Positions 1-64,000 of a stretch of DNA of 64,000 nucleotides are shown here, piece after piece. The stretch is from contig JAKAZA010000001.1 in the NCBI GenBank assembly GCA_021816155.1, forward strand, positions 6,018 through 70,017, read 5' to 3'. Every line of letters begins with the position of its first letter. Within the stretch, counting starts at the first letter, position 1. The notes beneath the pieces were generated by a model, which did not search any database, had not been told where the DNA came from, and saw only the letters and a list, made by a program, of their open reading frames with translations. Position numbers and translations under genes: made by a program. This DNA comes from Pseudomonadota bacterium (GTDB taxonomy: Bacteria > Pseudomonadota > Alphaproteobacteria > Caulobacterales > Caulobacteraceae).

Positions 1-1782
1 CCGGTTCGGGTCCTTGAGTCCCGCACGAGCGCGGCGAACCGCGTCGGAGACGGCGACGAGCGCCTCCTCCTGGCCGACGACCCGTCGTCTGAGGTCGTCC
101 TCCATGCGGAGCAGCTTCTCGCGCTCGCCTTCGAGCATCTTCTCGACCGGCACGCCGGTCCAGCGGCTGACTACGGCGGCGATCTGCTCGGCGTCGACGA
201 CCTCGGGCGTCAGCGTCGCGGTGTCGCCGGATTCGTCCTCCGCCAGCAGCTTCTCCAGCTTCGGAATCTCGGCGTACGCGATCTCTGAGGCGCGCTGCAG
301 GTCTCCGCGGCGCTGGGCGGCGGCGAGTTCGGCGCGCAGCCGGTCGAGCGCCTCGCGGGCCTGGGCGGCCTGGCCGACCTTGTCCTTCTCGGCGCGCCAG
401 CGCGCGGTCATCGCGGCGGACTGACCCTCCAGCTCGTCGAGCTCGTCCTCCAGCTTTTCGAGCCGCGTCTTCGACGCCGCGTCGTGCTCCTTGGTCAGGG
501 CCTCGCGCTCGATCTTCAGCTGCACGATCCGCCGGTCGATCTCGTCCAGCTCCTCCGGCTTGGAGTCGACCGCCATGCGCACGCGGCTGGCCGCCTCGTC
601 GACGAGGTCGATCGCCTTGTCCGGCAGGAAGCGGTCGGTGATGTAGCGGTTCGAGAGCGTGGCGGCCGCGACGATCGCGCTGTCGGAGATGCGCACCCCG
701 TGGTGCACCTCGTACTTCTCCTTCAGGCCCCGCAGAATCGAGACCGTGTCCTCGACCGTCGGCTCGCCGACGAAGACCGGCTGGAACCGCCGCGCAAGCG
801 CCGCATCCTTTTCGACGTGCTTGCGATACTCGTCGAGCGTGGTCGCGCCGACGCAGTGAAGTTCTCCCCGGGCCAGCGCCGGCTTCAGCAGGTTCGAGGC
901 GTCCATCGCGCCGTCGGTCTTCCCGGCCCCGACGAGGGTGTGCATCTCGTCGATGAACAGGATGATGGAACCCTCGGCCGCGGTGACTTCGCCGAGCACG
1001 CTCTTCAGCCGCTCCTCGAATTCGCCGCGATACTTCGCGCCGGCGATCAGGGCGCCCATGTCGAGCGCCATCAGCTTCTTGTCTTTGAGCGACTCCGGCA
1101 CGTCCCCGTTGACGATGCGCAGCGCGAGGCCCTCGACGATGGCGGTCTTCCCGACGCCGGGCTCGCCGATCAGCACGGGGTTGTTCTTGGTGCGCCGGGC
1201 CAGCACCTGGATCGTGCGCCGGATCTCTTCGTCGCGGCCGATGACCGGATCGAGCTTCTGGTCCTTGGCGGCCTGCGTCAGGTCGCGCGCATAGCGCTTC
1301 AGCGCGTCATAGCCTTCCTCGGCCGAGGCCGTATCGGCCGTGCGGCCTTTGCGCAGGGCGGCCGCAGCCTCCTCGAGACCGGCCGCGGCGGCGCCGGCGC
1401 TCTTCAGCGCGGCGGCGGCGTCTCCGCCCTCCTTGGCGATCGCGATCAGGAGGCGCTCGGTCGTCACGAACGCGTCGCCCGCGGCCTTGGCGTCGGCCTC
1501 GGCCTTTGCGAACACGCTTGCCGTCGCCGGCTTCATGTAGAGCTGGCCCGAGCCGCCCTCCACCTTGGGCGTCTTGGAAAGCAGCTGCTCGACGGCGGCG
1601 TCGACGGCGTCTGGCCGTCCGCCCGCGCTCTGGATCAGGGCCGGCGCGAGGCCGTCCTTCTCCTCGAGCAGCACCTTCAGAAGGTGCTCTGGACCGAGCT
1701 GCTGGTGGCGGCGCGCAAGCGCCAGGGATTGCGCCGACTGGATTGCCTGTTTGGCGCGGTCGGAATAGGCGTCGATGTTCAT
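1..1782 (-). CDS. clpB: ATP-dependent chaperone/disaggregase ClpB, N-terminal 594 codons (3' end lies outside the window)
   Basis: The minus-strand frame is open from nt 1 up to ATG (CAT at 1780-1782). It is missing from the ORF track only because the stop is off-window. My translation starts [44 protein letters not shown], contains Walker [16 protein letters not shown], and ends ...[12 protein letters not shown] at the window edge. The + strand ORF 484..1821 is its antisense shadow. Confidence 0.95.
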
Positions 1783-1882
1783 GGATCCCCTCGTCAGGCG
1801 GATTGGACGGGATCGCCTTGATCAAGCGCAACCCCGCCTGCCCGATGTAGTGTGGCGCCCCAGCCACACAAGACCGTGCGGG

Positions 1883-2224
1883 CTAGAGACCCAGGGCCCG
1901 CGCGAGGGCGGCGATGTTGACCGGCTTGGAGATGACCGGGGCGCTGCGCAGGTCGGGACGCACGCCTTCTACGCCATAGCCGGTCACGAAGGCGAACGGC
2001 ACGCCGCGCGCGGCGAGGCGGTCGGCCACGGCGAACGAGCGGGCGTCGCCGCCGAGGTTGACGTCGAGCAGCGCGAAATCGACGCCGTCGGCGTTGGCGA
2101 GCCGCATCGCTTCGGCGACCGTCGCGGCCGCGCCGACCACCTGGCAGCCCAGGTCCGCGAGCAGATCCTCCAGCAGCATCGCCACCATCGACTCGTCCTC
2201 GACGATGAGCACGCCACGCGTCAT
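1883..2224 (-). CDS. Single-domain (receiver-only) response regulator
   Basis: 113-aa CheY-like receiver (LIVEDE..., FALLDVNLGG, VISKP) with no output domain. Its ATG overlaps the stop of the upstream kinase (ATGA at 2221-2224). Confidence 0.9.
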   Translation of the reverse strand: MTRGVLIVEDESMVAMLLEDLLADLGCQVVGAAATVAEAMRLANADGVDFALLDVNLGGDARSFAVADRLAARGVPFAFVTGYGVEGVRPDLRSAPVISKPVNIAALARALGL

Positions 2225-3324
2225 GTCGAGGCGCCGCCGGCGCCTGCCAAGGGCGCTGTGATCGTGCAGACCAGACCTTCGGGCGCGAACTCGAGTTGCG
2301 CCCCGCCTTCCAGATCGCGGGCGAGGCCCTCGATCATGCGCGAGCCGAAGCCGCGCCGGGTCGGCGGTTTCACCTGCGGTCCGCCATGCTCGCGCCAGAC
2401 GATGCGCAGGTGCTCGCCGCGCCTGGCCGCCTCGATGGAGACGCGCCCCTCCGCCGTCGACAGGGCGCCGTACTTGGCCGCGTTCACGCAGAGTTCGTGA
2501 AGGGCCATCGACAGGGCGAGCGCCGCTTTGGGGGGCAGTCGCTCGTCGGGGCGCGTCACGCTGAACCGTTCGGACAGGCCGCTGTTCTCGATCGCCTCAA
2601 GGAGCAGGTCCGAGAGGTCGGCGCCTTCCCAGTTCTGGCGGGTCAGAATGTCGTGCGCGCGGGCAAGCGCCACGAGGCGCCCGTCCAGGGCCTTGCGCGC
2701 GCTCTCGAGGTCCGGAGCGTTGCGCAGCGTCTGCCCGGCCACGGCCTGGACGGCGGCCAGGCTGTTCTTGACCCGATGGTTCAGCTCGCCCAGCAACAGC
2801 CGCTGCAGTTCCTCGGCGCGGACGCGTTCGGAGATGTCGCGCATGACGCCGGTGAAGAAGCGCCGGTCGTCCGCCCACCATTCCGCCACCGACAACTCGA
2901 GCGGGAAAGTCGAGCCGTCCTTGCGGAGGCCGGAGACCTGGCGGCCGATGCCGATGATGCGCCGCTCGCCGGTCTCGAGGTAGCGCCTGAGATAGCTGCC
3001 GTGCGCGCCATGGTGCGGCTCCGGCATCAGCAGGTTCACGTTCCGCCCGATCGCCTCGGCGGCCGTGTAGCCGAACAGCCGTTCCGCGGCCGGGTTGAAC
3101 GAGATCACGCGGCCTTGCTCGTCGATCACCAGGATCGCGTCGACGGCCGTATCGACGATGGCGCGATAGCGCGCCTCGGCGCCAGCGAATGGTCCCGCTT
3201 CGCCCGCCCGCGCGCTGCTGAGCGCCTCTTCCCGGTCCGCCAACCCGCTTCCCCCTGCGGAATCGCCTTCGGTAATCTTAACCGTACACGTAGTATCACT
3301 TACGCGCGACAATCCGTCACTCAC
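2221..3324 (-). CDS. PAS (FixL-like heme-binding type) sensor histidine kinase of the HWE / HisKA_2 family
   Basis: 367 aa. PAS block: AERLFGYTAAEAIGRNVNLLMPEPHHGAHGSYLRRYLETGERRIIGIGRQVSGLRKDGSTFPLELSV...FFTGVMRDISE. H-box ELNHRVKNSLAAVQA, plus W-x-E (IVWREHGGP) and HELCVNAAKYGA, typical of HWE kinases. Confidence 0.9.
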   Translation of the reverse strand: MSDGLSRVSDTTCTVKITEGDSAGGSGLADREEALSSARAGEAGPFAGAEARYRAIVDTAVDAILVIDEQGRVISFNPAAERLFGYTAAEAIGRNVNLLMPEPHHGAHGSYLRRYLETGERRIIGIGRQVSGLRKDGSTFPLELSVAEWWADDRRFFTGVMRDISERVRAEELQRLLLGELNHRVKNSLAAVQAVAGQTLRNAPDLESARKALDGRLVALARAHDILTRQNWEGADLSDLLLEAIENSGLSERFSVTRPDERLPPKAALALSMALHELCVNAAKYGALSTAEGRVSIEAARRGEHLRIVWREHGGPQVKPPTRRGFGSRMIEGLARDLEGGAQLEFAPEGLVCTITAPLAGAGGAST

Positions 3325-3363
3325 TCGCTCACGGCGAGAGGCTGCGACGACGCGTCGCCGTCG

Positions 3364-3393
3364 GGTGAACGCCGGACAACAGACTGGTTCACC
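3364..3393. repeat. Inverted repeat GGTGAAC-N16-GTTCACC in the divergent intergenic region
   Basis: Read directly: GGTGAAC at 3364-3370 and GTTCACC at 3387-3393. On the minus strand it reads GGTGAAC-N15-CGTT, a near match to the EcfG-type GGAAC-N16/17-CGTT promoter. Function unknown. Confidence 0.5.
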
Positions 3394-3504
3394 ACGCCTT
3401 CAGCGGCCGGGGCGCAGCATCGATCCGCTCGCTTGCAGGGGAGAGCGAACCGGGGAGTCCGGTCCGCCGAACGAATGGAATGAACCCGCGCGGCGCGGCG
3501 GCGA

Positions 3505-4467
3505 TTGAACGAAACGCCATGTGGAAAGGAGCCGGCCATGGCGAGGAGGAGACCGAGAGGCGTTCTGGGGCTGGGCCTCGCCTGCCTCGAATGCGCGGCC
3601 GTCGGGCGGACCGAACACGTGCCGACCGCCAAGGACTATCCCGAGACGGTGGTCCGACGCATCAGCTTCAGCGCGGGCGGCGGCCTTGGCTGGCGAATCT
3701 CCGCGCTCGTCACGCCGCGCGACAAGCCGGCGCCGCTCAAGATCGTGGTCATCCCCGGCGCGCCGTCATGGGCCGAATACTGGGCGCCAGTGCTCGCCGC
3801 CCTGCCGCAGGATCGCGAAATGGTGGTGGTCGACCGCCCCGGCTTCGCGGCCAGCGAGCCGGCCATGTGCGTTCCTGACATCCGCCTGCAGGCGCTTGCG
3901 CTCTCGCCAGTGCTGAAGGCGGCGCCTGGTCAGCGTGTGCTGTTGGTCGGGCAGTCCTATGGCGCGGCGATCGCGACCGTGATGGCCGCCAGGCACGCCG
4001 GGTCGCTGACCGGGGTCGTGCTGCTGTCCAGCTTTCTCGGCGAGCCAGGCCCCACCGCGCGATTCCTGGTCAACCTCGGCATGCGCGTGTTGGCCCTCAT
4101 CCCCCGCGATCTGCGCAACGCAATCGTCGAGGTCAGCGGGCAGCAAACCCAACTGGTCCACATGCGCCAGGCGCTGCGTCGGCTCAACGCGCCGGTCACC
4201 GTGATCCACGGCGACGCCGACGACTTCGCTCCGATCGAACTGGCCGAGCGGCTGGTGGCGGAAACGCGCTCGAGGAAGCCGATGCGCTTCATCCGCGTGC
4301 CGGGCGCCAACCACTTCTTGAACGACGGCCCTGTCGAGCTGATGCTCGGCGTGCTCGAGCGGTGCGTTCCGCCAGCGCCGGCGCAGAGCTTCAAGCTTCC
4401 GCCGCTTCCGCGGCTCGACTGGCTGCGACCGAAGCCGTCGTCGGAGCAACAGCCGGCCGGCGCCTGA
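3505..4467 (+). CDS. Alpha/beta-fold hydrolase, probably exported
   Basis: Nucleophile elbow LLVGQSYGAA (G-x-S-x-G), VIHGDADDFAP, and GANHF near the C-terminus. Hydrophobic N-terminal segment. The start could instead be ATG 3538 (MARRRPRGVLGLGLACLE). Confidence 0.8.
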   Translation: MNETPCGKEPAMARRRPRGVLGLGLACLECAAVGRTEHVPTAKDYPETVVRRISFSAGGGLGWRISALVTPRDKPAPLKIVVIPGAPSWAEYWAPVLAALPQDREMVVVDRPGFAASEPAMCVPDIRLQALALSPVLKAAPGQRVLLVGQSYGAAIATVMAARHAGSLTGVVLLSSFLGEPGPTARFLVNLGMRVLALIPRDLRNAIVEVSGQQTQLVHMRQALRRLNAPVTVIHGDADDFAPIELAERLVAETRSRKPMRFIRVPGANHFLNDGPVELMLGVLERCVPPAPAQSFKLPPLPRLDWLRPKPSSEQQPAGA

Positions 4468-5412
4468 TCAGCCCTCGTCGACTTCCACGGGCGCCGCCTC
4501 GCCGGCGTCGAAGTTACGGGGCGGACGGCGACGGCGCGGACGGCGAACCTCGCCGCCACCTTCCTCCGCCCCCGGACGCGGCTCCGGGCTGCGTGTCTGG
4601 AGAAACGCCGGTGCGTGGCTCACCGCGCCGTCCTCGCCTCGCAGCATGCCGCCGCTCTCACCGGGATCGTAGGCGGGCGGCTCCGTGGCGGTGAGCGGCG
4701 TCGCCTGTGGTTCGATCACCCCCAGCGGGTCGCGCGGCTGGCCTTGATCGCGGTCGCCGCGGTCCTGCCGGTAGTCTCGTTCCGGCCTGCGGTCGCCCTG
4801 GAAGCGCCCCTGACGCTCGTCACGAGGCCGTTCGTCACGAGGCCGTTCGTCACGGGGCCGTTCGTCACGCTGAAACCGCCCCTGACGGTCGCCGGAATGG
4901 CGCTCGTCGCGCGGCCTGAACTCGCCGCCCTGTTGTCGATCCTCGCGGGAGCGGAAGTCGCGTTCCTCGCGCGGCCGGTAGTCACCCTGCTGTCGCTCGT
5001 CGCGCGGCTGCCATTGCCGTTCCTCGCGCCGACCCTCCAACGCGCCGTCGGGCTCGGCCTCTGCTTCGTCCGCGCCCTGGCCCTCGTCCTCGAAGTCGAT
5101 GTCGTAGCCCGATGCGAATTGGTCGCGGCCGATTATCTCAGAGATCGGGCGCTGTGGCTGCATCGCGCGCAGTACGCGGAAGTAGTGCTCGGCGTGCTGC
5201 TGGTAGTTCTCGGCGAGCACGCGGTCGCCCGATGAGCCGGCGTCGCGCGCCAGCTGCTGGTATTTCTCATAGATGTGCTGCGCGGCGCCGCGCACCTTCA
5301 CGCCCTCCGGGCCGTTCGAATCGAACGCCCGGTTCGCGTTGTGCTGAGGCTTGCCGCCCCCGCCCCCGCGACCGCGGTTGCGCTGACGCTTCATCCCCTT
5401 GAAATCTCTCAT
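4468..5412 (-). CDS. DUF4167 domain-containing protein with a long Arg/Asp/Glu-rich tail
   Basis: The N-terminus MRDFKGMKRQRNRGRGGGGGKPQHNANRAFDSNGPEGVKVRGAAQHIYEKYQQLARDA... is typical of the alphaproteobacterial DUF4167 family. It lies immediately downstream of prmC. The C-terminal two thirds are low-complexity R/D/E/Q. Confidence 0.85.
   Translation of the reverse strand: MRDFKGMKRQRNRGRGGGGGKPQHNANRAFDSNGPEGVKVRGAAQHIYEKYQQLARDAGSSGDRVLAENYQQHAEHYFRVLRAMQPQRPISEIIGRDQFASGYDIDFEDEGQGADEAEAEPDGALEGRREERQWQPRDERQQGDYRPREERDFRSREDRQQGGEFRPRDERHSGDRQGRFQRDERPRDERPRDERPRDERQGRFQGDRRPERDYRQDRGDRDQGQPRDPLGVIEPQATPLTATEPPAYDPGESGGMLRGEDGAVSHAPAFLQTRSPEPRPGAEEGGGEVRRPRRRRPPRNFDAGEAAPVEVDEG
4816..4870. 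repeat. 15-bp tandem repeat, about 3.7 copies, in frame inside the DUF4167 gene
   Basis: CTCGTCACGAGGCCG / TTCGTCACGAGGCCG / TTCGTCACGGGGCCG / TTCGTCACGC. It encodes ERPRD-ERPRD-ERPRD-ER on the minus strand. Confidence 0.9.
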
Positions 5413-5668
5413 GGTTGGCTGACCTGTTGCGGATCGCGCGGCCGCCCGGCGCGCGTCCGCGACGGACCTACGGTTTCCCTCAGAGCTGCGGGCGATCCTG
5501 CCCGGTTTAGTGTCCGAAAACGCTTAAGGTTCCTTAGTCCCCAGCGAGGCCTTCGCGCGCTTTTCAGCGCCTGCCGGAGCGCCTCGCGCGCCTGCGTTTG
5601 TCGCCGGCGCCTCGACCTCAACCCCGACGGTTCTAGGAGGAGACCTAAGCGATGTAGCGATTCGACCG

Positions 5669-6472
5669 TTAATTTCCAAGGGGTTTCTTGAGACCTGCGA
5701 CCACGCGCTCGCGATCCGCGAGGTCGCGATGGGCGCCGAGCTGGTCGGCCCCCGCGGCGGCGAACAGCGCCATGACGTCCGCGCACTGGCCGACGCCGAT
5801 TTCGACCGCGAAGAACCCCCCTGGCTTGAGCACGCGCAGGATTTCCGGGGCCAGGACGCGATAGGCGGCGAGACCGTCCGGCCCGCCGTCCAGTGCGAGG
5901 CGCGGTTCGAAGTCCCGCACCTCCGGCTCGAGCGTTTCGATGTCGGCGCTCGGGATATAGGGTGGGTTGGCGACGACGAGGTCGAACGAGTTGTCGCCCA
6001 GGCCCTTCGTCCAATCAGCGCGCAGCAGCGTGACCCGGCTCTCGAGGCCGAGCCGTGCGGCGTTGTCCCGCGCCACGGCCAGCGCGTCCTCGGATGCGTC
6101 GACGCCGAGTCCCTGGGCGCGCGGCCGCTCGGCGAGGATGGCGAGGATGAGCGCCCCTGAGCCGACGCCCAGGTCCAGGGCGCTGAACGCCCGCTCCGGC
6201 GCGAAGCGCGCCAGGACCACGTCGAGGATCGTCTCGGTGTCGGGCCGTGGCGTCAGCACCGACGGGCCGACGTCGAGCATCAGCGTCCAGAAGGCCTTCC
6301 GACCCAGGATGTGACTGATCGGCTCACGTCGCTCGCGGCGGGCGACAAGCGCCTCGAGCCGTTCGGCGGCGTCGTCCGCGAGCGCGCGGTGCGGATCGGC
6401 GAGGATATCCGCCCGGGTGACGGGCGCAGCCGATTCGAGCAGCAGCCGCGCGTCAATCGTCGGACTTTCCAC
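5669..6472 (-). CDS. prmC: Peptide chain release factor N5-glutamine methyltransferase; the true 5' end is probably further upstream (to about 6530)
   Basis: VVANPPYIP (NPPY), SAM motif ALDLGVGSGAL, ISHILGRKAFW. The track start is GTG 6472, but the in-frame upstream codons encode a PrmC-like N-terminal helix (see findings). Confidence 0.85.
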   Translation of the reverse strand: MESPTIDARLLLESAAPVTRADILADPHRALADDAAERLEALVARRERREPISHILGRKAFWTLMLDVGPSVLTPRPDTETILDVVLARFAPERAFSALDLGVGSGALILAILAERPRAQGLGVDASEDALAVARDNAARLGLESRVTLLRADWTKGLGDNSFDLVVANPPYIPSADIETLEPEVRDFEPRLALDGGPDGLAAYRVLAPEILRVLKPGGFFAVEIGVGQCADVMALFAAAGADQLGAHRDLADRERVVAGLKKPLGN

Positions 6473-6536
6473 GCCCGCCTGGGAAAGCCGCGCGGACGCG
6501 GCTTTCCAGGCGGTGAGAAGTGTCTCGGACGTGGAC

Positions 6537-6845
6537 TTAGGCCCGCTCGCCCTTCAGCGGCGAGGAGCCGAAGGCCCCAGCCTTGACCGAGCCGGTCATC
6601 GCGTCGCCGTCGACCGTCACGGTGAATTCGAGATCGATCGGGAAAGGCTGCGTCAGCTTCGAACCCCAGGTCAGCGCATTGCCGTCGACCTTGCCCGAGA
6701 TGTCCTGCGAGCCTTGGGGACCCGCCATCGTGCCGGTGAAGCTCGCTCCGTTCGTCTTGATGGTCAGCGTGCCCTGCTGCACGCCCATCGGCGAGTTGAT
6801 CGTGGTCTTCCAGGTTCCGTCGGCAGACATGCGTTTCGCTCCCAT
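6537..6845 (-). CDS. Small hypothetical protein (Thr/Gly/Lys-rich, beta-rich appearance)
   Basis: 102-aa ORF. Its composition (MSADGTWKTTINSPMGVQQGTLTIKTNGASFTGTMAG...) is unlike the Arg/Ala-rich shadow ORFs, which argues for real coding. I recognise no family. Confidence 0.6.
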   Translation of the reverse strand: MGAKRMSADGTWKTTINSPMGVQQGTLTIKTNGASFTGTMAGPQGSQDISGKVDGNALTWGSKLTQPFPIDLEFTVTVDGDAMTGSVKAGAFGSSPLKGERA

Positions 6846-6933
6846 TGGCGGCGGCGCGGACCTAATCAGGCAACGTCGCGCGACGCAAGAGTGACGCGGG
6901 CGTCAGGTTTTGTGAAGTTTTCGTAGGGCGGCG

Positions 6934-8076
6934 CTATTCCGCCGCCTGCAACGTTCCCGCCCGCGCCGCTTCCAGCTCGGCGGCCCTTGCTTCGACCAGT
7001 TCGACGATGTGGTCGACCATGCGCTCGTTGTCCATCTTGTGGTCGGGCTTGCCGGCCAGGTAGACCATTCCCGAGCCCTTGCCGCCGCCGGTGAAGCCGA
7101 CGTCCGTCAGCAACGCCTCGCCCGGCCCGTTCACCACGCATCCGATGATCGAGAGGCTCATCGGCGTCGAGATGTGGGCCAGCCGCTCCTCGAGCTTGCC
7201 GACCGTCTCGATCACGTTGAAGCCCTGTCGGGCGCACGACGGACAAGCGATGATGTTGACGCCGCGGTGGCGCAGGCCGAGCGACTTCAGGATGTCGAAG
7301 CCGGCCTTCACCTCCTCGACCGGATCGGCGGCCAGCGAAACGCGGATGGTGTCGCCGATGCCGGCCCAGAGCAGCGCGCCCATGCCGATCGCCGACTTGA
7401 TGGTTCCGGAGCGGGTCGGACCGGCTTCGGTGATGCCGACGTGCAGCGGGCAGTCGATGGCCTCGGCGAGCTGTTGGTAGGCGGCGACGGCCAGGAACAG
7501 GTCGGACGCCTTCACGCTGATCTTGAATTCGTGAAAGTCGAGGTCCTGCAGGATCTTGGCGTGGTCGAGGGCGCTCTGCACCATCGCCTCGGGGCACGGT
7601 TCGCCGTACCGCTCCAGGAGGTGCGGTTCGAGTGACCCGGCGTTGACGCCGATGCGCATCGAGCAGCCGTGGTCGCGGGCGGCGTCCACGACCTCCTTGA
7701 CCCGCGCCGCCGAGCCTATGTTGCCCGGGTTGATGCGCAGGCACGCGGCGCCGGCCTTGGCCGCCTCGATGCCGCGTTTGTAGTGGAAGTGGATGTCGGC
7801 CACGATCGGCGCCTTCGCGGCCTTCACGATCGCTGGCATTGCTGCGGTGGACGCCTCGTCCGGGCAGGACACCCGCACGATGTCCGCGCCGGCGTCCTCC
7901 AGCTCGCGCACCTGGCGGATGGTCGCCTCAGCGTCGGCCGTGACCGTGTTGGTCATCGACTGCACAGAGATGGGCGCCCCGCCGCCTACGGCGACCTTGC
8001 CGACGTGGATCTGGCGGCTCTTGCGCCGCTCGATCATGCGCCACGGGCGCACGTGGGTGTGATCTTCAGCTGTCAT
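6934..8076 (-). CDS. ispG: 4-hydroxy-3-methylbut-2-en-1-yl diphosphate synthase
   Basis: 380 aa with [28 protein letters not shown] and CPSCAR...GCVVNGPGE, typical of IspG/GcpE. Confidence 0.95.
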
Positions 8077-8115
8077 GACGCTCTAGGATAGGCGCAAGCG
8101 CCCGGCGCCGCCAGC

Positions 8116-9057
8116 CTAGCCCGCGGTCTTCAGCGGGATTTGCGGCGCCGCGAACACGCCCTTTGAAAGGCCGCCCTCGTAGAGCTCGGCGCTGTCGGGA
8201 TTGGACACCTCGGCTGTCAGGCCCGGCACGTTCGGCACGCGGTAGGCCTCGCCCGGTGCGAGCTGTCGGGCGAAGTAGACCGCGCCGTCGGCGCCCCGAA
8301 TCTCGAGCGAGATCGATTTCCTCGCCTGGATGATCAGGTCCGACGCGCCGGTGGCGGGCCCGTAGATCGCGCCCTGCGCGACGAACGGCTGCGGCGGCGT
8401 GTTCGCCGGCTGCGGCGGGACGGCCGTGTTGGTCGCCGTGCCGTCAGGGCCGGCGATGGGCGTTATGTACGGCGTGGGCGCGCTCGCCTCGGCAGGCGGC
8501 GGCAGCGGCGCGCCGACGTCGAAGGCGGCGTCGGTGGCGGCGTGCGAGCGCGCGATGACGGCGGCCTGGCGCGGCGTCACCGCCGGCGCCTTCTTGGGGG
8601 CGAGCGCCGTCGCATGCAGCGCGACATTCCAGCCGACCGCGGCCAGCACCAGGGCGCCGGCCAGGGCCATCAGCGGTCCGCCGCGAAACGGACGTCTCTC
8701 GTGACGCACGCCGACGGGGGTGTGCAACTCGTCGTCGGGGCTCGGGTACTCGGCGCGGTAGCGCGCGGCGGTGGCGTCGGCGTCGAGTCCCAACGCCTTG
8801 GCGTAGGCGCGCACGTAACCGATGGTGAACGGCCGCGAGGGCAGCAGGTCGAGCCGCGCGTCCTCGATCGCGCCGAGATGCCGGGCCCGCACGCGGGTCT
8901 CTTCTGAGATGTGTTCCAGCGACAGGCCGAGGCCCTGGCGCGCCGCTTTCAGCGCAGCGCCAATCTCGCTCTGCGTGTCGAGCACGACGCGTGGACGACG
9001 CGTCTGCGGCTCCGCGCCGCGCGTCCGTTCCGAGTAAACGCCCGTATCGAGAGGCAT
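8116..9057 (-). CDS. RodZ-like cytoskeleton protein (XRE-type HTH, one TM helix, DUF4115-like C-terminus)
   Basis: HTH IGAALKAARQGLGLSLEHISEETRVRARHLGAIE, TM GGPLMALAGALVLAAVGWNV, Pro/Ala linker and C-terminal beta domain. It sits next to ispG as in many Proteobacteria. Start trimmed to ATG 9057. Confidence 0.75.
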   Translation of the reverse strand: MPLDTGVYSERTRGAEPQTRRPRVVLDTQSEIGAALKAARQGLGLSLEHISEETRVRARHLGAIEDARLDLLPSRPFTIGYVRAYAKALGLDADATAARYRAEYPSPDDELHTPVGVRHERRPFRGGPLMALAGALVLAAVGWNVALHATALAPKKAPAVTPRQAAVIARSHAATDAAFDVGAPLPPPAEASAPTPYITPIAGPDGTATNTAVPPQPANTPPQPFVAQGAIYGPATGASDLIIQARKSISLEIRGADGAVYFARQLAPGEAYRVPNVPGLTAEVSNPDSAELYEGGLSKGVFAAPQIPLKTAG

Positions 9058-9193
9058 CTCGCCTAAAGCCCCGACCTCAAGCCCCGTTTCGCCGACGCAT
9101 GGCGCCGAAGTCCGGCACACTAGGGCGACGCAGGTTAACGCTTCGTTGTGGATAGCAATTAACCCGCGTGAATCCAATCACGTAGCGGTAAAT

Positions 9194-11461
9194 TCACGCC
9201 GCGACATAAAGCTTCCTCGCGAGGGTCTCCATCTCGCCACGAACGGACCCCTGGGTTGCCTTCAGGAGCGTCTCGACTCCTCGGCGAGCGGCTTCGCGGT
9301 CGCATGACAGCACCATCTGCTTGACAGGCCCGACGCCCGCCGGGGGCATGGAGAGGGCTTCGAAGCCGAGGGCCACGAGCGCGAACGCCTCCAGCGGCCG
9401 CCCGGCCATCTCTCCGCACACCGAGACCGGAGTCCCGGTCTCGGCGCAGGCTTCCTGGATGCGCTTGAGGGCCCTCAGCGCCGGGGGCGACAGCGGGTCA
9501 TAGCGGTCGGCGACGCGCGGGTTCCCGCGGTCGGCGGCGAAGAGGTACTGGATCAGGTCATTGGTGCCGACCGAGACGAAATCGGTCATCGGCAGGAGCG
9601 CGTCGAGGTGCCACACCATCGACGGCGCCTCGATCATGGCCCCGACGTCGAGCCGCGAGGGCGGCGCGCGGCCGCGGCGCTCGGCCCAGGCTAGCTCATG
9701 GTCCACGAGGGCGCGGGCGGCGCGGAACTCGTCGACGCTCGCCACCAGGGGGAACATGATTTTCAGCGGCCTGCCGCGCGCCGCGGCGATCAGGGCGCGC
9801 AGTTGCAGGCGCAGCAGCGCCGGGCGGTCGAGGCCCATGCGGATGGCGCGCCAGCCGAGGGCCGGATTGTCCTCGCGCTCCGCCTCCAGGTAGGGCAGCA
9901 CCTTGTCGCCCCCCAGGTCGAGAGTCCTGAACGTCACCGGAAGGTCGCCGGCCGCCTCCAGCACGCGGGCGTAGAGCGCGGCCTGGGCGTTGAAGCGCGG
10001 CAGGTCTTCCGACACCATGAACTGGAACTCGGTGCGGAAGAGGCCGATGCCCTCCGCTCCGGTCTCCGTCAGGGCCGCGAGGTCGACCGCCAGCCCGGCG
10101 TTCATGTAGAGGCCGATCTTGGCCCCGTCGCGAGTGTAGGCCGGCGTGTCGCGAAGCTTGGCGAACTCGGCGCGGCGCTGGTTGCGGACCGTCATCCGCG
10201 CCTGCAGAGCGGTCACGACATCAACGCGCGGGCGCAGGTAGGCTTCCCCGGTCTCGCCGTCCACGATCACAGGGTCGCCCTCGCTCACCCGGTCGCGCAG
10301 GCCCGGCAGCCGACCGACGCAGGGAATGTCGAGCGCCCGCGCGACGATCGCCGCGTGGCTGGCGGGCGAGCCCTCCTCCAGAAGCAGACCCTTCAGCTTG
10401 GCGCGGTCGTATTCCAGCAGATCGGCCGGCCCCAGGCTGCGCGCGATGAGGATGGCGTTGTCGGGCAGGGCGCGAGCCTTGCCGCCGTTGCCGGCGAGGT
10501 GACGCAGCAGACGGTCGTTGAGGTCCTCGAGGTCGTGCACCCGTTCGCGCAGGTAGGGGTCGCGCGCCTGGCCGAGGCCGGCGCGATGCTCGTTGCGCAC
10601 CCGCTCGACCGCCGCTTCCGCCGTGACGCCCGACCGCACGGCCTCGACCAGCGAGTGGTTCCAGCTGCGGCTGTGGGCCAGCATCTTGTACGTTTCGAGC
10701 AGGTCGTACGACGGGCCCAGGACCGCCTGGTGCCCCTCGAGCATCTCGTCGATCTGGGCCTGGAGCTCGGCGATCGCGGTCTTCAGCCGCGCCTCCTCGG
10801 CGGCCGGGTCGTCGCTGAGCAGCTGCCCGATCGCCACCGGCGCCTCGTGCAGCACGGCGACGCCCAGTGCGAGGCCGTCCGCCAGCCTCTGCCCGCGCAT
10901 CCGCTCCGGGCGCTGCGGGGCCAGCTCGACATCCTTCAGCTGGGTCGGATCGAGCACGTCGCCGGCCGAGACCATCTCGGCCAGCACCATGGCGATGATC
11001 TGCAGGTCCTCGACCTCGTCCTCGCCATAGACGCGGCTCGTCCGGTTCTGCACCACGATCACGCCGATCGCCCGACCGCCGCGCAGAAGCGGCACGCCGA
11101 GGAAGGAATGGAACGGGTCCTCGCCGGTTTCGGGCCGGTAGGAGAAGGCCGGATGGGACGGCGCGTCCGAGAGGTTCAGCGGGCGGCCCTGACGCATGAT
11201 CTCGCCCACCAGGCCCTCGCCCGGCTTCATGCGCGTGACGTGCACGGCGCCGGGGTCGAGGCCCTCGGTGGCGAACAGCTCCATCTCGCCGGACTTGCGA
11301 GCCAGGTAGAGCGAGCAGACCTCGGCGACCATCGAGACGGCGATGATCCGCACCACCATGTCGAGCTTGGCTTGAGCCGGACCGGCGCCGGCCATGGCCT
11401 CGCGTATCTGCCGCAGCAGACTGCGGGGTCCGCGGATGGCGATGCCGGGCGCGGGGGACAT
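9194..11461 (-). CDS. ptsP: Phosphoenolpyruvate-protein phosphotransferase EI-Ntr (GAF + PEP-utilising domains)
   Basis: N-terminal GAF region, phospho-His context GSPASHAAIVARAL, and C-terminal FVSVGTNDLIQY. Start trimmed to ATG 11461 (MSPAPGIAIRGPRSLLRQIREAM). Confidence 0.9.
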   Translation of the reverse strand: MSPAPGIAIRGPRSLLRQIREAMAGAGPAQAKLDMVVRIIAVSMVAEVCSLYLARKSGEMELFATEGLDPGAVHVTRMKPGEGLVGEIMRQGRPLNLSDAPSHPAFSYRPETGEDPFHSFLGVPLLRGGRAIGVIVVQNRTSRVYGEDEVEDLQIIAMVLAEMVSAGDVLDPTQLKDVELAPQRPERMRGQRLADGLALGVAVLHEAPVAIGQLLSDDPAAEEARLKTAIAELQAQIDEMLEGHQAVLGPSYDLLETYKMLAHSRSWNHSLVEAVRSGVTAEAAVERVRNEHRAGLGQARDPYLRERVHDLEDLNDRLLRHLAGNGGKARALPDNAILIARSLGPADLLEYDRAKLKGLLLEEGSPASHAAIVARALDIPCVGRLPGLRDRVSEGDPVIVDGETGEAYLRPRVDVVTALQARMTVRNQRRAEFAKLRDTPAYTRDGAKIGLYMNAGLAVDLAALTETGAEGIGLFRTEFQFMVSEDLPRFNAQAALYARVLEAAGDLPVTFRTLDLGGDKVLPYLEAEREDNPALGWRAIRMGLDRPALLRLQLRALIAAARGRPLKIMFPLVASVDEFRAARALVDHELAWAERRGRAPPSRLDVGAMIEAPSMVWHLDALLPMTDFVSVGTNDLIQYLFAADRGNPRVADRYDPLSPPALRALKRIQEACAETGTPVSVCGEMAGRPLEAFALVALGFEALSMPPAGVGPVKQMVLSCDREAARRGVETLLKATQGSVRGEMETLARKLYVAA

Positions 11462-11762
11462 GACCTGGGCGCTTTCTCCCGAACGTTGGGTCGGCCTATA
11501 GCAGGTTTTCGGCAAGGCGACGTGACGGCGTCGGCTCTTCGCCCGCAGCGAGCGGAACGCCCGACCTTCAGCGACCCGTCCCGCCTCATCTGGGGCGCCC
11601 GAGATCAAGTTCAAGAACCGCCGTCGCCGGACGCGCCCGCGCCGGCAGCCCCCCCGGCGGATGAATCATCCGCATGCGGGAGGCGCGTTTCGCGCCATTT
11701 CTCGGGAGCGGCTGAGTTTCCGCGCTTTACAGGGCGCGGCGGGCGCCCGAGGTACGCCGTCC

Positions 11763-12995
11763 ATGGCGAACATGAGCCGTGTCGGGCGTTGGATCATTGG
11801 CGGCCTCGCCCTTGGGGTCGCCCTCGCGGGGTGCCAGCGATCGAGGCCGGAACACGCGCGTCATCCCGATCGCGGCGCTCAGAGCGTGACCGCGCCCCCC
11901 ATCGATGCGGCGGTCCGGGCGCGGCGGATACAGGCCGAAGCGCATCGCATCTACCTCGACAGCGAGGCCAACGGCATGGTGGTCAGCGTGGTCACCTCCG
12001 ATGGCCACGGCTTCATCGGCGGCTTCGGTCACGCGGGCCGGGGCGTCGGTCCGCCGCCCGACGCCAGGACCTTGGTGCGGCTGCAGTCGATCTCCAAGCT
12101 CTTCGACTGCGACCTGTTCTCGGCGCTGGTCGCCGCCGGCCGCGTCCGGCTCACCGATCCGCTCCGGCTTTACGCTCCGCCCGGACGCACCGTGCCGCCG
12201 CCCGCCAACGGGGGGCCGGAGATCACGCTGCTCAATCTAGCCACCCACACCAGCGGTCTGCCGCGCGAGGGCATCCGTCCGGTGAATTCGGCGGCGCAGG
12301 CGCAGACGCTGCGCTGGATATGGCTCGCCAGCCAGAAGAACCTTCCGCCGGCCGGCCAGGACGCGGTGTACTCCAACATCGGGTTCGACCTCTTGGGCGA
12401 TGCGCTGTCGTCTGCGGCCAGGATGCCATACGCCGTCGCGCTGCGGGCGACGGTGACCGGGCCGCTCGGCATGTCCGATACGACGTCAACGCCGACCACC
12501 GAGCAATGCGCGAGGATGCTTTCGCCCGACCCTGACCGCGCGCCGTTTCCCTGCAAGGACCAGTCCTGGGAGGAGGCGAGCGGCGGACTCTATTCGACGG
12601 CGAGCGACATGACGCGATGGATCAGGGCGCAGGTGGCGCCGGGCGCCGCCGACGATCGCCGCCGGATCAGCCAGGCGGTCTATGTCCAGCGCGCGTCGCT
12701 GAAGGAGGCCTACGGCTTCGACCACGCCGGTCACGCCAATGCGCTCGGTCTCGCCTGGGTCGAGTTGCTCCCGACGGCCGACCACCCACGCGTCCTCGAG
12801 AAGACCGGGGGCGGCGATGGCTTCCTGAGCTACATCGTGATCGACCCGGCGAACCACACCGGCGTTTTCGTGGCCTTCGACCATCTCGGCGGTCTGCGCC
12901 TGCCGGTCGTGGCCAGGGACGCGAACGCATTCATCGGCGTCCTGGACGCGCTGGACGGCCGCGCTCCTGCGTCCGCTCCGCTTTCACCGCGATGA
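11763..12995 (+). CDS. Beta-lactamase-fold serine hydrolase (class C / DD-peptidase-like), lipoprotein
   Basis: Lipobox LALGVALAGC after ATG 11763. S-x-x-K motif in LQSISKLF. General AmpC/PBP-like layout. Confidence 0.8.
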   Translation: MANMSRVGRWIIGGLALGVALAGCQRSRPEHARHPDRGAQSVTAPPIDAAVRARRIQAEAHRIYLDSEANGMVVSVVTSDGHGFIGGFGHAGRGVGPPPDARTLVRLQSISKLFDCDLFSALVAAGRVRLTDPLRLYAPPGRTVPPPANGGPEITLLNLATHTSGLPREGIRPVNSAAQAQTLRWIWLASQKNLPPAGQDAVYSNIGFDLLGDALSSAARMPYAVALRATVTGPLGMSDTTSTPTTEQCARMLSPDPDRAPFPCKDQSWEEASGGLYSTASDMTRWIRAQVAPGAADDRRRISQAVYVQRASLKEAYGFDHAGHANALGLAWVELLPTADHPRVLEKTGGGDGFLSYIVIDPANHTGVFVAFDHLGGLRLPVVARDANAFIGVLDALDGRAPASAPLSPR

Positions 12996-14380
12996 CGACG
13001 GCGCGGGCGGAGCTGCATCCGGATGGCTTGCCTTCGCCCCGCCGCTGGTGGGCGGCGCTGGCGGTCTGGCTGAGCATATCGATGACGGTGCTCGACTCGT
13101 CGATCGCCAACGTCGCCCTGCCCACGATCGCCCGTCAGTTCGGCGCTGCGCCGTCGGAGTCGATCTGGATCGTGAACGCCTACCAGCTGGCGATCGTGAC
13201 CACCCTGCTGCCGCTGGCCTCGCTCGGCGAGATCGTCGGCTACCGGCTCGTCTACCGCGCCGGCATCGTGCTCTTCACCTGCGCGTCGCTCGTCTGCGCC
13301 TTCTCGCACTCGATGGGCATGCTGACTCTCGCCCGCACGGTGCAAGGGCTGGGCGCCGGCGGCGTGATGAGCGTCAACGGCGCGCTCGTGCGGCACATCT
13401 ACCCGCACCGTCAGCTCGGCCAGGGCATCGGGCTCAACGCGATGGTCGTGTCGGCCGCCTCTGCGATCGGGCCCACCATAGCCGCCGGCATCCTGGCGAT
13501 CGGGCCATGGCAGTGGCTGTTCGGCATCAACATCCCGATCGGGCTCGCCTCGGTGGCCGTCGGCTGGCTGAGCCTGCCGGAGAACGAGCTGTCGCCGCGC
13601 CGCTTCGACTGGCTGTCGGCGGCCCTCAACGCCCTCATGTTCGGCCTCGTCATCAACGGCGTCGACGTGCTGAGCCGCACGCAGGCGAGGCTGGCCGGCG
13701 CCCTGGAGACGCTGGGCGGGATCGTCGTCGGCGCGCTTCTGGTGCTGCGCGAGCTTGGCCGCCCGCGCCCGCTGGTGCCGCTGGACCTGCTGCGCAATCC
13801 GATGTTCGCGCTCTCGGTCGCGACCTCGACCGCCTCGTTCTCCGCACAGATGCTGGCCTTCGTTGCGCTTCCGTTCCGCTTCGAGAACGTGCTGCACTTC
13901 AGCCAGGTCGAGACCGGCCTGCTGCTCACGCCGTGGCCCGCGGCGGTGGGGCTGATGGCCCCTGTCGCGGGCTGGCTCGCCGACCGAATGTCGACGCCGA
14001 TCCTCTGCGCGCTCGGGCTGGCCGTTTTCTGCGGCGGGCTGGCCGCCCTGGCGCTGACGCCGGCCGCGCCTTCGGCGTTCGACATCGGCTGGCGCATGGC
14101 GATGTGCGGAACCGGCTTCGGCCTCTTCCAGTCGCCTAACAACCGCATGATGCTGACGTCCGCGCCGCGGGAGCGGGCGGGCGCCGCCGGCGGCATGCTG
14201 GGGACGGCCAGGCTGACCGGCCAGACCTGCGGCGCGGTGCTGATCGCCATCCTTCTCCACTTCTTCGGCGACGCCGGCGAAGAAGTGGGCCTCTGGATCG
14301 CCGCGGTCTTCGCGGCCGCCGCCGCGGCCGTCAGCCTGTCGCGGACGGCCGTACGCGTCGCAGAGGCCGCGCCCGTCTAG
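12992..14380 (+). CDS. MFS transporter, DHA2 (EmrB/QacA-like, 14-TMS) type
   Basis: MTTARAEL...WWAALAVWLSISMTVLDSSIANVALPTIARQF is typical of DHA2 exporters, with many TM segments. ATG 12992 overlaps the upstream stop (ATGA). Confidence 0.85.
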   Translation: MTTARAELHPDGLPSPRRWWAALAVWLSISMTVLDSSIANVALPTIARQFGAAPSESIWIVNAYQLAIVTTLLPLASLGEIVGYRLVYRAGIVLFTCASLVCAFSHSMGMLTLARTVQGLGAGGVMSVNGALVRHIYPHRQLGQGIGLNAMVVSAASAIGPTIAAGILAIGPWQWLFGINIPIGLASVAVGWLSLPENELSPRRFDWLSAALNALMFGLVINGVDVLSRTQARLAGALETLGGIVVGALLVLRELGRPRPLVPLDLLRNPMFALSVATSTASFSAQMLAFVALPFRFENVLHFSQVETGLLLTPWPAAVGLMAPVAGWLADRMSTPILCALGLAVFCGGLAALALTPAAPSAFDIGWRMAMCGTGFGLFQSPNNRMMLTSAPRERAGAAGGMLGTARLTGQTCGAVLIAILLHFFGDAGEEVGLWIAAVFAAAAAAVSLSRTAVRVAEAAPV

Positions 14381-14423
14381 CCGGCTCGCCCGAACGGCCG
14401 GCCTGAGGCACACTGGCGGCGCC

Positions 14424-15101
14424 ATGAAGCTGCTGGTTGTCGAAGACGACAGGGAGGCGGGCGCCTACGTCAAGCGGGCGCTCGCGGAGGCCGGCCACAC
14501 CGTCGACCACGCCGCCGGGGGGCGCGAGGGGCTGATGCTCGCCGCGGGCGAGCCCTACGACGTGATCGTGCTCGACCGCATGCTGCCCGAGATGGACGGT
14601 CTGGCGATCCTGCGCACCATCCGCGCCTCCGGCGTGAAGACGCCCGTGCTGCTGCTGACCGCGCTCGGCGGCATCGACGACCGGGTCGAAGGACTCGAGG
14701 CCGGCGGCGACGACTACCTAGTCAAGCCGTTCGCCATCGCCGAACTGATGGCGCGGCTCAACGCGCTGGCGCGTCGCCCGCCGCCGCAGGAGGCGCCGAC
14801 CACGCTGCAGGTGGCCGACCTGCGGCTGGACCGGCTGACTCGCCAGGTGACCCGCGGCGGCGCGCGCATCGACCTGCAGCCGCGCGAATTCCAGCTGCTC
14901 GAATACCTGATGCGCCATGCGGGGCGGGTGGTCACGCGGACGATGCTGCTGGAAGGCGTGTGGGAGTTCCACTTCGACCCCAAGACCAACATTGTCGAGA
15001 CGCACATGAGCCGGCTCCGGGCGAAGATCGACCGCGGCCGCAAGCCGGAGCTGATCCACACGGTGCGCGGCGCCGGCTACAGCCTGCGCGAGGGCCCCTG
15101 A
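14424..15101 (+). CDS. OmpR/PhoB-family DNA-binding response regulator
   Basis: Receiver (LLVVEDD, VIVLDRMLP, DDYLVKPF) plus winged-helix output (LQPREFQLLEYLMRH...VWEFHFDPKTNIVETHMSRLRAKID...TVRGAGY). Confidence 0.9.
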   Translation: MKLLVVEDDREAGAYVKRALAEAGHTVDHAAGGREGLMLAAGEPYDVIVLDRMLPEMDGLAILRTIRASGVKTPVLLLTALGGIDDRVEGLEAGGDDYLVKPFAIAELMARLNALARRPPPQEAPTTLQVADLRLDRLTRQVTRGGARIDLQPREFQLLEYLMRHAGRVVTRTMLLEGVWEFHFDPKTNIVETHMSRLRAKIDRGRKPELIHTVRGAGYSLREGP

Positions 15102-15102
15102 C

Positions 15103-16476
15103 GTGTTCCGTTCGGCCAGCGTCCGGCTTGCGGCGCTCTACACGGCCGCCTTCGCGCTCTCCGTGGTGGCGCTGGGCGCGGCGACGCTCTTCACCATCAG
15201 GGCCGCGCTCGAGCGCCAGTTCGACGACCGCATCTACGCCGAGGCGCTGGCGCTGGCGCAGGAATTTCGCACCGAGGGACTCTCGGGCGTCGTGCAGGCG
15301 GTCGGCGAGCGCGACCGCACGCCCGGCGCGTTGGACTACGGCCTCGAGGGGCCTCGCGGCGAGGCGGTGGCCGGGCGCCTGGCCGGCGCGCACGCGCCGC
15401 TCGGGTGGTCGAACCTGCCGCCGCCGCACGGCGGCGGAGAGGCCGTCCACCTGTTCACCATCCAGCTGCCCGAAGGCTACCGGCTCGAGGTCGGCGACGT
15501 CGATTCGCGCAACGACGCGGTGGAGCGGACCGTCATTGTCGGCTTCGGCTGGGCCTTTGCAGGCGTGGTCGTCCTGGGCATGCTCGGCGGCTACGGCCTC
15601 GGCTACGGGGTGCACAGGCGGCTCGCGGCGATGACGGGCGCGGCCGAGGCCATCATCGATGGAGACTTCGCCCGCCGCATCCCGGTGCGCGGCTCGCACG
15701 ACGACCTCGATCGTCTCGCGCTCACCTTCAATCGCATGCTCGACCGGATCGCCACGCTGATGGAGAGCCTGCGGCAGGTCTCGACCGATATCGCCCACGA
15801 TCTGAGGACGCCGCTCACGCGCCTCAGGCAGCGCCTGGAAGCCAGCCGCGGGATCCGCTCGGGCGCGGAGCAGGACGCGGTGACGGCGAGCGCGCTGGAC
15901 GACCTCGACGCCATCCTCGACACCTTCGCGGCGCTGTTGCGCATCGCGCAGATCGAGGGCGGCGCACGGCGCGCGGCGTTCCGCACCGTCGACCTGGCGC
16001 GGCTCGCGGAGACCGTCGTCCAGGACTTCGCTCCCTCCGCGGAGGACGCCGGCCAGCGGCTGCGCCTGCGCGCCGACGACCCGGTCACTGTCGAGGGGGA
16101 TCGGGAGCTCCTGACCCAGATGCTCGTCAATCTGGTGGAGAACGCGCTGCGCCACGCCGGCTCCCAGGCGCAGGTGGAAGTCGGAGTCGAGCGGCTGGCG
16201 CGCGGAGCGGTGGTCTCGGTGCGCGACGACGGCCCCGGCGTGCCGCCCGCCGAGCGCGAGCGCGTCTTCGACCGCTTCTACCGCCTCGAGCGCAGCCGTT
16301 CGACGCCTGGCAGCGGGCTCGGGCTCGCGCTGGTCGCGGCCGTGGCGCGGCTTCACGGCGCGGTGGTCAGTCTGGCCGACGCGGCGCCTGGCCTCGACGT
16401 GCGGGTCGCCTTCGACGTGCGGGGCCCGCGCAACATTGGCGTTTCCCAATCTGTCGGACACCTTCCCGTCAACTGA
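15103..16476 (+). CDS. Sensor histidine kinase (two TM helices, HAMP, HisKA, HATPase_c)
   Basis: H-box VSTDIAHDLRTPLTRL, N-box LVNLVENALRHA, G-boxes DDGPGVP and GSGLGLALV. GTG start lies 1 nt after the regulator stop. Confidence 0.9.
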   Translation: MFRSASVRLAALYTAAFALSVVALGAATLFTIRAALERQFDDRIYAEALALAQEFRTEGLSGVVQAVGERDRTPGALDYGLEGPRGEAVAGRLAGAHAPLGWSNLPPPHGGGEAVHLFTIQLPEGYRLEVGDVDSRNDAVERTVIVGFGWAFAGVVVLGMLGGYGLGYGVHRRLAAMTGAAEAIIDGDFARRIPVRGSHDDLDRLALTFNRMLDRIATLMESLRQVSTDIAHDLRTPLTRLRQRLEASRGIRSGAEQDAVTASALDDLDAILDTFAALLRIAQIEGGARRAAFRTVDLARLAETVVQDFAPSAEDAGQRLRLRADDPVTVEGDRELLTQMLVNLVENALRHAGSQAQVEVGVERLARGAVVSVRDDGPGVPPAERERVFDRFYRLERSRSTPGSGLGLALVAAVARLHGAVVSLADAAPGLDVRVAFDVRGPRNIGVSQSVGHLPVN

Positions 16477-16539
16477 GCTCGCCTAACAGCTGCGCACGGC
16501 TGCGCCGCAGACGCGGACCGCGAGAACCGGAGGAAGCCG

Positions 16540-17895
16540 ATCATCCGAGGCGCGGTCACGTGCGGTATCGCTGCGGCGCTCGCCCTGTCCGCCTGCGCCC
16601 ACTACCGTTCCGCGCCCCTGGCGGCCCGGCCAGACGTGAAGCCCGCGATCGCTGGCCTGACCACAGACGTCGCGCGGCTCAAGCTCGCGCCTCTGCCGCC
16701 GCTGAGGATCGACCCGGCCGCCGGTCTCACGCCCCTGGCTGTGGCCGACCTGGCGGTGCTGAACAACCCCGACCTGAGAGCCAGGCGCGTCGCGCTCGGC
16801 GTGGCCGCGGCGCAGGTCTTCGCGGCCGGCATTCTGCCCGATCCGCAGCTGACGCCGAGCTTCGACCAGCCCTATGCAGGCCCGGACAGGTACACTGCCT
16901 TCGGCTTCCAGCCGAGTTACGACCTCGCGTCGCTGATCCAGCTGGCCGACGCCGAGGCTGCAGCGCGCTTCACCGCCCGGCAGGGCAATCTCGACGAACT
17001 CTGGGCGGAGTGGACCACCGCCCAGCAGGCCCGGCAGCTGGCGGAGACCGCGCTGGCGAACGAGACGCGCGCCGCCTTGCTGCGCCGCATACTGGTCGTA
17101 GCGGCCGACCGGTCCGCGAGATCCCAGCAGGCGGCGGCGCGCGGGGATTCGACCGCCGCCGCCGCCGCGGCCGACCTCGCGGCCGACCTCGACCTCGAAG
17201 CCCAGGTCGCGGCCGCCGAGGACGCCGCCGCGAAGGCCAGGCGTGACCTCAACGCGCTCGTCGGCCTGACGCCCGACGTGCGGTTGCCACTCGTGGAGGA
17301 CGTCGCGCCGCGCGGCTATAATCGCCGCGCGATCGCGCGCGACCTGGCGAGCTTGCCGTCTCGGCGCCCCGACCTCCTGGCTTTGCAGGCCGGTTACGCT
17401 GCCCAGGACGCCACGCTGCGCAAGGCGATCCTCGCCGAGTTCCCGCTGGCTCAGATCGCCTTCAACATCGCCCGAGACACGACGCCCACCGCCTCGCTCG
17501 GCCTCTCCGCCGTGATGGCCGTGCCGATCTTCAACCAGGCCCGCGGCGCCGTCCGCGTCGCCGAGGCGACGCGCGCCCAGCTGCGGGCCGAGTACCAGGC
17601 GAGACTCGATCAGGCGGCGGCCGACGTGCGCGACGCCGAGGCCAATCTGGTGCGCGCCGAGGCCGAGGCCGCGAGGCTTCGCGCAGAGACGCCGCAGCTC
17701 GAGGCGATGCTGCGCCCGGCGCCGGCGGCGCGGGCCCGAGGCGACATCGACAGCCAGACCTACCTCGGCCTGGTTCAGACCGTCGTCTCCAAGGAGGCGG
17801 ACCTGCAGGATCGCGAACTTGCCGCGCGCATGGCCGAGATCGCGCTCGAAACCGACCTCTTCGCGCCGCCGATGCAGCTAGGGAGATCGTCGTGA
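16540..17895 (+). CDS. Efflux outer-membrane factor lipoprotein (TolC/NodT/CzcC-like); proposed non-canonical ATC start
   Basis: The track ORF 16636..17895 has the coiled, Ala/Leu/Arg-rich OMF pattern. In frame upstream, with no ATG/GTG/TTG, lies IIRGAVTCGIAAALALSAC (lipobox LSAC). It is preceded by GGAGGAAG (16529-16536), 6 nt before ATC 16540. Confidence 0.8.
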   Translation: MIRGAVTCGIAAALALSACAHYRSAPLAARPDVKPAIAGLTTDVARLKLAPLPPLRIDPAAGLTPLAVADLAVLNNPDLRARRVALGVAAAQVFAAGILPDPQLTPSFDQPYAGPDRYTAFGFQPSYDLASLIQLADAEAAARFTARQGNLDELWAEWTTAQQARQLAETALANETRAALLRRILVVAADRSARSQQAAARGDSTAAAAAADLAADLDLEAQVAAAEDAAAKARRDLNALVGLTPDVRLPLVEDVAPRGYNRRAIARDLASLPSRRPDLLALQAGYAAQDATLRKAILAEFPLAQIAFNIARDTTPTASLGLSAVMAVPIFNQARGAVRVAEATRAQLRAEYQARLDQAAADVRDAEANLVRAEAEAARLRAETPQLEAMLRPAPAARARGDIDSQTYLGLVQTVVSKEADLQDRELAARMAEIALETDLFAPPMQLGRSS

Positions 17896-18953
17896 CCCGC
17901 GCGCGGCTGGCCTGGGTCGGCGCGGGCGCGGCCGTCGTCGTCACCCTCGTTGTCGCGTTCGCTCTGCGCCTGGCGGCCCGCGGCGGCGGACCGGACGCTG
18001 CGCCAGCCGTCACGGCGACCGTCACCACCGCGCCGATCCGGCGCGAGCTGCTGCAGGATGTGGTCACCGCTTTCGGTGTCGTGCAGGCCGACCCGTCGGC
18101 GACGACGATCCTGGCGGCGCCGCGAGCCTTGATCGTATCGCGGCTGATCGCGCGGGTGGGCCAGACCGTGGCCCCTGGCCAGCCTCTAATGGAGGTGGAC
18201 GCGGCCCCGGCGTCCCAGATGGCCTATCAGGAGGCGCTTCAGGCGGAGGTCTCGGCGAGGAGCGACCTCGCGCGCATCCAGCGTCTGGTCGACGCCCACC
18301 TCGCGGCCAACGACCAGCTGACGGCCGCCGTGAAGGCGCTCGCCGATGCGGACGCAGCGCTGTCGGCGCAGCGGGCGCAGGGCGGCGGCGAGGCGCGTCA
18401 GACGCTGCGCGCCGGCAGCGCCGGCGTGGTCGTCGGCATCGCCGTCGCGCCGGGCGACCGCGTCGCCCAGGATGCGGCGCTGATCACCCTCGCCCGGGTC
18501 GGAGCGATCAGCGTGAAGCTCGGCCTGGAGCCGGGAGCCGGGGCGTTCGCGGCCGGCGACCCTGTGACGCTGACGCCGACTGCGGGTGGGCCGTCGACGC
18601 AGTCCCGTCTCGCGATGGTCGGCCGGACGACCGACCCGGTCACGCATACGATCGACGCGGTGGCGCCGCTCGCGGGCGCGCCGCTGCCGATCGGCGCCGG
18701 CGTCGAGGCCGATATCGTGCTGGGCTCTCACACCGGTCTCACGGTTCCGCGCGCGGCGGTGGTGTTCGACGAGACTGGCGACCACGTTTTCGTCGTTCGC
18801 GGCGGCAAGGCGTTGCGTGTCTTCGTCGGCGTCGGCCGGAGCTACGGCGACCGTGTCGAAGTGACCGGACCGGTCGCGGCCGGCCAGCAAGTCGCCGTGG
18901 AGGGCGCCTACGAGCTGCAGGACGGAATGACGGTCAAGGACGCGGGGCGATGA
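17892..18953 (+). CDS. Efflux RND periplasmic adaptor (membrane fusion protein)
   Basis: N-terminal TM anchor, coiled-coil hairpin region (AYQEALQAEV...ALADADAALSAQRAQ), and beta-barrel C-terminus. GTGA overlap upstream and ATGA overlap downstream. Confidence 0.85.
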   Translation: MTRARLAWVGAGAAVVVTLVVAFALRLAARGGGPDAAPAVTATVTTAPIRRELLQDVVTAFGVVQADPSATTILAAPRALIVSRLIARVGQTVAPGQPLMEVDAAPASQMAYQEALQAEVSARSDLARIQRLVDAHLAANDQLTAAVKALADADAALSAQRAQGGGEARQTLRAGSAGVVVGIAVAPGDRVAQDAALITLARVGAISVKLGLEPGAGAFAAGDPVTLTPTAGGPSTQSRLAMVGRTTDPVTHTIDAVAPLAGAPLPIGAGVEADIVLGSHTGLTVPRAAVVFDETGDHVFVVRGGKALRVFVGVGRSYGDRVEVTGPVAAGQQVAVEGAYELQDGMTVKDAGR

Positions 18954-21900
18954 ACCTCGCGGCGTTCGCCTCCCGGCGTCGGCGCTCGCTGCTGGCCCTG
19001 CTCGGCCTGCTCGTCGTCGGCGGGGTCGCGAGCGCCTTCGTCATGCCGGTGAGCCTGTTTCCTTATGTTCACTTCCCGCGCATCGCCGTCACCGTCGACG
19101 CCGGCGACCGCCCCCCCGATCAAACGGAGGCGGTGATCACCCGCCCGGTCGAGCAGGCGCTGCGCGCGATCCAGGGCGTGCGCGGCATCCGCTCGACCAC
19201 CAGCCGCGGCGAGGTCGAGGTGTCGTTGGACTTCGGCTGGGGCGCCGACATGGACGTGGCCCTGCAGCGCGTCCAGGCGGCGCTGACGTCGGTCCAGGCC
19301 AGTCTGCCCGCTGGCGTCACGTTCGACGTGCGCCGCATGGACCCGAACGTCGAGCCCGTCGCCGCCTACAGCCTGACGTCGGACCGCGCGACGCCGGTGG
19401 AGCTGAGGCGGTTCGCCGACCTGACGTTGTCCCCCATGCTCTCGACGATCGACGGGGTCGCGCGGGTGCAGAACCAGGGCGGCGCGCCGGGCGAGTACCG
19501 TATCGAAGCCGACCCAGCGAAGCTCTGGGCCAATGGCCTCTCTCTCGCCGACGTCGCTGCGGCGGTGTCCGGCGCCAACACGCTGAGCGGCGCCGGACAC
19601 ATCGAGGACGAGGGCAAGCTGCTTCTGGTCCTGACGCGCTCGCAGCTGACCGACCCCGCGAAGATCGCGGATGTGGTCCTCAAGACGGCCAACGGCGCGG
19701 TGGTGCGGGTGGGCGACGTGGCGAGGGTGACCGCCGCGCCGGAGCCGCAGTGGGTGCGCGTCACCGCCGACGGCAAGGATGCGGTGCTCGTCAACGTGTT
19801 CCAGCAGCCCGGCGGCAACACCGTTCAGATCACCCGCCAGGTGCGCGTGGCGATGCGGCAGGCGCGGGCGCTCGGGCCGGCCGACATGCGGGTCAAGGCC
19901 TGGTACGACCAGAGCGACCTCATCCTCGAGTCCGCCTCGGCGCTCCGCAACGCCATCGTGATCGGCATCGGCCTGGCGGCTCTCGTGCTGCTGGTGTTCC
20001 TGCGCAATTGGCGGATCACGCTCGCGGCGGTGGTCGCCGTCCCGACGGTGCTCGCGGCGACGACCCTCGTGCTCGAGCTCCTCGGGCAGAGCTTCAACAT
20101 CATGACGCTCGGCGGAATGGCCGCGGCCATCGGGCTGATCATCGACGACGCCATCGTGATGATCGAGCACATCGAGCGCAGGATGGCGGGGACGGCGTCC
20201 CGCGACCGTCAGGCGGTGGAGCGCGCGGTCTCGGAGTTCATGCGTCCGCTCGCCGGCTCGTCGGCCGCCACCACGGTGATCTTCCTGCCGCTGGCGTTTC
20301 TGAGCGGCGTCACCGGCGCCTTCTTCAAGGCCCTCTCGATCACGATGGCGGTGTCGCTGGCCCTGTCGTTTCTCGTGGCCTGGTGGCTGGTGCCGATCCT
20401 GGTGGAATACCTGGTCCGCAGCCATTCCGGCGTGGCCGCGCTGCGCGACGACGGGCCGATCATGTCGCGATACGGACGGACGCTGCGCGGCTTCGTCGAG
20501 CGGCCGATCCCGGCGCTCGGCGGGCTGGCGGCGGTCTTCGCCGTCGGAATCTTCTGCCTGCTGAACATCGGTTCGGGCTTCATCCCGAAGATCGACGAGG
20601 GCGGCTTCGTGCTCGACTACGTGGCGCCGCCGGGCATGTCGCTGACTGAGACCGACCGGCTGATGCGAGAGGTCGGCGCCATCATCCGCTCGACCCCCGA
20701 CGTCGACACCTATTCGCGCCGCACCGGCGCCCAGATCGGCGGAGGTCTGACCGAGCCGAACACCGGCGACATCTTCATCCACCTGAAGCCCGCTGGCGAG
20801 CGCCGGCCCATCGACGAGGTGATGAGCGACATCGCCGGCAAGGTGCAGGCCACCGTTCCGGGGCTCGACATCGAGACGGCCCAGCTGATGGAAGACCTGA
20901 TCGGCGACCTCACGGCGGTTCCGCAGCCGATCGAGGTCAAGCTCTACAGCGACGACGCGGCGTTGCTGCGCAAGGTCGGCCCGCAGGTGAGGGCGGCTAT
21001 CGAGAACGTGCCGGGCGTCGCCGAGGCCAGAAGCGGCGTCGTGATCGCCGGCGACGGCCTCAACATCGAGGTCGACCCCATCCGCGCCGAGCTGGAGGGC
21101 GTCGACGCGGGCGAGGCGGCCAGGCAGATCGGCGACCTCATCTCAGGCAACGTCGCGACCCAGGTGCAATCGGGCGTCAGGCTGGTGAACGTGCGTGTCT
21201 GGACGTCGGCGGCGTCGCACCTCCGAGTCGACCAGATCGGCTCGCTGATGCTCAAGTCCCCCGCCGACGGACACCTGTTCCCGGTGTCGCGCATCGCGAC
21301 GGTCAGGGTCGTGAACGGGCAGGCGGAGATCACCCGCGAGAACATGCGCCTGATGGACGCCGTCACAGCGCGCGTGGTCGGACGGGACGTCGGCTCGACC
21401 GCGGCCGAGGTGCAGCGGCTGGTCGGGCGGCCCGGATTCCTCCCGGCGGGCGTCACCTTCGAGATGGGCGGACTCTACGCGGAGCAACTCACCGCCTTCC
21501 GCGACCTCGCCCTGGTGTTCGCCGCGGCCGTCGCAGCCGTGTTCGTCCTGCTCCTGGTGATCTACGAGCGCTTCCACGTCGCGGTGGCGATCGTCGTCAT
21601 GCCGCTGGCCGCCGCGTCGGCGGTGGCGATCGGGCTCTTCATCACCGGGATTGAGCTGAACATCATGGCCTTGATGGGCATGACGATGATCATCGGCATC
21701 ACCACCGAGGTCGCGATCTTCTACTTCACCGAATACGAGGTCCTGATCGGCGAGGGGGCGTCGCCCGAGGCGGCGCTGGTGCAGGCGGGGCTGAACCGAA
21801 TACGGCCGATCGCCATGACCACCCTGGCGGCCATCCTGGCGCTGGCGCCGCTGGCCCTGGCGCTCGGCGGCGGCGCTTCAATGGAGCGGCCGCTGGCGAT

Positions 21901-22009
21901 CGCCATCATCGCGGGTCTCGTGGCCCAGGGGCCGCTGGTGCTCCTGGCCATGCCCGCGCTCTACCGCCTGGTCGGCGGAATGCGCGCCGACCAGCTCCGG
22001 GCCGCGTGA
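18950..22009 (+). CDS. Efflux RND permease subunit
   Basis: 1019 aa with 12-TM/two-loop RND layout. TM4 relay region AIGLIIDDAIVMIEHIER (nt 20138-20170). Confidence 0.95.
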   Translation: MNLAAFASRRRRSLLALLGLLVVGGVASAFVMPVSLFPYVHFPRIAVTVDAGDRPPDQTEAVITRPVEQALRAIQGVRGIRSTTSRGEVEVSLDFGWGADMDVALQRVQAALTSVQASLPAGVTFDVRRMDPNVEPVAAYSLTSDRATPVELRRFADLTLSPMLSTIDGVARVQNQGGAPGEYRIEADPAKLWANGLSLADVAAAVSGANTLSGAGHIEDEGKLLLVLTRSQLTDPAKIADVVLKTANGAVVRVGDVARVTAAPEPQWVRVTADGKDAVLVNVFQQPGGNTVQITRQVRVAMRQARALGPADMRVKAWYDQSDLILESASALRNAIVIGIGLAALVLLVFLRNWRITLAAVVAVPTVLAATTLVLELLGQSFNIMTLGGMAAAIGLIIDDAIVMIEHIERRMAGTASRDRQAVERAVSEFMRPLAGSSAATTVIFLPLAFLSGVTGAFFKALSITMAVSLALSFLVAWWLVPILVEYLVRSHSGVAALRDDGPIMSRYGRTLRGFVERPIPALGGLAAVFAVGIFCLLNIGSGFIPKIDEGGFVLDYVAPPGMSLTETDRLMREVGAIIRSTPDVDTYSRRTGAQIGGGLTEPNTGDIFIHLKPAGERRPIDEVMSDIAGKVQATVPGLDIETAQLMEDLIGDLTAVPQPIEVKLYSDDAALLRKVGPQVRAAIENVPGVAEARSGVVIAGDGLNIEVDPIRAELEGVDAGEAARQIGDLISGNVATQVQSGVRLVNVRVWTSAASHLRVDQIGSLMLKSPADGHLFPVSRIATVRVVNGQAEITRENMRLMDAVTARVVGRDVGSTAAEVQRLVGRPGFLPAGVTFEMGGLYAEQLTAFRDLALVFAAAVAAVFVLLLVIYERFHVAVAIVVMPLAAASAVAIGLFITGIELNIMALMGMTMIIGITTEVAIFYFTEYEVLIGEGASPEAALVQAGLNRIRPIAMTTLAAILALAPLALALGGGASMERPLAIAIIAGLVAQGPLVLLAMPALYRLVGGMRADQLRAA

Positions 22010-22053
22010 CGGGGGCTCATTCTTATCGACGCCGTTGTTTCAGGGAGACGACC

Positions 22054-23064
22054 ATGATGCGCAGACTTCTCACCCTTCTCGCGACCGCTTCGGCCCTTCT
22101 CGCGGCCGCGCCCGCCCTCGCGGCCGGCGGCGGCCGGTTGCAAGTGGTCGCGCGCGTTCCGGGTCCCGACGGCGGCTGGGATTACGCGAGCTTCGACGCG
22201 GCCCGTCACCGCGTCTACATCGCTCACGCGAGCACCGTGCTTTCGCTCGACGTGGCCGACAACAAGCTCAACACCCGCTTCGCCGCCGGCGCGGGGCTGC
22301 ACGAGATCGTGGTCGTGCCGCACGCCAACCTGCTCGTCACCACTAACAGCGCCGACAACACCGCGCGCATCCTGAGGGCCTCGGACGGTTCGCTGATCAA
22401 GTCACTGGTCGTGCCCGCGGACGCAGACGGCGCGGCCTACGACCCCGCCACCGGCTTCGTGGTGGTGATAAACGGCGACGCCGGCGTTCTCACGCTGATC
22501 GACCCCCGGGCGCGGCAGGTGGTCGGCCAGATCAACGTGGGCGGCAAGCTTGAGTTCGGCCAGCCGGACGGCCGCGGCCGGTTCTACGTCAACGTGGCGA
22601 GCGCAGGTCAGGTGGCCGTCGTCGACCTGAGGGCTCGCAAGGTGCTCGCCCGCTACCAGATGGCGGACTGTCAGCGACCGACGGGCCTCGCCTACGTCGA
22701 AGGGAACCGCGTCGTCTCGTCCTGCCAAGGTCTCGCCAAGGTCCTGGACGCGGGCTCCGGACACGAGATCGCCAGCTTCAAGATCGGCGGGTTCCCCGAC
22801 GCGGTGATCTACGACCCGCGGCGGCATATCGCGATGATTCCGACCGCGCTCGACGGGCGGCTGACGGTGATCTCGCTCGCCGGCGCCACCAACGACACCG
22901 TGGTGGCCAGCGTTCCGACGCAGCCCGGGGCGCGCACCGGCGCCGTTGATCCGTCGACCGGTCGCGTCTACCTGCCGACCGCTCAGTACTACCCGCTTGT
23001 CCCGGGCAAGCGCCCGACCACCAAGCCGGGCACCTTCCAGATTCTGGTGCTCGACCGGCGGTAG
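22054..23064 (+). CDS. Secreted YncE/YVTN-like beta-propeller repeat protein
   Basis: Signal peptide MMRRLLTLLATASALLAAAPALAAG after AGGGAGA. Repeated blades (RVYIAH, LLVTTNSADNTARIL, FVVVINGDAGVLTLID, RFYVNVASAGQVAVVD, RVYLPT). Confidence 0.75.
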   Translation: MMRRLLTLLATASALLAAAPALAAGGGRLQVVARVPGPDGGWDYASFDAARHRVYIAHASTVLSLDVADNKLNTRFAAGAGLHEIVVVPHANLLVTTNSADNTARILRASDGSLIKSLVVPADADGAAYDPATGFVVVINGDAGVLTLIDPRARQVVGQINVGGKLEFGQPDGRGRFYVNVASAGQVAVVDLRARKVLARYQMADCQRPTGLAYVEGNRVVSSCQGLAKVLDAGSGHEIASFKIGGFPDAVIYDPRRHIAMIPTALDGRLTVISLAGATNDTVVASVPTQPGARTGAVDPSTGRVYLPTAQYYPLVPGKRPTTKPGTFQILVLDRR

Positions 23065-23109
23065 GTCCTGTGGGCGCGGTTGGCCCTCAGGTCTCGGCCA
23101 TCCGCGCCG

Positions 23110-24360
23110 CTAGGCCTTGTCGAGCCCGTAGGCGGCGTGCAGGGCGCGCACGGCGAGCTCGGTGTAGGCCGCGTCGATCAGGACGCTGATCTTGATCTCC
23201 GAGGTCGAGATCACCTGGATGTTGACGCCCTTGTCGGCCAGCGCCCTGAACATGGTCTGCGCAACTCCGGTGTTCGAGCGCATGCCCACGCCGATCACCG
23301 ACACCTTGGCGACGTTGTCGTCGAGGGCGACGCCGTCAAAACCGAGCTTGTCCTTCAGGCTCTCGACGATCTCGACCGAGCGGCCCGCATCGCGCTTGCC
23401 GACCGTGAACTCCATGTTCGCGGCGCCGGCCTGCAGGGAGTGGCTCTGCACGATCATGTCCACGTTGACGTTGGCGCTGGCCAGCGAGCCGAAGATCTCC
23501 GAGGCCACGCCCGGGTGGTCCGGCAGGCCGAAAAGGCTGATCTTGGCCTCGTCGCGGCTGTAGGCCACGCCGCTCACGATCCGCTTCTCCACGATCTCCT
23601 CCTCGTCGCAGACGATGGTGCCGGCGCCCACGGTGGCCCCGGGCTCGACGAAACTCGACAGCACGCGCAGGGGCACGCGCTGGGCCATGGCCAGCTCCAC
23701 CGAGCGGCTCTGCAGCACCCGGGCGCCGAGCGAGGCCATCTCCAGCATCTCCTCGTAGGAGATCTTTGGGATGCGGCGCGCGCGCTCCTCGATGCGCGGG
23801 TCGGTCGTGTAGACGCCGTCCACGTCGGTGTAGATGTCGCAGCGGTCGGCGCGCAGCGCCGCCGACACCGCGACGGCGGACAGGTCGCCGGCGCCGCGGC
23901 CCAGCGTGGCGAGGCGCCCGTGCCGGTCGACGCCCTGGAAACCTGCCACCACCGGGATGACGCCGTCGGCGAGGCAGATCTCCAGCTTCTCGGGCTTGAC
24001 CTCCTCGATGCGCGCCTTGCCGTGGGCCTCGTCGGTGATGACCGGGATCTGCCAGGCGAGCCAAGATCGCGACGCGACGCCTATGTTCCGGAGCGTCATT
24101 GCAAGAAGGCCCGCCGAAACCTGTTCGCCGGACGCGACGACCACGTCGTACTCGTCGTCGGACGCTGGGAGACCGGGCGCGGCTGCGCCGGCGCCGTCGG
24201 TCCAGGCGACCAGCTCGTTGGTGCGCCCGGCCATCGCCGAGACCACCACCGCCACGTCATGGCCTGCGGCTTTCTCCGCCGCCACGAGCCGCGCGACGCG
24301 CCGAATGCGCTCCAGGTCGGCGACGGACGTGCCGCCGAATTTCATCACGATGCGGGACAA
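23110..24360 (-). CDS. lysC: Aspartate kinase
   Basis: [22 protein letters not shown]..., [20 protein letters not shown] (ACT region). Start taken as TTG 24360; ATG 24345 is an alternative. The longer track ORF to 24549 is an Arg/Pro-rich extension. Confidence 0.9.
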
Positions 24361-24494
24361 GCGAGGTGCGCGCCAAGGCTGCCTGGAAGGAAGGCGCCCT
24401 TCTAGCGACGCGCTCCGCGGCGGACAAGGTTGACGCAGCGCTGCTCGGGACGCCGCCGTTGACGGCCGGCGAGGGCGGGTCCAGCAACGGCGGC

Positions 24495-25259
24495 ATGGAC
24501 ACGCCGGCCGCCAGCATCGATCCGGACGAGGTCGCGCGCTTCGCCGCATGGGCGGCGGAGTGGTGGGATCCGAAAGGCAAGCTTGCGCCGCTGCACCAGC
24601 TGAACCCGGTCCGCCTGGGCTTCATCCGCGATCAGGCGCTGGCGCGCTTCCGGCGCGACGGGAAGGCGCGGCGTCCGTTCGAGGGGCTGACGCTGCTCGA
24701 CATAGGGTGCGGCGGCGGCCTCGTCAGCGAGCCGATGGCGCGGCTCGGCTTCGCCGTCACGGGGGTCGATCCCGGCCAGGACAACGTGGCGGCGGCGAGG
24801 GCGCATGCCCAGGCGGCGGGGCTCGCCATCGACTATCGCTGCGCATCGGTCGAGTCGCTGCTAGCGGAGCGCGCGGCGGCCTTCGACGTGGTGCTGAACC
24901 TCGAGGTAATCGAACATGTCGCCGATCCGGCCGGTTATCTGCGCGACACCGCCCGCCTGATCGCGCCGGGCGGGGTGATGATCGTCGCCACGCTCAACCG
25001 GACGGCTGCAAGTCTTGCGCTCGGCAAGGTCGCGGCCGAGTACGTGCTGCGCTGGGCGCCGCCGGGCACGCACGACTGGCGCCGGTTCCTGCGACCCGAC
25101 GAGATTCGCGGCTTCCTCGCCGGCGAACCGTACGACCTCGCCGGTCCGTTCGGTGTCTCCTTCGATCCGCTCGGCGGCAGGTGGCGGCGCTCCGCCGACA
25201 CGAGCGTCAATTACATGATGGTCGTGACGCCGCGGGAGCCGCGAACGCCGCGCCCTTGA
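24495..25259 (+). CDS. ubiG: Bifunctional 3-demethylubiquinol 3-O-methyltransferase / 2-polyprenyl-6-hydroxyphenol methylase
   Basis: [27 protein letters not shown] motif [26 protein letters not shown]. Divergent from lysC. Start trimmed to ATG 24495. Confidence 0.9.
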
Positions 25260-25326
25260 TCCGGATCATGTCGGGCCGCGCCCCTGGCGCCCGAATGGTC
25301 CGCGTCCTCGCGCCCGGCGCGGATGC

Positions 25327-25355
25327 TTGACCGCGCGCCAGCGTGGCCATATTGT
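25327..25355 (+). promoter_or_regulatory. Candidate housekeeping-sigma promoter: -35 TTGACC, 17-nt spacer, -10 TATTGT
   Basis: TTGACC at 25327-25332 and TATTGT at 25350-25355. It also fits the Caulobacter-style TTGACCG-N12-GCCATATT reading. It lies in the most AT-rich patch of the window. Confidence 0.55.
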
Positions 25356-25372
25356 ATGATTGTATGCATACA
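25352..25372 (+). promoter_or_regulatory. Candidate GntR operator: direct repeat TTGTATGA/TTGTATGC containing the perfect palindrome TGTATGCATACA
   Basis: TGTATGCATACA at 25361-25372 is self-complementary. It overlaps the -10 and the predicted transcription start, and contains the ATG at 25364. Confidence 0.5.
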
Positions 25373-25768
25373 TGCCAGCAGAGGGTGCTCGACGGTCTGA
25401 CGCTCGGCGGGACTGGCGTGCCGATTTACGTTCAGCTGCGCGAGCAGCTCCTGCGCGCGATCGGCGAAGGCGTGCTTCAGCCCGGCGACCAGATGCCGAC
25501 CATGCGCCAAGTGTCGGTGACCCTGAAGGTCGACCTCAACACCGTCCGCCACGCGTACGACGAGCTCGAACGGGCAGGCGCGATCCGGCTGGAGCGCGGG
25601 CGCGGCAGTTTCGTTTCCTCCCCGCCTCCGAAGGACGCGGCGCCCGCCGCCGCCTCGGAGGACCTGGCCAGGCGCACGCTCGCGCTGGCCGCCGCCGCGG
25701 GCGTCGATCCCGCGGACCTGGCCGAGCGCATCCTCGCGCTGGCCGAACCCAAGGACAAAATCTCATGA
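25364..25768 (+). CDS. Short GntR-family (YtrA-like) transcriptional regulator
   Basis: Winged HTH: PIYVQLREQLLRAIGEGVLQPGDQMPTMRQVSVTLKVDLNTVRHAYDELERAGAIRLERGRGSFV. The track start GTG 25343 lies upstream of the -10. ATG 25364 (leaderless) or GTG 25385/25418 are more plausible. Confidence 0.75.
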   Translation: MHTCQQRVLDGLTLGGTGVPIYVQLREQLLRAIGEGVLQPGDQMPTMRQVSVTLKVDLNTVRHAYDELERAGAIRLERGRGSFVSSPPPKDAAPAAASEDLARRTLALAAAAGVDPADLAERILALAEPKDKIS

Positions 25769-26646
25769 ACAGCTACAGGTCCGGCGCCGGCAACCGCCTC
25801 GCCAGTTTCCTAGCTTTGATCCTGATCCTGGCGGCCGGCGCCGTGCTGGCGCTCACCGAGGCCTCGGTGGTCGGCGTCGCCGCGGCGATCCTGCTGGTCG
25901 TGGTCGCCGCCTTCATCCCCCAGTCGCTGATGGTGGCGAACCAGTGGGAGCGCGCGGTGGTGTTGCGCATGGGCAAGCTGCAGGCGATCCAGGGACCCGG
26001 CGTGTTCTGGATCGTGCCGATCCTCGACCGCATCGCCGCCTGGCTCGACCAGCGCATCCAGACGACCGAGTTCAACGCGGAGGAGGCGCTGTCGCGCGAC
26101 ACGGTTCCGGTGAACATCGACGCGGTGATCTTCTGGCAGATCCACGACGCCGAGCGCGCCGCGCTGGAGATCACGGATTACCGCTCGGGCATCGAGCGCG
26201 TCGCGCAGACGTCCCTGCGGGAGATGGTCGGATCTTCGCTGCTCTCGACGCTCCTGGCCGAGCGCAAGCAGGGCGACGAGCTGTTGCGCGACGAGATCGC
26301 CCGCAAGATCGCCGAATGGGGAATCTCCGTCATTTCCGTGGAGATCCGCGACATCTCCGTGCCGCCCGCGCTGCAGGACGCCATGAGCCGCCAGGCCCAG
26401 GCCGAGCGCGAGCTTCACGCCCGCGTACTCTTCGGTCAGGCGGAGAAGGAAGTCGCGAGCAAGTTCGTCGAAGCGGCCGAAATCTACGCGCGCAGTCCGG
26501 CGGCCCTTCAACTGCGCGCCATGAACATCATCTATGAGACCACCAAGGAGCGCGGCGCCACGATCCTGATGCCGAGCGCCATGGTCGATTCGATGAATCC
26601 TGCGGTGATCGGGGCGACCCTAGCCCGGACGGCGCCGCCGGTGTGA
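25765..26646 (+). CDS. SPFH/band-7 (stomatin-like, slipin) membrane protein
   Basis: N-terminal TM region, then NQWERAVVLRMGKLQAIQGPGVFWIVPILD...VPVNIDAVIFWQI...EWGISVISVEIRDISVP...QAQAERE. ATG 25765 overlaps the regulator stop (ATGA). Confidence 0.9.
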   Translation: MNSYRSGAGNRLASFLALILILAAGAVLALTEASVVGVAAAILLVVVAAFIPQSLMVANQWERAVVLRMGKLQAIQGPGVFWIVPILDRIAAWLDQRIQTTEFNAEEALSRDTVPVNIDAVIFWQIHDAERAALEITDYRSGIERVAQTSLREMVGSSLLSTLLAERKQGDELLRDEIARKIAEWGISVISVEIRDISVPPALQDAMSRQAQAERELHARVLFGQAEKEVASKFVEAAEIYARSPAALQLRAMNIIYETTKERGATILMPSAMVDSMNPAVIGATLARTAPPV

Positions 26647-26667
26647 GCCGCCAGCGGGGGCTGGAAG

Positions 26668-26862
26668 ATGCGCAAGCTGGACTGGGCGCTCGCGGCGCTG
26701 ATCGCAGTCTTCTTGATCGGAGCGCTCACCGTCGAGACATCGGCCGGGCTGACAAGCCGCATCGGCGGGATGCGATTCGGCGGCTTCGCGCCGAGCGCGG
26801 TCTCGCTGCGCCGCTTGGTCAGCGGGCTTCCTGCGCCGATCCTTCCGGGTGAGCCGCGGTAG
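26668..26862 (+). CDS. Possible small single-pass membrane protein
   Basis: 64-aa ORF with one hydrophobic helix ([19 protein letters not shown]), 21 nt after the slipin gene. No recognisable family; it could be spurious. Confidence 0.3.
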
Positions 26863-26917
26863 GAGCGCCGTGCCTGCTGACATGGGCGCCGGGCCGCGTT
26901 CGCCTATATTGGCGCCG

Positions 26918-28783
26918 ATGCCCGAAGACGCAGCCGCCCCTCCGCTGATCGGCGCCGCCCTGATCAAGGACGAAGTGCGCCGGCTGCCGGATGCGCCGGG
27001 CGTCTACCGCATGTTCGGCGACGGCGGAGAGGCGCTCTACGTTGGCAAGGCGCGCTCGCTGAAGAAACGGGTCAGCCAGTACGCGCAGGGGCGCTTCCAC
27101 ACCCAGCGCATCGCGCTGATGGTCGACCTGACGCGGTCCATGGAGTTCACAACCACCCGCACCGAGACCGACGCGCTGCTGCTCGAGATCAATCTGATCA
27201 AGCAGCTGAAGCCGCGTTTCAACGTGCTGTTGCGCGACGACAAGAGCTTCCCCGAGATCGTCATCCGTCGTGAGCATCCCGCCGCGCAACTGAAGAAGCA
27301 CCGCGGCGCCCACACCATCAAAGGCGACTATTTCGGCCCCTTCGCCAGCGCCTGGGCCGTGAACCGCACGCTGAACACGCTGCAGAAGGCGTTCCTGCTG
27401 CGCTCATGTTCCGACAGTGTCTACGAGACGCGCACGCGGCCCTGCATGCTGCACCAGATCCGTCGCTGCGCCGCACCCTGCACGGGGCTCATCTCGCTGG
27501 ACGACTACGGCAAGCTCGTGGACGAGGCCGAGGCGTTCCTGCGCGGCAGGAGCCGGGCGGTGATGGCGCGCATGGCGGACGAGATGCAGGGCGCCGCAGA
27601 CGACCTCGAGTTCGAGCGCGCCGCGCGGCTTCGGGACCGCATCCGCGCCCTGTCGTCGGTGGCCCAGGAGACGCAGGTCAACCCTGAAACCATCGAGGAA
27701 GCCGACGTCTTCGCGCTCCACGCCGAGGGCGGACAGGCCTGCGTGCAGGTGTTCTTCTTCCGCGCCGGCCAGAACTGGGGCAACCGGGCCTACTTCCCCA
27801 GGGTCGACAAGGCCGACGAGGACTCCGAGGTGATGGCCGCGTTCCTCGGTCAGTTCTACGAGGACAAGCCGATCCCGCGTCTGATCCTGGTCAGCGTGAC
27901 GCCCGAGGAGTGCGAGCTGATCGCCGAGGCGTTCGCGCTGAAGGCCGGCCGCAAGGTCGAGATCGCGCGGCCGCAGCGCGGCGAGAAGCGCGAACTCGTC
28001 GATCACGCCCTGGCGAACGCCCGCGAGGCGCTGGGCCGCAAGATGGCCGAGAGCTCGGCGCAGTCGCGGCTGCTGGCTGGCGTTTGCGAGACGTTCGGGC
28101 TGGAGGGCAGCCCCGAGCGCATCGAAGTGTACGACAACAGCCACATCATGGGCACGAACGCGGTCGGCGGCATGATCGTGGCCGGCCCCGACGGGTTCCA
28201 GAAGAATCAGTACCGCAAGTTCAATATTCGCAGCGCCGAACTCACCCCTGGCGACGACTACGGCATGATGCGCGAGGTGCTGCGCCGCCGATTCGCGCGC
28301 CTCGCCAAGGAGGAGGAAGCTGGCGAGAACCCCATCCGCCCGGACCTCGTCCTGATCGACGGCGGCGCCGGGCAGCTCGAAGCCGCGCTCGAGGTGATGG
28401 CCGACCTCGGCGTCGACGACATCGCCGTGGTGGGCGTCGCCAAGGGGCCCGACCGCGACGCCGGGCTCGAGCGCTTCTTCATGCCGGGCAAGGCGCCTTT
28501 CATGCTCGAGCCCAAGAGCCCGGTGCTCTACTATCTGCAGCGCCTGCGCGACGAGGCCCACCGGTTCGCCATCGGCACGCACCGCGCCCGCCGCGCGATC
28601 GACATGCGCAGGAACCCGCTCGACGAGATCGACGGCGTCGGCCCGGCCCGCAAGCGCGCCCTGCTGCACGCGTTCGGTTCGGCGCGCGGGGTGTCACGCG
28701 CCTCCGCGGAGGATCTGGCCAAGGTGGAGGGGGTCAGCGAAGCTTTGGCGCAACGTATCTTCGCCTACTTCCGGAAGGGTTGA
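26918..28783 (+). CDS. uvrC: Excinuclease ABC subunit C
   Basis: GIY-YIG N-terminus ([33 protein letters not shown]), UvrB-interacting region ([14 protein letters not shown]), C-terminal (HhH)2 ([15 protein letters not shown]). An earlier ATG at 26849 is possible. Confidence 0.9.
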
Positions 28784-28827
28784 GCGGCGCTGGCGAGCGC
28801 CCATCCCGGTCACCTCATCGCCGCGCG

Positions 28828-29778
28828 TCATTCCGCCGCCGCCATGACGCGCCGCCAGAACTGCGCGGCGAAGTCTGCGGCGGGGGGTTGCGCCCCGAGG
28901 CGCACGACGACGAGCGCGCGCGAGGGCAGCACGCCCAGGATGCGGCCCTGGGCGCCGAGGGCCAGCACCAAGTCGGCCGGCGCGGTCGGGACCCAGGGCC
29001 CGTCGCGCCGGGCGCCTTGCGGGTCGACCGACCAGGCGCCGCCGTTCAGCCACCAGAGACGGCCGTAGGCGGGATTGGCGGCCGTGGGCGCGAGGATCGC
29101 GGCGAACTCGCGCGCCGAGATCAGCCGCGTCCCGTCCGGCGCCACGCCGCCCTCCAGCACGAGGCGCCCGAGTTTCGCGAGGTCGCGCGGGGCGGTGACA
29201 AGGCCCCAGGCGTTGCCAGACAGCTGCGCCAGCTCCGCAGGACGGGCGCGCCACACGGTGTCGGCCATGCCGAGCGGTCCGGTCAGCCACTCGCGGGTGA
29301 GCGCGTCCAGCGGCTGGCCCGCGGCGACCTCGAGCACCCGCTGCAGGCGCGCGTAGGCCGGCGTGTTGTAGAAGAAGCGAGCGCCGGGCGGCGCCTCGTA
29401 CGTCAGCTGCTCGGTGAGGCCCGAGGTCATCTCCAGGAGATGGCGCACCGCGATGGCGCGCTCCTCGCGCGGCCCGGTCCTGGTCCAGCCGGCGCCGAGG
29501 AAGTCGCCGGCCGGGCGCATAACGTCGATCAGGCCCCGGTCCACGGCCTGGCCGACGAGGATGGCGATCAGGCTCTTCTGCTGCGAGGCCACGTCCTCGG
29601 CGAGCGCGCCGTCGGCGGCCCTGCCGCGGACGAACGTCGTCGCGAACGCCTCGTCGGCGGCCGGCCAGTTGCGCTCGATCAGCGTGCGCCCCGACCGCAC
29701 CACCAGAAGGCCGGTGGTCTTCTGCGCCTTCGCGTAGGTGGTCAGATCAGTCGCGCTCTCGCCCACACCTGACGTCAT
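28828..29778 (-). CDS. Beta-lactamase-related serine hydrolase
   Basis: S-x-x-K in VASQQKSLIAILVG. Overall fold pattern of PBP/beta-lactamase-like esterases. No evident signal peptide. Confidence 0.8.
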   Translation of the reverse strand: MTSGVGESATDLTTYAKAQKTTGLLVVRSGRTLIERNWPAADEAFATTFVRGRAADGALAEDVASQQKSLIAILVGQAVDRGLIDVMRPAGDFLGAGWTRTGPREERAIAVRHLLEMTSGLTEQLTYEAPPGARFFYNTPAYARLQRVLEVAAGQPLDALTREWLTGPLGMADTVWRARPAELAQLSGNAWGLVTAPRDLAKLGRLVLEGGVAPDGTRLISAREFAAILAPTAANPAYGRLWWLNGGAWSVDPQGARRDGPWVPTAPADLVLALGAQGRILGVLPSRALVVVRLGAQPPAADFAAQFWRRVMAAAE

Positions 29779-29931
29779 CGCTCCCCTGGCTCCAAATGAT
29801 GCCTCGCCGACGCCTGCCGTACGCTATGGCCGGACTTGACGCCACGCCCGGAGGCGGAAACACCTTCCGGTCATCGATGGCGACGCGGCCTGCCCTCCGG
29901 CTGGCGCCGGCGCGCCGGGAGGTGAGGCGCT

Positions 29932-30624
29932 GTGACCAAGACCATCATGGTGATCGGCTTCGGGCCAGGCGTGTCGACGGCCGTCGCCGAGCGATTTGGC
30001 GCGGAAGGCTTCGCGGTGGCGCTGGTGGCCCGCAGCGCCGAGCGCGTCGCAGCGGGCGCCGCGGCGCTCGCCGCGAAGGGTGTCAAGGCGGCGGCCGTCG
30101 CCGCGGACGCCGGGGATCCGGCGGCCCTGCGCGCCGCGATCGCCCGGGTCCGCTCCGAACTGGGGCCGATCACGGTGCTCCACTGGAACGCATACGGCGG
30201 CGGCGACGCTGGCGACTTCATGACCGTCGATCCTGCCGCCGTCCGCGGCGTGTTCGACATCGCCATCGTCGGGCTGCTGACCGCGGTCCGGGAGTCATTG
30301 CCCGACCTGAAGGCGGCGGCGGGCGACGGCGCCGTGCTGGTCACCAACGGCGCCTTTGGCGATGACGCCCCGGCGATGGATCAGCTGGCGGTGGGGCTCA
30401 AGACGATGGGCGTCGCGCTCGCCAACGGCGCCAAGCGCAAGCTTGTCGGCCTGCTCGCGGCGCAGCTCGCGCCGGAAGGGGTGTACGTGGGCGAGGTCAC
30501 CATCGCTGGCGCGGTCGCGGGGACGACCTGGGCGCGCGAGGAGGGCATCGACGGCGCGAGGATCGCCGCCGAGTTCTGGCGCCTGTACCGCGCCCGTGGC
30601 GAGGCGCGGGCGCGGGTGAGCTAG
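29932..30624 (+). CDS. SDR-family oxidoreductase
   Basis: Rossmann N-terminus TIMVIGFGPGVSTAVAERFGAEGFAVALVAR. Length and layout fit short-chain dehydrogenases. GTG start. Confidence 0.85.
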   Translation: MTKTIMVIGFGPGVSTAVAERFGAEGFAVALVARSAERVAAGAAALAAKGVKAAAVAADAGDPAALRAAIARVRSELGPITVLHWNAYGGGDAGDFMTVDPAAVRGVFDIAIVGLLTAVRESLPDLKAAAGDGAVLVTNGAFGDDAPAMDQLAVGLKTMGVALANGAKRKLVGLLAAQLAPEGVYVGEVTIAGAVAGTTWAREEGIDGARIAAEFWRLYRARGEARARVS

Positions 30625-30720
30625 CTTCCCGGCGAACGCCGTCGTCTCGCGCCGCGAGAGCGTCGACGAGGCCGTGGGGTTCGTCGGCTTCGATGGCGGG
30701 GATGGCTGAGCGTCTGAGGC

Positions 30721-31311
30721 TCAATCGGTCGGGCGTTCGAGCGTCGGCCCGAGGTTGGCGATGACCTGGCGGGCGTCGAACGATCCGGGGGCGTCGGCAG
30801 GCTTGGCGCCGTGATGGAGGCTGATCTCCGCCGTCGCCTCGAAGCGCTGCACCGTGCGCACGTCGACACGGGACGCCCAAAACGGACCGCCCCAATAGGG
30901 ATTCCAGGTCGCCCAGCCGCCATAGGCCCGGTAGTAGCGCCAGGATGGCGTCCAGTAGGCGTATCCTGCGCCGTACCAGGGGTGGTAGAACGGGTCGGGC
31001 CTGAACACCTTGTGCACATCGCGCCGCGTGCTGCGGTCCTCGATCCTGAACCAGTCGTAGCCTTGCTGCGTCGTCAGCTCCGCCGCGCGATAGAGAAGAT
31101 AGCCTTCGACACGGTCGCGTGAGGTGAAGGCGTTGCCCTCGAAGTTGACGCGATAGCGATCCGGCGCGAGCCGGACATCAGAATAGCCGCCTGACACCGC
31201 ATGGGGCCCTATCGGCTGGTACGGAGTCGCGGCCGCGCAGGCGCCGAGCGTAAGCGACAAGCCGATGACCGCCGCAACCGCCGCCTTCCTGGCCGGATGA
31301 TCCGCTTCCAT
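30721..31311 (-). CDS. Lipoprotein resembling the Caulobacter CC0125/CC1285 family
   Basis: Lipobox IGLSLTLGAC after ATG 31311. YRVNFEGNAFTSRDRVEGYLLYRAAELT core, followed by a Trp/Tyr/Gly/Pro-rich segment. Confidence 0.7.
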   Translation of the reverse strand: MEADHPARKAAVAAVIGLSLTLGACAAATPYQPIGPHAVSGGYSDVRLAPDRYRVNFEGNAFTSRDRVEGYLLYRAAELTTQQGYDWFRIEDRSTRRDVHKVFRPDPFYHPWYGAGYAYWTPSWRYYRAYGGWATWNPYWGGPFWASRVDVRTVQRFEATAEISLHHGAKPADAPGSFDARQVIANLGPTLERPTD

Positions 31312-31641
31312 CGAAGTTCCTTTCGCCAGACCAAAGTGCGACGCCAGCATTGCGCGTCGTGGGCTCGCCGCATTGAGTTGCGTCAACGGTGGCGCTTAGG
31401 GCCGGCCATTTCGCAAAGGATGGTCTCTTTCGCGCCGGTATGTCGGGGCTTCGAGACAGGGACTTGACGGCTGCAGAGGACCTCGTGACTAGGCTGCATT
31501 GAGAAGAGATTGTCTTTGGCGGCCGATTGACTTGGCGCAAGGACCGGAGCGGCGCCCGACTCTATGCAGCAACCTGCTGGGCGCGCTGAGCCGGATTCCG
31601 AAGGCTCGCTTGCCTTTCGTCTGCAATCGAGGAGCAGGACA

Positions 31642-32106
31642 ATGCCAGGCATTGCCAGTACCGGGGCTTCGGCCCGTCGCCTCGTCGCCATGGCCGCCGC
31701 TGTGGCCACGGCTGCGAGCTTCGTTGCGCCGCTCGCAGTGGCGCAGGTCGAGCCGCCCAGGGTCGAGAAGGACGTGACGCTCGGCGCGCCCGAGATCACG
31801 GTCTTTGCGCCGGAAGTGGTTCGACGCCGAGTGGGCGTGGGCCGGTTCGGCAACCCGATCGAGGTGGTCTCGCTGACGCGCACGGTCAGCTATGCCGATC
31901 TGGATCTCGGCAAGCCCCAGGACGCCGCCGAACTGCGGCGTCGGATTCGCGCCACTGCGAACGAGGCTTGCCGGGAGCTCGATCGCCGCGCCCCGTCAAA
32001 CCTCTTGCTGGGACCCCATCCGGATGTGTGCGTCCGGGAGGCGACCACTCAGGCCCTCGTGCTCGCCGGGCGCGTCATTGCGGCGGCGCGGGCGACCCCG
32101 CGCTGA
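31642..32106 (+). CDS. UrcA-family protein
   Basis: Signal peptide, then VSYADLDLGKPQDAAELRRRIRATANEACRELD, typical of UrcA. ATG 31642 follows GAGGAGCAGG. Confidence 0.7.
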   Translation: MPGIASTGASARRLVAMAAAVATAASFVAPLAVAQVEPPRVEKDVTLGAPEITVFAPEVVRRRVGVGRFGNPIEVVSLTRTVSYADLDLGKPQDAAELRRRIRATANEACRELDRRAPSNLLLGPHPDVCVREATTQALVLAGRVIAAARATPR

Positions 32107-32130
32107 GCGGCGGCGCCGCATGAGCCCCCG

Positions 32131-32703
32131 CTATTCGGCCGGGACCGTCTGCTTCAGCGCGACGTGCTCGCCGCGCGCATTGACCGGATCGTGGGCGACG
32201 TCATCCGGCCGGAAGGCGCGCGTCAGAGCGGCCATCTCCATGTGGATGCCGTTCGGATCGCGGAAGTAGACCGAGCGGATCCACACGCCGTCGTGCATCT
32301 CCGCCGCCGCGCCGGCCGGCGAGTCGTCGTGGTTGATGACATAGGCCTTGATCCCCTTCGACCTCAGCCGCGCGACGTAGGCGTCGAACTTCTCGAGCGG
32401 GACCGAGATGGCGAGGTGGTTCATCGAGGCGTGAGCGGTCACCGAGCCCTTGCCTCGGACGTCCTCGTGCATCGACGCGATTCCCGGGGCCGCGGGCGGC
32501 GCGTCCGGAAACCAGAAGAACGCGATCAGCGCGCCGCCGCCGCAGTCGAAGAAAAAATGCTGCCCGCGTCCGTTCGCGAACTCGATCGTCTTGACCAGCG
32601 GCATCTCGAGCACGTTCTCGTAGAAATCGACCGTCTCGGCCATGTCGCGGGCGACCAGGGCGACGTGGTTCACCCCGAAATACTCGATGCGCTCCTCGGC
32701 CAT
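32131..32703 (-). CDS. VOC (glyoxalase/bleomycin-resistance/dioxygenase) family protein, paralogue 1
   Basis: VNHVALVARDMAETVDFYENVLEMPLVKT...GQHFFFDCGGG...SMNHLAISV...IRSVYFRDPNGIHMEM. Confidence 0.85.
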   Translation of the reverse strand: MAEERIEYFGVNHVALVARDMAETVDFYENVLEMPLVKTIEFANGRGQHFFFDCGGGALIAFFWFPDAPPAAPGIASMHEDVRGKGSVTAHASMNHLAISVPLEKFDAYVARLRSKGIKAYVINHDDSPAGAAAEMHDGVWIRSVYFRDPNGIHMEMAALTRAFRPDDVAHDPVNARGEHVALKQTVPAE

Positions 32704-32836
32704 GCTTTCCTCCTTCGGTGCTGTTCCGCTCCGTGTCCGGAAGGCTACGCGTGGAACGCGGCGGCGCCCAACGACGATGTCGTGCGCCGCGTCGTTTCCT
32801 CGGACTGCGCCATAAGCGGGGGAGCCGGCGCCTCAG

Positions 32837-33223
32837 CTAGGGGAGCGCCTCCGGCTCTCGCCAGGCCGTGATCTCGCGCATGCGCCTGCGGCGCGTGGCG
32901 CGGAACCAGAAGTTGCCGACGACGGCCGCGACCCCGAGACCCGAGGACAGCAAGGGCGGCGCATGGATGGCGAACGAGACCAGGCCCGGCGCGAAGGAGA
33001 AGGCGGCCACGACCAGCATCAGCCAGCGTTCCGCGTCTTTCGCGCGCCGCCAGTCGCCGAAGGCGTCGGGCCGACTGCCCAGGCCAGCGGCGATCTCGGC
33101 GCGGAACGCCTCGGCGTCCGTGCTGAGTTCCTGCGCCGGGCGGGCAGGGCGCGGCTGCGCGGGCGACGGCGGCTGCTGCGCCCGCGCTCCTCGGCGCCCG
33201 AAAATGGCGGTGGTCGTGGGCAT
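32837..33223 (-). CDS. Hypothetical membrane protein
   Basis: 128 aa from ATG 33223. Pro/Ala/Gln-rich N-terminus and two hydrophobic helices (WLMLVVAAFSFAPGLVSFAI, GLGVAAVVGNFWF). Directly downstream of the hybrid kinase. Confidence 0.45.
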   Translation of the reverse strand: MPTTTAIFGRRGARAQQPPSPAQPRPARPAQELSTDAEAFRAEIAAGLGSRPDAFGDWRRAKDAERWLMLVVAAFSFAPGLVSFAIHAPPLLSSGLGVAAVVGNFWFRATRRRRMREITAWREPEALP

Positions 33224-33266
33224 TCGCGCGCCGCGTCTGGACACCGGCGATCCTAGTCGGGCTGGG

Positions 33267-34757
33267 TTAAGCGACCGTAGCCTTGGCCGAAGCGCGTTCC
33301 AGCGCCGAAGCGACTGCGGCGGCGATCTGGGCGACATTGTAAGGCTTGCGCACCACCGGCGCGTCGAAGCCCTCGGGCGCCGGGGCGGCGTCGCCGTAGC
33401 CGGTCGCGAAGATGAACGGCTTGCCCCTGGCGCTCAGCGCCGCGGCCACCGGCGTAACCGACGCGCCGTTGAGATTGGCGTCCAGCACAGCCACGTCGAA
33501 CGACGTGTCGGCCAGCTGCAGCGCCTCGTCGACGTCGGCCGCCGTGCCCACCACCCGCGCCCCTGCCTCGGTGAGGCCGGCCTCGAGCTCCAGCGCCAAG
33601 AGCACCGCGTCCTCGACTATCAATATGCGCCGGCCCCGCACCGCCTCGGACGCGAACGCGCCGGCCGAGGCGCCTTCCTGCGGCTCCGGCTTGGTCTCCG
33701 GCGGCCGCTCCGCGGGGGCCGACGCTTCCGTCGCCGCCATGGCCGTCGCGTCCGCGGTGATCCGGGCGCGGGCGCCGTCGGGGCGGAACTCCAGCAGCGC
33801 CTCGCCGCCCAGCTCGCGTCCCGTGACTCGCTCCAGCAGCGTCACGCCGAATCCGCGATGTGTCGGCTGGCCGACCGATGGTCCGCCGCGCTCGGTCCAG
33901 GTCAGTTCGAAGCCCGCGCCTGCGCGCCTTGCCCAGGTCACCTCCACGCGACCCGTCTCGACCGAAAGCGCGCCGAACTTGACCGCGTTGGTGGCCAGCT
34001 CGTGCAGCGCCAGGGCCAGCGCGTTGGTGGCGCGCGGATTGAGCAGGATCTCTGGTCCCGACCAGCGCGCCTGGCCGGGCGCGAGGCCGCCGAGCTCGGC
34101 CGCGGCGATGTTGCCGATCTCGGCGCCGCGCCAGCGTGTGGCCATCAGAAGCGCATGGGCCGAGGCCATCGCGTCGAGCCGGCCGGCGAAGGTCTTGAGA
34201 AACGCGTCGAGCGAGGTCGTGCGGCGCGCCGATTGCGCCGCGAGCGATTGCACCGAGGCCAGGAGATTCTTCACCCGGTGGTCGAGCTCGGCGACGAGGG
34301 CGTTGCGGGCCGTTTCCTCCGCCTTGCGCCGGGAGATGTCCTCGATGATCCCCACTACCCGGCCGGGGCCGCCTGCGGCGCCCTTGATCTCGCTCGCTAC
34401 GTTGCGCAGCCAGACCAGGCGCCCGTCGTCGGGCCGCGTGAAGCGGAATTCGACGTCCAGCCGTCCCGTCTCCGCCAGCTCGACCTCATCCGCACGCTTC
34501 AGCGCGGCGAGGTCGTCGGGATGGACATGCGCGGCGAGCCGCCCACCCTCGCGAGGCAGCTCGCCGGCGGGAAGGCCGGTGATGGCGGCGAGGCGTTCGC
34601 TGACGACGAACCTGTCTTCGGCTCTGTCGAGCTCGTATTCGCCGATCCGCGCCGCGCTAAGGGCGAGGCTCGCGAGCTCGCTGCCGAGGGCCGGCTGCTC
34701 GCTTGCAATGCGCGTATTACGTGCGTCGTCCACCATACTCGCCAGCTTATGCCGCAT
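33267..34757 (-). CDS. Hybrid sensor kinase: PAS + HWE/HisKA_2 kinase + C-terminal receiver
   Basis: H-box ELDHRVKNLLASVQS, HELATNAVKFGA, W-x-E (LTWTERGGP), then receiver RILIVEDAVL...VAVLDANLNG...FIFATGYG. Start trimmed to ATG 34757 (MRHKLASMVDD). Confidence 0.85.
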   Translation of the reverse strand: MRHKLASMVDDARNTRIASEQPALGSELASLALSAARIGEYELDRAEDRFVVSERLAAITGLPAGELPREGGRLAAHVHPDDLAALKRADEVELAETGRLDVEFRFTRPDDGRLVWLRNVASEIKGAAGGPGRVVGIIEDISRRKAEETARNALVAELDHRVKNLLASVQSLAAQSARRTTSLDAFLKTFAGRLDAMASAHALLMATRWRGAEIGNIAAAELGGLAPGQARWSGPEILLNPRATNALALALHELATNAVKFGALSVETGRVEVTWARRAGAGFELTWTERGGPSVGQPTHRGFGVTLLERVTGRELGGEALLEFRPDGARARITADATAMAATEASAPAERPPETKPEPQEGASAGAFASEAVRGRRILIVEDAVLLALELEAGLTEAGARVVGTAADVDEALQLADTSFDVAVLDANLNGASVTPVAAALSARGKPFIFATGYGDAAPAPEGFDAPVVRKPYNVAQIAAAVASALERASAKATVA

Positions 34758-34884
34758 TTGAGGGCATGGCGACGAGTCAAAAACCGGGCGGCGCGAATCG
34801 CGCCTTGCCGCGTTTCCGCCTATAGTGACGACAGCAAGGCCGGCGGCCGCGGATCGCCTGGCCGGCAAGTCCGGAGACGAGCGC

Positions 34885-35250
34885 ATGCCCGACGACACCA
34901 TCGCGACCGCTGAAGCCGCGGCGTCCGACGCCGCCACGTCCACGCGTCGCGTCGGCAAGACCGCCCACGCCGCCGCGGAGAAGGGCCAGGACAGCCTGAA
35001 CGAGGCGATCGAGCTGGCTGAGCGGAATATCCGCGATGCGGCGCGCCGCATCGAAAAAGCCGTGCGCGAAGCCGTCGAGCAGATTCGCGCGCACGCCGGT
35101 CCCTATCGCGAGCAGGCCAGCCAGCAGCTCGACGAGGCCTCGAAGTACCTCGTCGAGCGTGTCAAAGAGCGGCCGGTGACGGCGACCGCCGCGGGCCTCG
35201 CGGTCGGTCTTTTGCTCGGTCTCATGCTGGCCAACCGCTCCAGCAAGTGA
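34885..35250 (+). CDS. DUF883 (ElaB/YqjD/YgaM-like) membrane-anchored stress protein
   Basis: Helical Ala/Glu/Arg-rich body and the characteristic tail ERPVTATAAGLAVGLLLGLMLANR. ATG 34885 follows GGAGA. Confidence 0.8.
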   Translation: MPDDTIATAEAAASDAATSTRRVGKTAHAAAEKGQDSLNEAIELAERNIRDAARRIEKAVREAVEQIRAHAGPYREQASQQLDEASKYLVERVKERPVTATAAGLAVGLLLGLMLANRSSK

Positions 35251-35648
35251 TCTTCCGCAGGCTGCTCTATTTCCTCGCCGGCGCCGCCGCGCTGAGCGCG
35301 AGCGCCGGCATAGTCATGGTGGCGCTCGCCTATGCGCTCTACGCGCTGGTGAGGCCGGCGCTCGGGCCGGCCGGGGCGTCGGCCGTCGTCGCGCTCGCCG
35401 CGGCCGCGATGATCGGCCTGATCGGTCTCTTTCTCGCTGGCCTCGCCAGGCTGCCGAAGCGCCGCAGGTCCGAGCCTGAGAGCCTGGCCGAACACGTCGC
35501 CGACTTTGTCCGCGCCAGGCCGATCGCTTCGATCGGCGCCGCGATCGCCGCCGGGCTCCTGGCCGTGCGCAATCCCGGCTACCTCGGGGCTGCGGTGCGC
35601 GCCTTCATGGACATCGACGAGCCGCCGCGCCGGCGCCGGCGCCGGTAG
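35247..35648 (+). CDS. YqjE-like (phage-holin-family / DUF1469-like) inner-membrane protein
   Basis: Two long hydrophobic helices and a basic tail. GTGA overlap with the DUF883 gene mirrors the enterobacterial yqjD-yqjE arrangement. Confidence 0.55.
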   Translation: MIFRRLLYFLAGAAALSASAGIVMVALAYALYALVRPALGPAGASAVVALAAAAMIGLIGLFLAGLARLPKRRRSEPESLAEHVADFVRARPIASIGAAIAAGLLAVRNPGYLGAAVRAFMDIDEPPRRRRRR

Positions 35649-35660
35649 GGCGGAAGCCGC

Positions 35661-36629
35661 CTATCTCAGCCCCAGGGCGTCAATCGCGGCCGTCCGGTCG
35701 GGCTCGAGCGGGCCGGCGGCCTCCGCGGCGAGGCATTGCGCAAGCTCGGCGCGGTTCTTGACCCCCAGCACCACGGTGTCCACGCCTTCGATGCCGAGCG
35801 CATAGCGGTGCGCGACGTAGGCCGGGTCCTCGCCCCAGCGCGCGCAGAGGTCGCGGAACGGCGCGGCGCGGTCGTAATCGAGGCGGTCGGGATGGTTCGC
35901 GGACAGTGCGCGGTCCACGGCGGCCGTGAGCGCGCCGGCCTGCACGGCGCGGATGCCCATCACGCCCACGCCGGCGCTGCGGGCGGCCGCGATCACCTCT
36001 CTTGGCCGCGCGGGGCCGCCGAAACGGTTGAGGGCGCCGGCGCTGTCCATCAGGTTGGCGATCGCCTGCACGGCCTGCGGCTTCGGGTGACGGCCGACGG
36101 CGCGGATCACGGCGGCTGGTTCGCCGATGCCGGTGACGCCCCACGCGCCGACGAGTCCTTCCGCCTTCAACGCCTCCATCGTAGGGACGACCTCGTCGAC
36201 ATAGAGCGACCAGCGCGTCGCGACCTGATCGCGCCGTTCCGGCTGGTGCGCGTAGACGAAGTCGTCGGCGCAGATGTTGGTGTGCAGAAAGAAGAGGTCG
36301 ACCCGCTCCAGCCTCATCGCCGCGAGGCTCGCCTGCAGCGAGGCGCGCAGGCGAGGCGCCGCCTCCGCCGCCGGGATCGTGCCGAGGGCGTGCTTGGTGG
36401 TGATCCTCACCCCCTGCGGCAGGCGCCCGCCGAATGTCTCGCCAATGAAGGTCTCGCAGTTGCGGTAGCCGGGCGCCGCATCCAGCACGTCGATCCCGCC
36501 GTCGAGCGCCGCGGCCAGCGTCGCCCGCGCCTCCTCGGCCGAGGTTTCTCCCCAGATCTGGCCGATGCCGCCGCCACCCAGCGTCAGCCGGCTCACCGGT
36601 CCCAGCGGCCCGAGATTGCGCTTTTCCAT
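35661..36629 (-). CDS. Aldo/keto reductase
   Basis: MEKRNLGPLGPVSRLTLGGGGIGQIWG...DAAPGYRNCETFIGE...VDLFFLH... Start trimmed to ATG 36629. The rest of the 537-aa track ORF is antisense to the VOC gene. Confidence 0.9.
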   Translation of the reverse strand: MEKRNLGPLGPVSRLTLGGGGIGQIWGETSAEEARATLAAALDGGIDVLDAAPGYRNCETFIGETFGGRLPQGVRITTKHALGTIPAAEAAPRLRASLQASLAAMRLERVDLFFLHTNICADDFVYAHQPERRDQVATRWSLYVDEVVPTMEALKAEGLVGAWGVTGIGEPAAVIRAVGRHPKPQAVQAIANLMDSAGALNRFGGPARPREVIAAARSAGVGVMGIRAVQAGALTAAVDRALSANHPDRLDYDRAAPFRDLCARWGEDPAYVAHRYALGIEGVDTVVLGVKNRAELAQCLAAEAAGPLEPDRTAAIDALGLR

Positions 36630-36743
36630 CGAGCCCCTCCTCGCCCATTTCGCGGTCGGCGCCCAGGCTGACATCGCGTCAGTCTGGCCTTTCGCAAAAG
36701 CCGGGACGATGATCGACCCAGGCGAGATACGAGAGGAAGCGCC

Positions 36744-37280
36744 ATGAAGACCAAGGGCATCAACCATCTGGCCCTCGTGTGCCGCGATATGGCCGAGACC
36801 GTGGAATTCTACACCAAGGTGCTCGGCATGCCGCTGGTGAAGACCGTGGCCCTGCCGGATGGCGGGCAGCATTTCTTCTTCGACTGCGGCGGCGGCAGCC
36901 TGCTCGCCTTCTTCTGGTGGGAGAACGCCCCGGCCGCCGCGCCGGGCGTCGCCGCCGTAGAGGACTTCCCAAGGAAGCCGATGAGCGCGGTCGGCTCGAT
37001 GAACCACGTGGCGTTCGAGATGGACGAGGATCAGCTGGAAGCGAGCATCGAGGCGCTGAAGGCTGCCGGCGTACACGTCTCCGTGCCTGTCGTCGTGAAC
37101 CACGACGACAGCCCAGCTGGCGTCTCGCGCGACATGCACCCGGGGGTCTTCGTGCGCTCGGTCTACTTCACCGACCCCAACGGCATCATGCTCGAGTTCG
37201 CCTGCCTGACTCGCTCGCTCGGCCGGCCGGACGACGTGCGCCACGCCCCGGCGCGGGCCAAGGCGACGGTCCAAGCCTGA
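36744..37280 (+). CDS. VOC family protein, paralogue 2
   Basis: INHLALVCRDMAETVEFYTKVLGMPLVKT...GQHFFFDCGGG...SMNHVAFEM...VRSVYFTDPNGIMLEF. It clearly aligns with 32131..32703. Confidence 0.85.
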   Translation: MKTKGINHLALVCRDMAETVEFYTKVLGMPLVKTVALPDGGQHFFFDCGGGSLLAFFWWENAPAAAPGVAAVEDFPRKPMSAVGSMNHVAFEMDEDQLEASIEALKAAGVHVSVPVVVNHDDSPAGVSRDMHPGVFVRSVYFTDPNGIMLEFACLTRSLGRPDDVRHAPARAKATVQA

Positions 37281-37915
37281 TGCCGCGCCTCAGGGAGATC
37301 CCGCGCGCCGAGGTGACCTCGGAGACCGTGCTGCGCAGCTACAAGCTGCTGTTCGGCGACCGCGACCCGGTGAGCCAGCCCGGCACCGCCACCGGCACGC
37401 GCGGCGACTGGTGGACCGTGTTCGCCAATTCGCCGGACGTGTTCGACCACGCCGTACGCGGCTTCGCGCTCTACCGCGGAGAGCGTAAGCTCGACCCGGT
37501 GCTGCGCGAGCTCGGCCAGACCCGCGTCGGCTGGGCCAGGGGCAGCCAGTTCGTTTTCTCGCAGCACTGCAAGTCGCTGAGAGGGCTCGGCGTCTCGGAG
37601 GAGAAGATCGCGGCGGTGCCGAGCTGGCAGACGGCGGACTGCTTCTCGAAGGAGGAGCGCGCGGTGCTGGCCTACGCCGACTGTCTCGCACTGGCCGGCG
37701 GGCGCACGCCCGACGGTGTGTTCCAGGCGCTCAAGGCGTTTCTGTCAGACGAGCAGATCCTGGAGCTCACCTACATCACCTGCCTCTACGACATGCACGC
37801 GGTGATGGTGCGGGCGCTGCGCCTGGAGTTCGACGATCGCGACGATCCGATCGTGGAGGTGGCCGCGCCGGAGGACTTCAAGGCTCGCGACTTCCTCGAC
37901 ACCGGGCGGCGCTGA
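37280..37915 (+). CDS. Carboxymuconolactone decarboxylase (AhpD-like) family protein
   Basis: MPRLREIPRAEVTSETVL...FVFSQHCKSLRGLGVSEEKIAAV...FSKEERAVLAYADCL. ATG 37280 overlaps the VOC stop (TGATG). Confidence 0.75.
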   Translation: MPRLREIPRAEVTSETVLRSYKLLFGDRDPVSQPGTATGTRGDWWTVFANSPDVFDHAVRGFALYRGERKLDPVLRELGQTRVGWARGSQFVFSQHCKSLRGLGVSEEKIAAVPSWQTADCFSKEERAVLAYADCLALAGGRTPDGVFQALKAFLSDEQILELTYITCLYDMHAVMVRALRLEFDDRDDPIVEVAAPEDFKARDFLDTGRR

Positions 37916-37958
37916 ACAGGGCCCGGGCCTTCTCGTCCGCGCCGCCGTGTGAAATCAT

Positions 37959-38942
37959 TTGCGCGTCCCGACGGGGGTGCGTCGATTGGCTAATGTCTTC
38001 ATAAGCTATGCGCGGCGTGACAAGGCCCGAGTAGCCCAGCTGACTGCCGCGCTCGAGAACGAGGGCCTTTCGGTCTGGTGGGACAGCGAGCTCGTGCCGG
38101 GCCGGCGCTATCGTGAGGTGATCGACGAGCAGCTCTCGCAGGCCGACTGCATCCTTGTGGTCTGGACCGCCGCCGCGCTCGAGAGCGACTGGGTGCAGGA
38201 CGAGGCGGAGGAGGGTCGGCAGCGAGGCGTGTTGATCCCGGTGGTGCTTGAGCCGGTGCGGCCGCCGGCCGGGTTCCGTCAGGTGCAGGCAGCCGACCTC
38301 AGCCAATGGACCGGTAGCCCGCAGCATCCCGAGTTCCGCTCGCTGGTCTTCGCCGTGCGCAGCCTCGTGCAGATCGCCCGCGCCGCCCGCCGCGTCGACC
38401 CGTCCGTTCCGGGCGAGCCCGTCGCGCGAGCGGCCGACGGTCCCCCTCCTCCTGCGCCGGACCCGGTTCCAGCGCCCGCGCCTTCGGCCGCCGCAATCGT
38501 TCCGCAGGAGCGCCGCTCCTCGGCCTCGACGACCGTTCCGGGCGTCTTCGCAGCCACCGCCTTCTCATGGCTATGGTGGGCCGGGGCGACGTTTTACGCG
38601 GTCGTCGCGGTCACCCTGCTGAATGCCGCCGACGGATCTTCAGAGATCTGGCCTTACGTGCTGGCGCTGCCGCCCGCGTTCGCCTGCGCCGTAGCGCTCG
38701 TTTGTCGCCGGGCTGCGCTGGAGGCCAAGGCGCGGGTCTGGGTGGCCTTGGCCAGTCTCGCCGGCGGCGGGCTGGTAGCCCTCTTCGCCTTGTGGAGGAT
38801 GGAGTCGGGCAGCCTGGTCGAGATGACCGCCGTCATCAGCGTGTTGGCGATCGCGGGGATGGGGTTGGCCTTCGCGTTCGCCACGCCCGGCGCGCTTGCG
38901 CTGAAGCGGGTCCGTTCGTCGCCTGCGCGGCGCGCGACGTGA
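37959..38942 (+). CDS. TIR-domain protein with a C-terminal four-helix transmembrane module
   Basis: TIR_2-like N-terminus VFISYARRDKARVAQLTAALENEGLSVWWDSELVPGRRYREVIDEQLSQADCILVVWTAAALESDWVQDEAEEG. Pro-rich linker GPPPPAPDPVPAPAPS. About four hydrophobic helices between aa 195 and 314. The start may be GTG 37977 or TTG 37986 instead of TTG 37959. Confidence 0.8.
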   Translation: MRVPTGVRRLANVFISYARRDKARVAQLTAALENEGLSVWWDSELVPGRRYREVIDEQLSQADCILVVWTAAALESDWVQDEAEEGRQRGVLIPVVLEPVRPPAGFRQVQAADLSQWTGSPQHPEFRSLVFAVRSLVQIARAARRVDPSVPGEPVARAADGPPPPAPDPVPAPAPSAAAIVPQERRSSASTTVPGVFAATAFSWLWWAGATFYAVVAVTLLNAADGSSEIWPYVLALPPAFACAVALVCRRAALEAKARVWVALASLAGGGLVALFALWRMESGSLVEMTAVISVLAIAGMGLAFAFATPGALALKRVRSSPARRAT

Positions 38943-39011
38943 GCCGAACCGCTCCCGCCGCCCGCGGCGAGGTGCTAGGAGCGTCGCCAATCAACGTGAG
39001 GGAGTGAGCCC

Positions 39012-40958
<1,947 letters not shown>

Positions 40959-40968
40959 CCGCCGGCGT

Positions 40969-41502
40969 TCAGAATCCGGCGCCGATCCGGCCGAGGCGCT
41001 CGCGCATCTGTTTCAGCCGCCGGTCGATCTCGGCCATGGTGCGGTTGAGCGCCCCTTCGTCGTCGCGCCAGACCTGCACGGCGCGCGCCCAGACGAGGGT
41101 CATGGCGGCCAGCCGCGGCGCGGTGGCCGGCACGCCCGCGGCTTCCAGGATCGCGCGGGCGGTGAGGGGCAGGTGCGCGGCGAGCGCAATGCGGCTTTCA
41201 CCCTTCGCCATCGAGAGCAGCGCGGCGCGGTTCGGCTCCATCGCCTCGATCCGGGCCATCGCGGCGTCGAAAAGGCGGTCGTGGACGTCGTCCGACGGAG
41301 TGGCCGCGGTGGCGAGCGCTGCCTGGTCCAGCTGCCGGGACAGCGCCAGCGTGAGCATCGGCTTGCCGGGCGTCTCGGCGTAGAGCTGGGCGAAATCGAC
41401 GCCGGCGCGCTCGGCGATCTGGCGCAGCGACACCTCGCGCCAGGGCCGTTCCGCCGCCAGGGCCAGGGCCGCGTCCACGGCCTTATCTAGAGTCTCGCTC
41501 AT
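40969..41502 (-). CDS. TetR-fold regulator-like protein
   Basis: N-terminal HTH-like VSLRQIAERAGVDFAQLY followed by an all-helical body. The family assignment is tentative. Confidence 0.55.
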   Translation of the reverse strand: MSETLDKAVDAALALAAERPWREVSLRQIAERAGVDFAQLYAETPGKPMLTLALSRQLDQAALATAATPSDDVHDRLFDAAMARIEAMEPNRAALLSMAKGESRIALAAHLPLTARAILEAAGVPATAPRLAAMTLVWARAVQVWRDDEGALNRTMAEIDRRLKQMRERLGRIGAGF

Positions 41503-41542
41503 GCGACGGCATTTGGCGGCGGGGACGCCGCGCGTAAAGCCC

Positions 41543-42331
41543 TCAGCGTCCCAGCTCTCTCGAGCGGCGCTCCGCAGCCGCCGCGGCGTCGCGCAGCAGC
41601 GGGCCGAGGCCGGCCGCGCCCATCAGCACCTTCAGCGCCGCTTCCGTAGTGCCCCCGGGCGAGGTGACCTGGCGGCGCAGCTCGGCGGCGTCGGCGCCGG
41701 TGCTGGCCATCAGCGCCGCGGCGCCGGCTGTGGTGGCGCGGGCTAGATCGCGCGCCACCGCCGGGCCGAGGCCCAGCGCCACGCCGGCCGCCTCGAGCGC
41801 CTCGACGAAGGCGTAGAGGTAGGCGGGCGCGGAGCCGGAGACGGCGGTGGCGGCGTGCATCAGGTCTTCGTCGTCGAGGTCGACGACCGTCCCGACCGGC
41901 TCGAACAGCGCGTGCGCCCGCGCCCGCGCCACGGCGTCGGCGGCGTAGACCGAGGCGACGCCGTGGCCGATCCGGGCCGCTGTGGTCGGCATCACGCGAG
42001 CCACCCGGCGGCCGCCGTACGCCATTGCGATGTCCGCGGAGGCCACGCCGGCAGCGACCGAGACGATCACGGCGTCGTCGGCCAGAAGCGGCGCCAGCTC
42101 GGCCGCGACCTCGCGCCAGATCTGTGGCTTCATCGCCAGCGCCACGGTGCGCGCGGCGCCGATCGCCGCGTCGTCCGGGTTCAGGCGCGCGCCGGAGGAT
42201 GCGACATCGGGATTCGGCGCCGGCTCACGGATCATCACCTCGGAGATCGGGAACGCGCCGGCGCGGCGCCAGCCCGCCAACAGCGCTCCGCCCATGCTCC
42301 CTGCGGAGACGAGCAGGATCGGCGTCGTCAT
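41543..42331 (-). CDS. proC: Pyrroline-5-carboxylate reductase
   Basis: Rossmann N-terminus and C-terminal VTSPGGTTEAALKVL motif. Confidence 0.9.
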   Translation of the reverse strand: MTTPILLVSAGSMGGALLAGWRRAGAFPISEVMIREPAPNPDVASSGARLNPDDAAIGAARTVALAMKPQIWREVAAELAPLLADDAVIVSVAAGVASADIAMAYGGRRVARVMPTTAARIGHGVASVYAADAVARARAHALFEPVGTVVDLDDEDLMHAATAVSGSAPAYLYAFVEALEAAGVALGLGPAVARDLARATTAGAAALMASTGADAAELRRQVTSPGGTTEAALKVLMGAAGLGPLLRDAAAAAERRSRELGR

Positions 42332-42340
42332 CGTGGGCCT

Positions 42341-42850
42341 TCAGGCCTGGCCGACGGTCTCGAACATGCAAGCCGCGATCGCGTCCTCGGGCGACTTCCC
42401 AGCCGTCAGCAGGAAGTCGAACGCCGGGTAGAAGCGGTCGGCCGCCTCCATCGCCGCGTCGATCATCGAGGCTGCCTGGGCCAGCGTCGGGCGTTCGCCC
42501 TCGGGCAGCGCCATGGCGTGGCGGAAGACGATCTCGCCGTCGTCGCTCCACACCTCGAAGTGGCCGACCCAGACGCGCTGGTTGACCAGGTTCGCCAGCT
42601 CGCAGGCGCCGGCGCGCTGGTCCTTGGCGGCGCGGCGGTCGATCGAGAGGCACAGCTGCAGGCAGTCGGCCTCGGGACGCCAGGCGAACCAGAGTTCGTA
42701 GTCTCTCCAGTCGCCGGCCAGCGTGAACGCTAGGTCGCCGTCCTCCGTGCGATCGAAGGTGAGGTTCTCGGCGTTGAGCACGCGCTCGACGACGTCCAGC
42801 GGATCGAGGGCGATCATCACGTCGTCTTCTTCCGGGTGCGGGGTGTCCAT
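42341..42850 (-). CDS. YbjN domain-containing protein
   Basis: LDVVERVLNAENLTFDRTEDGDLAFTLAGDWRDYELWFAW...FEVWSDDGEIVFRH. Adjacent to proC, as is usual in Alphaproteobacteria. Start trimmed to ATG 42850. Confidence 0.8.
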   Translation of the reverse strand: MDTPHPEEDDVMIALDPLDVVERVLNAENLTFDRTEDGDLAFTLAGDWRDYELWFAWRPEADCLQLCLSIDRRAAKDQRAGACELANLVNQRVWVGHFEVWSDDGEIVFRHAMALPEGERPTLAQAASMIDAAMEAADRFYPAFDFLLTAGKSPEDAIAACMFETVGQA

Positions 42851-42969
42851 GGGACCTCGATGATCAAGGCGTCCAGGCGCGGGCGAGGCGCCGACGCCGG
42901 AGGACGAGCCTAGTCTGCTTCGCGGCCGCCGTCTCAAGCCGCTTCGCGCCGGGCGCGAACAAGATGGGA

Positions 42970-43197
42970 TCAGTTCCCGACCTTCGGGCGGAGAGTGGCG
43001 ACCTCCGCCCGCAGCGCCGCTACCTCCGACTTCAGCGCCTCGAACTCGTCTCTGCGGACGAGATCCATGTCGGCGGCCACGCGGTCGACGCCTGAGCGGA
43101 GCGCGGCTTTGGCCTCGTCGCCAGCCGCCTGGGCGAGGCCCGCGGCGGCGCTGGCGAGTTTGGCCATCTCGTCGAGGAACGGATTTTGGCTCTGCAT
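42970..43197 (-). CDS. ubiK: Accessory factor UbiK-family (BMFP) protein
   Basis: 75 aa: MQSQNPFLDEMAKLAS...DLVRRDEFEALKSEVAALRAEVATL. The rest of the 335-aa track ORF is antisense to lgt. Confidence 0.8.
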   Translation of the reverse strand: MQSQNPFLDEMAKLASAAAGLAQAAGDEAKAALRSGVDRVAADMDLVRRDEFEALKSEVAALRAEVATLRPKVGN

Positions 43198-43254
43198 GAG
43201 CCCCCTATATGGGAAACGGCAGGTGAAAGCGAAGAACTTGTCGGCTAGAGGGCG

Positions 43255-44205
43255 ATGACTCGCCGCGGCGGGCCCATTTCGGAGGCAACAGGCGTGGCCT
43301 TGCAGTTCCCGGACTTCAACCCGGTGGCGATCCCGCTCCCGGCGATCCACCTGGGTTCGCTGACGCTGGGGCCGTTCGCCATTCGCTGGTACGCTCTGGC
43401 CTACATCGCCGGCATCCTGCTGGGCTGGCGATACGGCGTCGCACTGGTGAGAAACCAGAAACTCTGGGGGTCCAGGGCGCCGACAGCCACGCCGCTGCAG
43501 GTCGATGACCTGATCCTCTGGGTCACGATCGGCATCATCCTGGGCGGGCGGATCGGCTACATCCTGTTCTACATGCTGGTCAACGACGCCCAGCGAGCCG
43601 ACCTTTTCGCCCACCCCTGGGAGGCGTTCGAGGTCTGGAATGGCGGCATGAGCTTCCACGGAGGGTTCCTGGGAGTGGCGATCGCCATCATCATCTTCGC
43701 GCGGGTCAATCGCATCGATCTGCTGCGGCTCGCCGACCTGGCGGCCCCGTGCGAGCCGATCGGCCACTTCTTCGTCCGCATCGCCAACTTCGTGAACGGC
43801 GAACTCTGGGGGCGGCCTACCAGCGTCCCGTGGGCCATGATCTTCTGCAACTCGCGCATCGAGGACGCCAATGGAGGCGTCTGCCCGGCCGGGCTGACGC
43901 CCCGGCATCCCAGCCAGCTTTACGAGGCGGCGCTCGAGGGCCTCGTGATGTTCATCGTGCTGCGCTGGGCGACGCACCGCGCGAAGTGGCTGCAGAAGCG
44001 CGGCGCGATCCTCGGTCTCTGGCTCACCGGCTACGGCGTATCGCGCACGATCCTGGAGACGGTGCGCAATCCCGACGAAGGGATGCCCAACTTTCCCTTC
44101 GGGCTCACCATGGGCATGATCCTGTCGATCCCGATGATCGTCGCCGGCGTCTGGCTGCTCTGGCGCGCCTTCCGCGAACCCCCGGGGCAGCCGCAGCCGT
44201 CATGA
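43255..44205 (+). CDS. lgt: Prolipoprotein diacylglyceryl transferase
   Basis: IRWYALAYIAGILLGW, GGRIGYILFY, GGMSFHGGFLG, RHPSQLYEAALEG. The start may be slightly later. Confidence 0.9.
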   Translation: MTRRGGPISEATGVALQFPDFNPVAIPLPAIHLGSLTLGPFAIRWYALAYIAGILLGWRYGVALVRNQKLWGSRAPTATPLQVDDLILWVTIGIILGGRIGYILFYMLVNDAQRADLFAHPWEAFEVWNGGMSFHGGFLGVAIAIIIFARVNRIDLLRLADLAAPCEPIGHFFVRIANFVNGELWGRPTSVPWAMIFCNSRIEDANGGVCPAGLTPRHPSQLYEAALEGLVMFIVLRWATHRAKWLQKRGAILGLWLTGYGVSRTILETVRNPDEGMPNFPFGLTMGMILSIPMIVAGVWLLWRAFREPPGQPQPS

Positions 44206-45281
44206 GCCTCTGCGACCGTCCCGACGCCGGGGGCCTCGTCCGGCGGATCGCCGCGGAAATCGCCGTGTCGGGGCCGATCAGCGTCGCGGAGTACATGGCG
44301 AGGCGGCTGCACGATCCCGAGGACGGGTACTACGCCACGCGGCCAGCGCTCGGCGAACGGGGCGATTTCATCACCGCGCCGCTCGTCTCGCAGATGTTTG
44401 GCGAGCTGATCGGACTCTGGCTCGCGGAGACCTGGCGGGGTCTGGGCGCGCCCGACCGCGTGATCCTCGCCGAGGTGGGACCGGGCGACGGCGCCCTGAT
44501 GGCTGACATCCTGCGCGCCGCGAGGGTCGCGCCGCCGTTCGCCGCGGCCGCGGAGGTATGGCTGGTCGAGACCTCCGGGCCGCTCAGGGCCTTGCAGGCC
44601 GAGCGCCTCGCCCGCGCCTCCCCGCGCTGGGCCGCCACGCTCACCGAGCTGCCGGCGGACGCGCCGCTGCTCCTCGTCGCCAACGAGCTGCTCGACTGCC
44701 TGCCGGCGCGCCAGTTTCTCAGGACCGAGCGCGGCTGGGCGGAGCGCGTGGTCGGCCTGGATCCGGGAGGTGCGCTTGCGTTCGGTCTGCGCCCCGCCGG
44801 GCCGGCAGGCATCGACGCGCCACTGGGCGCGATCATCGAAATCGCGGCCGCGCAGAGCGGTTTCGCGGCCGAACTGGCGCAGCGGCTGACGCGCCAGGAA
44901 GGCGCGGCGCTGCTGGTCGACTACGGGCGCTCTGCGCCGGATTTCGGCGACACGCTGCAGGCCGTCTGGCGCCATCGGAAGGTCTGTCCGCTGAGCGCCC
45001 CCGACGGCGCGGACCTCACCATGCACGCCGACTTTCCAGCGGTGCTCGAGGCGGCGCGCGCGGCCGGCGCAGCGGCGTCGCTCGTCACACAGCGGGAGCT
45101 GCTCCTGAGGCTCGGGATCGAGGCGCGCGCCGCGGCGCTGGCCCGCGCCCGGCCCGACCGCGCCGGGCAGGTCCGGCGCCAGCTCGATCGCCTGATCGCG
45201 CCCGACCAGATGGGCGAGCTGTTCAAGGCCGCCGCGATTTGGGTCGGCGCGACGCCCCCCGCGTTCGAGGCTGGCGAATGA
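44202..45281 (+). CDS. Class I SAM-dependent methyltransferase, NDUFAF7/MidA (DUF185) family
   Basis: GPISVAEYMARRLHDPEDGYYATR...GDFITAPLVSQMFGELIG...LLLVANELLDCLP. ATGA overlap with lgt. Confidence 0.85.
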   Translation: MSLCDRPDAGGLVRRIAAEIAVSGPISVAEYMARRLHDPEDGYYATRPALGERGDFITAPLVSQMFGELIGLWLAETWRGLGAPDRVILAEVGPGDGALMADILRAARVAPPFAAAAEVWLVETSGPLRALQAERLARASPRWAATLTELPADAPLLLVANELLDCLPARQFLRTERGWAERVVGLDPGGALAFGLRPAGPAGIDAPLGAIIEIAAAQSGFAAELAQRLTRQEGAALLVDYGRSAPDFGDTLQAVWRHRKVCPLSAPDGADLTMHADFPAVLEAARAAGAAASLVTQRELLLRLGIEARAAALARARPDRAGQVRRQLDRLIAPDQMGELFKAAAIWVGATPPAFEAGE

Positions 45282-46060
45282 GCGATGTGCCCGCCCTGAC
45301 CTCGCCGCTCCTCGACGCACTGCCCGGCGTGCGGCATGCCTTCTTCACGCGCCAGGGCGGCGTCTCGACCGGGCTCTTCGCGAGCCTCAACGTCGGTCGC
45401 GGATCGAGCGACGAGGAGCCGAGCGTGAGCGAGAATCGGCGCCGCGCGGCGGCACACTTCGGTCAGGGCCCCGAGGCGCTGGCGATCTGCTATCAGGTCC
45501 ACTCGCCGCGGGTGGTCGTCGCCGAGGGCTGCGCGCTGGGCGACGTGCGGCCCGAGGCGGACGGGGTGGCGACGGGCGCCGCGGGCGTCATCTGCGGGGC
45601 GCTCGCCGCCGATTGCGCGCCGGTGCTCATCGCCGACGCCGAGGCGCGGGTCGTGGCCGCGGTCCACGCTGGCTGGCGGGGCGCGCTGGCGGGCGTCGTC
45701 GAGGCGGGCGTCGCGGCGATGACGCGCCTGGGCGGCGAACCGGCGCGGATGGTCGCCGCGGTCGGCCCCTGCATCGGGCCCACGTCGTACGAGGTCGGTC
45801 TGGAGTTCGAGGGCCGCTTCCTGGAAGCCGATCAGGCCAACGCGCGGTTCTTCGCCCCGGGGGTGAGAGAGGCCAAGCGGTTCTTCGATCTGCCCGGCTT
45901 CGTGCTCGGCCGCCTCGCCGCCGCGGGAGTCGCCCGCGCCGAGTGGATTGGGCGGGACACCGTCTCCGAGGAAGAATGGTTCTTTTCGAACCGTCGCGCG
46001 GTGCTTCGCGGAGAGAGCGATTACGGCCGGCTGCTGTCGGCGATCTGCCTCACTCCCTGA
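45278..46060 (+). CDS. pgeF: Peptidoglycan editing factor PgeF (YfiH/DUF152, laccase-domain protein)
   Basis: VRHAFFTRQGGVS...QVHS...ADCAPVL...HAGWRG...GPCIGP...SYRR-type C-terminus. ATGA overlap with the methyltransferase gene. Confidence 0.85.
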   Translation: MSDVPALTSPLLDALPGVRHAFFTRQGGVSTGLFASLNVGRGSSDEEPSVSENRRRAAAHFGQGPEALAICYQVHSPRVVVAEGCALGDVRPEADGVATGAAGVICGALAADCAPVLIADAEARVVAAVHAGWRGALAGVVEAGVAAMTRLGGEPARMVAAVGPCIGPTSYEVGLEFEGRFLEADQANARFFAPGVREAKRFFDLPGFVLGRLAAAGVARAEWIGRDTVSEEEWFFSNRRAVLRGESDYGRLLSAICLTP

Positions 46061-46067
46061 GCCGGCC

Positions 46068-46095
46068 TTGCCCCGCGCCCTGGCGCTGCTAGAAG
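46068..46095 (+). promoter_or_regulatory. Candidate Caulobacter-type housekeeping promoter for prs: TTGCCCC-N13-GCTAGAAG
   Basis: Compared with my recollection of the Caulobacter sigma-73 consensus TTGaCgS-N10-14-GCtANAWC: -35 at 46068-46074 and -10 at 46088-46095, 38 nt before the prs ATG. Confidence 0.35.
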
Positions 46096-46132
46096 CCGGC
46101 GCGGGGACGGACATCCGAGGGCGGTCGATCCG

Positions 46133-47068
46133 ATGAAGCTGCTGGCCGGCAATTCCAATCCGCGCCTCGCGCAGGCGATCGCTCACGTGCTCGACGCGCC
46201 GCTGACCCGTGCGAACATACGCCGGTTCGCCGACAACGAGGTCTTCGTCGTCATCGAGGAGAACGTGCGCGGCGAGGATGTGTTCGTCATCCAGTCGACG
46301 AGCTATCCGGCCAACGACAACCTGATGGAGCTGCTGATCTGCATCGACGCCCTCACCCGGGCGTCCGCGCGGCGGATCACTGCGGTGATGCCCTACTTCG
46401 GCTACGCCCGACAGGACCGAAAGACCGGCGGCCGCACGCCCATCTCGGCCAAGCTGGTGGCCAATCTCATCACTCGCGCCGGCGCCGACCGGGTGCTGAC
46501 GATGGACATGCATTCAGGCCAGATCCAGGGGTTCTTCGACATCCCGACGGACAACCTCCTGCCCACGCCGCTGATCGACGCCGACATCCGTCGCGGCGCC
46601 CGAAAGGTGGGCGAGCTCATGATCGTCTCCCCCGACGTAGGCGGCGTGGTGCGGGCGCGCACTCTGGCCGAGCGCCTCGACGCCGACCTCGCCATCGTGG
46701 ACAAGAAGCGCTCGGGTCCCGGCGTCTCCGAGGTGATGAACATCATCGGCGATGTGAAGGACCGCCGCTGCGTCCTTTTCGACGACATCGTCGATTCCGC
46801 CGGCACGCTCTGCAACGCCGCCGCGGCGCTGAAAGAGGCGGGGGCGGCGAGCGTGTCGGCCTACGTCACCCATGGCGTGCTGTCCGGCGCGGCGGTGGAG
46901 CGGGTGACCAACTCGGTGCTGGCCGAACTCGTCACCACCGATTCCATCGAGGCTACGGATCATGTGGCGGGCTCGTCCAAGATCCGCCAGGTCACCTGCG
47001 CCAACCTGATCGGCGAGGCCATCCGTCGCATCGCCAACGAAGAGTCCGTCTCCAAACTCTTCGACTGA
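46133..47068 (+). CDS. prs: Ribose-phosphate pyrophosphokinase
   Basis: [17 protein letters not shown]..., [26 protein letters not shown]. Confidence 0.95.
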
Positions 47069-47139
47069 GCCGGCGCCTGCCGAAGCGGCGCCGCGTGCTA
47101 GAACCGCTCGCGCGAGTCGCGAGGTCAGGAGGCCGATAA

Positions 47140-48198
47140 ATGCCCAAGCTTCATCCCGCCAGATTGGCGCTGGCGATGGTGGCCGCCCTCCTGGGCGCCG
47201 GCGCCGCGCTGTCGGGGGCGGATGCGAGGCCGCGCTCGCCGCCGGTGATCTATCCCCCGCCGCCGCCCATCCCGATGCCGAGCGTCGGGCTCGGCGCGAA
47301 GTTCGTTCGCGAGGCGGCGACGTACGAGGACTTCATGCGCGCGGCCTCGGCGATCTCGCCGAATTTCGCCAGCGCCGACGATGTCGAGAACGCCCTGAAC
47401 GTCGGCGCCGCCTTCGAGCCCGGACAACTGCGCCGCGGCGCCGTCGCCTACGCCGCGATCCAGATCCTGGCCGATTCCGCGTTCGTGGACGAGGTCCGCA
47501 AGGCCGGGCCGACGCCGGAGTCGCGGTATGCGCTCGTCGCGCGCATCTATTCCAATCCGGCGAACGCCCTCGATTTCCCTGACGGGCCGGCGGTCGCCGG
47601 GATCGCCAAGGCGGTGCTGGCCAATGGCGGCATGCAGCTGTTCGACGCTGGCGGCGGCGTCATTGGCGCAGCCTACACCATGCAGCATCAGGCCTGGTCG
47701 CTGTCCCAGGTGGCGGATCGAGACGCCCGATCGGCGAAGGTGCGCATGCTCTCGTCGACCGAGCGCACCGCGTCAGGCGACGAGGTCGCCGCGCTCGAGC
47801 GGCAGGTGGGCGGCGCCGCCGCGGACCCTCCGGCGCCTGCGGCGCGCCCCTATTCCCCGCTGGTTGTGCGCGCCGTCGCGCTGGCGGCGCTGGCGGCGAT
47901 CGGCCAGGCCGGCGACGACGCCGCGCACAACCTGGGCTGGCTCAGCGACGACTACTTCATGGATCACTGTCTCTCGGAGACGAAGCTGGCGCTGAACGAG
48001 TGCCTGGCGGTCGCTCGTCCGAGCTATGAGTACGCCTTCTGCCTCGGCCAGCATGCGATGCGCGACACCGGATCGTGCGTCGTCCGCGCCGCCGGGTCCA
48101 CCGTGCCCATCGACATCGCAGTGGCGCCGTCGCCGCACATCCCGCCGGCGCACGTGGGCGTGCACCGCCGAGTACGGCGCCGGCGGCGGCGGGGCTAA
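47140..48198 (+). CDS. Hypothetical secreted protein
   Basis: Signal peptide MPKLHPARLALAMVAALLGAGAALSGA, poly-Pro stretch, Cys-containing C-terminal part, poly-Arg tail. Composition is not shadow-like. No family recognised. Confidence 0.55.
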   Translation: MPKLHPARLALAMVAALLGAGAALSGADARPRSPPVIYPPPPPIPMPSVGLGAKFVREAATYEDFMRAASAISPNFASADDVENALNVGAAFEPGQLRRGAVAYAAIQILADSAFVDEVRKAGPTPESRYALVARIYSNPANALDFPDGPAVAGIAKAVLANGGMQLFDAGGGVIGAAYTMQHQAWSLSQVADRDARSAKVRMLSSTERTASGDEVAALERQVGGAAADPPAPAARPYSPLVVRAVALAALAAIGQAGDDAAHNLGWLSDDYFMDHCLSETKLALNECLAVARPSYEYAFCLGQHAMRDTGSCVVRAAGSTVPIDIAVAPSPHIPPAHVGVHRRVRRRRRRG

Positions 48199-48347
48199 CG
48201 TCCCCGCCTGGCCGGGCCGGCGGGCGTTGCATCGTGCTGGCGAGGCGTGTATCTAGCCGCGCTCTTTTAGGCCCCTGCCTCATGGCGCGAGGGTCTTTGG
48301 CGCCGTGCGGGCCTCTCGCGCGGCGGTTCGCATTTTGAGGCAACGCG

Positions 48348-48965
48348 ATGGCCGAGATCGTTCTGAATGTGGAAGTGCGCGAGAGCGCCGGATCGGGATC
48401 CGCGCGGGCGGTCCGTCGCGAAGGCAAGTTGCCGGGCGTGCTCTACGGCGGCGCCCGCGGTCCGGTCGCGATCGCCGTCGCCCATAACGAGTTCCGCAAG
48501 GCGCTCTACACCGGCAAGCTCCTGGGCCACCTGGTCACGCTGAAGTACGGCGACGAGACCCAGCCGGTGATCGCGAAGGCGGTGCAGTTCCACCCGGTCA
48601 CCGACGCGCCGGTGCATTTCGACCTCTACCGCGTCGACGAGCATCAGCTGATCCGCATTGCGGTGCCGGTGCACTTCCGCAATCAGGAAGCGTCTCCCGG
48701 GATCAAGCGCGGCGGCACGCTCAACATCAATCTCCACGAACTGGAGGTGATGGCGGCGGCGGACCACATCCCCGAAGAGATCATCATCGATCTGACTGGC
48801 CTCGAGATCGGCGATTCGGTCCGTGGCGGCGACGTGGCGTTGCCGACGGGCGTCGAACTCGTCGCGCACCTGCGAGAGGCGACGGTGGCTTCGATCGCAA
48901 GCTCGTCGGCGCTGCAGGCGGAGGAGGCGACGGAGGCCGCCGGCGGCGAGGCCGCGCAGGCCTGA
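48348..48965 (+). CDS. rplY: 50S ribosomal protein L25 / general stress protein Ctc
   Basis: RESAGSGSARAVRREGKLPGVLYGG...QFHPVTDAPVHFDLYRV... Confidence 0.9.
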   Translation: MAEIVLNVEVRESAGSGSARAVRREGKLPGVLYGGARGPVAIAVAHNEFRKALYTGKLLGHLVTLKYGDETQPVIAKAVQFHPVTDAPVHFDLYRVDEHQLIRIAVPVHFRNQEASPGIKRGGTLNINLHELEVMAAADHIPEEIIIDLTGLEIGDSVRGGDVALPTGVELVAHLREATVASIASSSALQAEEATEAAGGEAAQA

Positions 48966-48999
48966 GGGAGACGCCGGCCCGGCCGCGAGGCGCCTGACG

Positions 49000-49626
49000 A
49001 TGCTGCTGCTGGTCGGCCTCGGCAACCCCGAGGCCAGATACGCGCGCAACCGCCACAACTTCGGCTTCGCCGCTGTCCAGACGATCGCCGAGCGGTGGAA
49101 CTTCGGGCCCGAGAAGTCGCGCTTTTCGGGATTGGTGCGGGAGGGCGCGATCCCCACGCCATCCGGGCAGGTGAAGACGCTGACGCTGCGCCCGCAGACC
49201 TACTACAACGACAGCGGCAAGGCGGTGCAGCAGGCGCTGCGGTTCTACAAGGCCGAGCCTGGCGACGTGGTCGTGTTCTACGACGAGATCGATCTCGCGC
49301 CCGGGCGGTTCCGAATGAAGACCGGTGGCGGCGCTGCAGGCAACAACGGGGTGCGCTCCATCGCGGCCCATATCGGGCCGGATTTTCGGCGCGCGCGCCT
49401 TGGCACCGGTCATCCTGGGCACAAGGAACTGGTGATGGGCCACGTGCTCTCCGACTTCAGCAAGGCCGAAATCGAATGGGCCAGGCCGCTCCTGGCGGCG
49501 TGCGCCGACGCGCTGCCGCTGCTCGCGGCGGGCGAGGACGAGCGCTACCAGGCCGAGGTGTTGCGCCTCGCGCCGGCGCCGAAGCTCGATCCGCGCGCCA
49601 AGCCGCGCGGCGAGGGCGAAGATTGA
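49000..49626 (+). CDS. pth: Peptidyl-tRNA hydrolase
   Basis: MLLLVGLGNPEARYARNRHNFGF...VFYDEIDLAPGRFRMKTGGGAAGNNGVRS. Start trimmed to ATG 49000. Confidence 0.9.
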   Translation: MLLLVGLGNPEARYARNRHNFGFAAVQTIAERWNFGPEKSRFSGLVREGAIPTPSGQVKTLTLRPQTYYNDSGKAVQQALRFYKAEPGDVVVFYDEIDLAPGRFRMKTGGGAAGNNGVRSIAAHIGPDFRRARLGTGHPGHKELVMGHVLSDFSKAEIEWARPLLAACADALPLLAAGEDERYQAEVLRLAPAPKLDPRAKPRGEGED

Positions 49627-49677
49627 CCCCGCGCGGAAGGCCATGGGACTAGCCGCGCGGGAGATGGAGACGGCCGG

Positions 49678-50424
49678 ATGAGCTTCTACCTCGGCGGGCT
49701 GCTGTTCCTGCTGATCCCGGTCCTGCTCTGCGTGCACGTCGTCCGCACCGGCCAGCAGCTGTTCTGGATACTCATCATCCTGCTGCTGGGACCGATTGGC
49801 TGGGCTATCTACCTGATCGCGGTCGCGATCCCCGAGATGGCCGGCGGAGCGCGCGCGCAGAGGATGGGCATGGTGGCGCGCGACGCCCTCGACCCCGGCC
49901 GCGAGTACCGCCAGGCCAAGGCCGACGCCGACGAGAGCCCGACCGTCCACAACCAGATGCGTCTGGCCGCCGCCGCCGCTCATATGGGCCGCTGGGAGGA
50001 AGCCGAGCAGCTGTACCGCGTCGCCGCGCACGGCATCCACGCCGACGATCCGGCGCTGCTGCTTGGCCGGGCCAACGCGCTGATCGAGCTCGGCCGCGCC
50101 GCGGAGGCGCTGCCGCTGGTCGAAAGGCTGGCCGAGGAGCAGGCGGCCCGCAACCCGTCAACGGCGCTCGCCCAGGCCCGCGTGCTCGAAGCCGTCGGCC
50201 GTTTCGGCGAGGCCGAGGAAGCGTACCAGTTCGCCGCGGGCCGCCTTCCAGGCCTGGAGGCGATCGCCCGCTACGCCGCCTTCCTCGCCGCCACGGGACG
50301 GCGCGCGGAAGCCGCGGACAACCTCGCCGAGATCGACCGGCGCCTGCAGCGCGCCAATCCCCAGTTCCGCCGTGAGGGCCGGGCGTGGCGCGATCTGGCG
50401 GCCAATGCGATGGCGAGAGGTTGA
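49678..50424 (+). CDS. Membrane protein with PLDc_N-like N-terminal helices and a TPR-like C-terminal domain
   Basis: LLCVHVVRTGQQLFWILIILLLGPIGWAIYLIAV resembles the cardiolipin-synthase N-terminal (PLDc_N) motif. The rest is Ala/Leu/Glu/Arg helical repeats. Confidence 0.6.
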   Translation: MSFYLGGLLFLLIPVLLCVHVVRTGQQLFWILIILLLGPIGWAIYLIAVAIPEMAGGARAQRMGMVARDALDPGREYRQAKADADESPTVHNQMRLAAAAAHMGRWEEAEQLYRVAAHGIHADDPALLLGRANALIELGRAAEALPLVERLAEEQAARNPSTALAQARVLEAVGRFGEAEEAYQFAAGRLPGLEAIARYAAFLAATGRRAEAADNLAEIDRRLQRANPQFRREGRAWRDLAANAMARG

Positions 50425-50488
50425 CACCCGACGGGTGACGCACGAGATGCGCGCTCCATCGACGTCCCGGACCTAGCGCTCCAATTCC

Positions 50489-51586
50489 ATGGCCCTGAAA
50501 GTCGCGATCGTAGGCCTGCCGAATGTCGGCAAGTCGACCCTGTTCAATGCCCTCACGCAGACGGCCGCCGCCCAGGCGGCCAACTATCCGTTCTGCACGA
50601 TCGAACCGAACGTGGGCGATGTGGCCGTACCCGAACCTCGGCTGGACGTGCTGGCGAAGATCGCCAAGTCGAAGGAGATCATCCCGGCCCGGATCAACTT
50701 CGTCGATGTCGCGGGCCTCGTGCGCGGCGCCTCGCAGGGAGAGGGCCTCGGCAACCAGTTCCTCGCCAACATCCGTGACTGCGACGCCATCGCCTTCGTG
50801 GCGCGCTGCTTCGAGGACGGCGACGTCACGCACGTGGAGGGCCGCGTCGACCCGCTGGCGGACCTCGACATCATCGAGACCGAGTTGATGCTCGCGGACC
50901 TCGAAAGCCTTGAGAAGCGCGTGTCCAATCTGGAGAAGCGCGCCAAGGGCGGCGACAAGGAGAGCGCCGTGACGCTGCGGCTGGTCAGCCTGGCGCTGGC
51001 GGAGCTCAACGCCGGTCGGCCAGCGCGCGCGGCCAAGGTGGCCGACGACGACGCCAGGCCCTGGCGCATGCTGCAGCTGCTGACCTCCAAGCCGGCGCTG
51101 TACGTGTGCAATGTCGACGAGGCCTCGGCCGAGCGGGGAAACGCGCTCTCGGCGGCGGTGACCGAGCGGGCGGCGCGCGACGGCGCGAAGTCGGTGATGA
51201 TCTCGGCCAAGATCGAGAGTGAGATAGCGCAGCTCGACCCGGAGGAACGCTCCGAGTTCCTGGCGACGCTGGGTCTTGCCGAGCCTGGTCTCAACCGCAT
51301 GATCCGCGAGGCCTACGCGCTCCTGGGTCTGCAGACCTACTTCACGGCCGGCCCGAAGGAGTCGCGCGCCTGGACGATTCCGGTCGGCGCCACGGCCCCG
51401 GCGGCGGCCGGAGTCATCCACACGGACTTCGAGAAGGGCTTCATCCGCGCCGAGACGATCGCCTACGACGATTTCGTCCGCCTCGGCGGCGAGGCAGGCG
51501 CCAGGGAGGCCGGCAAGCTGCGCGCCGAGGGCAAGGACTACGTCGTGCGCGACGGCGACGTGATGCACTTCCGGTTCAACGTCTAG
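50489..51586 (+). CDS. ychF: Redox-regulated ATPase YchF
   Basis: VAIVGLPNVGKSTLFNAL, FVDVAGLVRGAS, C-terminal TGS region (DFEKGFIRAE...DGDVMHFRFN). Confidence 0.95.
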   Translation: MALKVAIVGLPNVGKSTLFNALTQTAAAQAANYPFCTIEPNVGDVAVPEPRLDVLAKIAKSKEIIPARINFVDVAGLVRGASQGEGLGNQFLANIRDCDAIAFVARCFEDGDVTHVEGRVDPLADLDIIETELMLADLESLEKRVSNLEKRAKGGDKESAVTLRLVSLALAELNAGRPARAAKVADDDARPWRMLQLLTSKPALYVCNVDEASAERGNALSAAVTERAARDGAKSVMISAKIESEIAQLDPEERSEFLATLGLAEPGLNRMIREAYALLGLQTYFTAGPKESRAWTIPVGATAPAAAGVIHTDFEKGFIRAETIAYDDFVRLGGEAGAREAGKLRAEGKDYVVRDGDVMHFRFNV

Positions 51587-51678
51587 AGCCGGGCGGACGG
51601 CTCCGCGCATCGCCCTCGTTGCGCCGCGCCCGGCTGCTCGGCTAGGGGTGACGTCCAGACGTGCAGGGAGAGGCGCCG

Positions 51679-52353
51679 ATGGGCGAGATGATCAGGATCA
51701 AGTCGGGCTTCGAGGACGGATTCGAGTTCCCAGCTTACCACGCAGCGCCTGCCGGTGGCCGCAAGGGCGGCGTCATCGTGATCCAGGAGATCTTCGGTAT
51801 CGACGAGCATGTGCGCCGCGACGTCGACCGCTGGGCCTCGCTCGGCTACGAGGCTGTGGCCCCGGGCCTCTACGAACGGCGCGAGCCCGGCTTCGTCGCC
51901 GGCCATGACGAAGCGGGCCTGAAGGCTGGAATCGCCCACGCCATGGCGACCCCGCGCGAGCAGGTGCTTGCTGACCTCGCCGCCTGCCGCGACTACCTTG
52001 CGCCGCGTGGCAAGGTGATGGTGGTGGGCTACTGCTACGGCGGTTCCTACGCCTGGTTCAGCGCTGGCATGCTGGACGGCATCGCGGCGGCCTCGAGCTA
52101 CTACGGCAGCATGGTTCAGGCGAACGCCTCGCTGACCCCCAGGTGCCCGACGATCGTCCACCTCGGCCGCCTGGACGCCGGCATCCCTGCCGACGCGGTC
52201 AAGGCCGCGGTCGAGGCGGCGAATCCCAGCGTGCCGGTCTACATCTACGAGGACGCCGGCCACGGCTTCAACAACGAGGACCCGGCCCGCCACTCCGCAG
52301 CGGCCGCCGAACTGGCCCGCAAGCGCACGCTCGAGCTGTTCGAGAGAGCGTGA
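51679..52353 (+). CDS. Dienelactone hydrolase family protein, copy 1
   Basis: VIVIQEIFGIDEHVRR, GYEAVAPGLYER, VVGYCYGG (Cys nucleophile), AGHGF. ATG 51679 follows GGGAGAGG. Confidence 0.85.
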   Translation: MGEMIRIKSGFEDGFEFPAYHAAPAGGRKGGVIVIQEIFGIDEHVRRDVDRWASLGYEAVAPGLYERREPGFVAGHDEAGLKAGIAHAMATPREQVLADLAACRDYLAPRGKVMVVGYCYGGSYAWFSAGMLDGIAAASSYYGSMVQANASLTPRCPTIVHLGRLDAGIPADAVKAAVEAANPSVPVYIYEDAGHGFNNEDPARHSAAAAELARKRTLELFERA

Positions 52354-53033
52354 TGGGCGAGACCCTCTCGCTCACCAGCCCGAGCGACGGCTTCGCCTTC
52401 GGCGCCTACCGCGCCCTGCACCAGGACGCGCGCCGCGGAGGGTTGGTCCTGATCCAGGAGATATTCGGAGTCACGGACCATATCCGTGAGCTTGCCGACG
52501 CCTTCGCCGCCGACGGCTACGAGACGCTCGCGCCGTCGCTCTACGACCGGCAGGCGCCAAGCTTTCAGGCTGGCTACGACCGCGCGGGGATCGAGGCGGC
52601 GCGTCGCTACTCCGAGGCCGCGCCGTGGGATCAGGTTGCGGGCGACCTGGCGGCGTGCGTGGCGGCGCTGGCGCAGCCCGTATTCGTCGTCGGCTACTGT
52701 TGGGGCGGCGCGGCGACGTGGCTCGCCGCCTGCCGCTGCGAGGGGGTCGCGGCCGCCTCGAGCTTCTACGGACGGCGGATTCCCGAGCTGATCGCCGAGA
52801 CCCCGCATTGCCCGATCATCCTGCACTTCGGGATGCGCGATCCGACGATCCCGCCAGCCACCGTCGAGGCCATCGCCGCCGCTCATCCGGACGTCCCCGT
52901 CTACCGTTATGACGCCGGCCACGGCTTCGTCTCCGACCGGCGCGCCGATTACGACGCCGACTGCGCCCGTCTGGCTCGCCTGCGCACGCTGCAGCTGTTC
53001 TCGATGCACGGCGGCGGCCGGGGAGACATCTGA
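52353..53033 (+). CDS. Dienelactone hydrolase family protein, copy 2
   Basis: LVLIQEIFGVTDHIRE, GYETLAPSLYDR, VVGYCWGG, AGHGF. ATG 52353 overlaps the stop of copy 1 (TGATG). Confidence 0.85.
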   Translation: MGETLSLTSPSDGFAFGAYRALHQDARRGGLVLIQEIFGVTDHIRELADAFAADGYETLAPSLYDRQAPSFQAGYDRAGIEAARRYSEAAPWDQVAGDLAACVAALAQPVFVVGYCWGGAATWLAACRCEGVAAASSFYGRRIPELIAETPHCPIILHFGMRDPTIPPATVEAIAAAHPDVPVYRYDAGHGFVSDRRADYDADCARLARLRTLQLFSMHGGGRGDI

Positions 53034-53056
53034 GCGTCGCCGCGTGGCGCCCCCGT

Positions 53057-53530
53057 TCAGGCCGGACCCTCGATGCGTGAGCGCAGAGCAGGGTCGCGCT
53101 CGATCCGCCGCACCAACACCGCCTGGGCCAGAAGCACGCCCACGCCGGCGGCGTAGGCGGTGAAGGCGCTGGTCGGGAATCGGCCGCCGTGCGCCGCGTC
53201 GGTGGTGTCGCTGTAGATGAACGCCGCCGCCACGCCGAGCACCAACGTCACCGCCAGGACCGAGATCACGCTCTGGCCGAAGCCCGTGCGGAAGCTGATC
53301 CAGATATGGGCCTTCATGAGCCCCCGCAGGGACGGGGTCGCAAGCAGGATCACCAGCGTCGCCAGGAACCAGGCGCCTGGATAGAGCAGCATCCACACGA
53401 GCTTGTACTTCGGGGTCCAAGGCAGCACGGACCAGCCGTAGGTCGCGGCCGCCGCATAGATCAGCGCTCCGGCCGCGAAAGCCGAATATTGCATCCGGCG
53501 AAACAGACGCCACGAGACGCTGACACCCAT
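53057..53530 (-). CDS. Hypothetical integral membrane protein
   Basis: 157 aa with about four hydrophobic helices and a Trp/Tyr/Leu-rich, non-shadow composition. No family recognised. Confidence 0.55.
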   Translation of the reverse strand: MGVSVSWRLFRRMQYSAFAAGALIYAAAATYGWSVLPWTPKYKLVWMLLYPGAWFLATLVILLATPSLRGLMKAHIWISFRTGFGQSVISVLAVTLVLGVAAAFIYSDTTDAAHGGRFPTSAFTAYAAGVGVLLAQAVLVRRIERDPALRSRIEGPA

Positions 53531-53581
53531 CCCTTTTAATGTGGCGATCCAGCCCGGCAGCGAAAGGGGGGACTTGCGGTT

Positions 53582-54109
53582 TCAGGCGCCTTCGAAGGCC
53601 ACCAGCGTCGAGACCCTCACGCCCTCGGCGCTAAGCTTGGCTGCGCCGCCGAGCTGAGGCAGATCGACGACAAAGCAGGCCGCGACGATCTCGGCGCCGG
53701 CCTCGCGCAGCAGCTTCACGGCCGCCAGGGCCGTGCCGCCGGTGGCGATCAGGTCGTCGACCAGCATCACCCGCTCGCCGTCACGCACCGCGTCCAGGTG
53801 CATCTCCATGGCGTCCGAGCCGTACTCGAGCGCGTACTCCACCGCTCGCGTCTGGTGCGGCAGCTTGCCCTTCTTGCGCAGCGGGACGAAGCCTGCAGAC
53901 AGCTGGTGCGCCACCGCGCCGCCCAGGATGAAGCCGCGCGCCTCGATCCCCGCCACCTTGTCGATCTTGGCGCCGGCGAAGGGCTGAACCAGTTCGTCGA
54001 CCGCGCGGCGGAAGGCGCGGGCGTCTCCAAGCAGCGTCGTGATATCGCGGAACATGACCCCTGGCGTCGGGTAGTCCGGGATCGTGCGGATGGTCTGGGC
54101 GAGGTTCAA
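53582..54109 (-). CDS. apt: Adenine phosphoribosyltransferase
   Basis: (TTG)[26 protein letters not shown]...[12 protein letters not shown]...[14 protein letters not shown]. Start set to TTG 54109, in frame. The 448-aa track ORF is an Arg/Ala/Pro-rich upstream extension. Confidence 0.9.
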
Positions 54110-54200
54110 CGCTGGCGCCGTCCTTTCCGCCGCAGGCGGCCCGAAGCGGTCGGCAGCCGTCCTTGGCGCGGCCTTATCGCCGACGCGGGCGCGCTTGGCT

Positions 54201-54998
54201 ATGGTGGGCTCCGCGATGCTTCGCCGGACCGCCGCTTTCGCCCTCGCCATGGCCAGTCTGGCGACGTCCGCCGCCCGCGGGGGCGAGGCGCGTTGCTGGC
54301 TCGACCGCGGCGCGGTGGTTGTCTCGGCGAGAGCGGGCGATATCGCCGGCGACTTCCTCCTCGATCTGTCCGCGCCCGCCAGCGCGCTGGAGACGGACGT
54401 GGCCGCTGCGCACGGCGTCGGTGGCCCAATCTGGCGACAAACGCTGTGGCTTGGCCGGACACGGCGCCCGGTTACGTTCGCCGTGCGTCCGCTCGACGCC
54501 CGCACGCTGGGCCTCCCGACGACGCTCAACGGCCTCATCGGCGCCGATGCTGTGGCGGGCGACGTGGCGGACTTGCGTGTGGCGCCCTGTCGCCTCGAGG
54601 TCTGGCGCGGGCGCGCGCCGTGGCGCCGGGCGCTCGCGTGGCTGCCATTGCGTGTGGTGGGCGGCGTGCCGGCCGTGCAGGCGACCGTGAGCGACGGCGT
54701 GCGGCGCGTCACCGGGCTCTTCGCGATCGACACCGGGACGGCCGGCGTGCGCCTCTCGCCCGACCTGGCGCGGCTCGACCGCCAGCCGTCTTCGGGCGCC
54801 GACCCCGCTTCGCGGCTGGCGCCGCCCGCCCGCCTGGCGGACCTTACGCTCGGTCGCCGGGTGTTCCACGACGTGCCGGCCGCGATCGAAAGCGCGCCGA
54901 CGCCCGGGCTCGCCGGAACCATCGGCACGGCCGTTTGGTCGCATTACACTGTCAGGCTGGACTCCGGGCGGCGGCGCCTGGTCCTGGCGCCGCCCTGA
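54201..54998 (+). CDS. Secreted retropepsin-like (clan AA) aspartic protease-like protein
   Basis: Signal-like [34 protein letters not shown] (D-T-G) in the C-terminal half and [12 protein letters not shown] in the N-terminal half. Composition is Ala/Arg-rich, so coding confidence is moderate. Confidence 0.5.
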
Positions 54999-55008
54999 GC
55001 GCCGATCG

Positions 55009-55866
55009 TCAGTGCGCCACGTGGCGCCAGATGCGGCGGTAGCTCGCGTAGAGAAGGCCCGAGAACAGGAACAGGTAGATCATAACCGCCAAGCCGAGCT
55101 GCTTGCGCTGGTCCATCTTGGGATCTGACGCCCACTGCAGGAAGGCCGCAACGTCCTTCGCTTCCTGGTCGAGCTTGCATGGCGTGCCGTCGTCGAACGT
55201 GACCTTGCAGTCGGTCAGGGGCGGCGGCATCGAGATGAAGCCGCCGGGCGGCGTCGGGCCGGTTCCATGCCAGTTCGCCGTGACGTCGCCCGGGAAGTAG
55301 GGGTTGTAGTACTTGCCCGGCGGCACATCGAGGCCGGCCGGAGGCGCCGCAAAGCCCGTGACGATCGAATAGACGTAATTGGGGCCGCCGTCGCGGGCGC
55401 TGACCAGCAGAGACATGTCGGGCGGCAGCGCGCCGCCGTTGGAGGCGCGGGCGGCGGCGTCGTTCGGGAACGGCGGTACGAGCACATCCGCCGTGGTCGG
55501 CGGCCGGTGCGTCTCATCGCCGGTGTCCGAGTTGATCGTGCTGACCTGCCGGGGCCATCCGGCGGCGATCGCCTTGACCCAGGGATTGTCGTTGGAGTTC
55601 GGGTACTTCGGATTCCACCACGGGCCGCCGGGCTCGCCGAGGTCGTGGAACGCTACGTAGTTCATCGAGTGGCATGCCGAGCAGACCTGCTCGTAGACCT
55701 TGAAGCCGCGTTGGAGCTGGCCCTGGTCGTACATGCCGAACGGGCCGTTGAACGACCACGACTGAACCTTGGGTTCGAGCGAGCTGGTCGCGGCGAAGGC
55801 GGGGGCGGCGATGGCGCCTACGACCGCGGCCAGAGCTAGGACTTTGCGAAGCATCGGTCGGGTCAA
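55009..55866 (-). CDS. petC: Cytochrome c1
   Basis: Signal peptide, heme motif VCSACHSM, C-terminal TM anchor ([20 protein letters not shown]). 4-nt overlap with petB. Confidence 0.9.
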
Positions 55867-57179
55867 CCCTTCTTCTCAGGCGAGGCGGTCGCGCCGGCGG
55901 GGGGCGCGGCTGGATGAGACAGCACCGGCGACGAGATCGACTCCGGCACAGGCAGCGGCGTTTCGCGCAGGCCCAGGATCGGCGTGATCACCAGGAAGTA
56001 GACGAAGTAGTATGCGGCCGCGATCCGGCTCAGCCACACGTACGTGTTCAGATCGGAGTCGAGTAGGTTGAACGTGGTCAGCCCCGGGATGACCTGTTCG
56101 TTCGGCTCATGCGCCCCGCAGAAGCCGAGGACGAGGCAGTCGACCACGAAGATGAAAAAATAGAGCTTGGCCTGCGGTCGGTAGCGCATCGAGCGCACCC
56201 GCGAGGTGTCGAGGAACGGCAGCGCGAAGATGCAGGCGATCGCGCCGGCCAGTGCGATGACGCCGCTCAGCTTGTCCGGGATGGCGCGCAGGATGGCGTA
56301 GTAGGGCAGCAGATACCACTCGGGGACGATGTGCGCCGGCGTCTGCAGCGGATTGGCCGGGATGTTGTTGTCCGTGTCCAGCAGTGCGTTCGGCATGTAG
56401 AACACGAACACCGCGAACAGGATCATGAACAGCGCTATCGCGAAGCCGTCCTTCACCGTGTAGTACGGATGGAAAGGCACCGTGTCCGACTTGCTCTTTA
56501 CGTCGACGCCGAGCGGATTCGAGTTGCCCGGCACGTGCAGCGCCCAGATGTGCAGCCCCACTAGCGCCGCGATGATGAACGGGAACAGGTAGTGCAGCGA
56601 GAAGAAGCGGTTCAGTGTCGGCGCGTCGACGGTGAAGCCGCCCACCAGCCAGGTGGTGATCGAAGGACCGATCACAGGCACCGCGCCGACGATGCTGGTG
56701 ATGACCTTGGCGCCCCAGAAGCTCATGTTGCCCCAGGGCAGCACGTAGCCGAAGAACGCCGTGGCCATCATCACCAGATAGATCGCGGCGCCGATCAGCC
56801 ACAGCAGCTCGCGCGGGGCCTTGTAGGAGCCGTAGTAGATGCCGCGGAAGATGTGGATGTAGACCGCGACGAAGAACATCGAGGCGCCGGTCGTGTGGAT
56901 GTAACGGATCAGCCAACCGTAGTCGACATTGCGCATGATGCCCTGGAGGGAGGAGAACGCGCCGGTTCCCGACGGATCGAAGTGCATCGCCAGGATGACG
57001 CCGGTGACGATCTGGGTCACCAGGCAGAAGGCGAGGATGCCTCCGAACGTCCACCAGTAGTTCAGGTTCTTCGGCGTCGGGAAATCCATCAGGTCGACGC
57101 CGAAGCGGATTATGGGCAGCCGCGTGTCGATCCAGCGTTCGACGGCCGTTTTCGGCTCGTAGGTAGAGTGTCCGCTCAT
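55863..57179 (-). CDS. petB: Cytochrome b
   Basis: [23 protein letters not shown]...[12 protein letters not shown]...[12 protein letters not shown]...[13 protein letters not shown]. Start trimmed to ATG 57179. Confidence 0.95.
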
Positions 57180-57187
57180 GCTCTCTC

Positions 57188-57748
57188 TCAGCCGACTTTG
57201 ATCTTGGTGTCGGTCTCGAAGACGTAATCGGGCACGGCCAGGTTCAGCGGCGCCGGCCCCCTGCGAATGCGTCCCGAGGTGTCGTACACCGAACCGTGGC
57301 AGGGGCAGAGCCAGCCGCCATAGTGGCCCGGGGCCAAGTTGCCGCCGTCGAAGCCGGGCGTGCAGCCCAGGTGCGTACAGACGCCGATCAGAACCAGCCA
57401 CTCCGCCTTGCCGGGCTTCACGCGCGAAGCGTCGGTGGCCGGGTCGCGCAGGTCGGCGTGATCGCCGGCCACCGCCTCGGCGATCTCCTGCGGCGTGCGG
57501 TGGCGCACGAACAGCGGCTGCTTGCGATAGAGCAGCACGACCTGCTGGCCCAGCGGCACCTTGTCGACGTCGTACTCGATGGACGACAGCGCCAGGGTGT
57601 CGGCCGACGGGTTCATCTGGTCGATCAAAGGCCAGGCCACGGCCGCGACGCCGCCGACGGCCGCAGCCATGGCGGCGATATGGATGAAATCCCGCCGGTC
57701 CTGATCCGGCGCCTCGTCCGCGTGTGCGCCCACTACGCTCTCGGCCAC
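57188..57748 (-). CDS. petA: Ubiquinol-cytochrome c reductase Rieske iron-sulfur subunit
   Basis: Tat-like RRDFIHIAA, Rieske boxes CTHLGCTP and CPCHGSVYD. Start set to in-frame GTG 57748. Confidence 0.9.
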
Positions 57749-58027
57749 CTTCGGCTCACCTCGCGCTTCGGCCGTGCCCCGCGTGGCGGGCGCCCCGACC
57801 GCTCCTGACTCTGCGCGCGAACCACTCGAACGGAACGGCGCGCCCCGCAAGAACCAACTGGCCTCGGTGCGAAAGGCGGCCTGCGTCAAGGCGCCGCAAA
57901 CCAGCGTCCCCGTCGACCGCCGCCCCCCGGCCCAGAAAGCTCTTGTGGGGGTTCCCCTAGAATGCGTCTTAGGCTTTTTCAACATGCCATTCCGCATTTC
58001 ACCAAGACGGCCCGGGAGACCGCACGA

Positions 58028-58921
58028 GTGACCGCCCCATCGACGACCGTGCTGGCCCCCGACATCCGGGATCGACGCGACCGTGCGAAGGCCTGGTTCG
58101 AGGAGCTCCAGCAGCGGATCTGCGCGGAACTGGAGCGCCTTGAGGACGCGGCGCCGGCGGAGCTGTACCCCGAGGCGGCCGGCCGCTTCGATTTCCGGCC
58201 GTGGACCCGGCAGACGGGCGAAGGCGGCGGGCTCGGCGGCTTCATGACCGGCCGTCTCTTCGAGAAAGCCGGCGTGCACACGTCGGCGGCGACGGCCAGG
58301 TTCTCGCCCGACATGGCCAAGTCGATGCCGGGCGCGGACGTCGATCCGACCTACGTCTCGGCCTCCATCAGCCTGATCATCCATCCGTGGTCGCCTCGCG
58401 TGCCCACCGTGCACATGAACACCCGCTTCCTCTCGACCGCACAGAGCTGGTTCGGCGGCGGCGCCGATCTGACTCCGATGATCGGGGCCCAGCGCAGCCA
58501 GGAGGCGGACGACGCGGTGCTGTTCCACGCCGCGATGAAGGCGGCCTGCGATCGGTTCGATCCCGGCTGCTACGCGAAATACAAGGCTTGGTGCGATGAG
58601 TATTTCTTCCTGCCGCACCGGGGCGAGCCGCGCGGGGTCGGCGGCATCTTCTACGACCAGCTTTCAAGCGGCGACTTCGAGCGCGACTTCGCCTTCACCC
58701 GGGCGGTCGGCGAGGCCTTCCTGGATGTCTATCCGAAGATCGTCGCCCATCGCATGGACGAGCCGTGGACCGAGGCCGACCGCGAGGAGCAACTGGTGCG
58801 CCGCGGCCGCTACGTCGAATTCAACCTGCTCTACGACCGCGGCACGATGTTCGGTTTCAAGCAAGGCGCCAACATCGAGACGATGCTCTCCTCGATGCCG
58901 CCGCTGGTGCGGTGGCCGTGA
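58028..58921 (+). CDS. hemF: Oxygen-dependent coproporphyrinogen III oxidase
   Basis: [17 protein letters not shown]...[21 protein letters not shown]...RGVGGIFYD...[21 protein letters not shown] 58028 follows GGGAGA. Confidence 0.9.
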
Positions 58922-59013
58922 CGCCCGGTGCTCGCCGCATGCGCTGACGCCGCGGCATACTCGACAGGCGGCGCACGAAGTCCGACCGTCACGCCCGACG
59001 ACGGAGGAAGCCC

Positions 59014-59913
59014 ATGCCCCATGCGAATGCGAACGGCCTTTCCATCTATTACGAGAGCCACGGCCCAGACGACGCGGAACCGATCCTGCTGATCATGGGG
59101 CTCGGCGCGCAGATGACGCGCTGGTCGCCGGAGATGATCGGTGCGCTGGTGGCCGCCGGCCACCGGGTGATCGCCTATGACAACCGCGACGTGGGCCTCT
59201 CCGGGAAGCTCGACTCGGCCGGCGCGCCGGACATGGGTGCGGTCGTGGCCGCCGTGCGCGAGCGGCGAGCGGCGCCGGTCGCCTATACGCTCTCCGAGAT
59301 GGCGGCCGACGGCGCCGCCCTGCTCGATGCGATCGGCGTCGAGCGAGCGCACATCGTCGGCGCGTCGATGGGCGGGATGATCGCCCAGCTGGTGGCGGCG
59401 GACTTCCCACAGAGGACGCTGTCGCTCACCTCGATCATGTCGTCGACCGGCAATCCGGACCTGCCGCGCGCCACGCCGGAGGCGATGGCCCGGCTGACCA
59501 CGCCCGCGCCCGACCCGAACAAGGACCTGGAGGGCTTTCTCGCCAGCGCGGTCGAGGGCGCCAAGGTGATGGCTTCTCGATATGCGCCGGACGAGGCGAT
59601 GGTGCGCGCCCAGGCGCTGGCCGATTTCAGGCGTTGCCACTACCCGGTGGGTTTCCAGCGTCAGTACGCCGCCATCCTCGCCTCGCCCGACCGCCGGCCG
59701 AAGCTGCGCAGGCTCGAGGCGCCCACCGTGGTCATCCACGGCGAGGACGACCCGCTGGTCCCGTTGGCAGGCGGCCGCGACACCGCCGAGAACGTGCCGG
59801 GCGCCGAGCTGATCGTCGTGCCCGGCGTCGGACACGAGATGCCGGCGCCGACGCTCAACGTGTTTGTGAGCGGCATCCTCTCGGCCGTGAAGCGAGCGCG
59901 GGCGCCGGCCTGA
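59014..59913 (+). CDS. Alpha/beta-fold hydrolase
   Basis: ILLIMGLGAQM, nucleophile elbow HIVGASMGGMIAQ, VIHGEDDPLVP, PGVGHEMP. Confidence 0.85.
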   Translation: MPHANANGLSIYYESHGPDDAEPILLIMGLGAQMTRWSPEMIGALVAAGHRVIAYDNRDVGLSGKLDSAGAPDMGAVVAAVRERRAAPVAYTLSEMAADGAALLDAIGVERAHIVGASMGGMIAQLVAADFPQRTLSLTSIMSSTGNPDLPRATPEAMARLTTPAPDPNKDLEGFLASAVEGAKVMASRYAPDEAMVRAQALADFRRCHYPVGFQRQYAAILASPDRRPKLRRLEAPTVVIHGEDDPLVPLAGGRDTAENVPGAELIVVPGVGHEMPAPTLNVFVSGILSAVKRARAPA

Positions 59914-59925
59914 ACGCCGCCCCGG

Positions 59926-60621
59926 TCAGCCCTCGAGGAACCGCGCGATCCAGCCGGCGACGAGGACGTGGTCGTCGGGTCGCGCGAGGCTCTCGATCGC
60001 CGCCTCCGCCAGGGCCGCGTCGATCCGCGCGCCCTTGCGGCCCTCGATCAACGCCATCGAGTAGGCCGGCGCGAACTCCGGGTGCAGCTGGCACGAGACT
60101 GCGTCGTTGCCGTAGGCGACGAGCCCGTTCGGGCAGAAGCCGCTGCCGGCGAGGACGGTCGCGTCCGGCGGCAGCTCGACCACCTGGTCCTGATGCGAGG
60201 CCGATAGAGAGACCGCCCTCGCGGAGGTCTGCATCCAACCGGCCGGCCGCACCACGTCATACGTGTGCAATCCCACGCCCCAGCCTTTCGGCGACTTGAT
60301 CGCGGCGCCGCCGAACGCCTGGGCCATCGCCTGATGGCCGAAGCACACGCCCACCAGCTTCGCCCGTCCCCGGGCCGCGCGCAGGAAAGCCAGCAAGTCC
60401 GCGATCCAGGGGTCTCCATCGTACACCCCTGCGGCGGCGCCGGTGACGATGTAGGCGTCACAGGCCTCCGGGCTGTCCGGTATGCCTCCGTCAGGCGCAT
60501 CGTAGGTCGCCCACGCATAGCCGCGGCCGGCGAGCAGCGTCTGGAACATGGCCGGGTAGTCGCCGAAGCGGGGCTGCAGCGCGCGCGGCGGGCGCCCAGC
60601 GGCGAGAACGCCGATCTTCAT
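59926..60621 (-). CDS. Type 1 glutamine amidotransferase domain protein
   Basis: LVGVCFGHQAMAQAFGG (Cys-His) and SHQDQV...QLHPEF. Confidence 0.85.
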   Translation of the reverse strand: MKIGVLAAGRPPRALQPRFGDYPAMFQTLLAGRGYAWATYDAPDGGIPDSPEACDAYIVTGAAAGVYDGDPWIADLLAFLRAARGRAKLVGVCFGHQAMAQAFGGAAIKSPKGWGVGLHTYDVVRPAGWMQTSARAVSLSASHQDQVVELPPDATVLAGSGFCPNGLVAYGNDAVSCQLHPEFAPAYSMALIEGRKGARIDAALAEAAIESLARPDDHVLVAGWIARFLEG

Positions 60622-60634
60622 GGCTTCCTCACCC

Positions 60635-61882
60635 CTAGTACGCCATGCCTTGCGCGACCGCCTTCAGCCGCTCGATCAGCGCGAGCTTGTCGTTCGGAAA
60701 GTCGTTGTCGATCCACCATGCCTCGACCTCGCGCAGCACCTCGCCCACCAGGGGCCCTTCCGGCACGCCGGCGGCCATCACTTCCTCGCCGGTCATTGGA
60801 AGGCGTGGGACCGGAAAGCTCTGCGCGGTCGGCAGCAGGGCCCGCCACTGCGTCGCGGCGGCCGGCCGGCCGGCGGCCCAGCCGAGCGTCGCGCGGTCGC
60901 AGAAGGCCTGCAGGCCGAGCCGGTAGACGAGCTGGCGCGTTTCCTTCGGGCTCATCCAGGAGACGAGGCGCGGTTGCGGGTTCAAGGCGGCCGCGAGGCG
61001 GTCGCGCTGGGCGTTGGAAAGGCGCAGGCGTTCGGCCAGGCGCGCGGCGGTCGCGGGGTCGTCCGGCAGAAGCGCCGCTAGGCGAAGCAGCGCGTCCTCG
61101 CTGAAAAGCTGCTCGGTCTCGATCGCCACCAGCTGCTCGAGCCGCTCGAGTCCCCGCGCCTCCGGCAGCACGAGCGCGAGGACGCCGGCCTGGGCCATCA
61201 GGCGCAGCGCCGCGCGCGGATCCTCCGCCGCCAGCAGCTTCAGGAGCTCGGCCGACACCCGCTCGGCGGAAAGGGCCCTGACCAGCTCGCGCAAGGCCGC
61301 GCAAGCGGCCAGTGCGGTCGCGTCCGGCTCGCCGCGCCCATACCAGGCGTAGAACCGGAAGAAGCGCAGGATCCGCAACGCGTCCTCGCGGATACGCGTC
61401 TCGGCGTCGCCGACGAACACGATGCGGCCGGCGCGCGCGTCGGCGAGGCCCCCGGCCGTCGGGTCGTAGAGGCGTCCGTTCGGATCGGCATAGAGCGCGT
61501 TGAGGCGGAAGTCGCGCCGTTGGGCGTCCTCGGCCCAGTCGGTCGTGAAGGCGACGACGGCGCGCCGACCGTCGGTCTCGACGTCGCGGCGAAGGGTGGT
61601 GATCTCGAACGGCCTGCCTTCAGCGACCGCCGTCACCGTGCCGTGCTCCACGCCGGTCGGATGCGCCTTCAGGCCGGCCGCGACGAGCGCCCGGATCACC
61701 TCGCTCGGGGTGAGCGTGGTGGCGATGTCGATGTCGTCGATCGGCCGCTTGAGGATGGCGTTGCGGACGCAGCCGCCGACGAACCGCGCGCAGCCCGGCC
61801 CGCCTGCGGCCTCGAGCGCGGCGATGACGCCGCGCGTCGAGGACCGCGTCATCCAGGGCGCCGCACCGAGGGATTCGATCAT
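60635..61882 (-). CDS. cca: CCA tRNA nucleotidyltransferase (poly(A) polymerase family)
   Basis: RFVGGCVRNAILKRPIDDIDIATT...HGTVT...RRDFRLNALY. Confidence 0.9.
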   Translation of the reverse strand: MIESLGAAPWMTRSSTRGVIAALEAAGGPGCARFVGGCVRNAILKRPIDDIDIATTLTPSEVIRALVAAGLKAHPTGVEHGTVTAVAEGRPFEITTLRRDVETDGRRAVVAFTTDWAEDAQRRDFRLNALYADPNGRLYDPTAGGLADARAGRIVFVGDAETRIREDALRILRFFRFYAWYGRGEPDATALAACAALRELVRALSAERVSAELLKLLAAEDPRAALRLMAQAGVLALVLPEARGLERLEQLVAIETEQLFSEDALLRLAALLPDDPATAARLAERLRLSNAQRDRLAAALNPQPRLVSWMSPKETRQLVYRLGLQAFCDRATLGWAAGRPAAATQWRALLPTAQSFPVPRLPMTGEEVMAAGVPEGPLVGEVLREVEAWWIDNDFPNDKLALIERLKAVAQGMAY

Positions 61883-61903
61883 CGCAGCGCCCCGACAGGC
61901 CGG

Positions 61904-62551
61904 TTAGGTGGCGGCGCCATAGAGCCGATCATAGAGCGCGCGCAGCATCCCGGCGGTCGCCCCCCAGATGTACTGGCCCTCCCACGTGGCGGCGTAAAAG
62001 CGGCGCTTGTCGCCGGCCGGCATCTCGCGCTCCTGCTGGGTGAGGTTGGCGGGGTCCATGATGAAGCCGAACGGAGTCTCGAAGATGTCCGCGACTTCCG
62101 CCGGATTGGGCGTGAGCGTGAAGCCGGGCTCGATGAAGCCGACCACCGGCGTGATCTGGAAGCCTGTGACGGCGGTGCGGAACGGCGTGGAAAGGCCGGC
62201 CAGCTCCACATGCGACGGGTGGAGGCCGATCTCCTCGTGCGCCTCGCGCAACGCCGTCTCCCACGGGGTCTCACCGGGATCGCTGCGACCGCCGGGAAAG
62301 GCGACCTGGCCGGTATGGCTGCGCAGCGTGTCGGCGCGGCGCGTCAGCAGCACGGTGAGCCCCTGTTCGCGTTGCACCAGGCCCACCAGCACGGCGGCGG
62401 GTGTCCAGGTGGCCGCGTCGTCGGCTGCCCGGTCGGGATCGATGCTGAGGTCGGATCGGACCGGCCGTTCGCCGAGGAGGGCCGCGTCGAGCGGATCGAG
62501 GTGGCGGGTGATCCAGCCGCGCAGCGCGATCGGGGGCGAATCCGGGCTCAT
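61904..62551 (-). CDS. CoA pyrophosphatase (NUDIX hydrolase)
   Basis: NUDIX box GQVAFPGGRSDPGETPWETALREAHEEIGL. Start trimmed to ATG 62551, overlapping the DUF1285 stop. Confidence 0.85.
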   Translation of the reverse strand: MSPDSPPIALRGWITRHLDPLDAALLGERPVRSDLSIDPDRAADDAATWTPAAVLVGLVQREQGLTVLLTRRADTLRSHTGQVAFPGGRSDPGETPWETALREAHEEIGLHPSHVELAGLSTPFRTAVTGFQITPVVGFIEPGFTLTPNPAEVADIFETPFGFIMDPANLTQQEREMPAGDKRRFYAATWEGQYIWGATAGMLRALYDRLYGAAT

Positions 62552-63117
62552 ACCTGGTGCGCTCCGGCCGGACCGATCGGAAACCAGACGCCGCGGGACG
62601 TGACGCCCAGCCGCGGACCCTCGGGCGTGTCCCGCTCCTCGGCCATCTCCACCAGCTCGTAGAACACGGGGCGCGCGATGCGGGCCTCGAGGCCGCGGCG
62701 CACGTGCACGTAAGGCCGGGGCTCGCCGGTTGCGGGATCGACGTCGACGCGGATCGTGTTCTCCGGCCCGGCCTCGACCGCGTCCCCGACGTTGGTGAGG
62801 AACCTCAGCGCCTCGCCGTCTCGGTCGACACGGACCGCCACGAACGGCGCGTCCTCGACGGTGATCTTCATCTTCTCGACCGGCGTGACCAGATAGATCC
62901 CGTCGGGGTCTTTGCGCAGCACGGTCGAGAACAGCCGCACCAGCGCCTCGCGGCCGATAGGCGTCCCTTCGTGGAACCAGAGGCCGTTCTTCTTGATGAC
63001 GATGTCGATCTCGCCGCAGTGGGCGGGGTTCCACAGGTGCACCGGCGGCAGGCCGCGGCCGGGCGCCTGCTTCGCCGCCTCCGTCACCCGCTCCAGTCCG
63101 CCCGCAGTCTCCGCCAT
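62548..63117 (-). CDS. DUF1285 domain-containing protein
   Basis: LPPVHLWNPAHCGEIDIVIKKNGLWFHEGTPIGREALVRLFSTVLRKD. The DUF1285-NUDIX-cca order is conserved in Alphaproteobacteria, to my recollection. Confidence 0.8.
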   Translation of the reverse strand: MAETAGGLERVTEAAKQAPGRGLPPVHLWNPAHCGEIDIVIKKNGLWFHEGTPIGREALVRLFSTVLRKDPDGIYLVTPVEKMKITVEDAPFVAVRVDRDGEALRFLTNVGDAVEAGPENTIRVDVDPATGEPRPYVHVRRGLEARIARPVFYELVEMAEERDTPEGPRLGVTSRGVWFPIGPAGAHQV

Positions 63118-63148
63118 GGGACGTAGGTAGGACGAAGCGGGAAGGGGC

Positions 63149-63652
63149 TCAAGCCGCCGCCACGGGACCTTCCAGCGGGGGGGCGTCGGAGGCCAGCGCC
63201 TTCGCCAGCACCCGCCGCTGGTCGACCGGTCCCGGCATCACGAGCCTGGGCGCGGCGGCGAATCCGTGCGGTCCGAAGAGCGGCGTGTCGCCGACCAGGA
63301 CGATCAGCTTGTGGCCGGCCGCGGCGGCCGCCTCGCAGGCGCGCTCGACCAGCGCCCCGCCAAGCCCGTGGCGCCGGTAGGCGGGATCGACGGCTATTGG
63401 ACCCAGCAGCAGCGCCGGTGCGCCGGCGACGCTCACCGCCCATTGCCGCACGCATCCGACCAGCTGCGGCCCGTCCCAGGCCACGAACGAGCAGTCGAGG
63501 AGCGGCGCCTCGCCATGCTCGCGCAACCGCTCGGCGGCCTTGGCGTATCGGCCCGGTCCGAAAGCGGCAAACACCAGCCGCTCCACCGCTTCGGCATCCT
63601 CGGCCCTCTCCGCGGCGAGCGTGGGCGGCGATGTGGCGACGGCGAGGCTCAT
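63149..63652 (-). CDS. GNAT-family N-acetyltransferase
   Basis: LLLGPIAVDPAYRRHGLGGALVERACEAA (acetyl-CoA motif A). Start at ATG 63652 or 63670. Confidence 0.75.
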   Translation of the reverse strand: MSLAVATSPPTLAAERAEDAEAVERLVFAAFGPGRYAKAAERLREHGEAPLLDCSFVAWDGPQLVGCVRQWAVSVAGAPALLLGPIAVDPAYRRHGLGGALVERACEAAAAAGHKLIVLVGDTPLFGPHGFAAAPRLVMPGPVDQRRVLAKALASDAPPLEGPVAAA

Positions 63653-63739
63653 CGGAAGGCGCGCGCACATAGGGGCAACCTCCCAGGCCGTCAACGAGGA
63701 TTGCGGCGACGGCCACGCTCGGGCATCAGAGAACCGCCC

Positions 63740-64000
63740 GTGTCCGACACCCCGCCGCCCGCCTCCGCCCGCGACCTGCTGCGCCAGCGAGACTATGTCC
63801 TCTTCTGGGTCTCGCGATCGCTGGGGTCGCTGGGGGTTCAGATCCAGAGCGTGGCGATGGGCTGGCAAGTCTACGACCTGTCGCGGCAGCAGCATCTGTC
63901 GATCAACCAGGCCTCATTCAACGTCTCCCTGATCGGCCTCATCACCTTCACGCCGCTGTTTTTCCTGGCGCTCCCCGCCGGGATGAGCGCTGACCGCTAC
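63740..64000 (+). CDS. MFS transporter, N-terminal 87 codons (runs off the window)
   Basis: GTG 63740, then my translation SDTPPPASARDLLRQRDYVLFWVSRSLGSLGVQIQSVAMGWQVYDLS...LIGLITFTPLFFLALPAGMSADRY. The frame is open to nt 64000. Not in the ORF track because there is no stop. Confidence 0.7.
   Translation, partial: MSDTPPPASARDLLRQRDYVLFWVSRSLGSLGVQIQSVAMGWQVYDLSRQQHLSINQASFNVSLIGLITFTPLFFLALPAGMSADRY

Follow-up and report, generated by a model that had tools for sequence, protein, structure and literature searches.

In a member of the Caulobacteraceae, a 64,000-nucleotide stretch of DNA (hereafter the window) contains a two-gene signalling unit in which a PAS domain of the FixL type is carried by an HWE-family histidine kinase, and a receiver-only response regulator is encoded as its partner. 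The unit itself is confirmed. Both open reading frames lie on the minus strand at the coordinates given in the preliminary description of this DNA (Table 1), and the 4 nt that they share form an ATGA in which the stop codon of the kinase overlaps the start codon of the receiver, an arrangement that indicates translational coupling. The kinase comprises one PAS domain and an HWE kinase core, and its AF2 model (pLDDT 82) shows no transmembrane segment. The start codon of the kinase is uncertain; the TTG at codon 28 is the start chosen by gene callers, and the 340-residue version that begins there is referred to as P0001. The reading that we favor, with a probability of approximately 0.7, is that the pair consists of a cytoplasmic kinase that senses gas, most likely O2, by means of heme and of a single-domain receiver dedicated to it. 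That the kinase binds heme, that its ligand is O2, and that the phosphoryl group passes to the receiver are inferred here from the sequence features described below.

Table 1. Positions of the kinase-receiver pair and its landmarks in the window
Feature	Position (nt)	Strand	Remarks
Sensor kinase gene	2221-3324	minus	367 aa if started at GTG 3324, 340 aa if started at TTG 3243
FixL-type PAS domain, probably heme-binding	2809-3177	minus	aa 50-172; gap-free alignment to FixL heme domains
H108 codon (CAC)	3001-3003	minus	Equivalent to the proximal heme ligand His200 of BjFixL
R114 codon	2983-2985	minus	Equivalent to Arg206 of BjFixL; kept in 21/28
R128 codon, in IIGIGR	2941-2943	minus	Equivalent to Arg220 of BjFixL, the O2-contacting switch residue
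PAS-to-kinase coupler	2776-2838	minus	D163-I-S165-E-R and a spacing of 18 residues up to H183, the phospho-acceptor
HWE_HK dimerisation/phosphotransfer domain	2557-2787	minus	aa 180-256; H-box ELNH183RVKNSLAAV
Catalytic ATP-binding domain	2245-2544	minus	aa 261-360; HATPase_c_2 at aa 261-339
ATGA overlap (kinase TGA, receiver ATG)	2221-2224	minus	
Receiver-only response regulator gene	1883-2224	minus	113 aa; from the ORF list and Pfam
Receiver landmarks	D54, 2063-2065; P76-FAFVTGYG-84, 1973-1999	minus	Acidic pocket E9-D10, phospho-acceptor D54, K100
Divergent intergenic region	3325-3504		Candidate promoter region; holds GGTGAAC-N16-GTTCACC

The PAS domain is probably a heme-binding gas-sensor domain, as judged from its relationship to the heme domains of FixL. 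The similarity between them is far above chance: besides a Pfam PAS match at aa 52-164 (2.3e-20), a phmmer search of the PDB aligns the domain without gaps to RmFixL (1d06, 1.5e-35) and BjFixL (1dp6, 1.6e-33), at an identity of about 50% (48-53% in Foldseek), and the corresponding values are merely 1e-6 to 1e-9 for LOV domains. Foldseek likewise matches the AF2 model of the domain to FixL heme domains, including the liganded structures 1dp6, 1dp8, and 1lsv, with TM scores of 0.76-0.85 and rmsd values of 2.5-2.9 A. Within the PAS domain, the confidence of the model is lower solely around the heme helix and loop, as would be expected of a model built without the cofactor. All of the motifs that the preliminary description had quoted for a FixL-type domain on an HWE kinase are present in the reading frame (AERLFG, AIGRNVNLLMPEP, H108...RRY, IIGIGR, DGSTFP, FTGVMRD, ELNHRVKNSLAAV, and W310-R-E312), and the alignment with BjFixL and RmFixL bears out the FixL-type assignment by placing H108, R114, and R128 at His200, Arg206, and Arg220. 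Among 28 aligned family members, H108 is kept in 25 and R128 in 26. The distal hydrophobic residues I123, L144, and V146 correspond to Ile215, Leu236, and Ile238 of BjFixL, and RmFixL also has Val at the last of these positions. Every BjFixL pocket residue that was checked is identical here, conservatively replaced, or the same as in RmFixL; across the family, the checked pocket positions are conserved in 21-28 of the 28 members, with the exception of the Ile238 position, where 14 members have Ile and 12 have Val.

Outside this domain, the protein differs from FixL in several respects. FixL has a HisKA transmitter, a membrane anchor, a second PAS domain, and the DNA-binding FixJ as its partner, whereas the transmitter here is of the HWE type, the anchor and the second PAS domain are absent, and the partner is a receiver only. 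The NCBIfam equivalog model for FixL (NF041777) matches the PAS region alone (aa 50-186), at 150 bits against a cut-off of 850. Thus, the pair falls outside the FixL-FixJ family in its transmitter, its equivalog score, and its receiver. EcDosP (heme-PAS-GGDEF-EAL) is a further example of a heme-PAS domain as a portable input module and is matched at an E-value of ~1e-19, and soluble FixL-like HisKA kinases with tandem heme-PAS domains are the next-best database matches; both differ in their output, which is an HWE kinase here, and in the placement of their PAS domains in the tree described below.

The conclusion that the transmitter is not of the HisKA/FixJ design was reached by three routes, namely the Pfam assignment, the restriction of the FixL model to the PAS region, and the structural matches found by Foldseek. 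The Pfam HWE_HK family (PF07536) is matched at 2.9e-25, with 89.2 bits against a threshold of 22.8. The H-box had previously been assigned to HisKA_2; the quoted motif is indeed present, but the dimerisation/phosphotransfer domain fits HWE_HK far better than HisKA_2, which scores merely 25 bits. Similarly, the W-x-E motif taken as the mark of the HWE family is found (W310-R-E312), although it is located in the G1 box and not in the ATP lid as had been stated. Together with H276 in the N-box (LHEL..NAAKYGA), it makes up the HWE signature residues. All 28 members keep H183 and the ELNHRVKN motif around it unchanged; the W and the E of the G1 box are likewise invariant among the 28 relatives, and the N-box His is nearly so.

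The nearest solved structure to the kinase half is the kinase domain of Brucella LOV-HK (5epv; 40% identity, TM 0.80-0.83). The coupler between the PAS domain and the kinase is one continuous helix in the AF2 model (138-175 in P0001 numbering), and its spacing of 18 residues also occurs at the PAS-HK junction of Brucella LOV-HK and in a paralog on contig C79. The preliminary description had likened the pair to a LOV-HWE kinase with a LovR-type receiver, and this likeness holds for the kinase half, which matches Brucella LOV-HK, as well as for the receiver, whose nearest relatives are Sma0114, SdrG, and PhyR. More generally, the LOV-HWE/HisKA2 kinases (Brucella LOV-HK, EL346 and EL368 of Erythrobacter, and LovK-LovR of Caulobacter) share the kinase class and the pairing with a single-domain receiver. 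They differ in their input, which is a flavin-binding LOV domain in place of the putative heme PAS: the adduct Cys of GRNCRFLQ is replaced by Val96 (GRNVNLLM), and the NCBIfam LOV-HK model (NF052306) covers aa 76-358 alone, with 157 bits against a cut-off of 450, which places the protein outside the LOV blue-light kinases.

The partner has no DNA-binding domain, as had been claimed: the 113-residue protein matches Pfam Response_reg alone. It is a receiver of the FATGUY type (PFAFVTGY), and its best relative in the PDB is Sma0114 of Sinorhizobium meliloti (2lpm, 2e-23), followed by SdrG of Sphingomonas melonis (5ieb, 1.4e-21) and then by PhyR receivers; its NCBIfam matches are PRK13435 and the PhyR receiver. 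Sma0114 and SdrG are likewise receiver-only proteins, are 46-48% identical to it, and bear a PFxFATG(G/Y)-type motif, and Sma0114 is also encoded beside an HWE kinase (Sma0113). The Ala of this motif in SdrG, Sma0114, and MrrA of Caulobacter is conservatively replaced by Val here. Three more FATGUY receivers are encoded in the genome, on contigs C79 (12341-12700), C7 (~14059-14376), and C91 (~12850-13212), and at least two of them adjoin HWE kinases, so that the receiver is one of four such paralogs.

A feasible model based on the behavior of FixL may be drawn for the favored reading. FixL itself is active as a kinase in its deoxy form. The PAS domain would bind a b-type heme via H108, and the binding of O2 would pull R128 into the pocket and move the loop behind the heme helix. 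This change would then run along the continuous helix, through D-I-S-E-R and the 18 residues that follow, into the dimerisation/phosphotransfer domain of the HWE kinase, where autophosphorylation of H183 would be switched on or off by the state of the heme. The phosphoryl group would pass from H183 to D54 of the translationally coupled FATGUY receiver, which, as it lacks an output domain, would act via protein contacts or by further phosphotransfer.

The combination of the two halves is patchily distributed. It occurs in seven of 151 Caulobacteraceae genomes and was absent from a sample of 400 alphaproteobacterial genomes from outside this family, and a scan of genome contigs identified at least five loci of the heme-PAS lineage (L005-L008 and L019) among 80 loci listed, most of which are other PAS-HWE kinases. 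No ortholog from Caulobacter vibrioides was found among the best 120 database matches, and one locus labelled C. vibrioides (L060) matches the kinase half alone. The kinase orthologs are 56-79% identical and include proteins whose listed sources are Caulobacter endophyticus, Caulobacter sp. AP07, and Caulobacter sp. LjRoot300, and the start of the receiver gene overlaps or abuts the stop codon of the kinase in all 12 orthologous loci examined. In a tree of PAS domains, the HWE-linked heme PAS domains form a clade of their own (SH-aLRT 96) apart from the FixL clades, which argues for an old and maintained fusion and not for an artefact of assembly or of recent shuffling. A recent origin of the fusion by shuffling from the FixL genes of the same genome is rejected on the strength of this supported clade.

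HWE/HisKA2 kinases, together with FATGUY receivers, operate the general stress response (GSR) of Alphaproteobacteria as well as related circuits of adhesion and development. A GSR link of the pair is plausible by analogy with these systems. The preliminary description had suggested a search for phyR, nepR, and ecfG elsewhere in the genome, and all three are present, together with a phyK-like gene: contig C79 encodes PhyR, whose score of 360 bits exceeds the cut-off of 240, and, beside it, NepR (PF18557, 7e-16), an EcfG-like ECF sigma factor, and a PhyK-like HisKA_2 kinase, which makes a complete PhyK/EcfG/NepR/PhyR locus. The pair lies on a different contig and shows no genetic linkage to this locus. 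Like SdrG, MrrA, and LovR, the receiver may feed or drain the HWE/HisKA2-PhyR-NepR-EcfG network, a proposal by analogy to which we give somewhat less than an even chance. It is also tempting to speculate that O2 tension, sensed through heme, feeds directly into the GSR: the kinase would load or unload its receiver in response to O2, and phosphate would be traded between the receiver on one side and PhyR and the PhyK-like kinase on the other. This more specific version seems rather unlikely.

The main alternative is that the pair senses gas through heme but that its output is independent of the GSR, the receiver serving as a phosphate sink by which the signalling of the kinase itself is shaped, or contacting another target, such as other HWE kinases (for example, the hybrid PAS-HWE-REC kinase encoded at 33267-35051 in the window), a LovK-LovR/SkaH-like circuit of adhesion and development, or carbon-storage control as in Sma0113/Sma0114. 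Several observations are consistent with this alternative, which we regard as tentative and well short of probable. In addition to the lack of linkage to phyR, no conserved EcfG promoter precedes the kinase gene; cassettes of an HWE kinase next to a FATGUY receiver are generic and occur with varied inputs in many Alphaproteobacteria and Xanthomonadales; Sma0114, to which the receiver is closest in the PDB, does not belong to the GSR; the best match to SdrG in the genome is another receiver, on contig C7; and LovK, SkaH, and SpdS form heteromeric kinase complexes by which they control adhesion (PMC6530869). On the other hand, in the organisms studied, the signals of most HWE/HisKA2 kinases meet at PhyR or at the FATGUY receivers MrrA and SdrG; the latter two are phosphorylated by such kinases and control PhyR (PMC5964349). 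The receiver described here is also nearer to PhyR receivers than are most receivers of the genome, being the third-best match to the PhyR model.

As for the promoter, the inverted repeat in the divergent intergenic region (3364-3393) contains a near-EcfG motif, TGAAC-N15-CGTT, with one mismatch and an N15 spacer where EcfG-type promoters have GGAAC-N16-17-CGTT, and no exact GGAAC-N15-18-CGTT was found upstream of the kinase. The repeat and the near-motif are missing upstream of all 11 orthologs; an EcfG-type promoter for the kinase is therefore unsupported. No FixK/FNR box was found upstream of the kinase. Scans for sigma-70 promoters and intrinsic terminators over 1600-3700 gave no match, although a GC content of 70% makes such scans little informative, and an Rfam scan of 1-6000 (E<=1) also gave none.

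The identity of the ligand is a separate question from that of the output. Hemes of the FixL type bind O2, CO, and NO. The PAS domain might thus sense CO, NO, or the redox state of the iron (Fe2+/Fe3+), as has been proposed for EcDosP-type and NtrY-type sensors. The organism already encodes two membrane FixL-type O2 sensors, one a confirmed HisKA kinase and the other truncated by the end of its contig, and a third sensor might therefore differ in ligand or affinity. However, the residues of the O2 switch are conserved (the equivalents of Arg220 and Arg206 and the distal Ile/Leu/Val triad), and we consider a ligand other than O2 improbable. It is still less probable that the PAS domain has ceased to bind heme and acts as a ligand-free, other-ligand, or dimerisation module whose likeness to FixL reflects ancestry. 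At least five sequenced relatives (P0011, P0015, P0106, L008, and L092) lack the proximal His and have a degraded IIGIGR loop while keeping the kinase, and L008 and L092 retain the receiver as well, which implies that heme binding is not obligatory for the scaffold. In the protein described here and in most of its relatives, by contrast, the His and the other residues of the pocket are conserved to the extent given above, and this conservation implies purifying selection on the pocket. Finally, it is hardly credible that the pair is tied functionally to clpB, for instance by adjusting chaperone expression to oxygen, as might be suggested by the same-strand clpB that lies downstream in seven of 12 loci (the window and six others) and by a one-mismatch TTGA-N6-TCAA box at 1818-1831, in the interval that separates the receiver gene from clpB, because the receiver lacks a DNA-binding domain, in several Caulobacter loci one to three extra genes lie between the pair and clpB, a contig labelled C. 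segnis has a TetR gene and MCP genes after the pair in place of clpB, and the shared neighborhood, with prmC/DUF4167 upstream of the pair, resembles a conserved prmC-DUF4167-...-clpB backbone in which the pair is embedded, a situation that fits vertical inheritance and not function.

Both halves of the favored gas sensor kinase, as well as the layout of the cassette, are already known, and the pair does not represent a new principle. Heme-PAS domains are known on HisKA, GGDEF/EAL, and other outputs. The preliminary description was aware of no characterized heme-PAS HWE kinase, and a full-text literature search, with most subscription journals outside its coverage, similarly found none. Blue light, perceived through LOV domains, is the exception among the input cues of HWE/HisKA2 kinases. 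These cues are otherwise stated to be unknown (PMC5964349). With this pair, oxygen becomes a defined candidate signal for a class of kinases whose signals are mostly unknown; the pair would place a titratable ligand (O2, CO, or NO) and a well-understood allosteric switch on an HWE kinase, providing openings to the gating of such kinases, the polarity of the signal relative to the FixL rule, and routing by a single-domain receiver. The natural swap of modules at a fixed 18-residue junction between the PAS domain and the dimerisation/phosphotransfer domain may also be useful for sensor engineering. If O2 were indeed an input to the GSR, the pair would parallel, for gas, what the LOV input does for light, and its kinase would be the first of the HWE class to have a chemically defined cue other than light.

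The sensor domain of the minus-strand kinase is a FixL-type PAS domain predicted from its sequence to bind heme. In a search of all PDB sequences, it aligned without any gap to the heme domains of RmFixL (1.5e-35) and BjFixL (1.6e-33), which bears out the assignment made in the preliminary description; EcDosP came next after FixL (~1e-19), and LOV domains reached merely 1e-6 to 1e-9. Residues were matched through the gap-free BjFixL alignment (query residue = BjFixL residue minus 92), in which the equivalence to His200 and Arg220, singled out earlier as a point to be checked, is found as expected (see Table). The mapped heme-pocket positions are kept in 21-28 of 28 relatives (the proximal His in 25, Arg128 in 26), except at the Ile238 position, where 14 have Ile and 12 Val. 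Because Val96 stands where a LOV domain would have its adduct Cys, flavin-based LOV sensing can be set aside. FixL heme domains can be superposed on the AlphaFold2 model (pLDDT 82) with TM 0.76-0.85 and rmsd 2.5-2.9 A; inside the model, confidence is low solely in the heme helix and the loop after it, as would be expected of a model built without the cofactor.

Of the NCBIfam models, which divide the kinase neatly, the rhizobial FixL equivalog is confined to aa 50-186 (150 bits vs cut-off 850) and that for blue-light HWE kinases to aa 76-358 (157 bits vs cut-off 450). Pfam assigns PAS (aa 52-164), HWE_HK (aa 180-256) and HATPase_c_2. Membership in the HWE family, as first proposed, is confirmed (89 bits, cut-off 22.8), whereas the HisKA_2 character ascribed to the H-box is far weaker (25 bits); similarly, the W-x-E motif is present (W310-R-E312), but in the G1-box instead of the ATP lid. 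H183 lies within ELNHRVKN and the N-box His is H276; in the family alignment, the W and E of the G1-box never vary and the N-box His hardly does. With the kinase domain of Brucella LOV-HK, the kinase half shares 40% identity and superposes at TM 0.80-0.83. The junction from D-I-S165-E-R to H183 comprises 18 residues, and the PAS/DHp junction is modeled as one unbroken helix. Because the same spacing occurs in Brucella LOV-HK and in a paralog from this genome with PAS-PAS-HWE architecture, the heme PAS is in a standard PAS/DHp coupling register.

Both ORFs of the pair are real and share the predicted 4-nt overlap, in which the kinase TGA and the receiver ATG form ATGA; the kinase stop is overlapped or abutted by the receiver start in 12 of 12 orthologous loci examined. 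Gene callers of public data use a TTG at codon 28 of the kinase (the 340-aa P0001), and the N-terminal ~45 residues are unconserved among relatives and disordered in the AlphaFold2 model. The second protein has a receiver domain only (Pfam), again as described, and is, judging by its features (P76-FAFVTGYG, acidic pocket E9-D10, D54, K100), a single-domain receiver of the FATGUY type. Its best solved relative is Sma0114 (2e-23), an HWE-kinase-associated regulator, followed by SdrG (1.4e-21) and PhyR receiver domains. Such a cassette, in which a FATGUY receiver comes after an HWE kinase, is generic and widespread, and its PAS inputs are many and diverse; the likeness drawn earlier to the arrangement of a LOV-HWE kinase with a single-domain regulator holds.

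Table. Features of the heme-PAS HWE kinase/receiver pair, its surroundings and related loci (C handles, other contigs of the same genome)
Feature	Position	Strand	Details
Kinase ORF	3324-2221	minus	367 aa from GTG; confirmed in ORF list
Receiver ORF	2224-1883	minus	113 aa; confirmed in ORF list
H108	3001-3003	minus	codon CAC; BjFixL His200, proximal ligand
R114			BjFixL Arg206
R122			BjFixL His214 (RmFixL: Arg)
I123			BjFixL Ile215
R128			BjFixL Arg220
L144			BjFixL Leu236
V146			BjFixL Ile238 (RmFixL: Val)
Receiver stop-clpB start gap	1783-1882	minus	100 nt
TTGA-N6-TCAA box	1818-1831		one mismatch; in the same gap
Inverted repeat	3364-3393		GGTGAAC-N16-GTTCACC
Alpha/beta-hydrolase gene	3505-4467	plus	
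TTGA-N6-TCAA box	31373-31386		perfect, TTGAGTTGCGTCAA
TTGA-N6-TCAA box	31527-31540		
Second HWE kinase	33267-35051	minus	594 aa; PAS_3, HWE_HK, C-terminal FATGUY-like receiver (PFIFATGYG)
GSR core	C79, within 4549-12700		HisKA_2 PhyK-like kinase, EcfG-like sigma factor, NepR, PhyR
FixL-type kinase	C105, 12856-15373		ETR1_N-like membrane domain/PAS/HisKA/HATPase_c; then Crp/FNR-family regulator
FixL-type protein	C182, 42978-43672		membrane-anchored; cut at contig end
HWE kinase and FATGUY receiver	C7, ~14059-14995		
Orphan FATGUY receiver	C91		

We regard the pair as a soluble heme-based gas-sensing system, with a probability of roughly 0.7. The PAS heme would bind a gas, most likely O2, and the ligand state would reach the DHp domain of the HWE kinase by way of the helical coupler, there to govern, with either polarity, autophosphorylation of H183 and phosphoryl transfer to D54 of the coupled receiver. 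The analysis shows which domains are present, which of their residues are conserved and that the two genes are coupled; heme binding, its ligand, the polarity and the phosphotransfer are inferred. The weakest step of this mechanism is the downstream action of the receiver. Most HWE/HisKA2 kinases of Caulobacter and Sphingomonas, the cues of which are unknown, phosphorylate MrrA or SdrG, the controllers of PhyR (PMC5964349), and by analogy the pair may, tentatively, feed the general stress response (GSR). It is equally simple to suppose that the pair acts outside the GSR or that its receiver is a phosphate sink; adhesion is controlled in that way by LovK, SkaH and SpdS (PMC6530869).

In the assembly (188 contigs, 3.6 Mb), phyR, nepR and ecfG, which the preliminary description asked to be located elsewhere in the genome, all lie on C79 (NepR, 7e-16; PhyR, 360 bits vs cut-off 240), with no linkage to the heme-PAS pair. 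A PAS-PAS-HWE kinase and a FATGUY receiver follow 3 kb downstream of this core. Four FATGUY single-domain receivers (~45-54% mutual identity) are encoded in all, and the second HWE kinase of the window resembles the hybrid architecture of Caulobacter SkaH. Two membrane FixL-type proteins are also encoded, with heme-PAS domains 56-60% identical to the query PAS.

Comparison with ortholog upstream regions revealed no conserved promoter element ahead of the pair, and no FixK box was found upstream of the kinase there or in the window. The divergent gap between the kinase and hydrolase genes holds a perfect 7-nt inverted repeat enclosing a near-EcfG motif, which is seen in this genome alone and is absent upstream of every ortholog examined. 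A sigma-70 promoter and intrinsic terminator scan of 1600-3700 (of little weight at 70% GC) and an Rfam scan of 1-6000 at E ≤ 1 yielded nothing. FixK/FNR-type TTGA-N6-TCAA boxes with at most one mismatch are enriched window-wide (12 vs 4.1 expected; 0 of 100 shuffles reached 12). In the gap before clpB there is also an inverted repeat, GTGTGGC...GCCACAC; it overlaps CTTG...CTACAT, a stretch that we take to resemble an alphaproteobacterial sigma-32 promoter.

Caulobacter, Phenylobacterium and other Caulobacteraceae account for over 100 relatives among the matches listed, which are near full length (53-79% identity) and whose annotation goes no further than "PAS domain S-box protein" or "sensor histidine kinase." Of 151 Caulobacteraceae genomes sampled evenly, seven have an ortholog at ≥63% identity: this genome, two congeners and four members of another genus. 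A further 400 genomes from across Alphaproteobacteria added no heme-PAS HWE case, their PAS-HWE matches having other PAS types. The neighborhood is conserved across genera, with prmC and DUF4167 upstream and, in the window and six other of the 12 loci examined, clpB downstream, a pattern that favors vertical inheritance and frequent loss. In Caulobacter loci nothing intervenes between DUF4167 and the kinase, so that the alpha/beta-hydrolase gene lying between them in the window, on the opposite strand, looks to be a lineage-specific insertion. In the PAS-domain tree, HWE-linked heme PAS domains form one clade (SH-aLRT 96), apart from that of the classic FixLs (99), to which this genome's own FixLs belong, and from a clade of tandem-heme-PAS soluble HisKA proteins (99). 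The same PAS-HWE junction recurs in metagenomic heme-PAS/PAS/heme-PAS/HWE proteins (P0007, P0018, P0084), in heme-PAS/PAS/HWE (P0103) and PAS/heme-PAS/HWE (P0114) forms, and in a dCache_1/heme-type PAS/HWE membrane kinase of Pseudoroseomonas vastitatis (L019:2915-5056) without an adjacent receiver. At least five relatives (P0011, P0015, P0106 and loci L008 and L092) have the proximal His replaced and the IIGIGR loop degraded, but retain the kinase, together with the receiver in the loci checked for it; they would seem to be derivatives of the sensor without heme.

We know of no characterized heme-PAS HWE kinase, and a full-text literature search, of incomplete coverage, likewise found none, in line with the preliminary description. 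Each of the two modules is already well known, as are the layout of the cassette and heme-PAS domains on several other outputs; therefore, no new principle is involved. A heme-PAS HWE kinase would bring a defined candidate ligand to a class of kinases with largely unknown inputs.

Follow-up and report, generated by a model that had tools for sequence, protein, structure and literature searches.

The TIR proteins known from bacteria are soluble immune enzymes encoded in defence islands, usually together with a sensor or effector partner, and the TIR domains of animals act as adaptors. The full-length AbTir, PdTIR, BtpA/TcpB, and BtTir proteins are soluble or secreted; their TIR domain lies at the C-terminus and is preceded by a coiled coil or other N-terminal parts. 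To our knowledge, the sensor and the effector of signalling defence systems are nearly always adjacent, the characterised ThsB proteins of Thoeris are without a polytopic membrane domain, and no bacterial TIR has a known non-immune cellular role. Defence by a single TIR protein was shown in E. coli for TIR-V and TIR-VI as well as TIR-IX, which need the catalytic residue and no partner gene; all three are described as having a short TIR domain only, and portal proteins of phages elicit the response of TIR-V and TIR-IX (PMC11350192). TM helices are mentioned there for an E. coli TIR system (PMC11350192). B. subtilis SpbK is reported to be a single-gene TIR system that needs its catalytic residue (PMC12847820). 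In Dictyostelium TirC, a TM helix and a linker restrain a toxic TIR NADase, and removal of the anchor unleashes the toxicity (PMC13142454). Thoeris type X couples TIR to an ion-channel effector. RyR-domain proteins were found to bind or cleave 2'cADPR and 3'cADPR (PMC13232231).

Here we analysed a 64-kb stretch of DNA, referred to as the window, encoding a protein that joins an N-terminal TIR domain, a linker, and four membrane helices (TIR-TM). This fusion is uncharacterised so far; the literature searched contains no characterised TIR-4TM protein, and the first-pass annotation of the window had likewise known of none. The closest architectural analogue for a tether-restrained TIR is TirC, which consists of an anchor, a disordered or low-complexity linker, and TIR. 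However, TirC belongs to a eukaryote, and its one TM helix lies at the N-terminus and its TIR, acquired from a TIR-STING-like bacterial gene, at the C-terminus, whereas the window protein has its four helices at the C-terminus, and the likeness is limited to architecture and TIR fold. AbTir, PdTIR, BtpA/TcpB, and BtTir share the same fold (Foldseek probability 1.00, target TM-score 0.56-0.68); with AbTir, PdTIR, and BtTir there is also a sequence match that runs from beta-A to alpha-C and takes in the D-W-x-x-x-E Glu. Identity to these proteins is only ~20-24%. Unlike these proteins, the window protein has its TIR domain at the N-terminus, with a tether to a membrane module of four helices. 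TIR-V, -VI, -IX, and SpbK are likened to it by description only, and no four-helix membrane module is described for them in the consulted sources. With Thoeris ThsB (types I-XI), the protein has in common a TIR domain that scores over the ThsB_TIR cut-off and a sister subtype with an adjacent candidate reader, but no adjacent effector is encoded in the window. CBASS TIR-SAVED and Pycsar PycTIR or PycTM likewise kill via TIR or TM helices, as alternative proteins that are not fused. In contrast to CBASS and Pycsar, the protein lacks SAVED and cyclic-nucleotide-binding domains, and the window encodes no cyclase.

The gene and its start codon

The gene and its flanking elements, with the evidence for each part, are arranged as follows.

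37948..37958, + strand: conserved upstream motif TGTGAAATCAT (consensus TGTGRRATCAT), 25-28 nt 5' of the start codon
37986..38942, + strand: TIR-linker-4TM coding sequence, corrected (318 aa, TTG start, stop included)
37986..38390, + strand: TIR_2 domain, predicted to be cytoplasmic, residues 1-135 (Pfam, Foldseek, alignment, dN/dS)
38202..38204, + strand: putative catalytic Glu codon, E73 in corrected numbering
38391..38534, + strand: disordered Pro/Ala-rich linker, residues ~136-183 (AlphaFold2, alignment)
38535..38561, + strand: short amphipathic helix, residues 184-192, F-x-W-x-x-W motif region (AlphaFold2)
38568..38633, + strand: membrane helix 1, residues 195-216 (AlphaFold2 helix, pLDDT ~90)
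38649..38714, + strand: membrane helix 2, residues 222-243 (AlphaFold2; invariant Pro)
38724..38798, + strand: membrane helix 3, residues 247-271 (AlphaFold2 and hydropathy)
38814..38915, + strand: membrane helix 4, residues 277-310 (AlphaFold2 and hydropathy)
38943..39011, + strand: spacer to acs, 69 nt, holding the GCTAGGAG element (38974-38981) and a GGGAG ribosome-binding site

The gene is real and well conserved. The open reading frame that the first-pass annotation placed at 37959-38942 (+), with a 327-aa reading, is present; its start is not retained, the true start being most likely the TTG at 37986. In 25 related loci a start codon lies at exactly the equivalent position (GTG in 18, TTG in 4, ATG in 3) and directly precedes A-N-V-F-I/V-S-Y, the N-termini of homologues reading M/V/L-ANVF(I/V)SY. 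A start at 37959 is doubtful on account of this shared position and because a conserved DNA motif fills 37948-37958, immediately 5' of it. The NCBI call for the identical protein (P0001) starts at GTG 37977 and gives 321 aa. The use of weak starts, GTG or TTG, in 22 of the 25 loci suggests that the protein, which is potentially toxic, is translated at a low level.

It was also noted earlier that the first TIR codons are A/T-ending and rare for this genome. Among codons 2-12, five of 11 are A/T-ending, compared with 0-4 in 16 other genes of the window; however, the argument is weak, since homologues carry AAC/ATC at these positions, which makes the A/T-ending codons a quirk of this genome. The GC3 of the gene is only mildly atypical (TIR 0.85, linker 0.78, membrane part 0.86, versus 0.94 for acs). 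Horizontal transfer was considered from codon usage and rejected, with no strong signal and a GC3 of 0.86 in the membrane half.

The TIR domain

The assignment of the N-terminus to the TIR_2 type stands on both profile and structure searches. Pfam TIR_2 (PF13676) matches residues 13-120 of the 327-aa reading with 89.7 bits against a curated gathering cut-off of 28 (E 2.7e-25), and the ThsB_TIR cut-off is also passed as a secondary match (24.7 vs 21.2 bits). In the full AlphaFold2 model (mean pLDDT 78.9), the domain is predicted to have a flavodoxin-like TIR fold, and Foldseek aligns the model to the solved TIR domains of MyD88, AbTir, SARM1, BtpA, and PdTIR with probability 1.00 and a target-normalised TM-score of 0.56-0.72. 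Matches to profiles of known defence systems are confined to the TIR part. The best PADLOC match (E 1.3e-12) is to the SAVED-TIR effector of CBASS, of whose profile only positions 13-89 of 404, the TIR part, are covered; the PADLOC candidate PDC-S66, a profile of 282 positions, is matched only at 150-223, the TIR core, and not in full length (E 4.3e-11); and Thoeris type III ThcB4 (NCBIfam NF058526) fails with 44.4 bits against an equivalog cut-off of 220.

The corresponding Glu is catalytic in AbTir and SARM1. The glutamate that the first-pass annotation, counting from its own start, named E82 (nt 38202-38204) and put where TIR NADases carry their catalytic residue is E73 of the corrected protein; in the alignment it falls on the D-W-x-x-x-E Glu of AbTir, PdTIR, and BtTir, and it is invariant in 54 homologues. 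The W-x-x-x-E feature, a Glu four residues past a conserved Trp, is present in the domain, and the F-I-S-Y-A-R-x-D motif is invariant among homologues. The alignment of the 54 homologues contains 48 invariant columns, all within residues 3-127 and some of them outside the catalytic motifs. Judged from these motifs, the TIR domain is probably a NAD+-cleaving enzyme. With 48 invariant positions, it is also unusually conserved for an immune protein, an observation that goes against a defence model.

Linker and membrane module

The Pro-rich linker and the four hydrophobic C-terminal helices reported earlier are both found, the former disordered and the latter long and confidently modelled. The linker has a pLDDT of 48-60 (residues ~138-183) and no secondary structure in the AlphaFold2 model; among homologues its length is highly variable and its sequence unalignable. 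It is followed by the short amphipathic helix, whose F/W positions are conserved in the window's subtype. The four-helix bundle reaches a pLDDT of 86-93 when the whole protein is modelled, and of 85 in the membrane-only AlphaFold2 model. The stretch of helix 1 stays below the Kyte-Doolittle cut-off of 1.6 in P0001, where the first hydropathy segment is helix 2. In the region of helix 2, one Pro and one Arg are invariant in the subtype alignment; helix 2 is followed by a basic cytoplasmic loop (C-R-R-A...K-A-R), and helix 4 by a basic C-terminal tail, KRVRSSPARRAT. This charge distribution would fit an N-in/C-in topology and a cytoplasmic TIR domain. A distant homologue has c-type cytochrome domains past one TM helix, which likewise places the TIR of this clade in the cytoplasm. 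The 4-TM module has undergone several tandem duplications, which are seen in at least two subtypes (self-alignment z ~15 both for P0026 and for P0003) and would fit a dimeric or oligomeric working unit.

The membrane half resembles no SLATT or other Pfam TM effector module in the searches made with Pfam, phmmer, a profile, and Foldseek. Pfam gave no match at E up to 1, a search with a profile built from nine membrane halves none at E up to 0.001, and Foldseek of the membrane-only model against the PDB no meaningful match (best E 0.88). When residues 132-318 were searched with phmmer in 1.84 billion representatives, the only matches were two to three members of the family, noise from repeat proteins, and a membrane protein of 223 aa that was borderline.

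Locus, family, and selection

The family is small and comes from Caulobacteraceae-like soil metagenome genomes. Most members occupy one chromosomal locus, AKR, VOC-CMD-TIR-TM-[aldh]-acs, and members off this locus are L026, L028, L048, and L120. The linkage to acs is confined to closely related genomes, whose acs genes are at least 80% identical, and is therefore explained by shared ancestry. Conservation at the locus, which the earlier annotation would have read as a sign of core function, is partial: CMD and acs flank the gene in 12 or more distinct related loci, but a close relative with 85% identical acs has CMD and acs separated by 274 nt and no TIR remnant. Because of this empty site, the gene is accessory, not core. 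Synteny across so many relatives is atypical of mobile defence genes and, like the missing defence island, speaks against a defence model.

Among close orthologues, dN/dS is 0.02-0.09 for the TIR domain, 0.29-0.55 for the linker, 0.12-0.28 for the membrane part, and 0.12-0.16 for acs. Purifying selection on the TIR is thus as strong as on the housekeeping neighbours; that on the membrane part is weaker, still purifying, and selection on both parts indicates that the whole protein is functional. Between subtypes the membrane halves are only 20-32% identical, whereas acs is 80-94% identical. Dating of the TIR subtype replacement by dS against the flanking genes was tried and dropped, as the extreme GC3 bias compresses dS to ~0.3-0.6 and thereby deprives it of discriminating power.

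The upstream motif TGTGRRATCAT is found exactly once, on the + strand just 5' of the TIR-TM gene, in 13 related loci, L026 and L028 included, each of which lies in another genomic context; it is missing from 106 other loci. In the window it has a single match, which with one mismatch allowed is no more than expected by chance there, and its weight rests on the conserved position across loci. It is possibly an extended -10 promoter element or a regulator site. Since it travels with the gene into other contexts, the TIR-TM gene appears as a self-contained unit. On the 3' side, a GCTA-type element and the GGGAG site align in 13 acs upstream regions, including that of the empty-site locus L113, and look like acs's own promoter and 5' leader; the putative promoter assignment of the GCTAGGAG element follows Caulobacter consensus sequences. 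No terminator-like site was found between the TIR-TM gene and acs, and Rfam detected no RNA elements in the window. Co-transcription with the flanking genes, which had been thought possible, is unlikely given the gene's own conserved upstream motif and the promoter-like element of acs in the spacer. Operon or functional coupling to acs was likewise rejected for want of support, as the acs element and ribosome-binding site persist at the empty site and family members at other loci are not beside acs.

Search for partners and the sister subtype

The earlier statement that the window holds no known TIR partner agrees with the systematic search. No CD-NTase, SAVED, STING, ThsA, Argonaute, or NLR-like ATPase was found in the 64-kb window; PADLOC, run on the 50 window ORFs and the 10 nearest genes, gave no defence match near the TIR-TM gene; and no Thoeris effector or signal-binding family was found among the 50 ORFs by PADLOC or among the 25 most-matched Pfam families listed. 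The immediate neighbours are CMD and acs, and the neighbours in the window and in related loci are all housekeeping genes, with no defence island. Defence or mobile-element genes are missing nearby and the locus is syntenic in relatives, yet presence/absence polymorphism and other contexts occur. Viral contigs contain no relatives of the protein, and plasmids only distant TIR-only matches of 45% identity or less, so that a mobile or viral origin was rejected.

The description of the TIR as an orphan holds within the window and does not extend to a sister subtype, whose TIR domain is 68-70% identical. In three of three contexts, independent in that their upstream genes differ, the sister-subtype gene is followed 12-59 nt 3' by a conserved protein of ~810 aa with TM, TrkA_N, and RyR parts (TM-TrkA_N-RyR). 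The N-terminal 130 aa and C-terminal ~225 aa of this partner have no Pfam match even at E up to 10, and a K+-channel-like pore or SLOG-like C-terminus was discarded as unsupported speculation. A dedicated RyR partner suggests that the ancestral output may be a signal, which goes against a depletion mechanism. In the same TIR clade, TM helices join the TIR to modules of other kinds (FGE-sulfatase, cytochrome c, TPR, or multi-TM), which suggests a constant TIR output and a variable membrane or periplasmic input.

Proposed mechanism and alternatives

Tentatively, and with a little under an even chance of being right, it is proposed that the protein is a membrane-tethered TIR NADase, activated by clustering of its 4-TM modules, with NAD+ depletion as output; the enzymatic activity, the mode of activation, the trigger, and the physiological outcome are what we infer here. 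The protein would lie in the inner membrane, N-in/C-in, with a cytoplasmic N-terminal TIR that cleaves NAD+ and is held by a ~45-residue flexible tether on a self-associating four-helix module. At rest, low expression from the weak start codon and membrane tethering would hold the TIR domains at a distance from each other, and so inactive. An event in the membrane, for which depolarisation, damage to the envelope, or phage proteins of entry or lysis are candidates, may then alter the packing or clustering of the 4-TM modules, unite the TIR domains, and complete composite active sites, so that NAD+ would be cleaved and its depletion would lead to growth arrest or abortive infection. The roles suggested in the earlier annotation, a one-gene module for abortive infection or NAD+ depletion or a sensor of membrane stress, would be plausible. 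NAD+ depletion is the most parsimonious output because no reader protein is encoded near the gene in the window's subtype.

The main alternative, possible but doubtful, is that the protein is a Thoeris-like sensor half that makes a diffusible ADPR-derived messenger, read by an unlinked protein such as a TM-TrkA_N-RyR homologue elsewhere in the genome. The pairing of the sister subtype with such a protein, the recognition of cADPR isomers by RyR domains, and the ion-channel effector of type X all agree with it, and the many invariant TIR surface residues beyond the catalytic motif could be there for a product or a partner that is itself conserved. However, adjacency of sensor and effector would be expected of a signalling defence system, and no TM-TrkA_N-RyR homologue lies in the 64-kb window or in the flanks (up to ±8 kb) of acs-linked loci. 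Another alternative is a domesticated physiological role instead of immunity, in which envelope or metabolic state would be coupled to NAD+ turnover, dormancy, or regulation, maybe tied to acs and aldh. Stable chromosomal synteny beside acs, housekeeping-grade purifying selection on the TIR, and core-gene surroundings with no viral or mobile-element association are in its favour, but we regard it as unlikely: the empty site makes the gene dispensable, four members are not beside acs, the acs linkage has its explanation in shared ancestry, and the promoter-like element of acs is kept with or without the TIR gene, with no sign of operon coupling.

It is very improbable that the membrane module is the killing effector, with a TIR that mainly serves in assembly or sensing and whose oligomerisation would join the 4-TM bundles in a pore breaching the membrane. 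CBASS, Pycsar, and Thoeris commonly employ polytopic TM effectors that work by oligomerising, and the tandem duplications make the 4-TM unit appear self-associating; nevertheless, the invariant catalytic Glu and the full TIR motif set favour an enzymatic function, the membrane part is without similarity to known effectors and diverges too freely for a precise pore, and in the sister subtype the separate membrane protein is the likelier effector. Even less credible is a catalytically silent TIR acting as an adaptor-like scaffold for protein interactions at the membrane. The invariant residues outside the catalytic motif and the precedent of adaptor TIR domains in animals would suit it, but the Glu of W-x-x-x-E and the F-I-S-Y-A-R-x-D motif are invariant, and no partner is conserved beside the window's subtype.

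In comparison with the usual bacterial TIRs, this family is unlike in its polytopic membrane fusion and stable housekeeping locus, in a TIR conserved like a housekeeping enzyme while the membrane half turns over, and in a presence that varies between close relatives. Should the TIR be active, the family would offer a simple one-protein model of how membrane events control TIR assembly and a test of the recruitment of TIR enzymes outside classical defence islands. A broader reading, which we consider rather improbable, would see a family of transmembrane TIR receptors, in which an intramembrane four-helix sensor (in relatives a periplasmic TPR, FGE-sulfatase, or cytochrome c) acts through the cytoplasmic TIR and an ADPR-type product on RyR/TrkA_N membrane readers; the solitary, vertically inherited copy of the window would then be domesticated for membrane-stress or physiological signalling, not phage defence. 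If this is true, the cADPR-ryanodine-receptor axis of animals would have its prokaryotic counterpart in the TIR-RyR pathway. The pairing of the sister subtype with the TrkA_N-RyR membrane protein is a directly testable lead, RyR recognition of TIR-made cADPR signals having recently been shown.

TIR domain and translation start

The open reading frame placed by the first-pass annotation at 37959-38942 (forward strand) proved to be real, with a corrected start codon, and its N-terminus is indeed a TIR_2 domain (Pfam score 89.7 bits, cut-off 28, E 2.7e-25), overlapped by weaker matches to ThsB_TIR and TIR. In PADLOC and NCBIfam, the TIR core alone matches SAVED-TIR, PDC-S66, ThsB, and Thoeris III ThcB4, all far under full-length or curated thresholds. 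A Foldseek search with the AlphaFold2 model matched MyD88, AbTir, SARM1, BtpA, and PdTIR at probability 1.00. In phmmer alignments to PDB sequences, residues 3-75 align with BtTir, PdTIR, and AbTir, and S-D-W-V-Q-D-E lies over their D/E-W-x-x-x-E; the glutamate proposed earlier as catalytic (E82, nt 38202-38204) is the Glu of this W-x-x-x-E motif, which in AbTir and SARM1 is the catalytic residue. All 48 invariant alignment columns fall within residues 3-127.

Since a start codon is kept directly ahead of A/P-N-V-F-I/V-S-Y in 25 related loci (GTG 18, TTG 4, ATG 3), the start in the window is best placed at TTG 37986, predicting a protein of 318 aa with the Glu at position 73. The codon at 37959, chosen earlier, lies directly 3' of a conserved motif, so the first nine codons of that reading are better read as a 5' leader. 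That nearly all of these loci rely on weak start codons suggests that the protein is translated at a low level.

37948-37958, +, conserved DNA motif TGTGRRATCAT 5' of the TIR-TM gene

Exactly one copy of this motif is present 25-28 nt 5' of the TIR-TM start in each of 13 loci (the window and 12 related), two of them in unrelated genomic contexts, and it is missing from 106 other loci examined. Since it accompanies the gene in differing contexts, the TIR-TM gene has an upstream element of its own, which may serve as an extended -10 promoter or be bound by a regulator; no consensus that we can name with confidence matches it.

Locus and selection

Loci were compared by context look-ups, a metagenome scan, and tblastn of the window's neighbors. 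Most close relatives share the order AKR (opposite strand), VOC-CMD, TIR-TM, and acs, with 47-100 nt between TIR-TM and acs in eight distinct loci. Three loci (L031, L036, and L037), all of a single TIR-TM subtype, have an inserted aldehyde dehydrogenase gene between the two, which makes the junction a small spot of variation. The question whether the gene is constant between VOC-CMD and acs thus has a divided answer: it is syntenic in most close relatives and missing from Caulobacteraceae GCA_036502045.1, where the order is AKR-VOC-CMD-274 nt-acs (acs 85% identical). No TIR remnant was found in this CMD-acs spacer, so the TIR-TM gene is dispensable. In two further relatives, unrelated genes come after VOC-CMD, and other family members are found in unrelated housekeeping contexts. 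In the spacer itself (L113:6643-6916), repeated CACGAAGG / CCTTCGTG words form inverted repeats, and the whole has the look of a small repetitive extragenic element or a miniature mobile element.

The gene content of the 64-kb window (cytochrome bc1, uvrC, ispG, pth, prs, and others) is that of core chromosome, and no defense system lies near the TIR-TM gene in it. Among 50 window ORFs, PADLOC matched one to mad2 (E 9.1e-22) and one to a type II methyltransferase model (E 7.3e-10), both more than about 4 kb from the TIR gene and neither among the 10 neighboring genes checked (32134-42937). About 4 kb upstream of the VOC gene at 36744-37280, on the other strand, sits a second VOC/glyoxalase gene (32134-32703, minus strand) with 55% identity to it.

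Identity to the window, and dN/dS (Nei-Gojobori) inside one closely related group
TIR domain: identity 69-86%; dN/dS 0.02-0.09
Linker: dN/dS 0.29-0.55
Membrane half (identity over the last 140 residues): identity 20-32%; dN/dS 0.12-0.28
acs: identity 80-90%; dN/dS 0.12-0.16
CMD: identity 78-89%; dN/dS 0.04-0.13

Genomes with acs 93-94% identical bear different TIR-TM subtypes, with TIR domains 76-78% and membrane parts about 25% identical. The dN/dS values of TIR, linker, and membrane part show that the whole gene is maintained by selection, with the TIR as constrained as its housekeeping neighbors. It is probably not functionally coupled to acs. A GCTA-type element and a GGGAG ribosome-binding site are conserved in the spacer before acs and also occur at the empty site, the TIR-TM gene has the upstream motif described above, and the linkage is confined to genomes closely related in any case. 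No terminator-like site was found between TIR-TM and acs, so read-through into acs is possible.

Membrane module and family

The AlphaFold2 model (54 homologues as input, mean pLDDT 78.9) consists of the TIR fold, a disordered segment (~138-183) corresponding to the Pro-rich linker noted earlier, a short amphipathic helix (184-192), and the four long helices that had been predicted (195-216, 222-243, 247-271, and 277-310). Basic clusters, read from the sequence, precede helix 1, separate helices 2 and 3, and mark the C-terminal tail, and the helix 1-2 loop is short and acidic; this charge distribution is consistent with N-in/C-in topology, the TIR being cytoplasmic. For the membrane half, neither relatives nor structural analogues were detectable outside the family. 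Members with eight helices carry the four-helix module duplicated in tandem, with a second Pro-rich linker between the copies (z ~15). The duplication was demonstrated in two members that belong to different subtypes, which points to separate duplication events, and it would be expected if four-helix units normally pair with one another.

Of the 73 relatives found by searching 5.8 billion proteins, about 65 share the layout of a highly conserved TIR (65-85% identical), a Pro/Ala linker that varies, and either 3-4 or 6-8 hydrophobic helices. All named sources are metagenome-assembled genomes labelled Caulobacteraceae or Caulobacterales; viral contigs yielded no relatives and plasmids only distant TIR matches. 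In one Caulobacteraceae genome (L002:1208-1942, protein P0006), the gene is cut short at 244 aa, with no more than one helix and a gap of 784 nt to acs; a frameshift, decay of this copy, or an assembly error could account for it.

In the wider clade (loci L050, L052, L055-L063, and L004), TIR domains 39-50% identical to the window's likewise lie at the N-terminus and are linked, in most cases by a single TM helix, to an FGE-sulfatase domain, two c-type cytochrome domains, a TPR array, or five TM helices. Since cytochrome c domains mature in the periplasm, the TIR of that fusion is fixed as cytoplasmic. This TIR clade recurs at the cytoplasmic end of membrane-spanning proteins whose outer parts can be exchanged, a layout resembling a Toll-like receptor with reversed domain order, and it is chiefly this reuse that favors taking the TIR as output and the membrane part as input.

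Proposed mechanism and alternatives

The best-supported model, put at a little under an even chance, is a membrane-tethered TIR NADase, of which we infer the enzymatic activity, clustering, trigger, and phenotype. Low expression and tethering would hold the TIR domains apart; a membrane event would change the association of the four-helix modules, and the TIR domains would then assemble and cleave NAD+. Because no reader is encoded nearby, NAD+ depletion would be the simplest output.

A signal generator with an unlinked RyR-type reader is a possible, if doubtful, alternative. Three family members, with TIR domains 68-70% identical to the window's, form a sister subtype in which a gene for a ~810-aa protein follows TIR-TM by 12-59 nt on the same strand:

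L028:8986-11430, TM-TrkA_N-RyR partner (outside the window)
L048:3225-5642, TM-TrkA_N-RyR partner (outside the window)
L120:2073-3239 (locus L120/121), TM-TrkA_N-RyR partner (outside the window)

In this partner, TM segments at the N-terminus are combined with a TrkA_N domain (E 2.5e-11) and an RyR domain (E 5e-13), and PADLOC gave no match to it; identity among the three copies is 53-60%, and each locus has different genes upstream. A May 2026 preprint (PMC13232231) found that 2'cADPR and 3'cADPR, both made by TIR domains, are bound or cleaved by proteins with RyR domains, and a Thoeris type with an ion channel as effector was described in a December 2025 preprint. Given this conservation in three contexts and the known handling of TIR-made cADPR by RyR domains, the pair looks like a putative, undescribed TIR signal generator and reader. 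No homologue of the reader was found in the 64-kb window. A domesticated physiological role, to be set beside the housekeeping-like constraint and the empty site, is unlikely; the membrane module as a pore-forming effector is quite improbable, and a non-catalytic scaffold, with the Glu in place, hardly credible.

The membrane-tethered NADase has its closest functional precedents in Dictyostelium TirC, a toxic TIR NADase restrained by a TM helix plus linker (PMC13142454), and in the single-protein TIR defense systems of E. coli (PMC11350192). The first-pass annotation knew of no characterized TIR-4TM protein, and no such description was found in the literature searched; its interpretation is partly supported, the observation being confirmed and the start at 37959 replaced. 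The protein is not a new category, because the TIR domain and its chemistry are already known, as is the principle of membrane-associated effectors. What is noteworthy is genomic behavior unusual for a TIR gene, a TIR that is frozen beside a membrane half that changes fast, and, from the sister subtype, a TIR-RyR-domain lead that can be tested.

A replicon of Novosphingobium sp. RL4 (NZ_CP141945.1) encodes a TIR-TM-TPR protein (L118:3852-5840, minus strand; TIR 45% identical to the window's) divergently from a 662-aa protein with C-terminal TM helices (L118:5965-7938, plus strand). The latter weakly matches DUF4231 (E 0.005, below cut-off), a SLATT-type family, and the two may be another pair of a TIR and a membrane effector.
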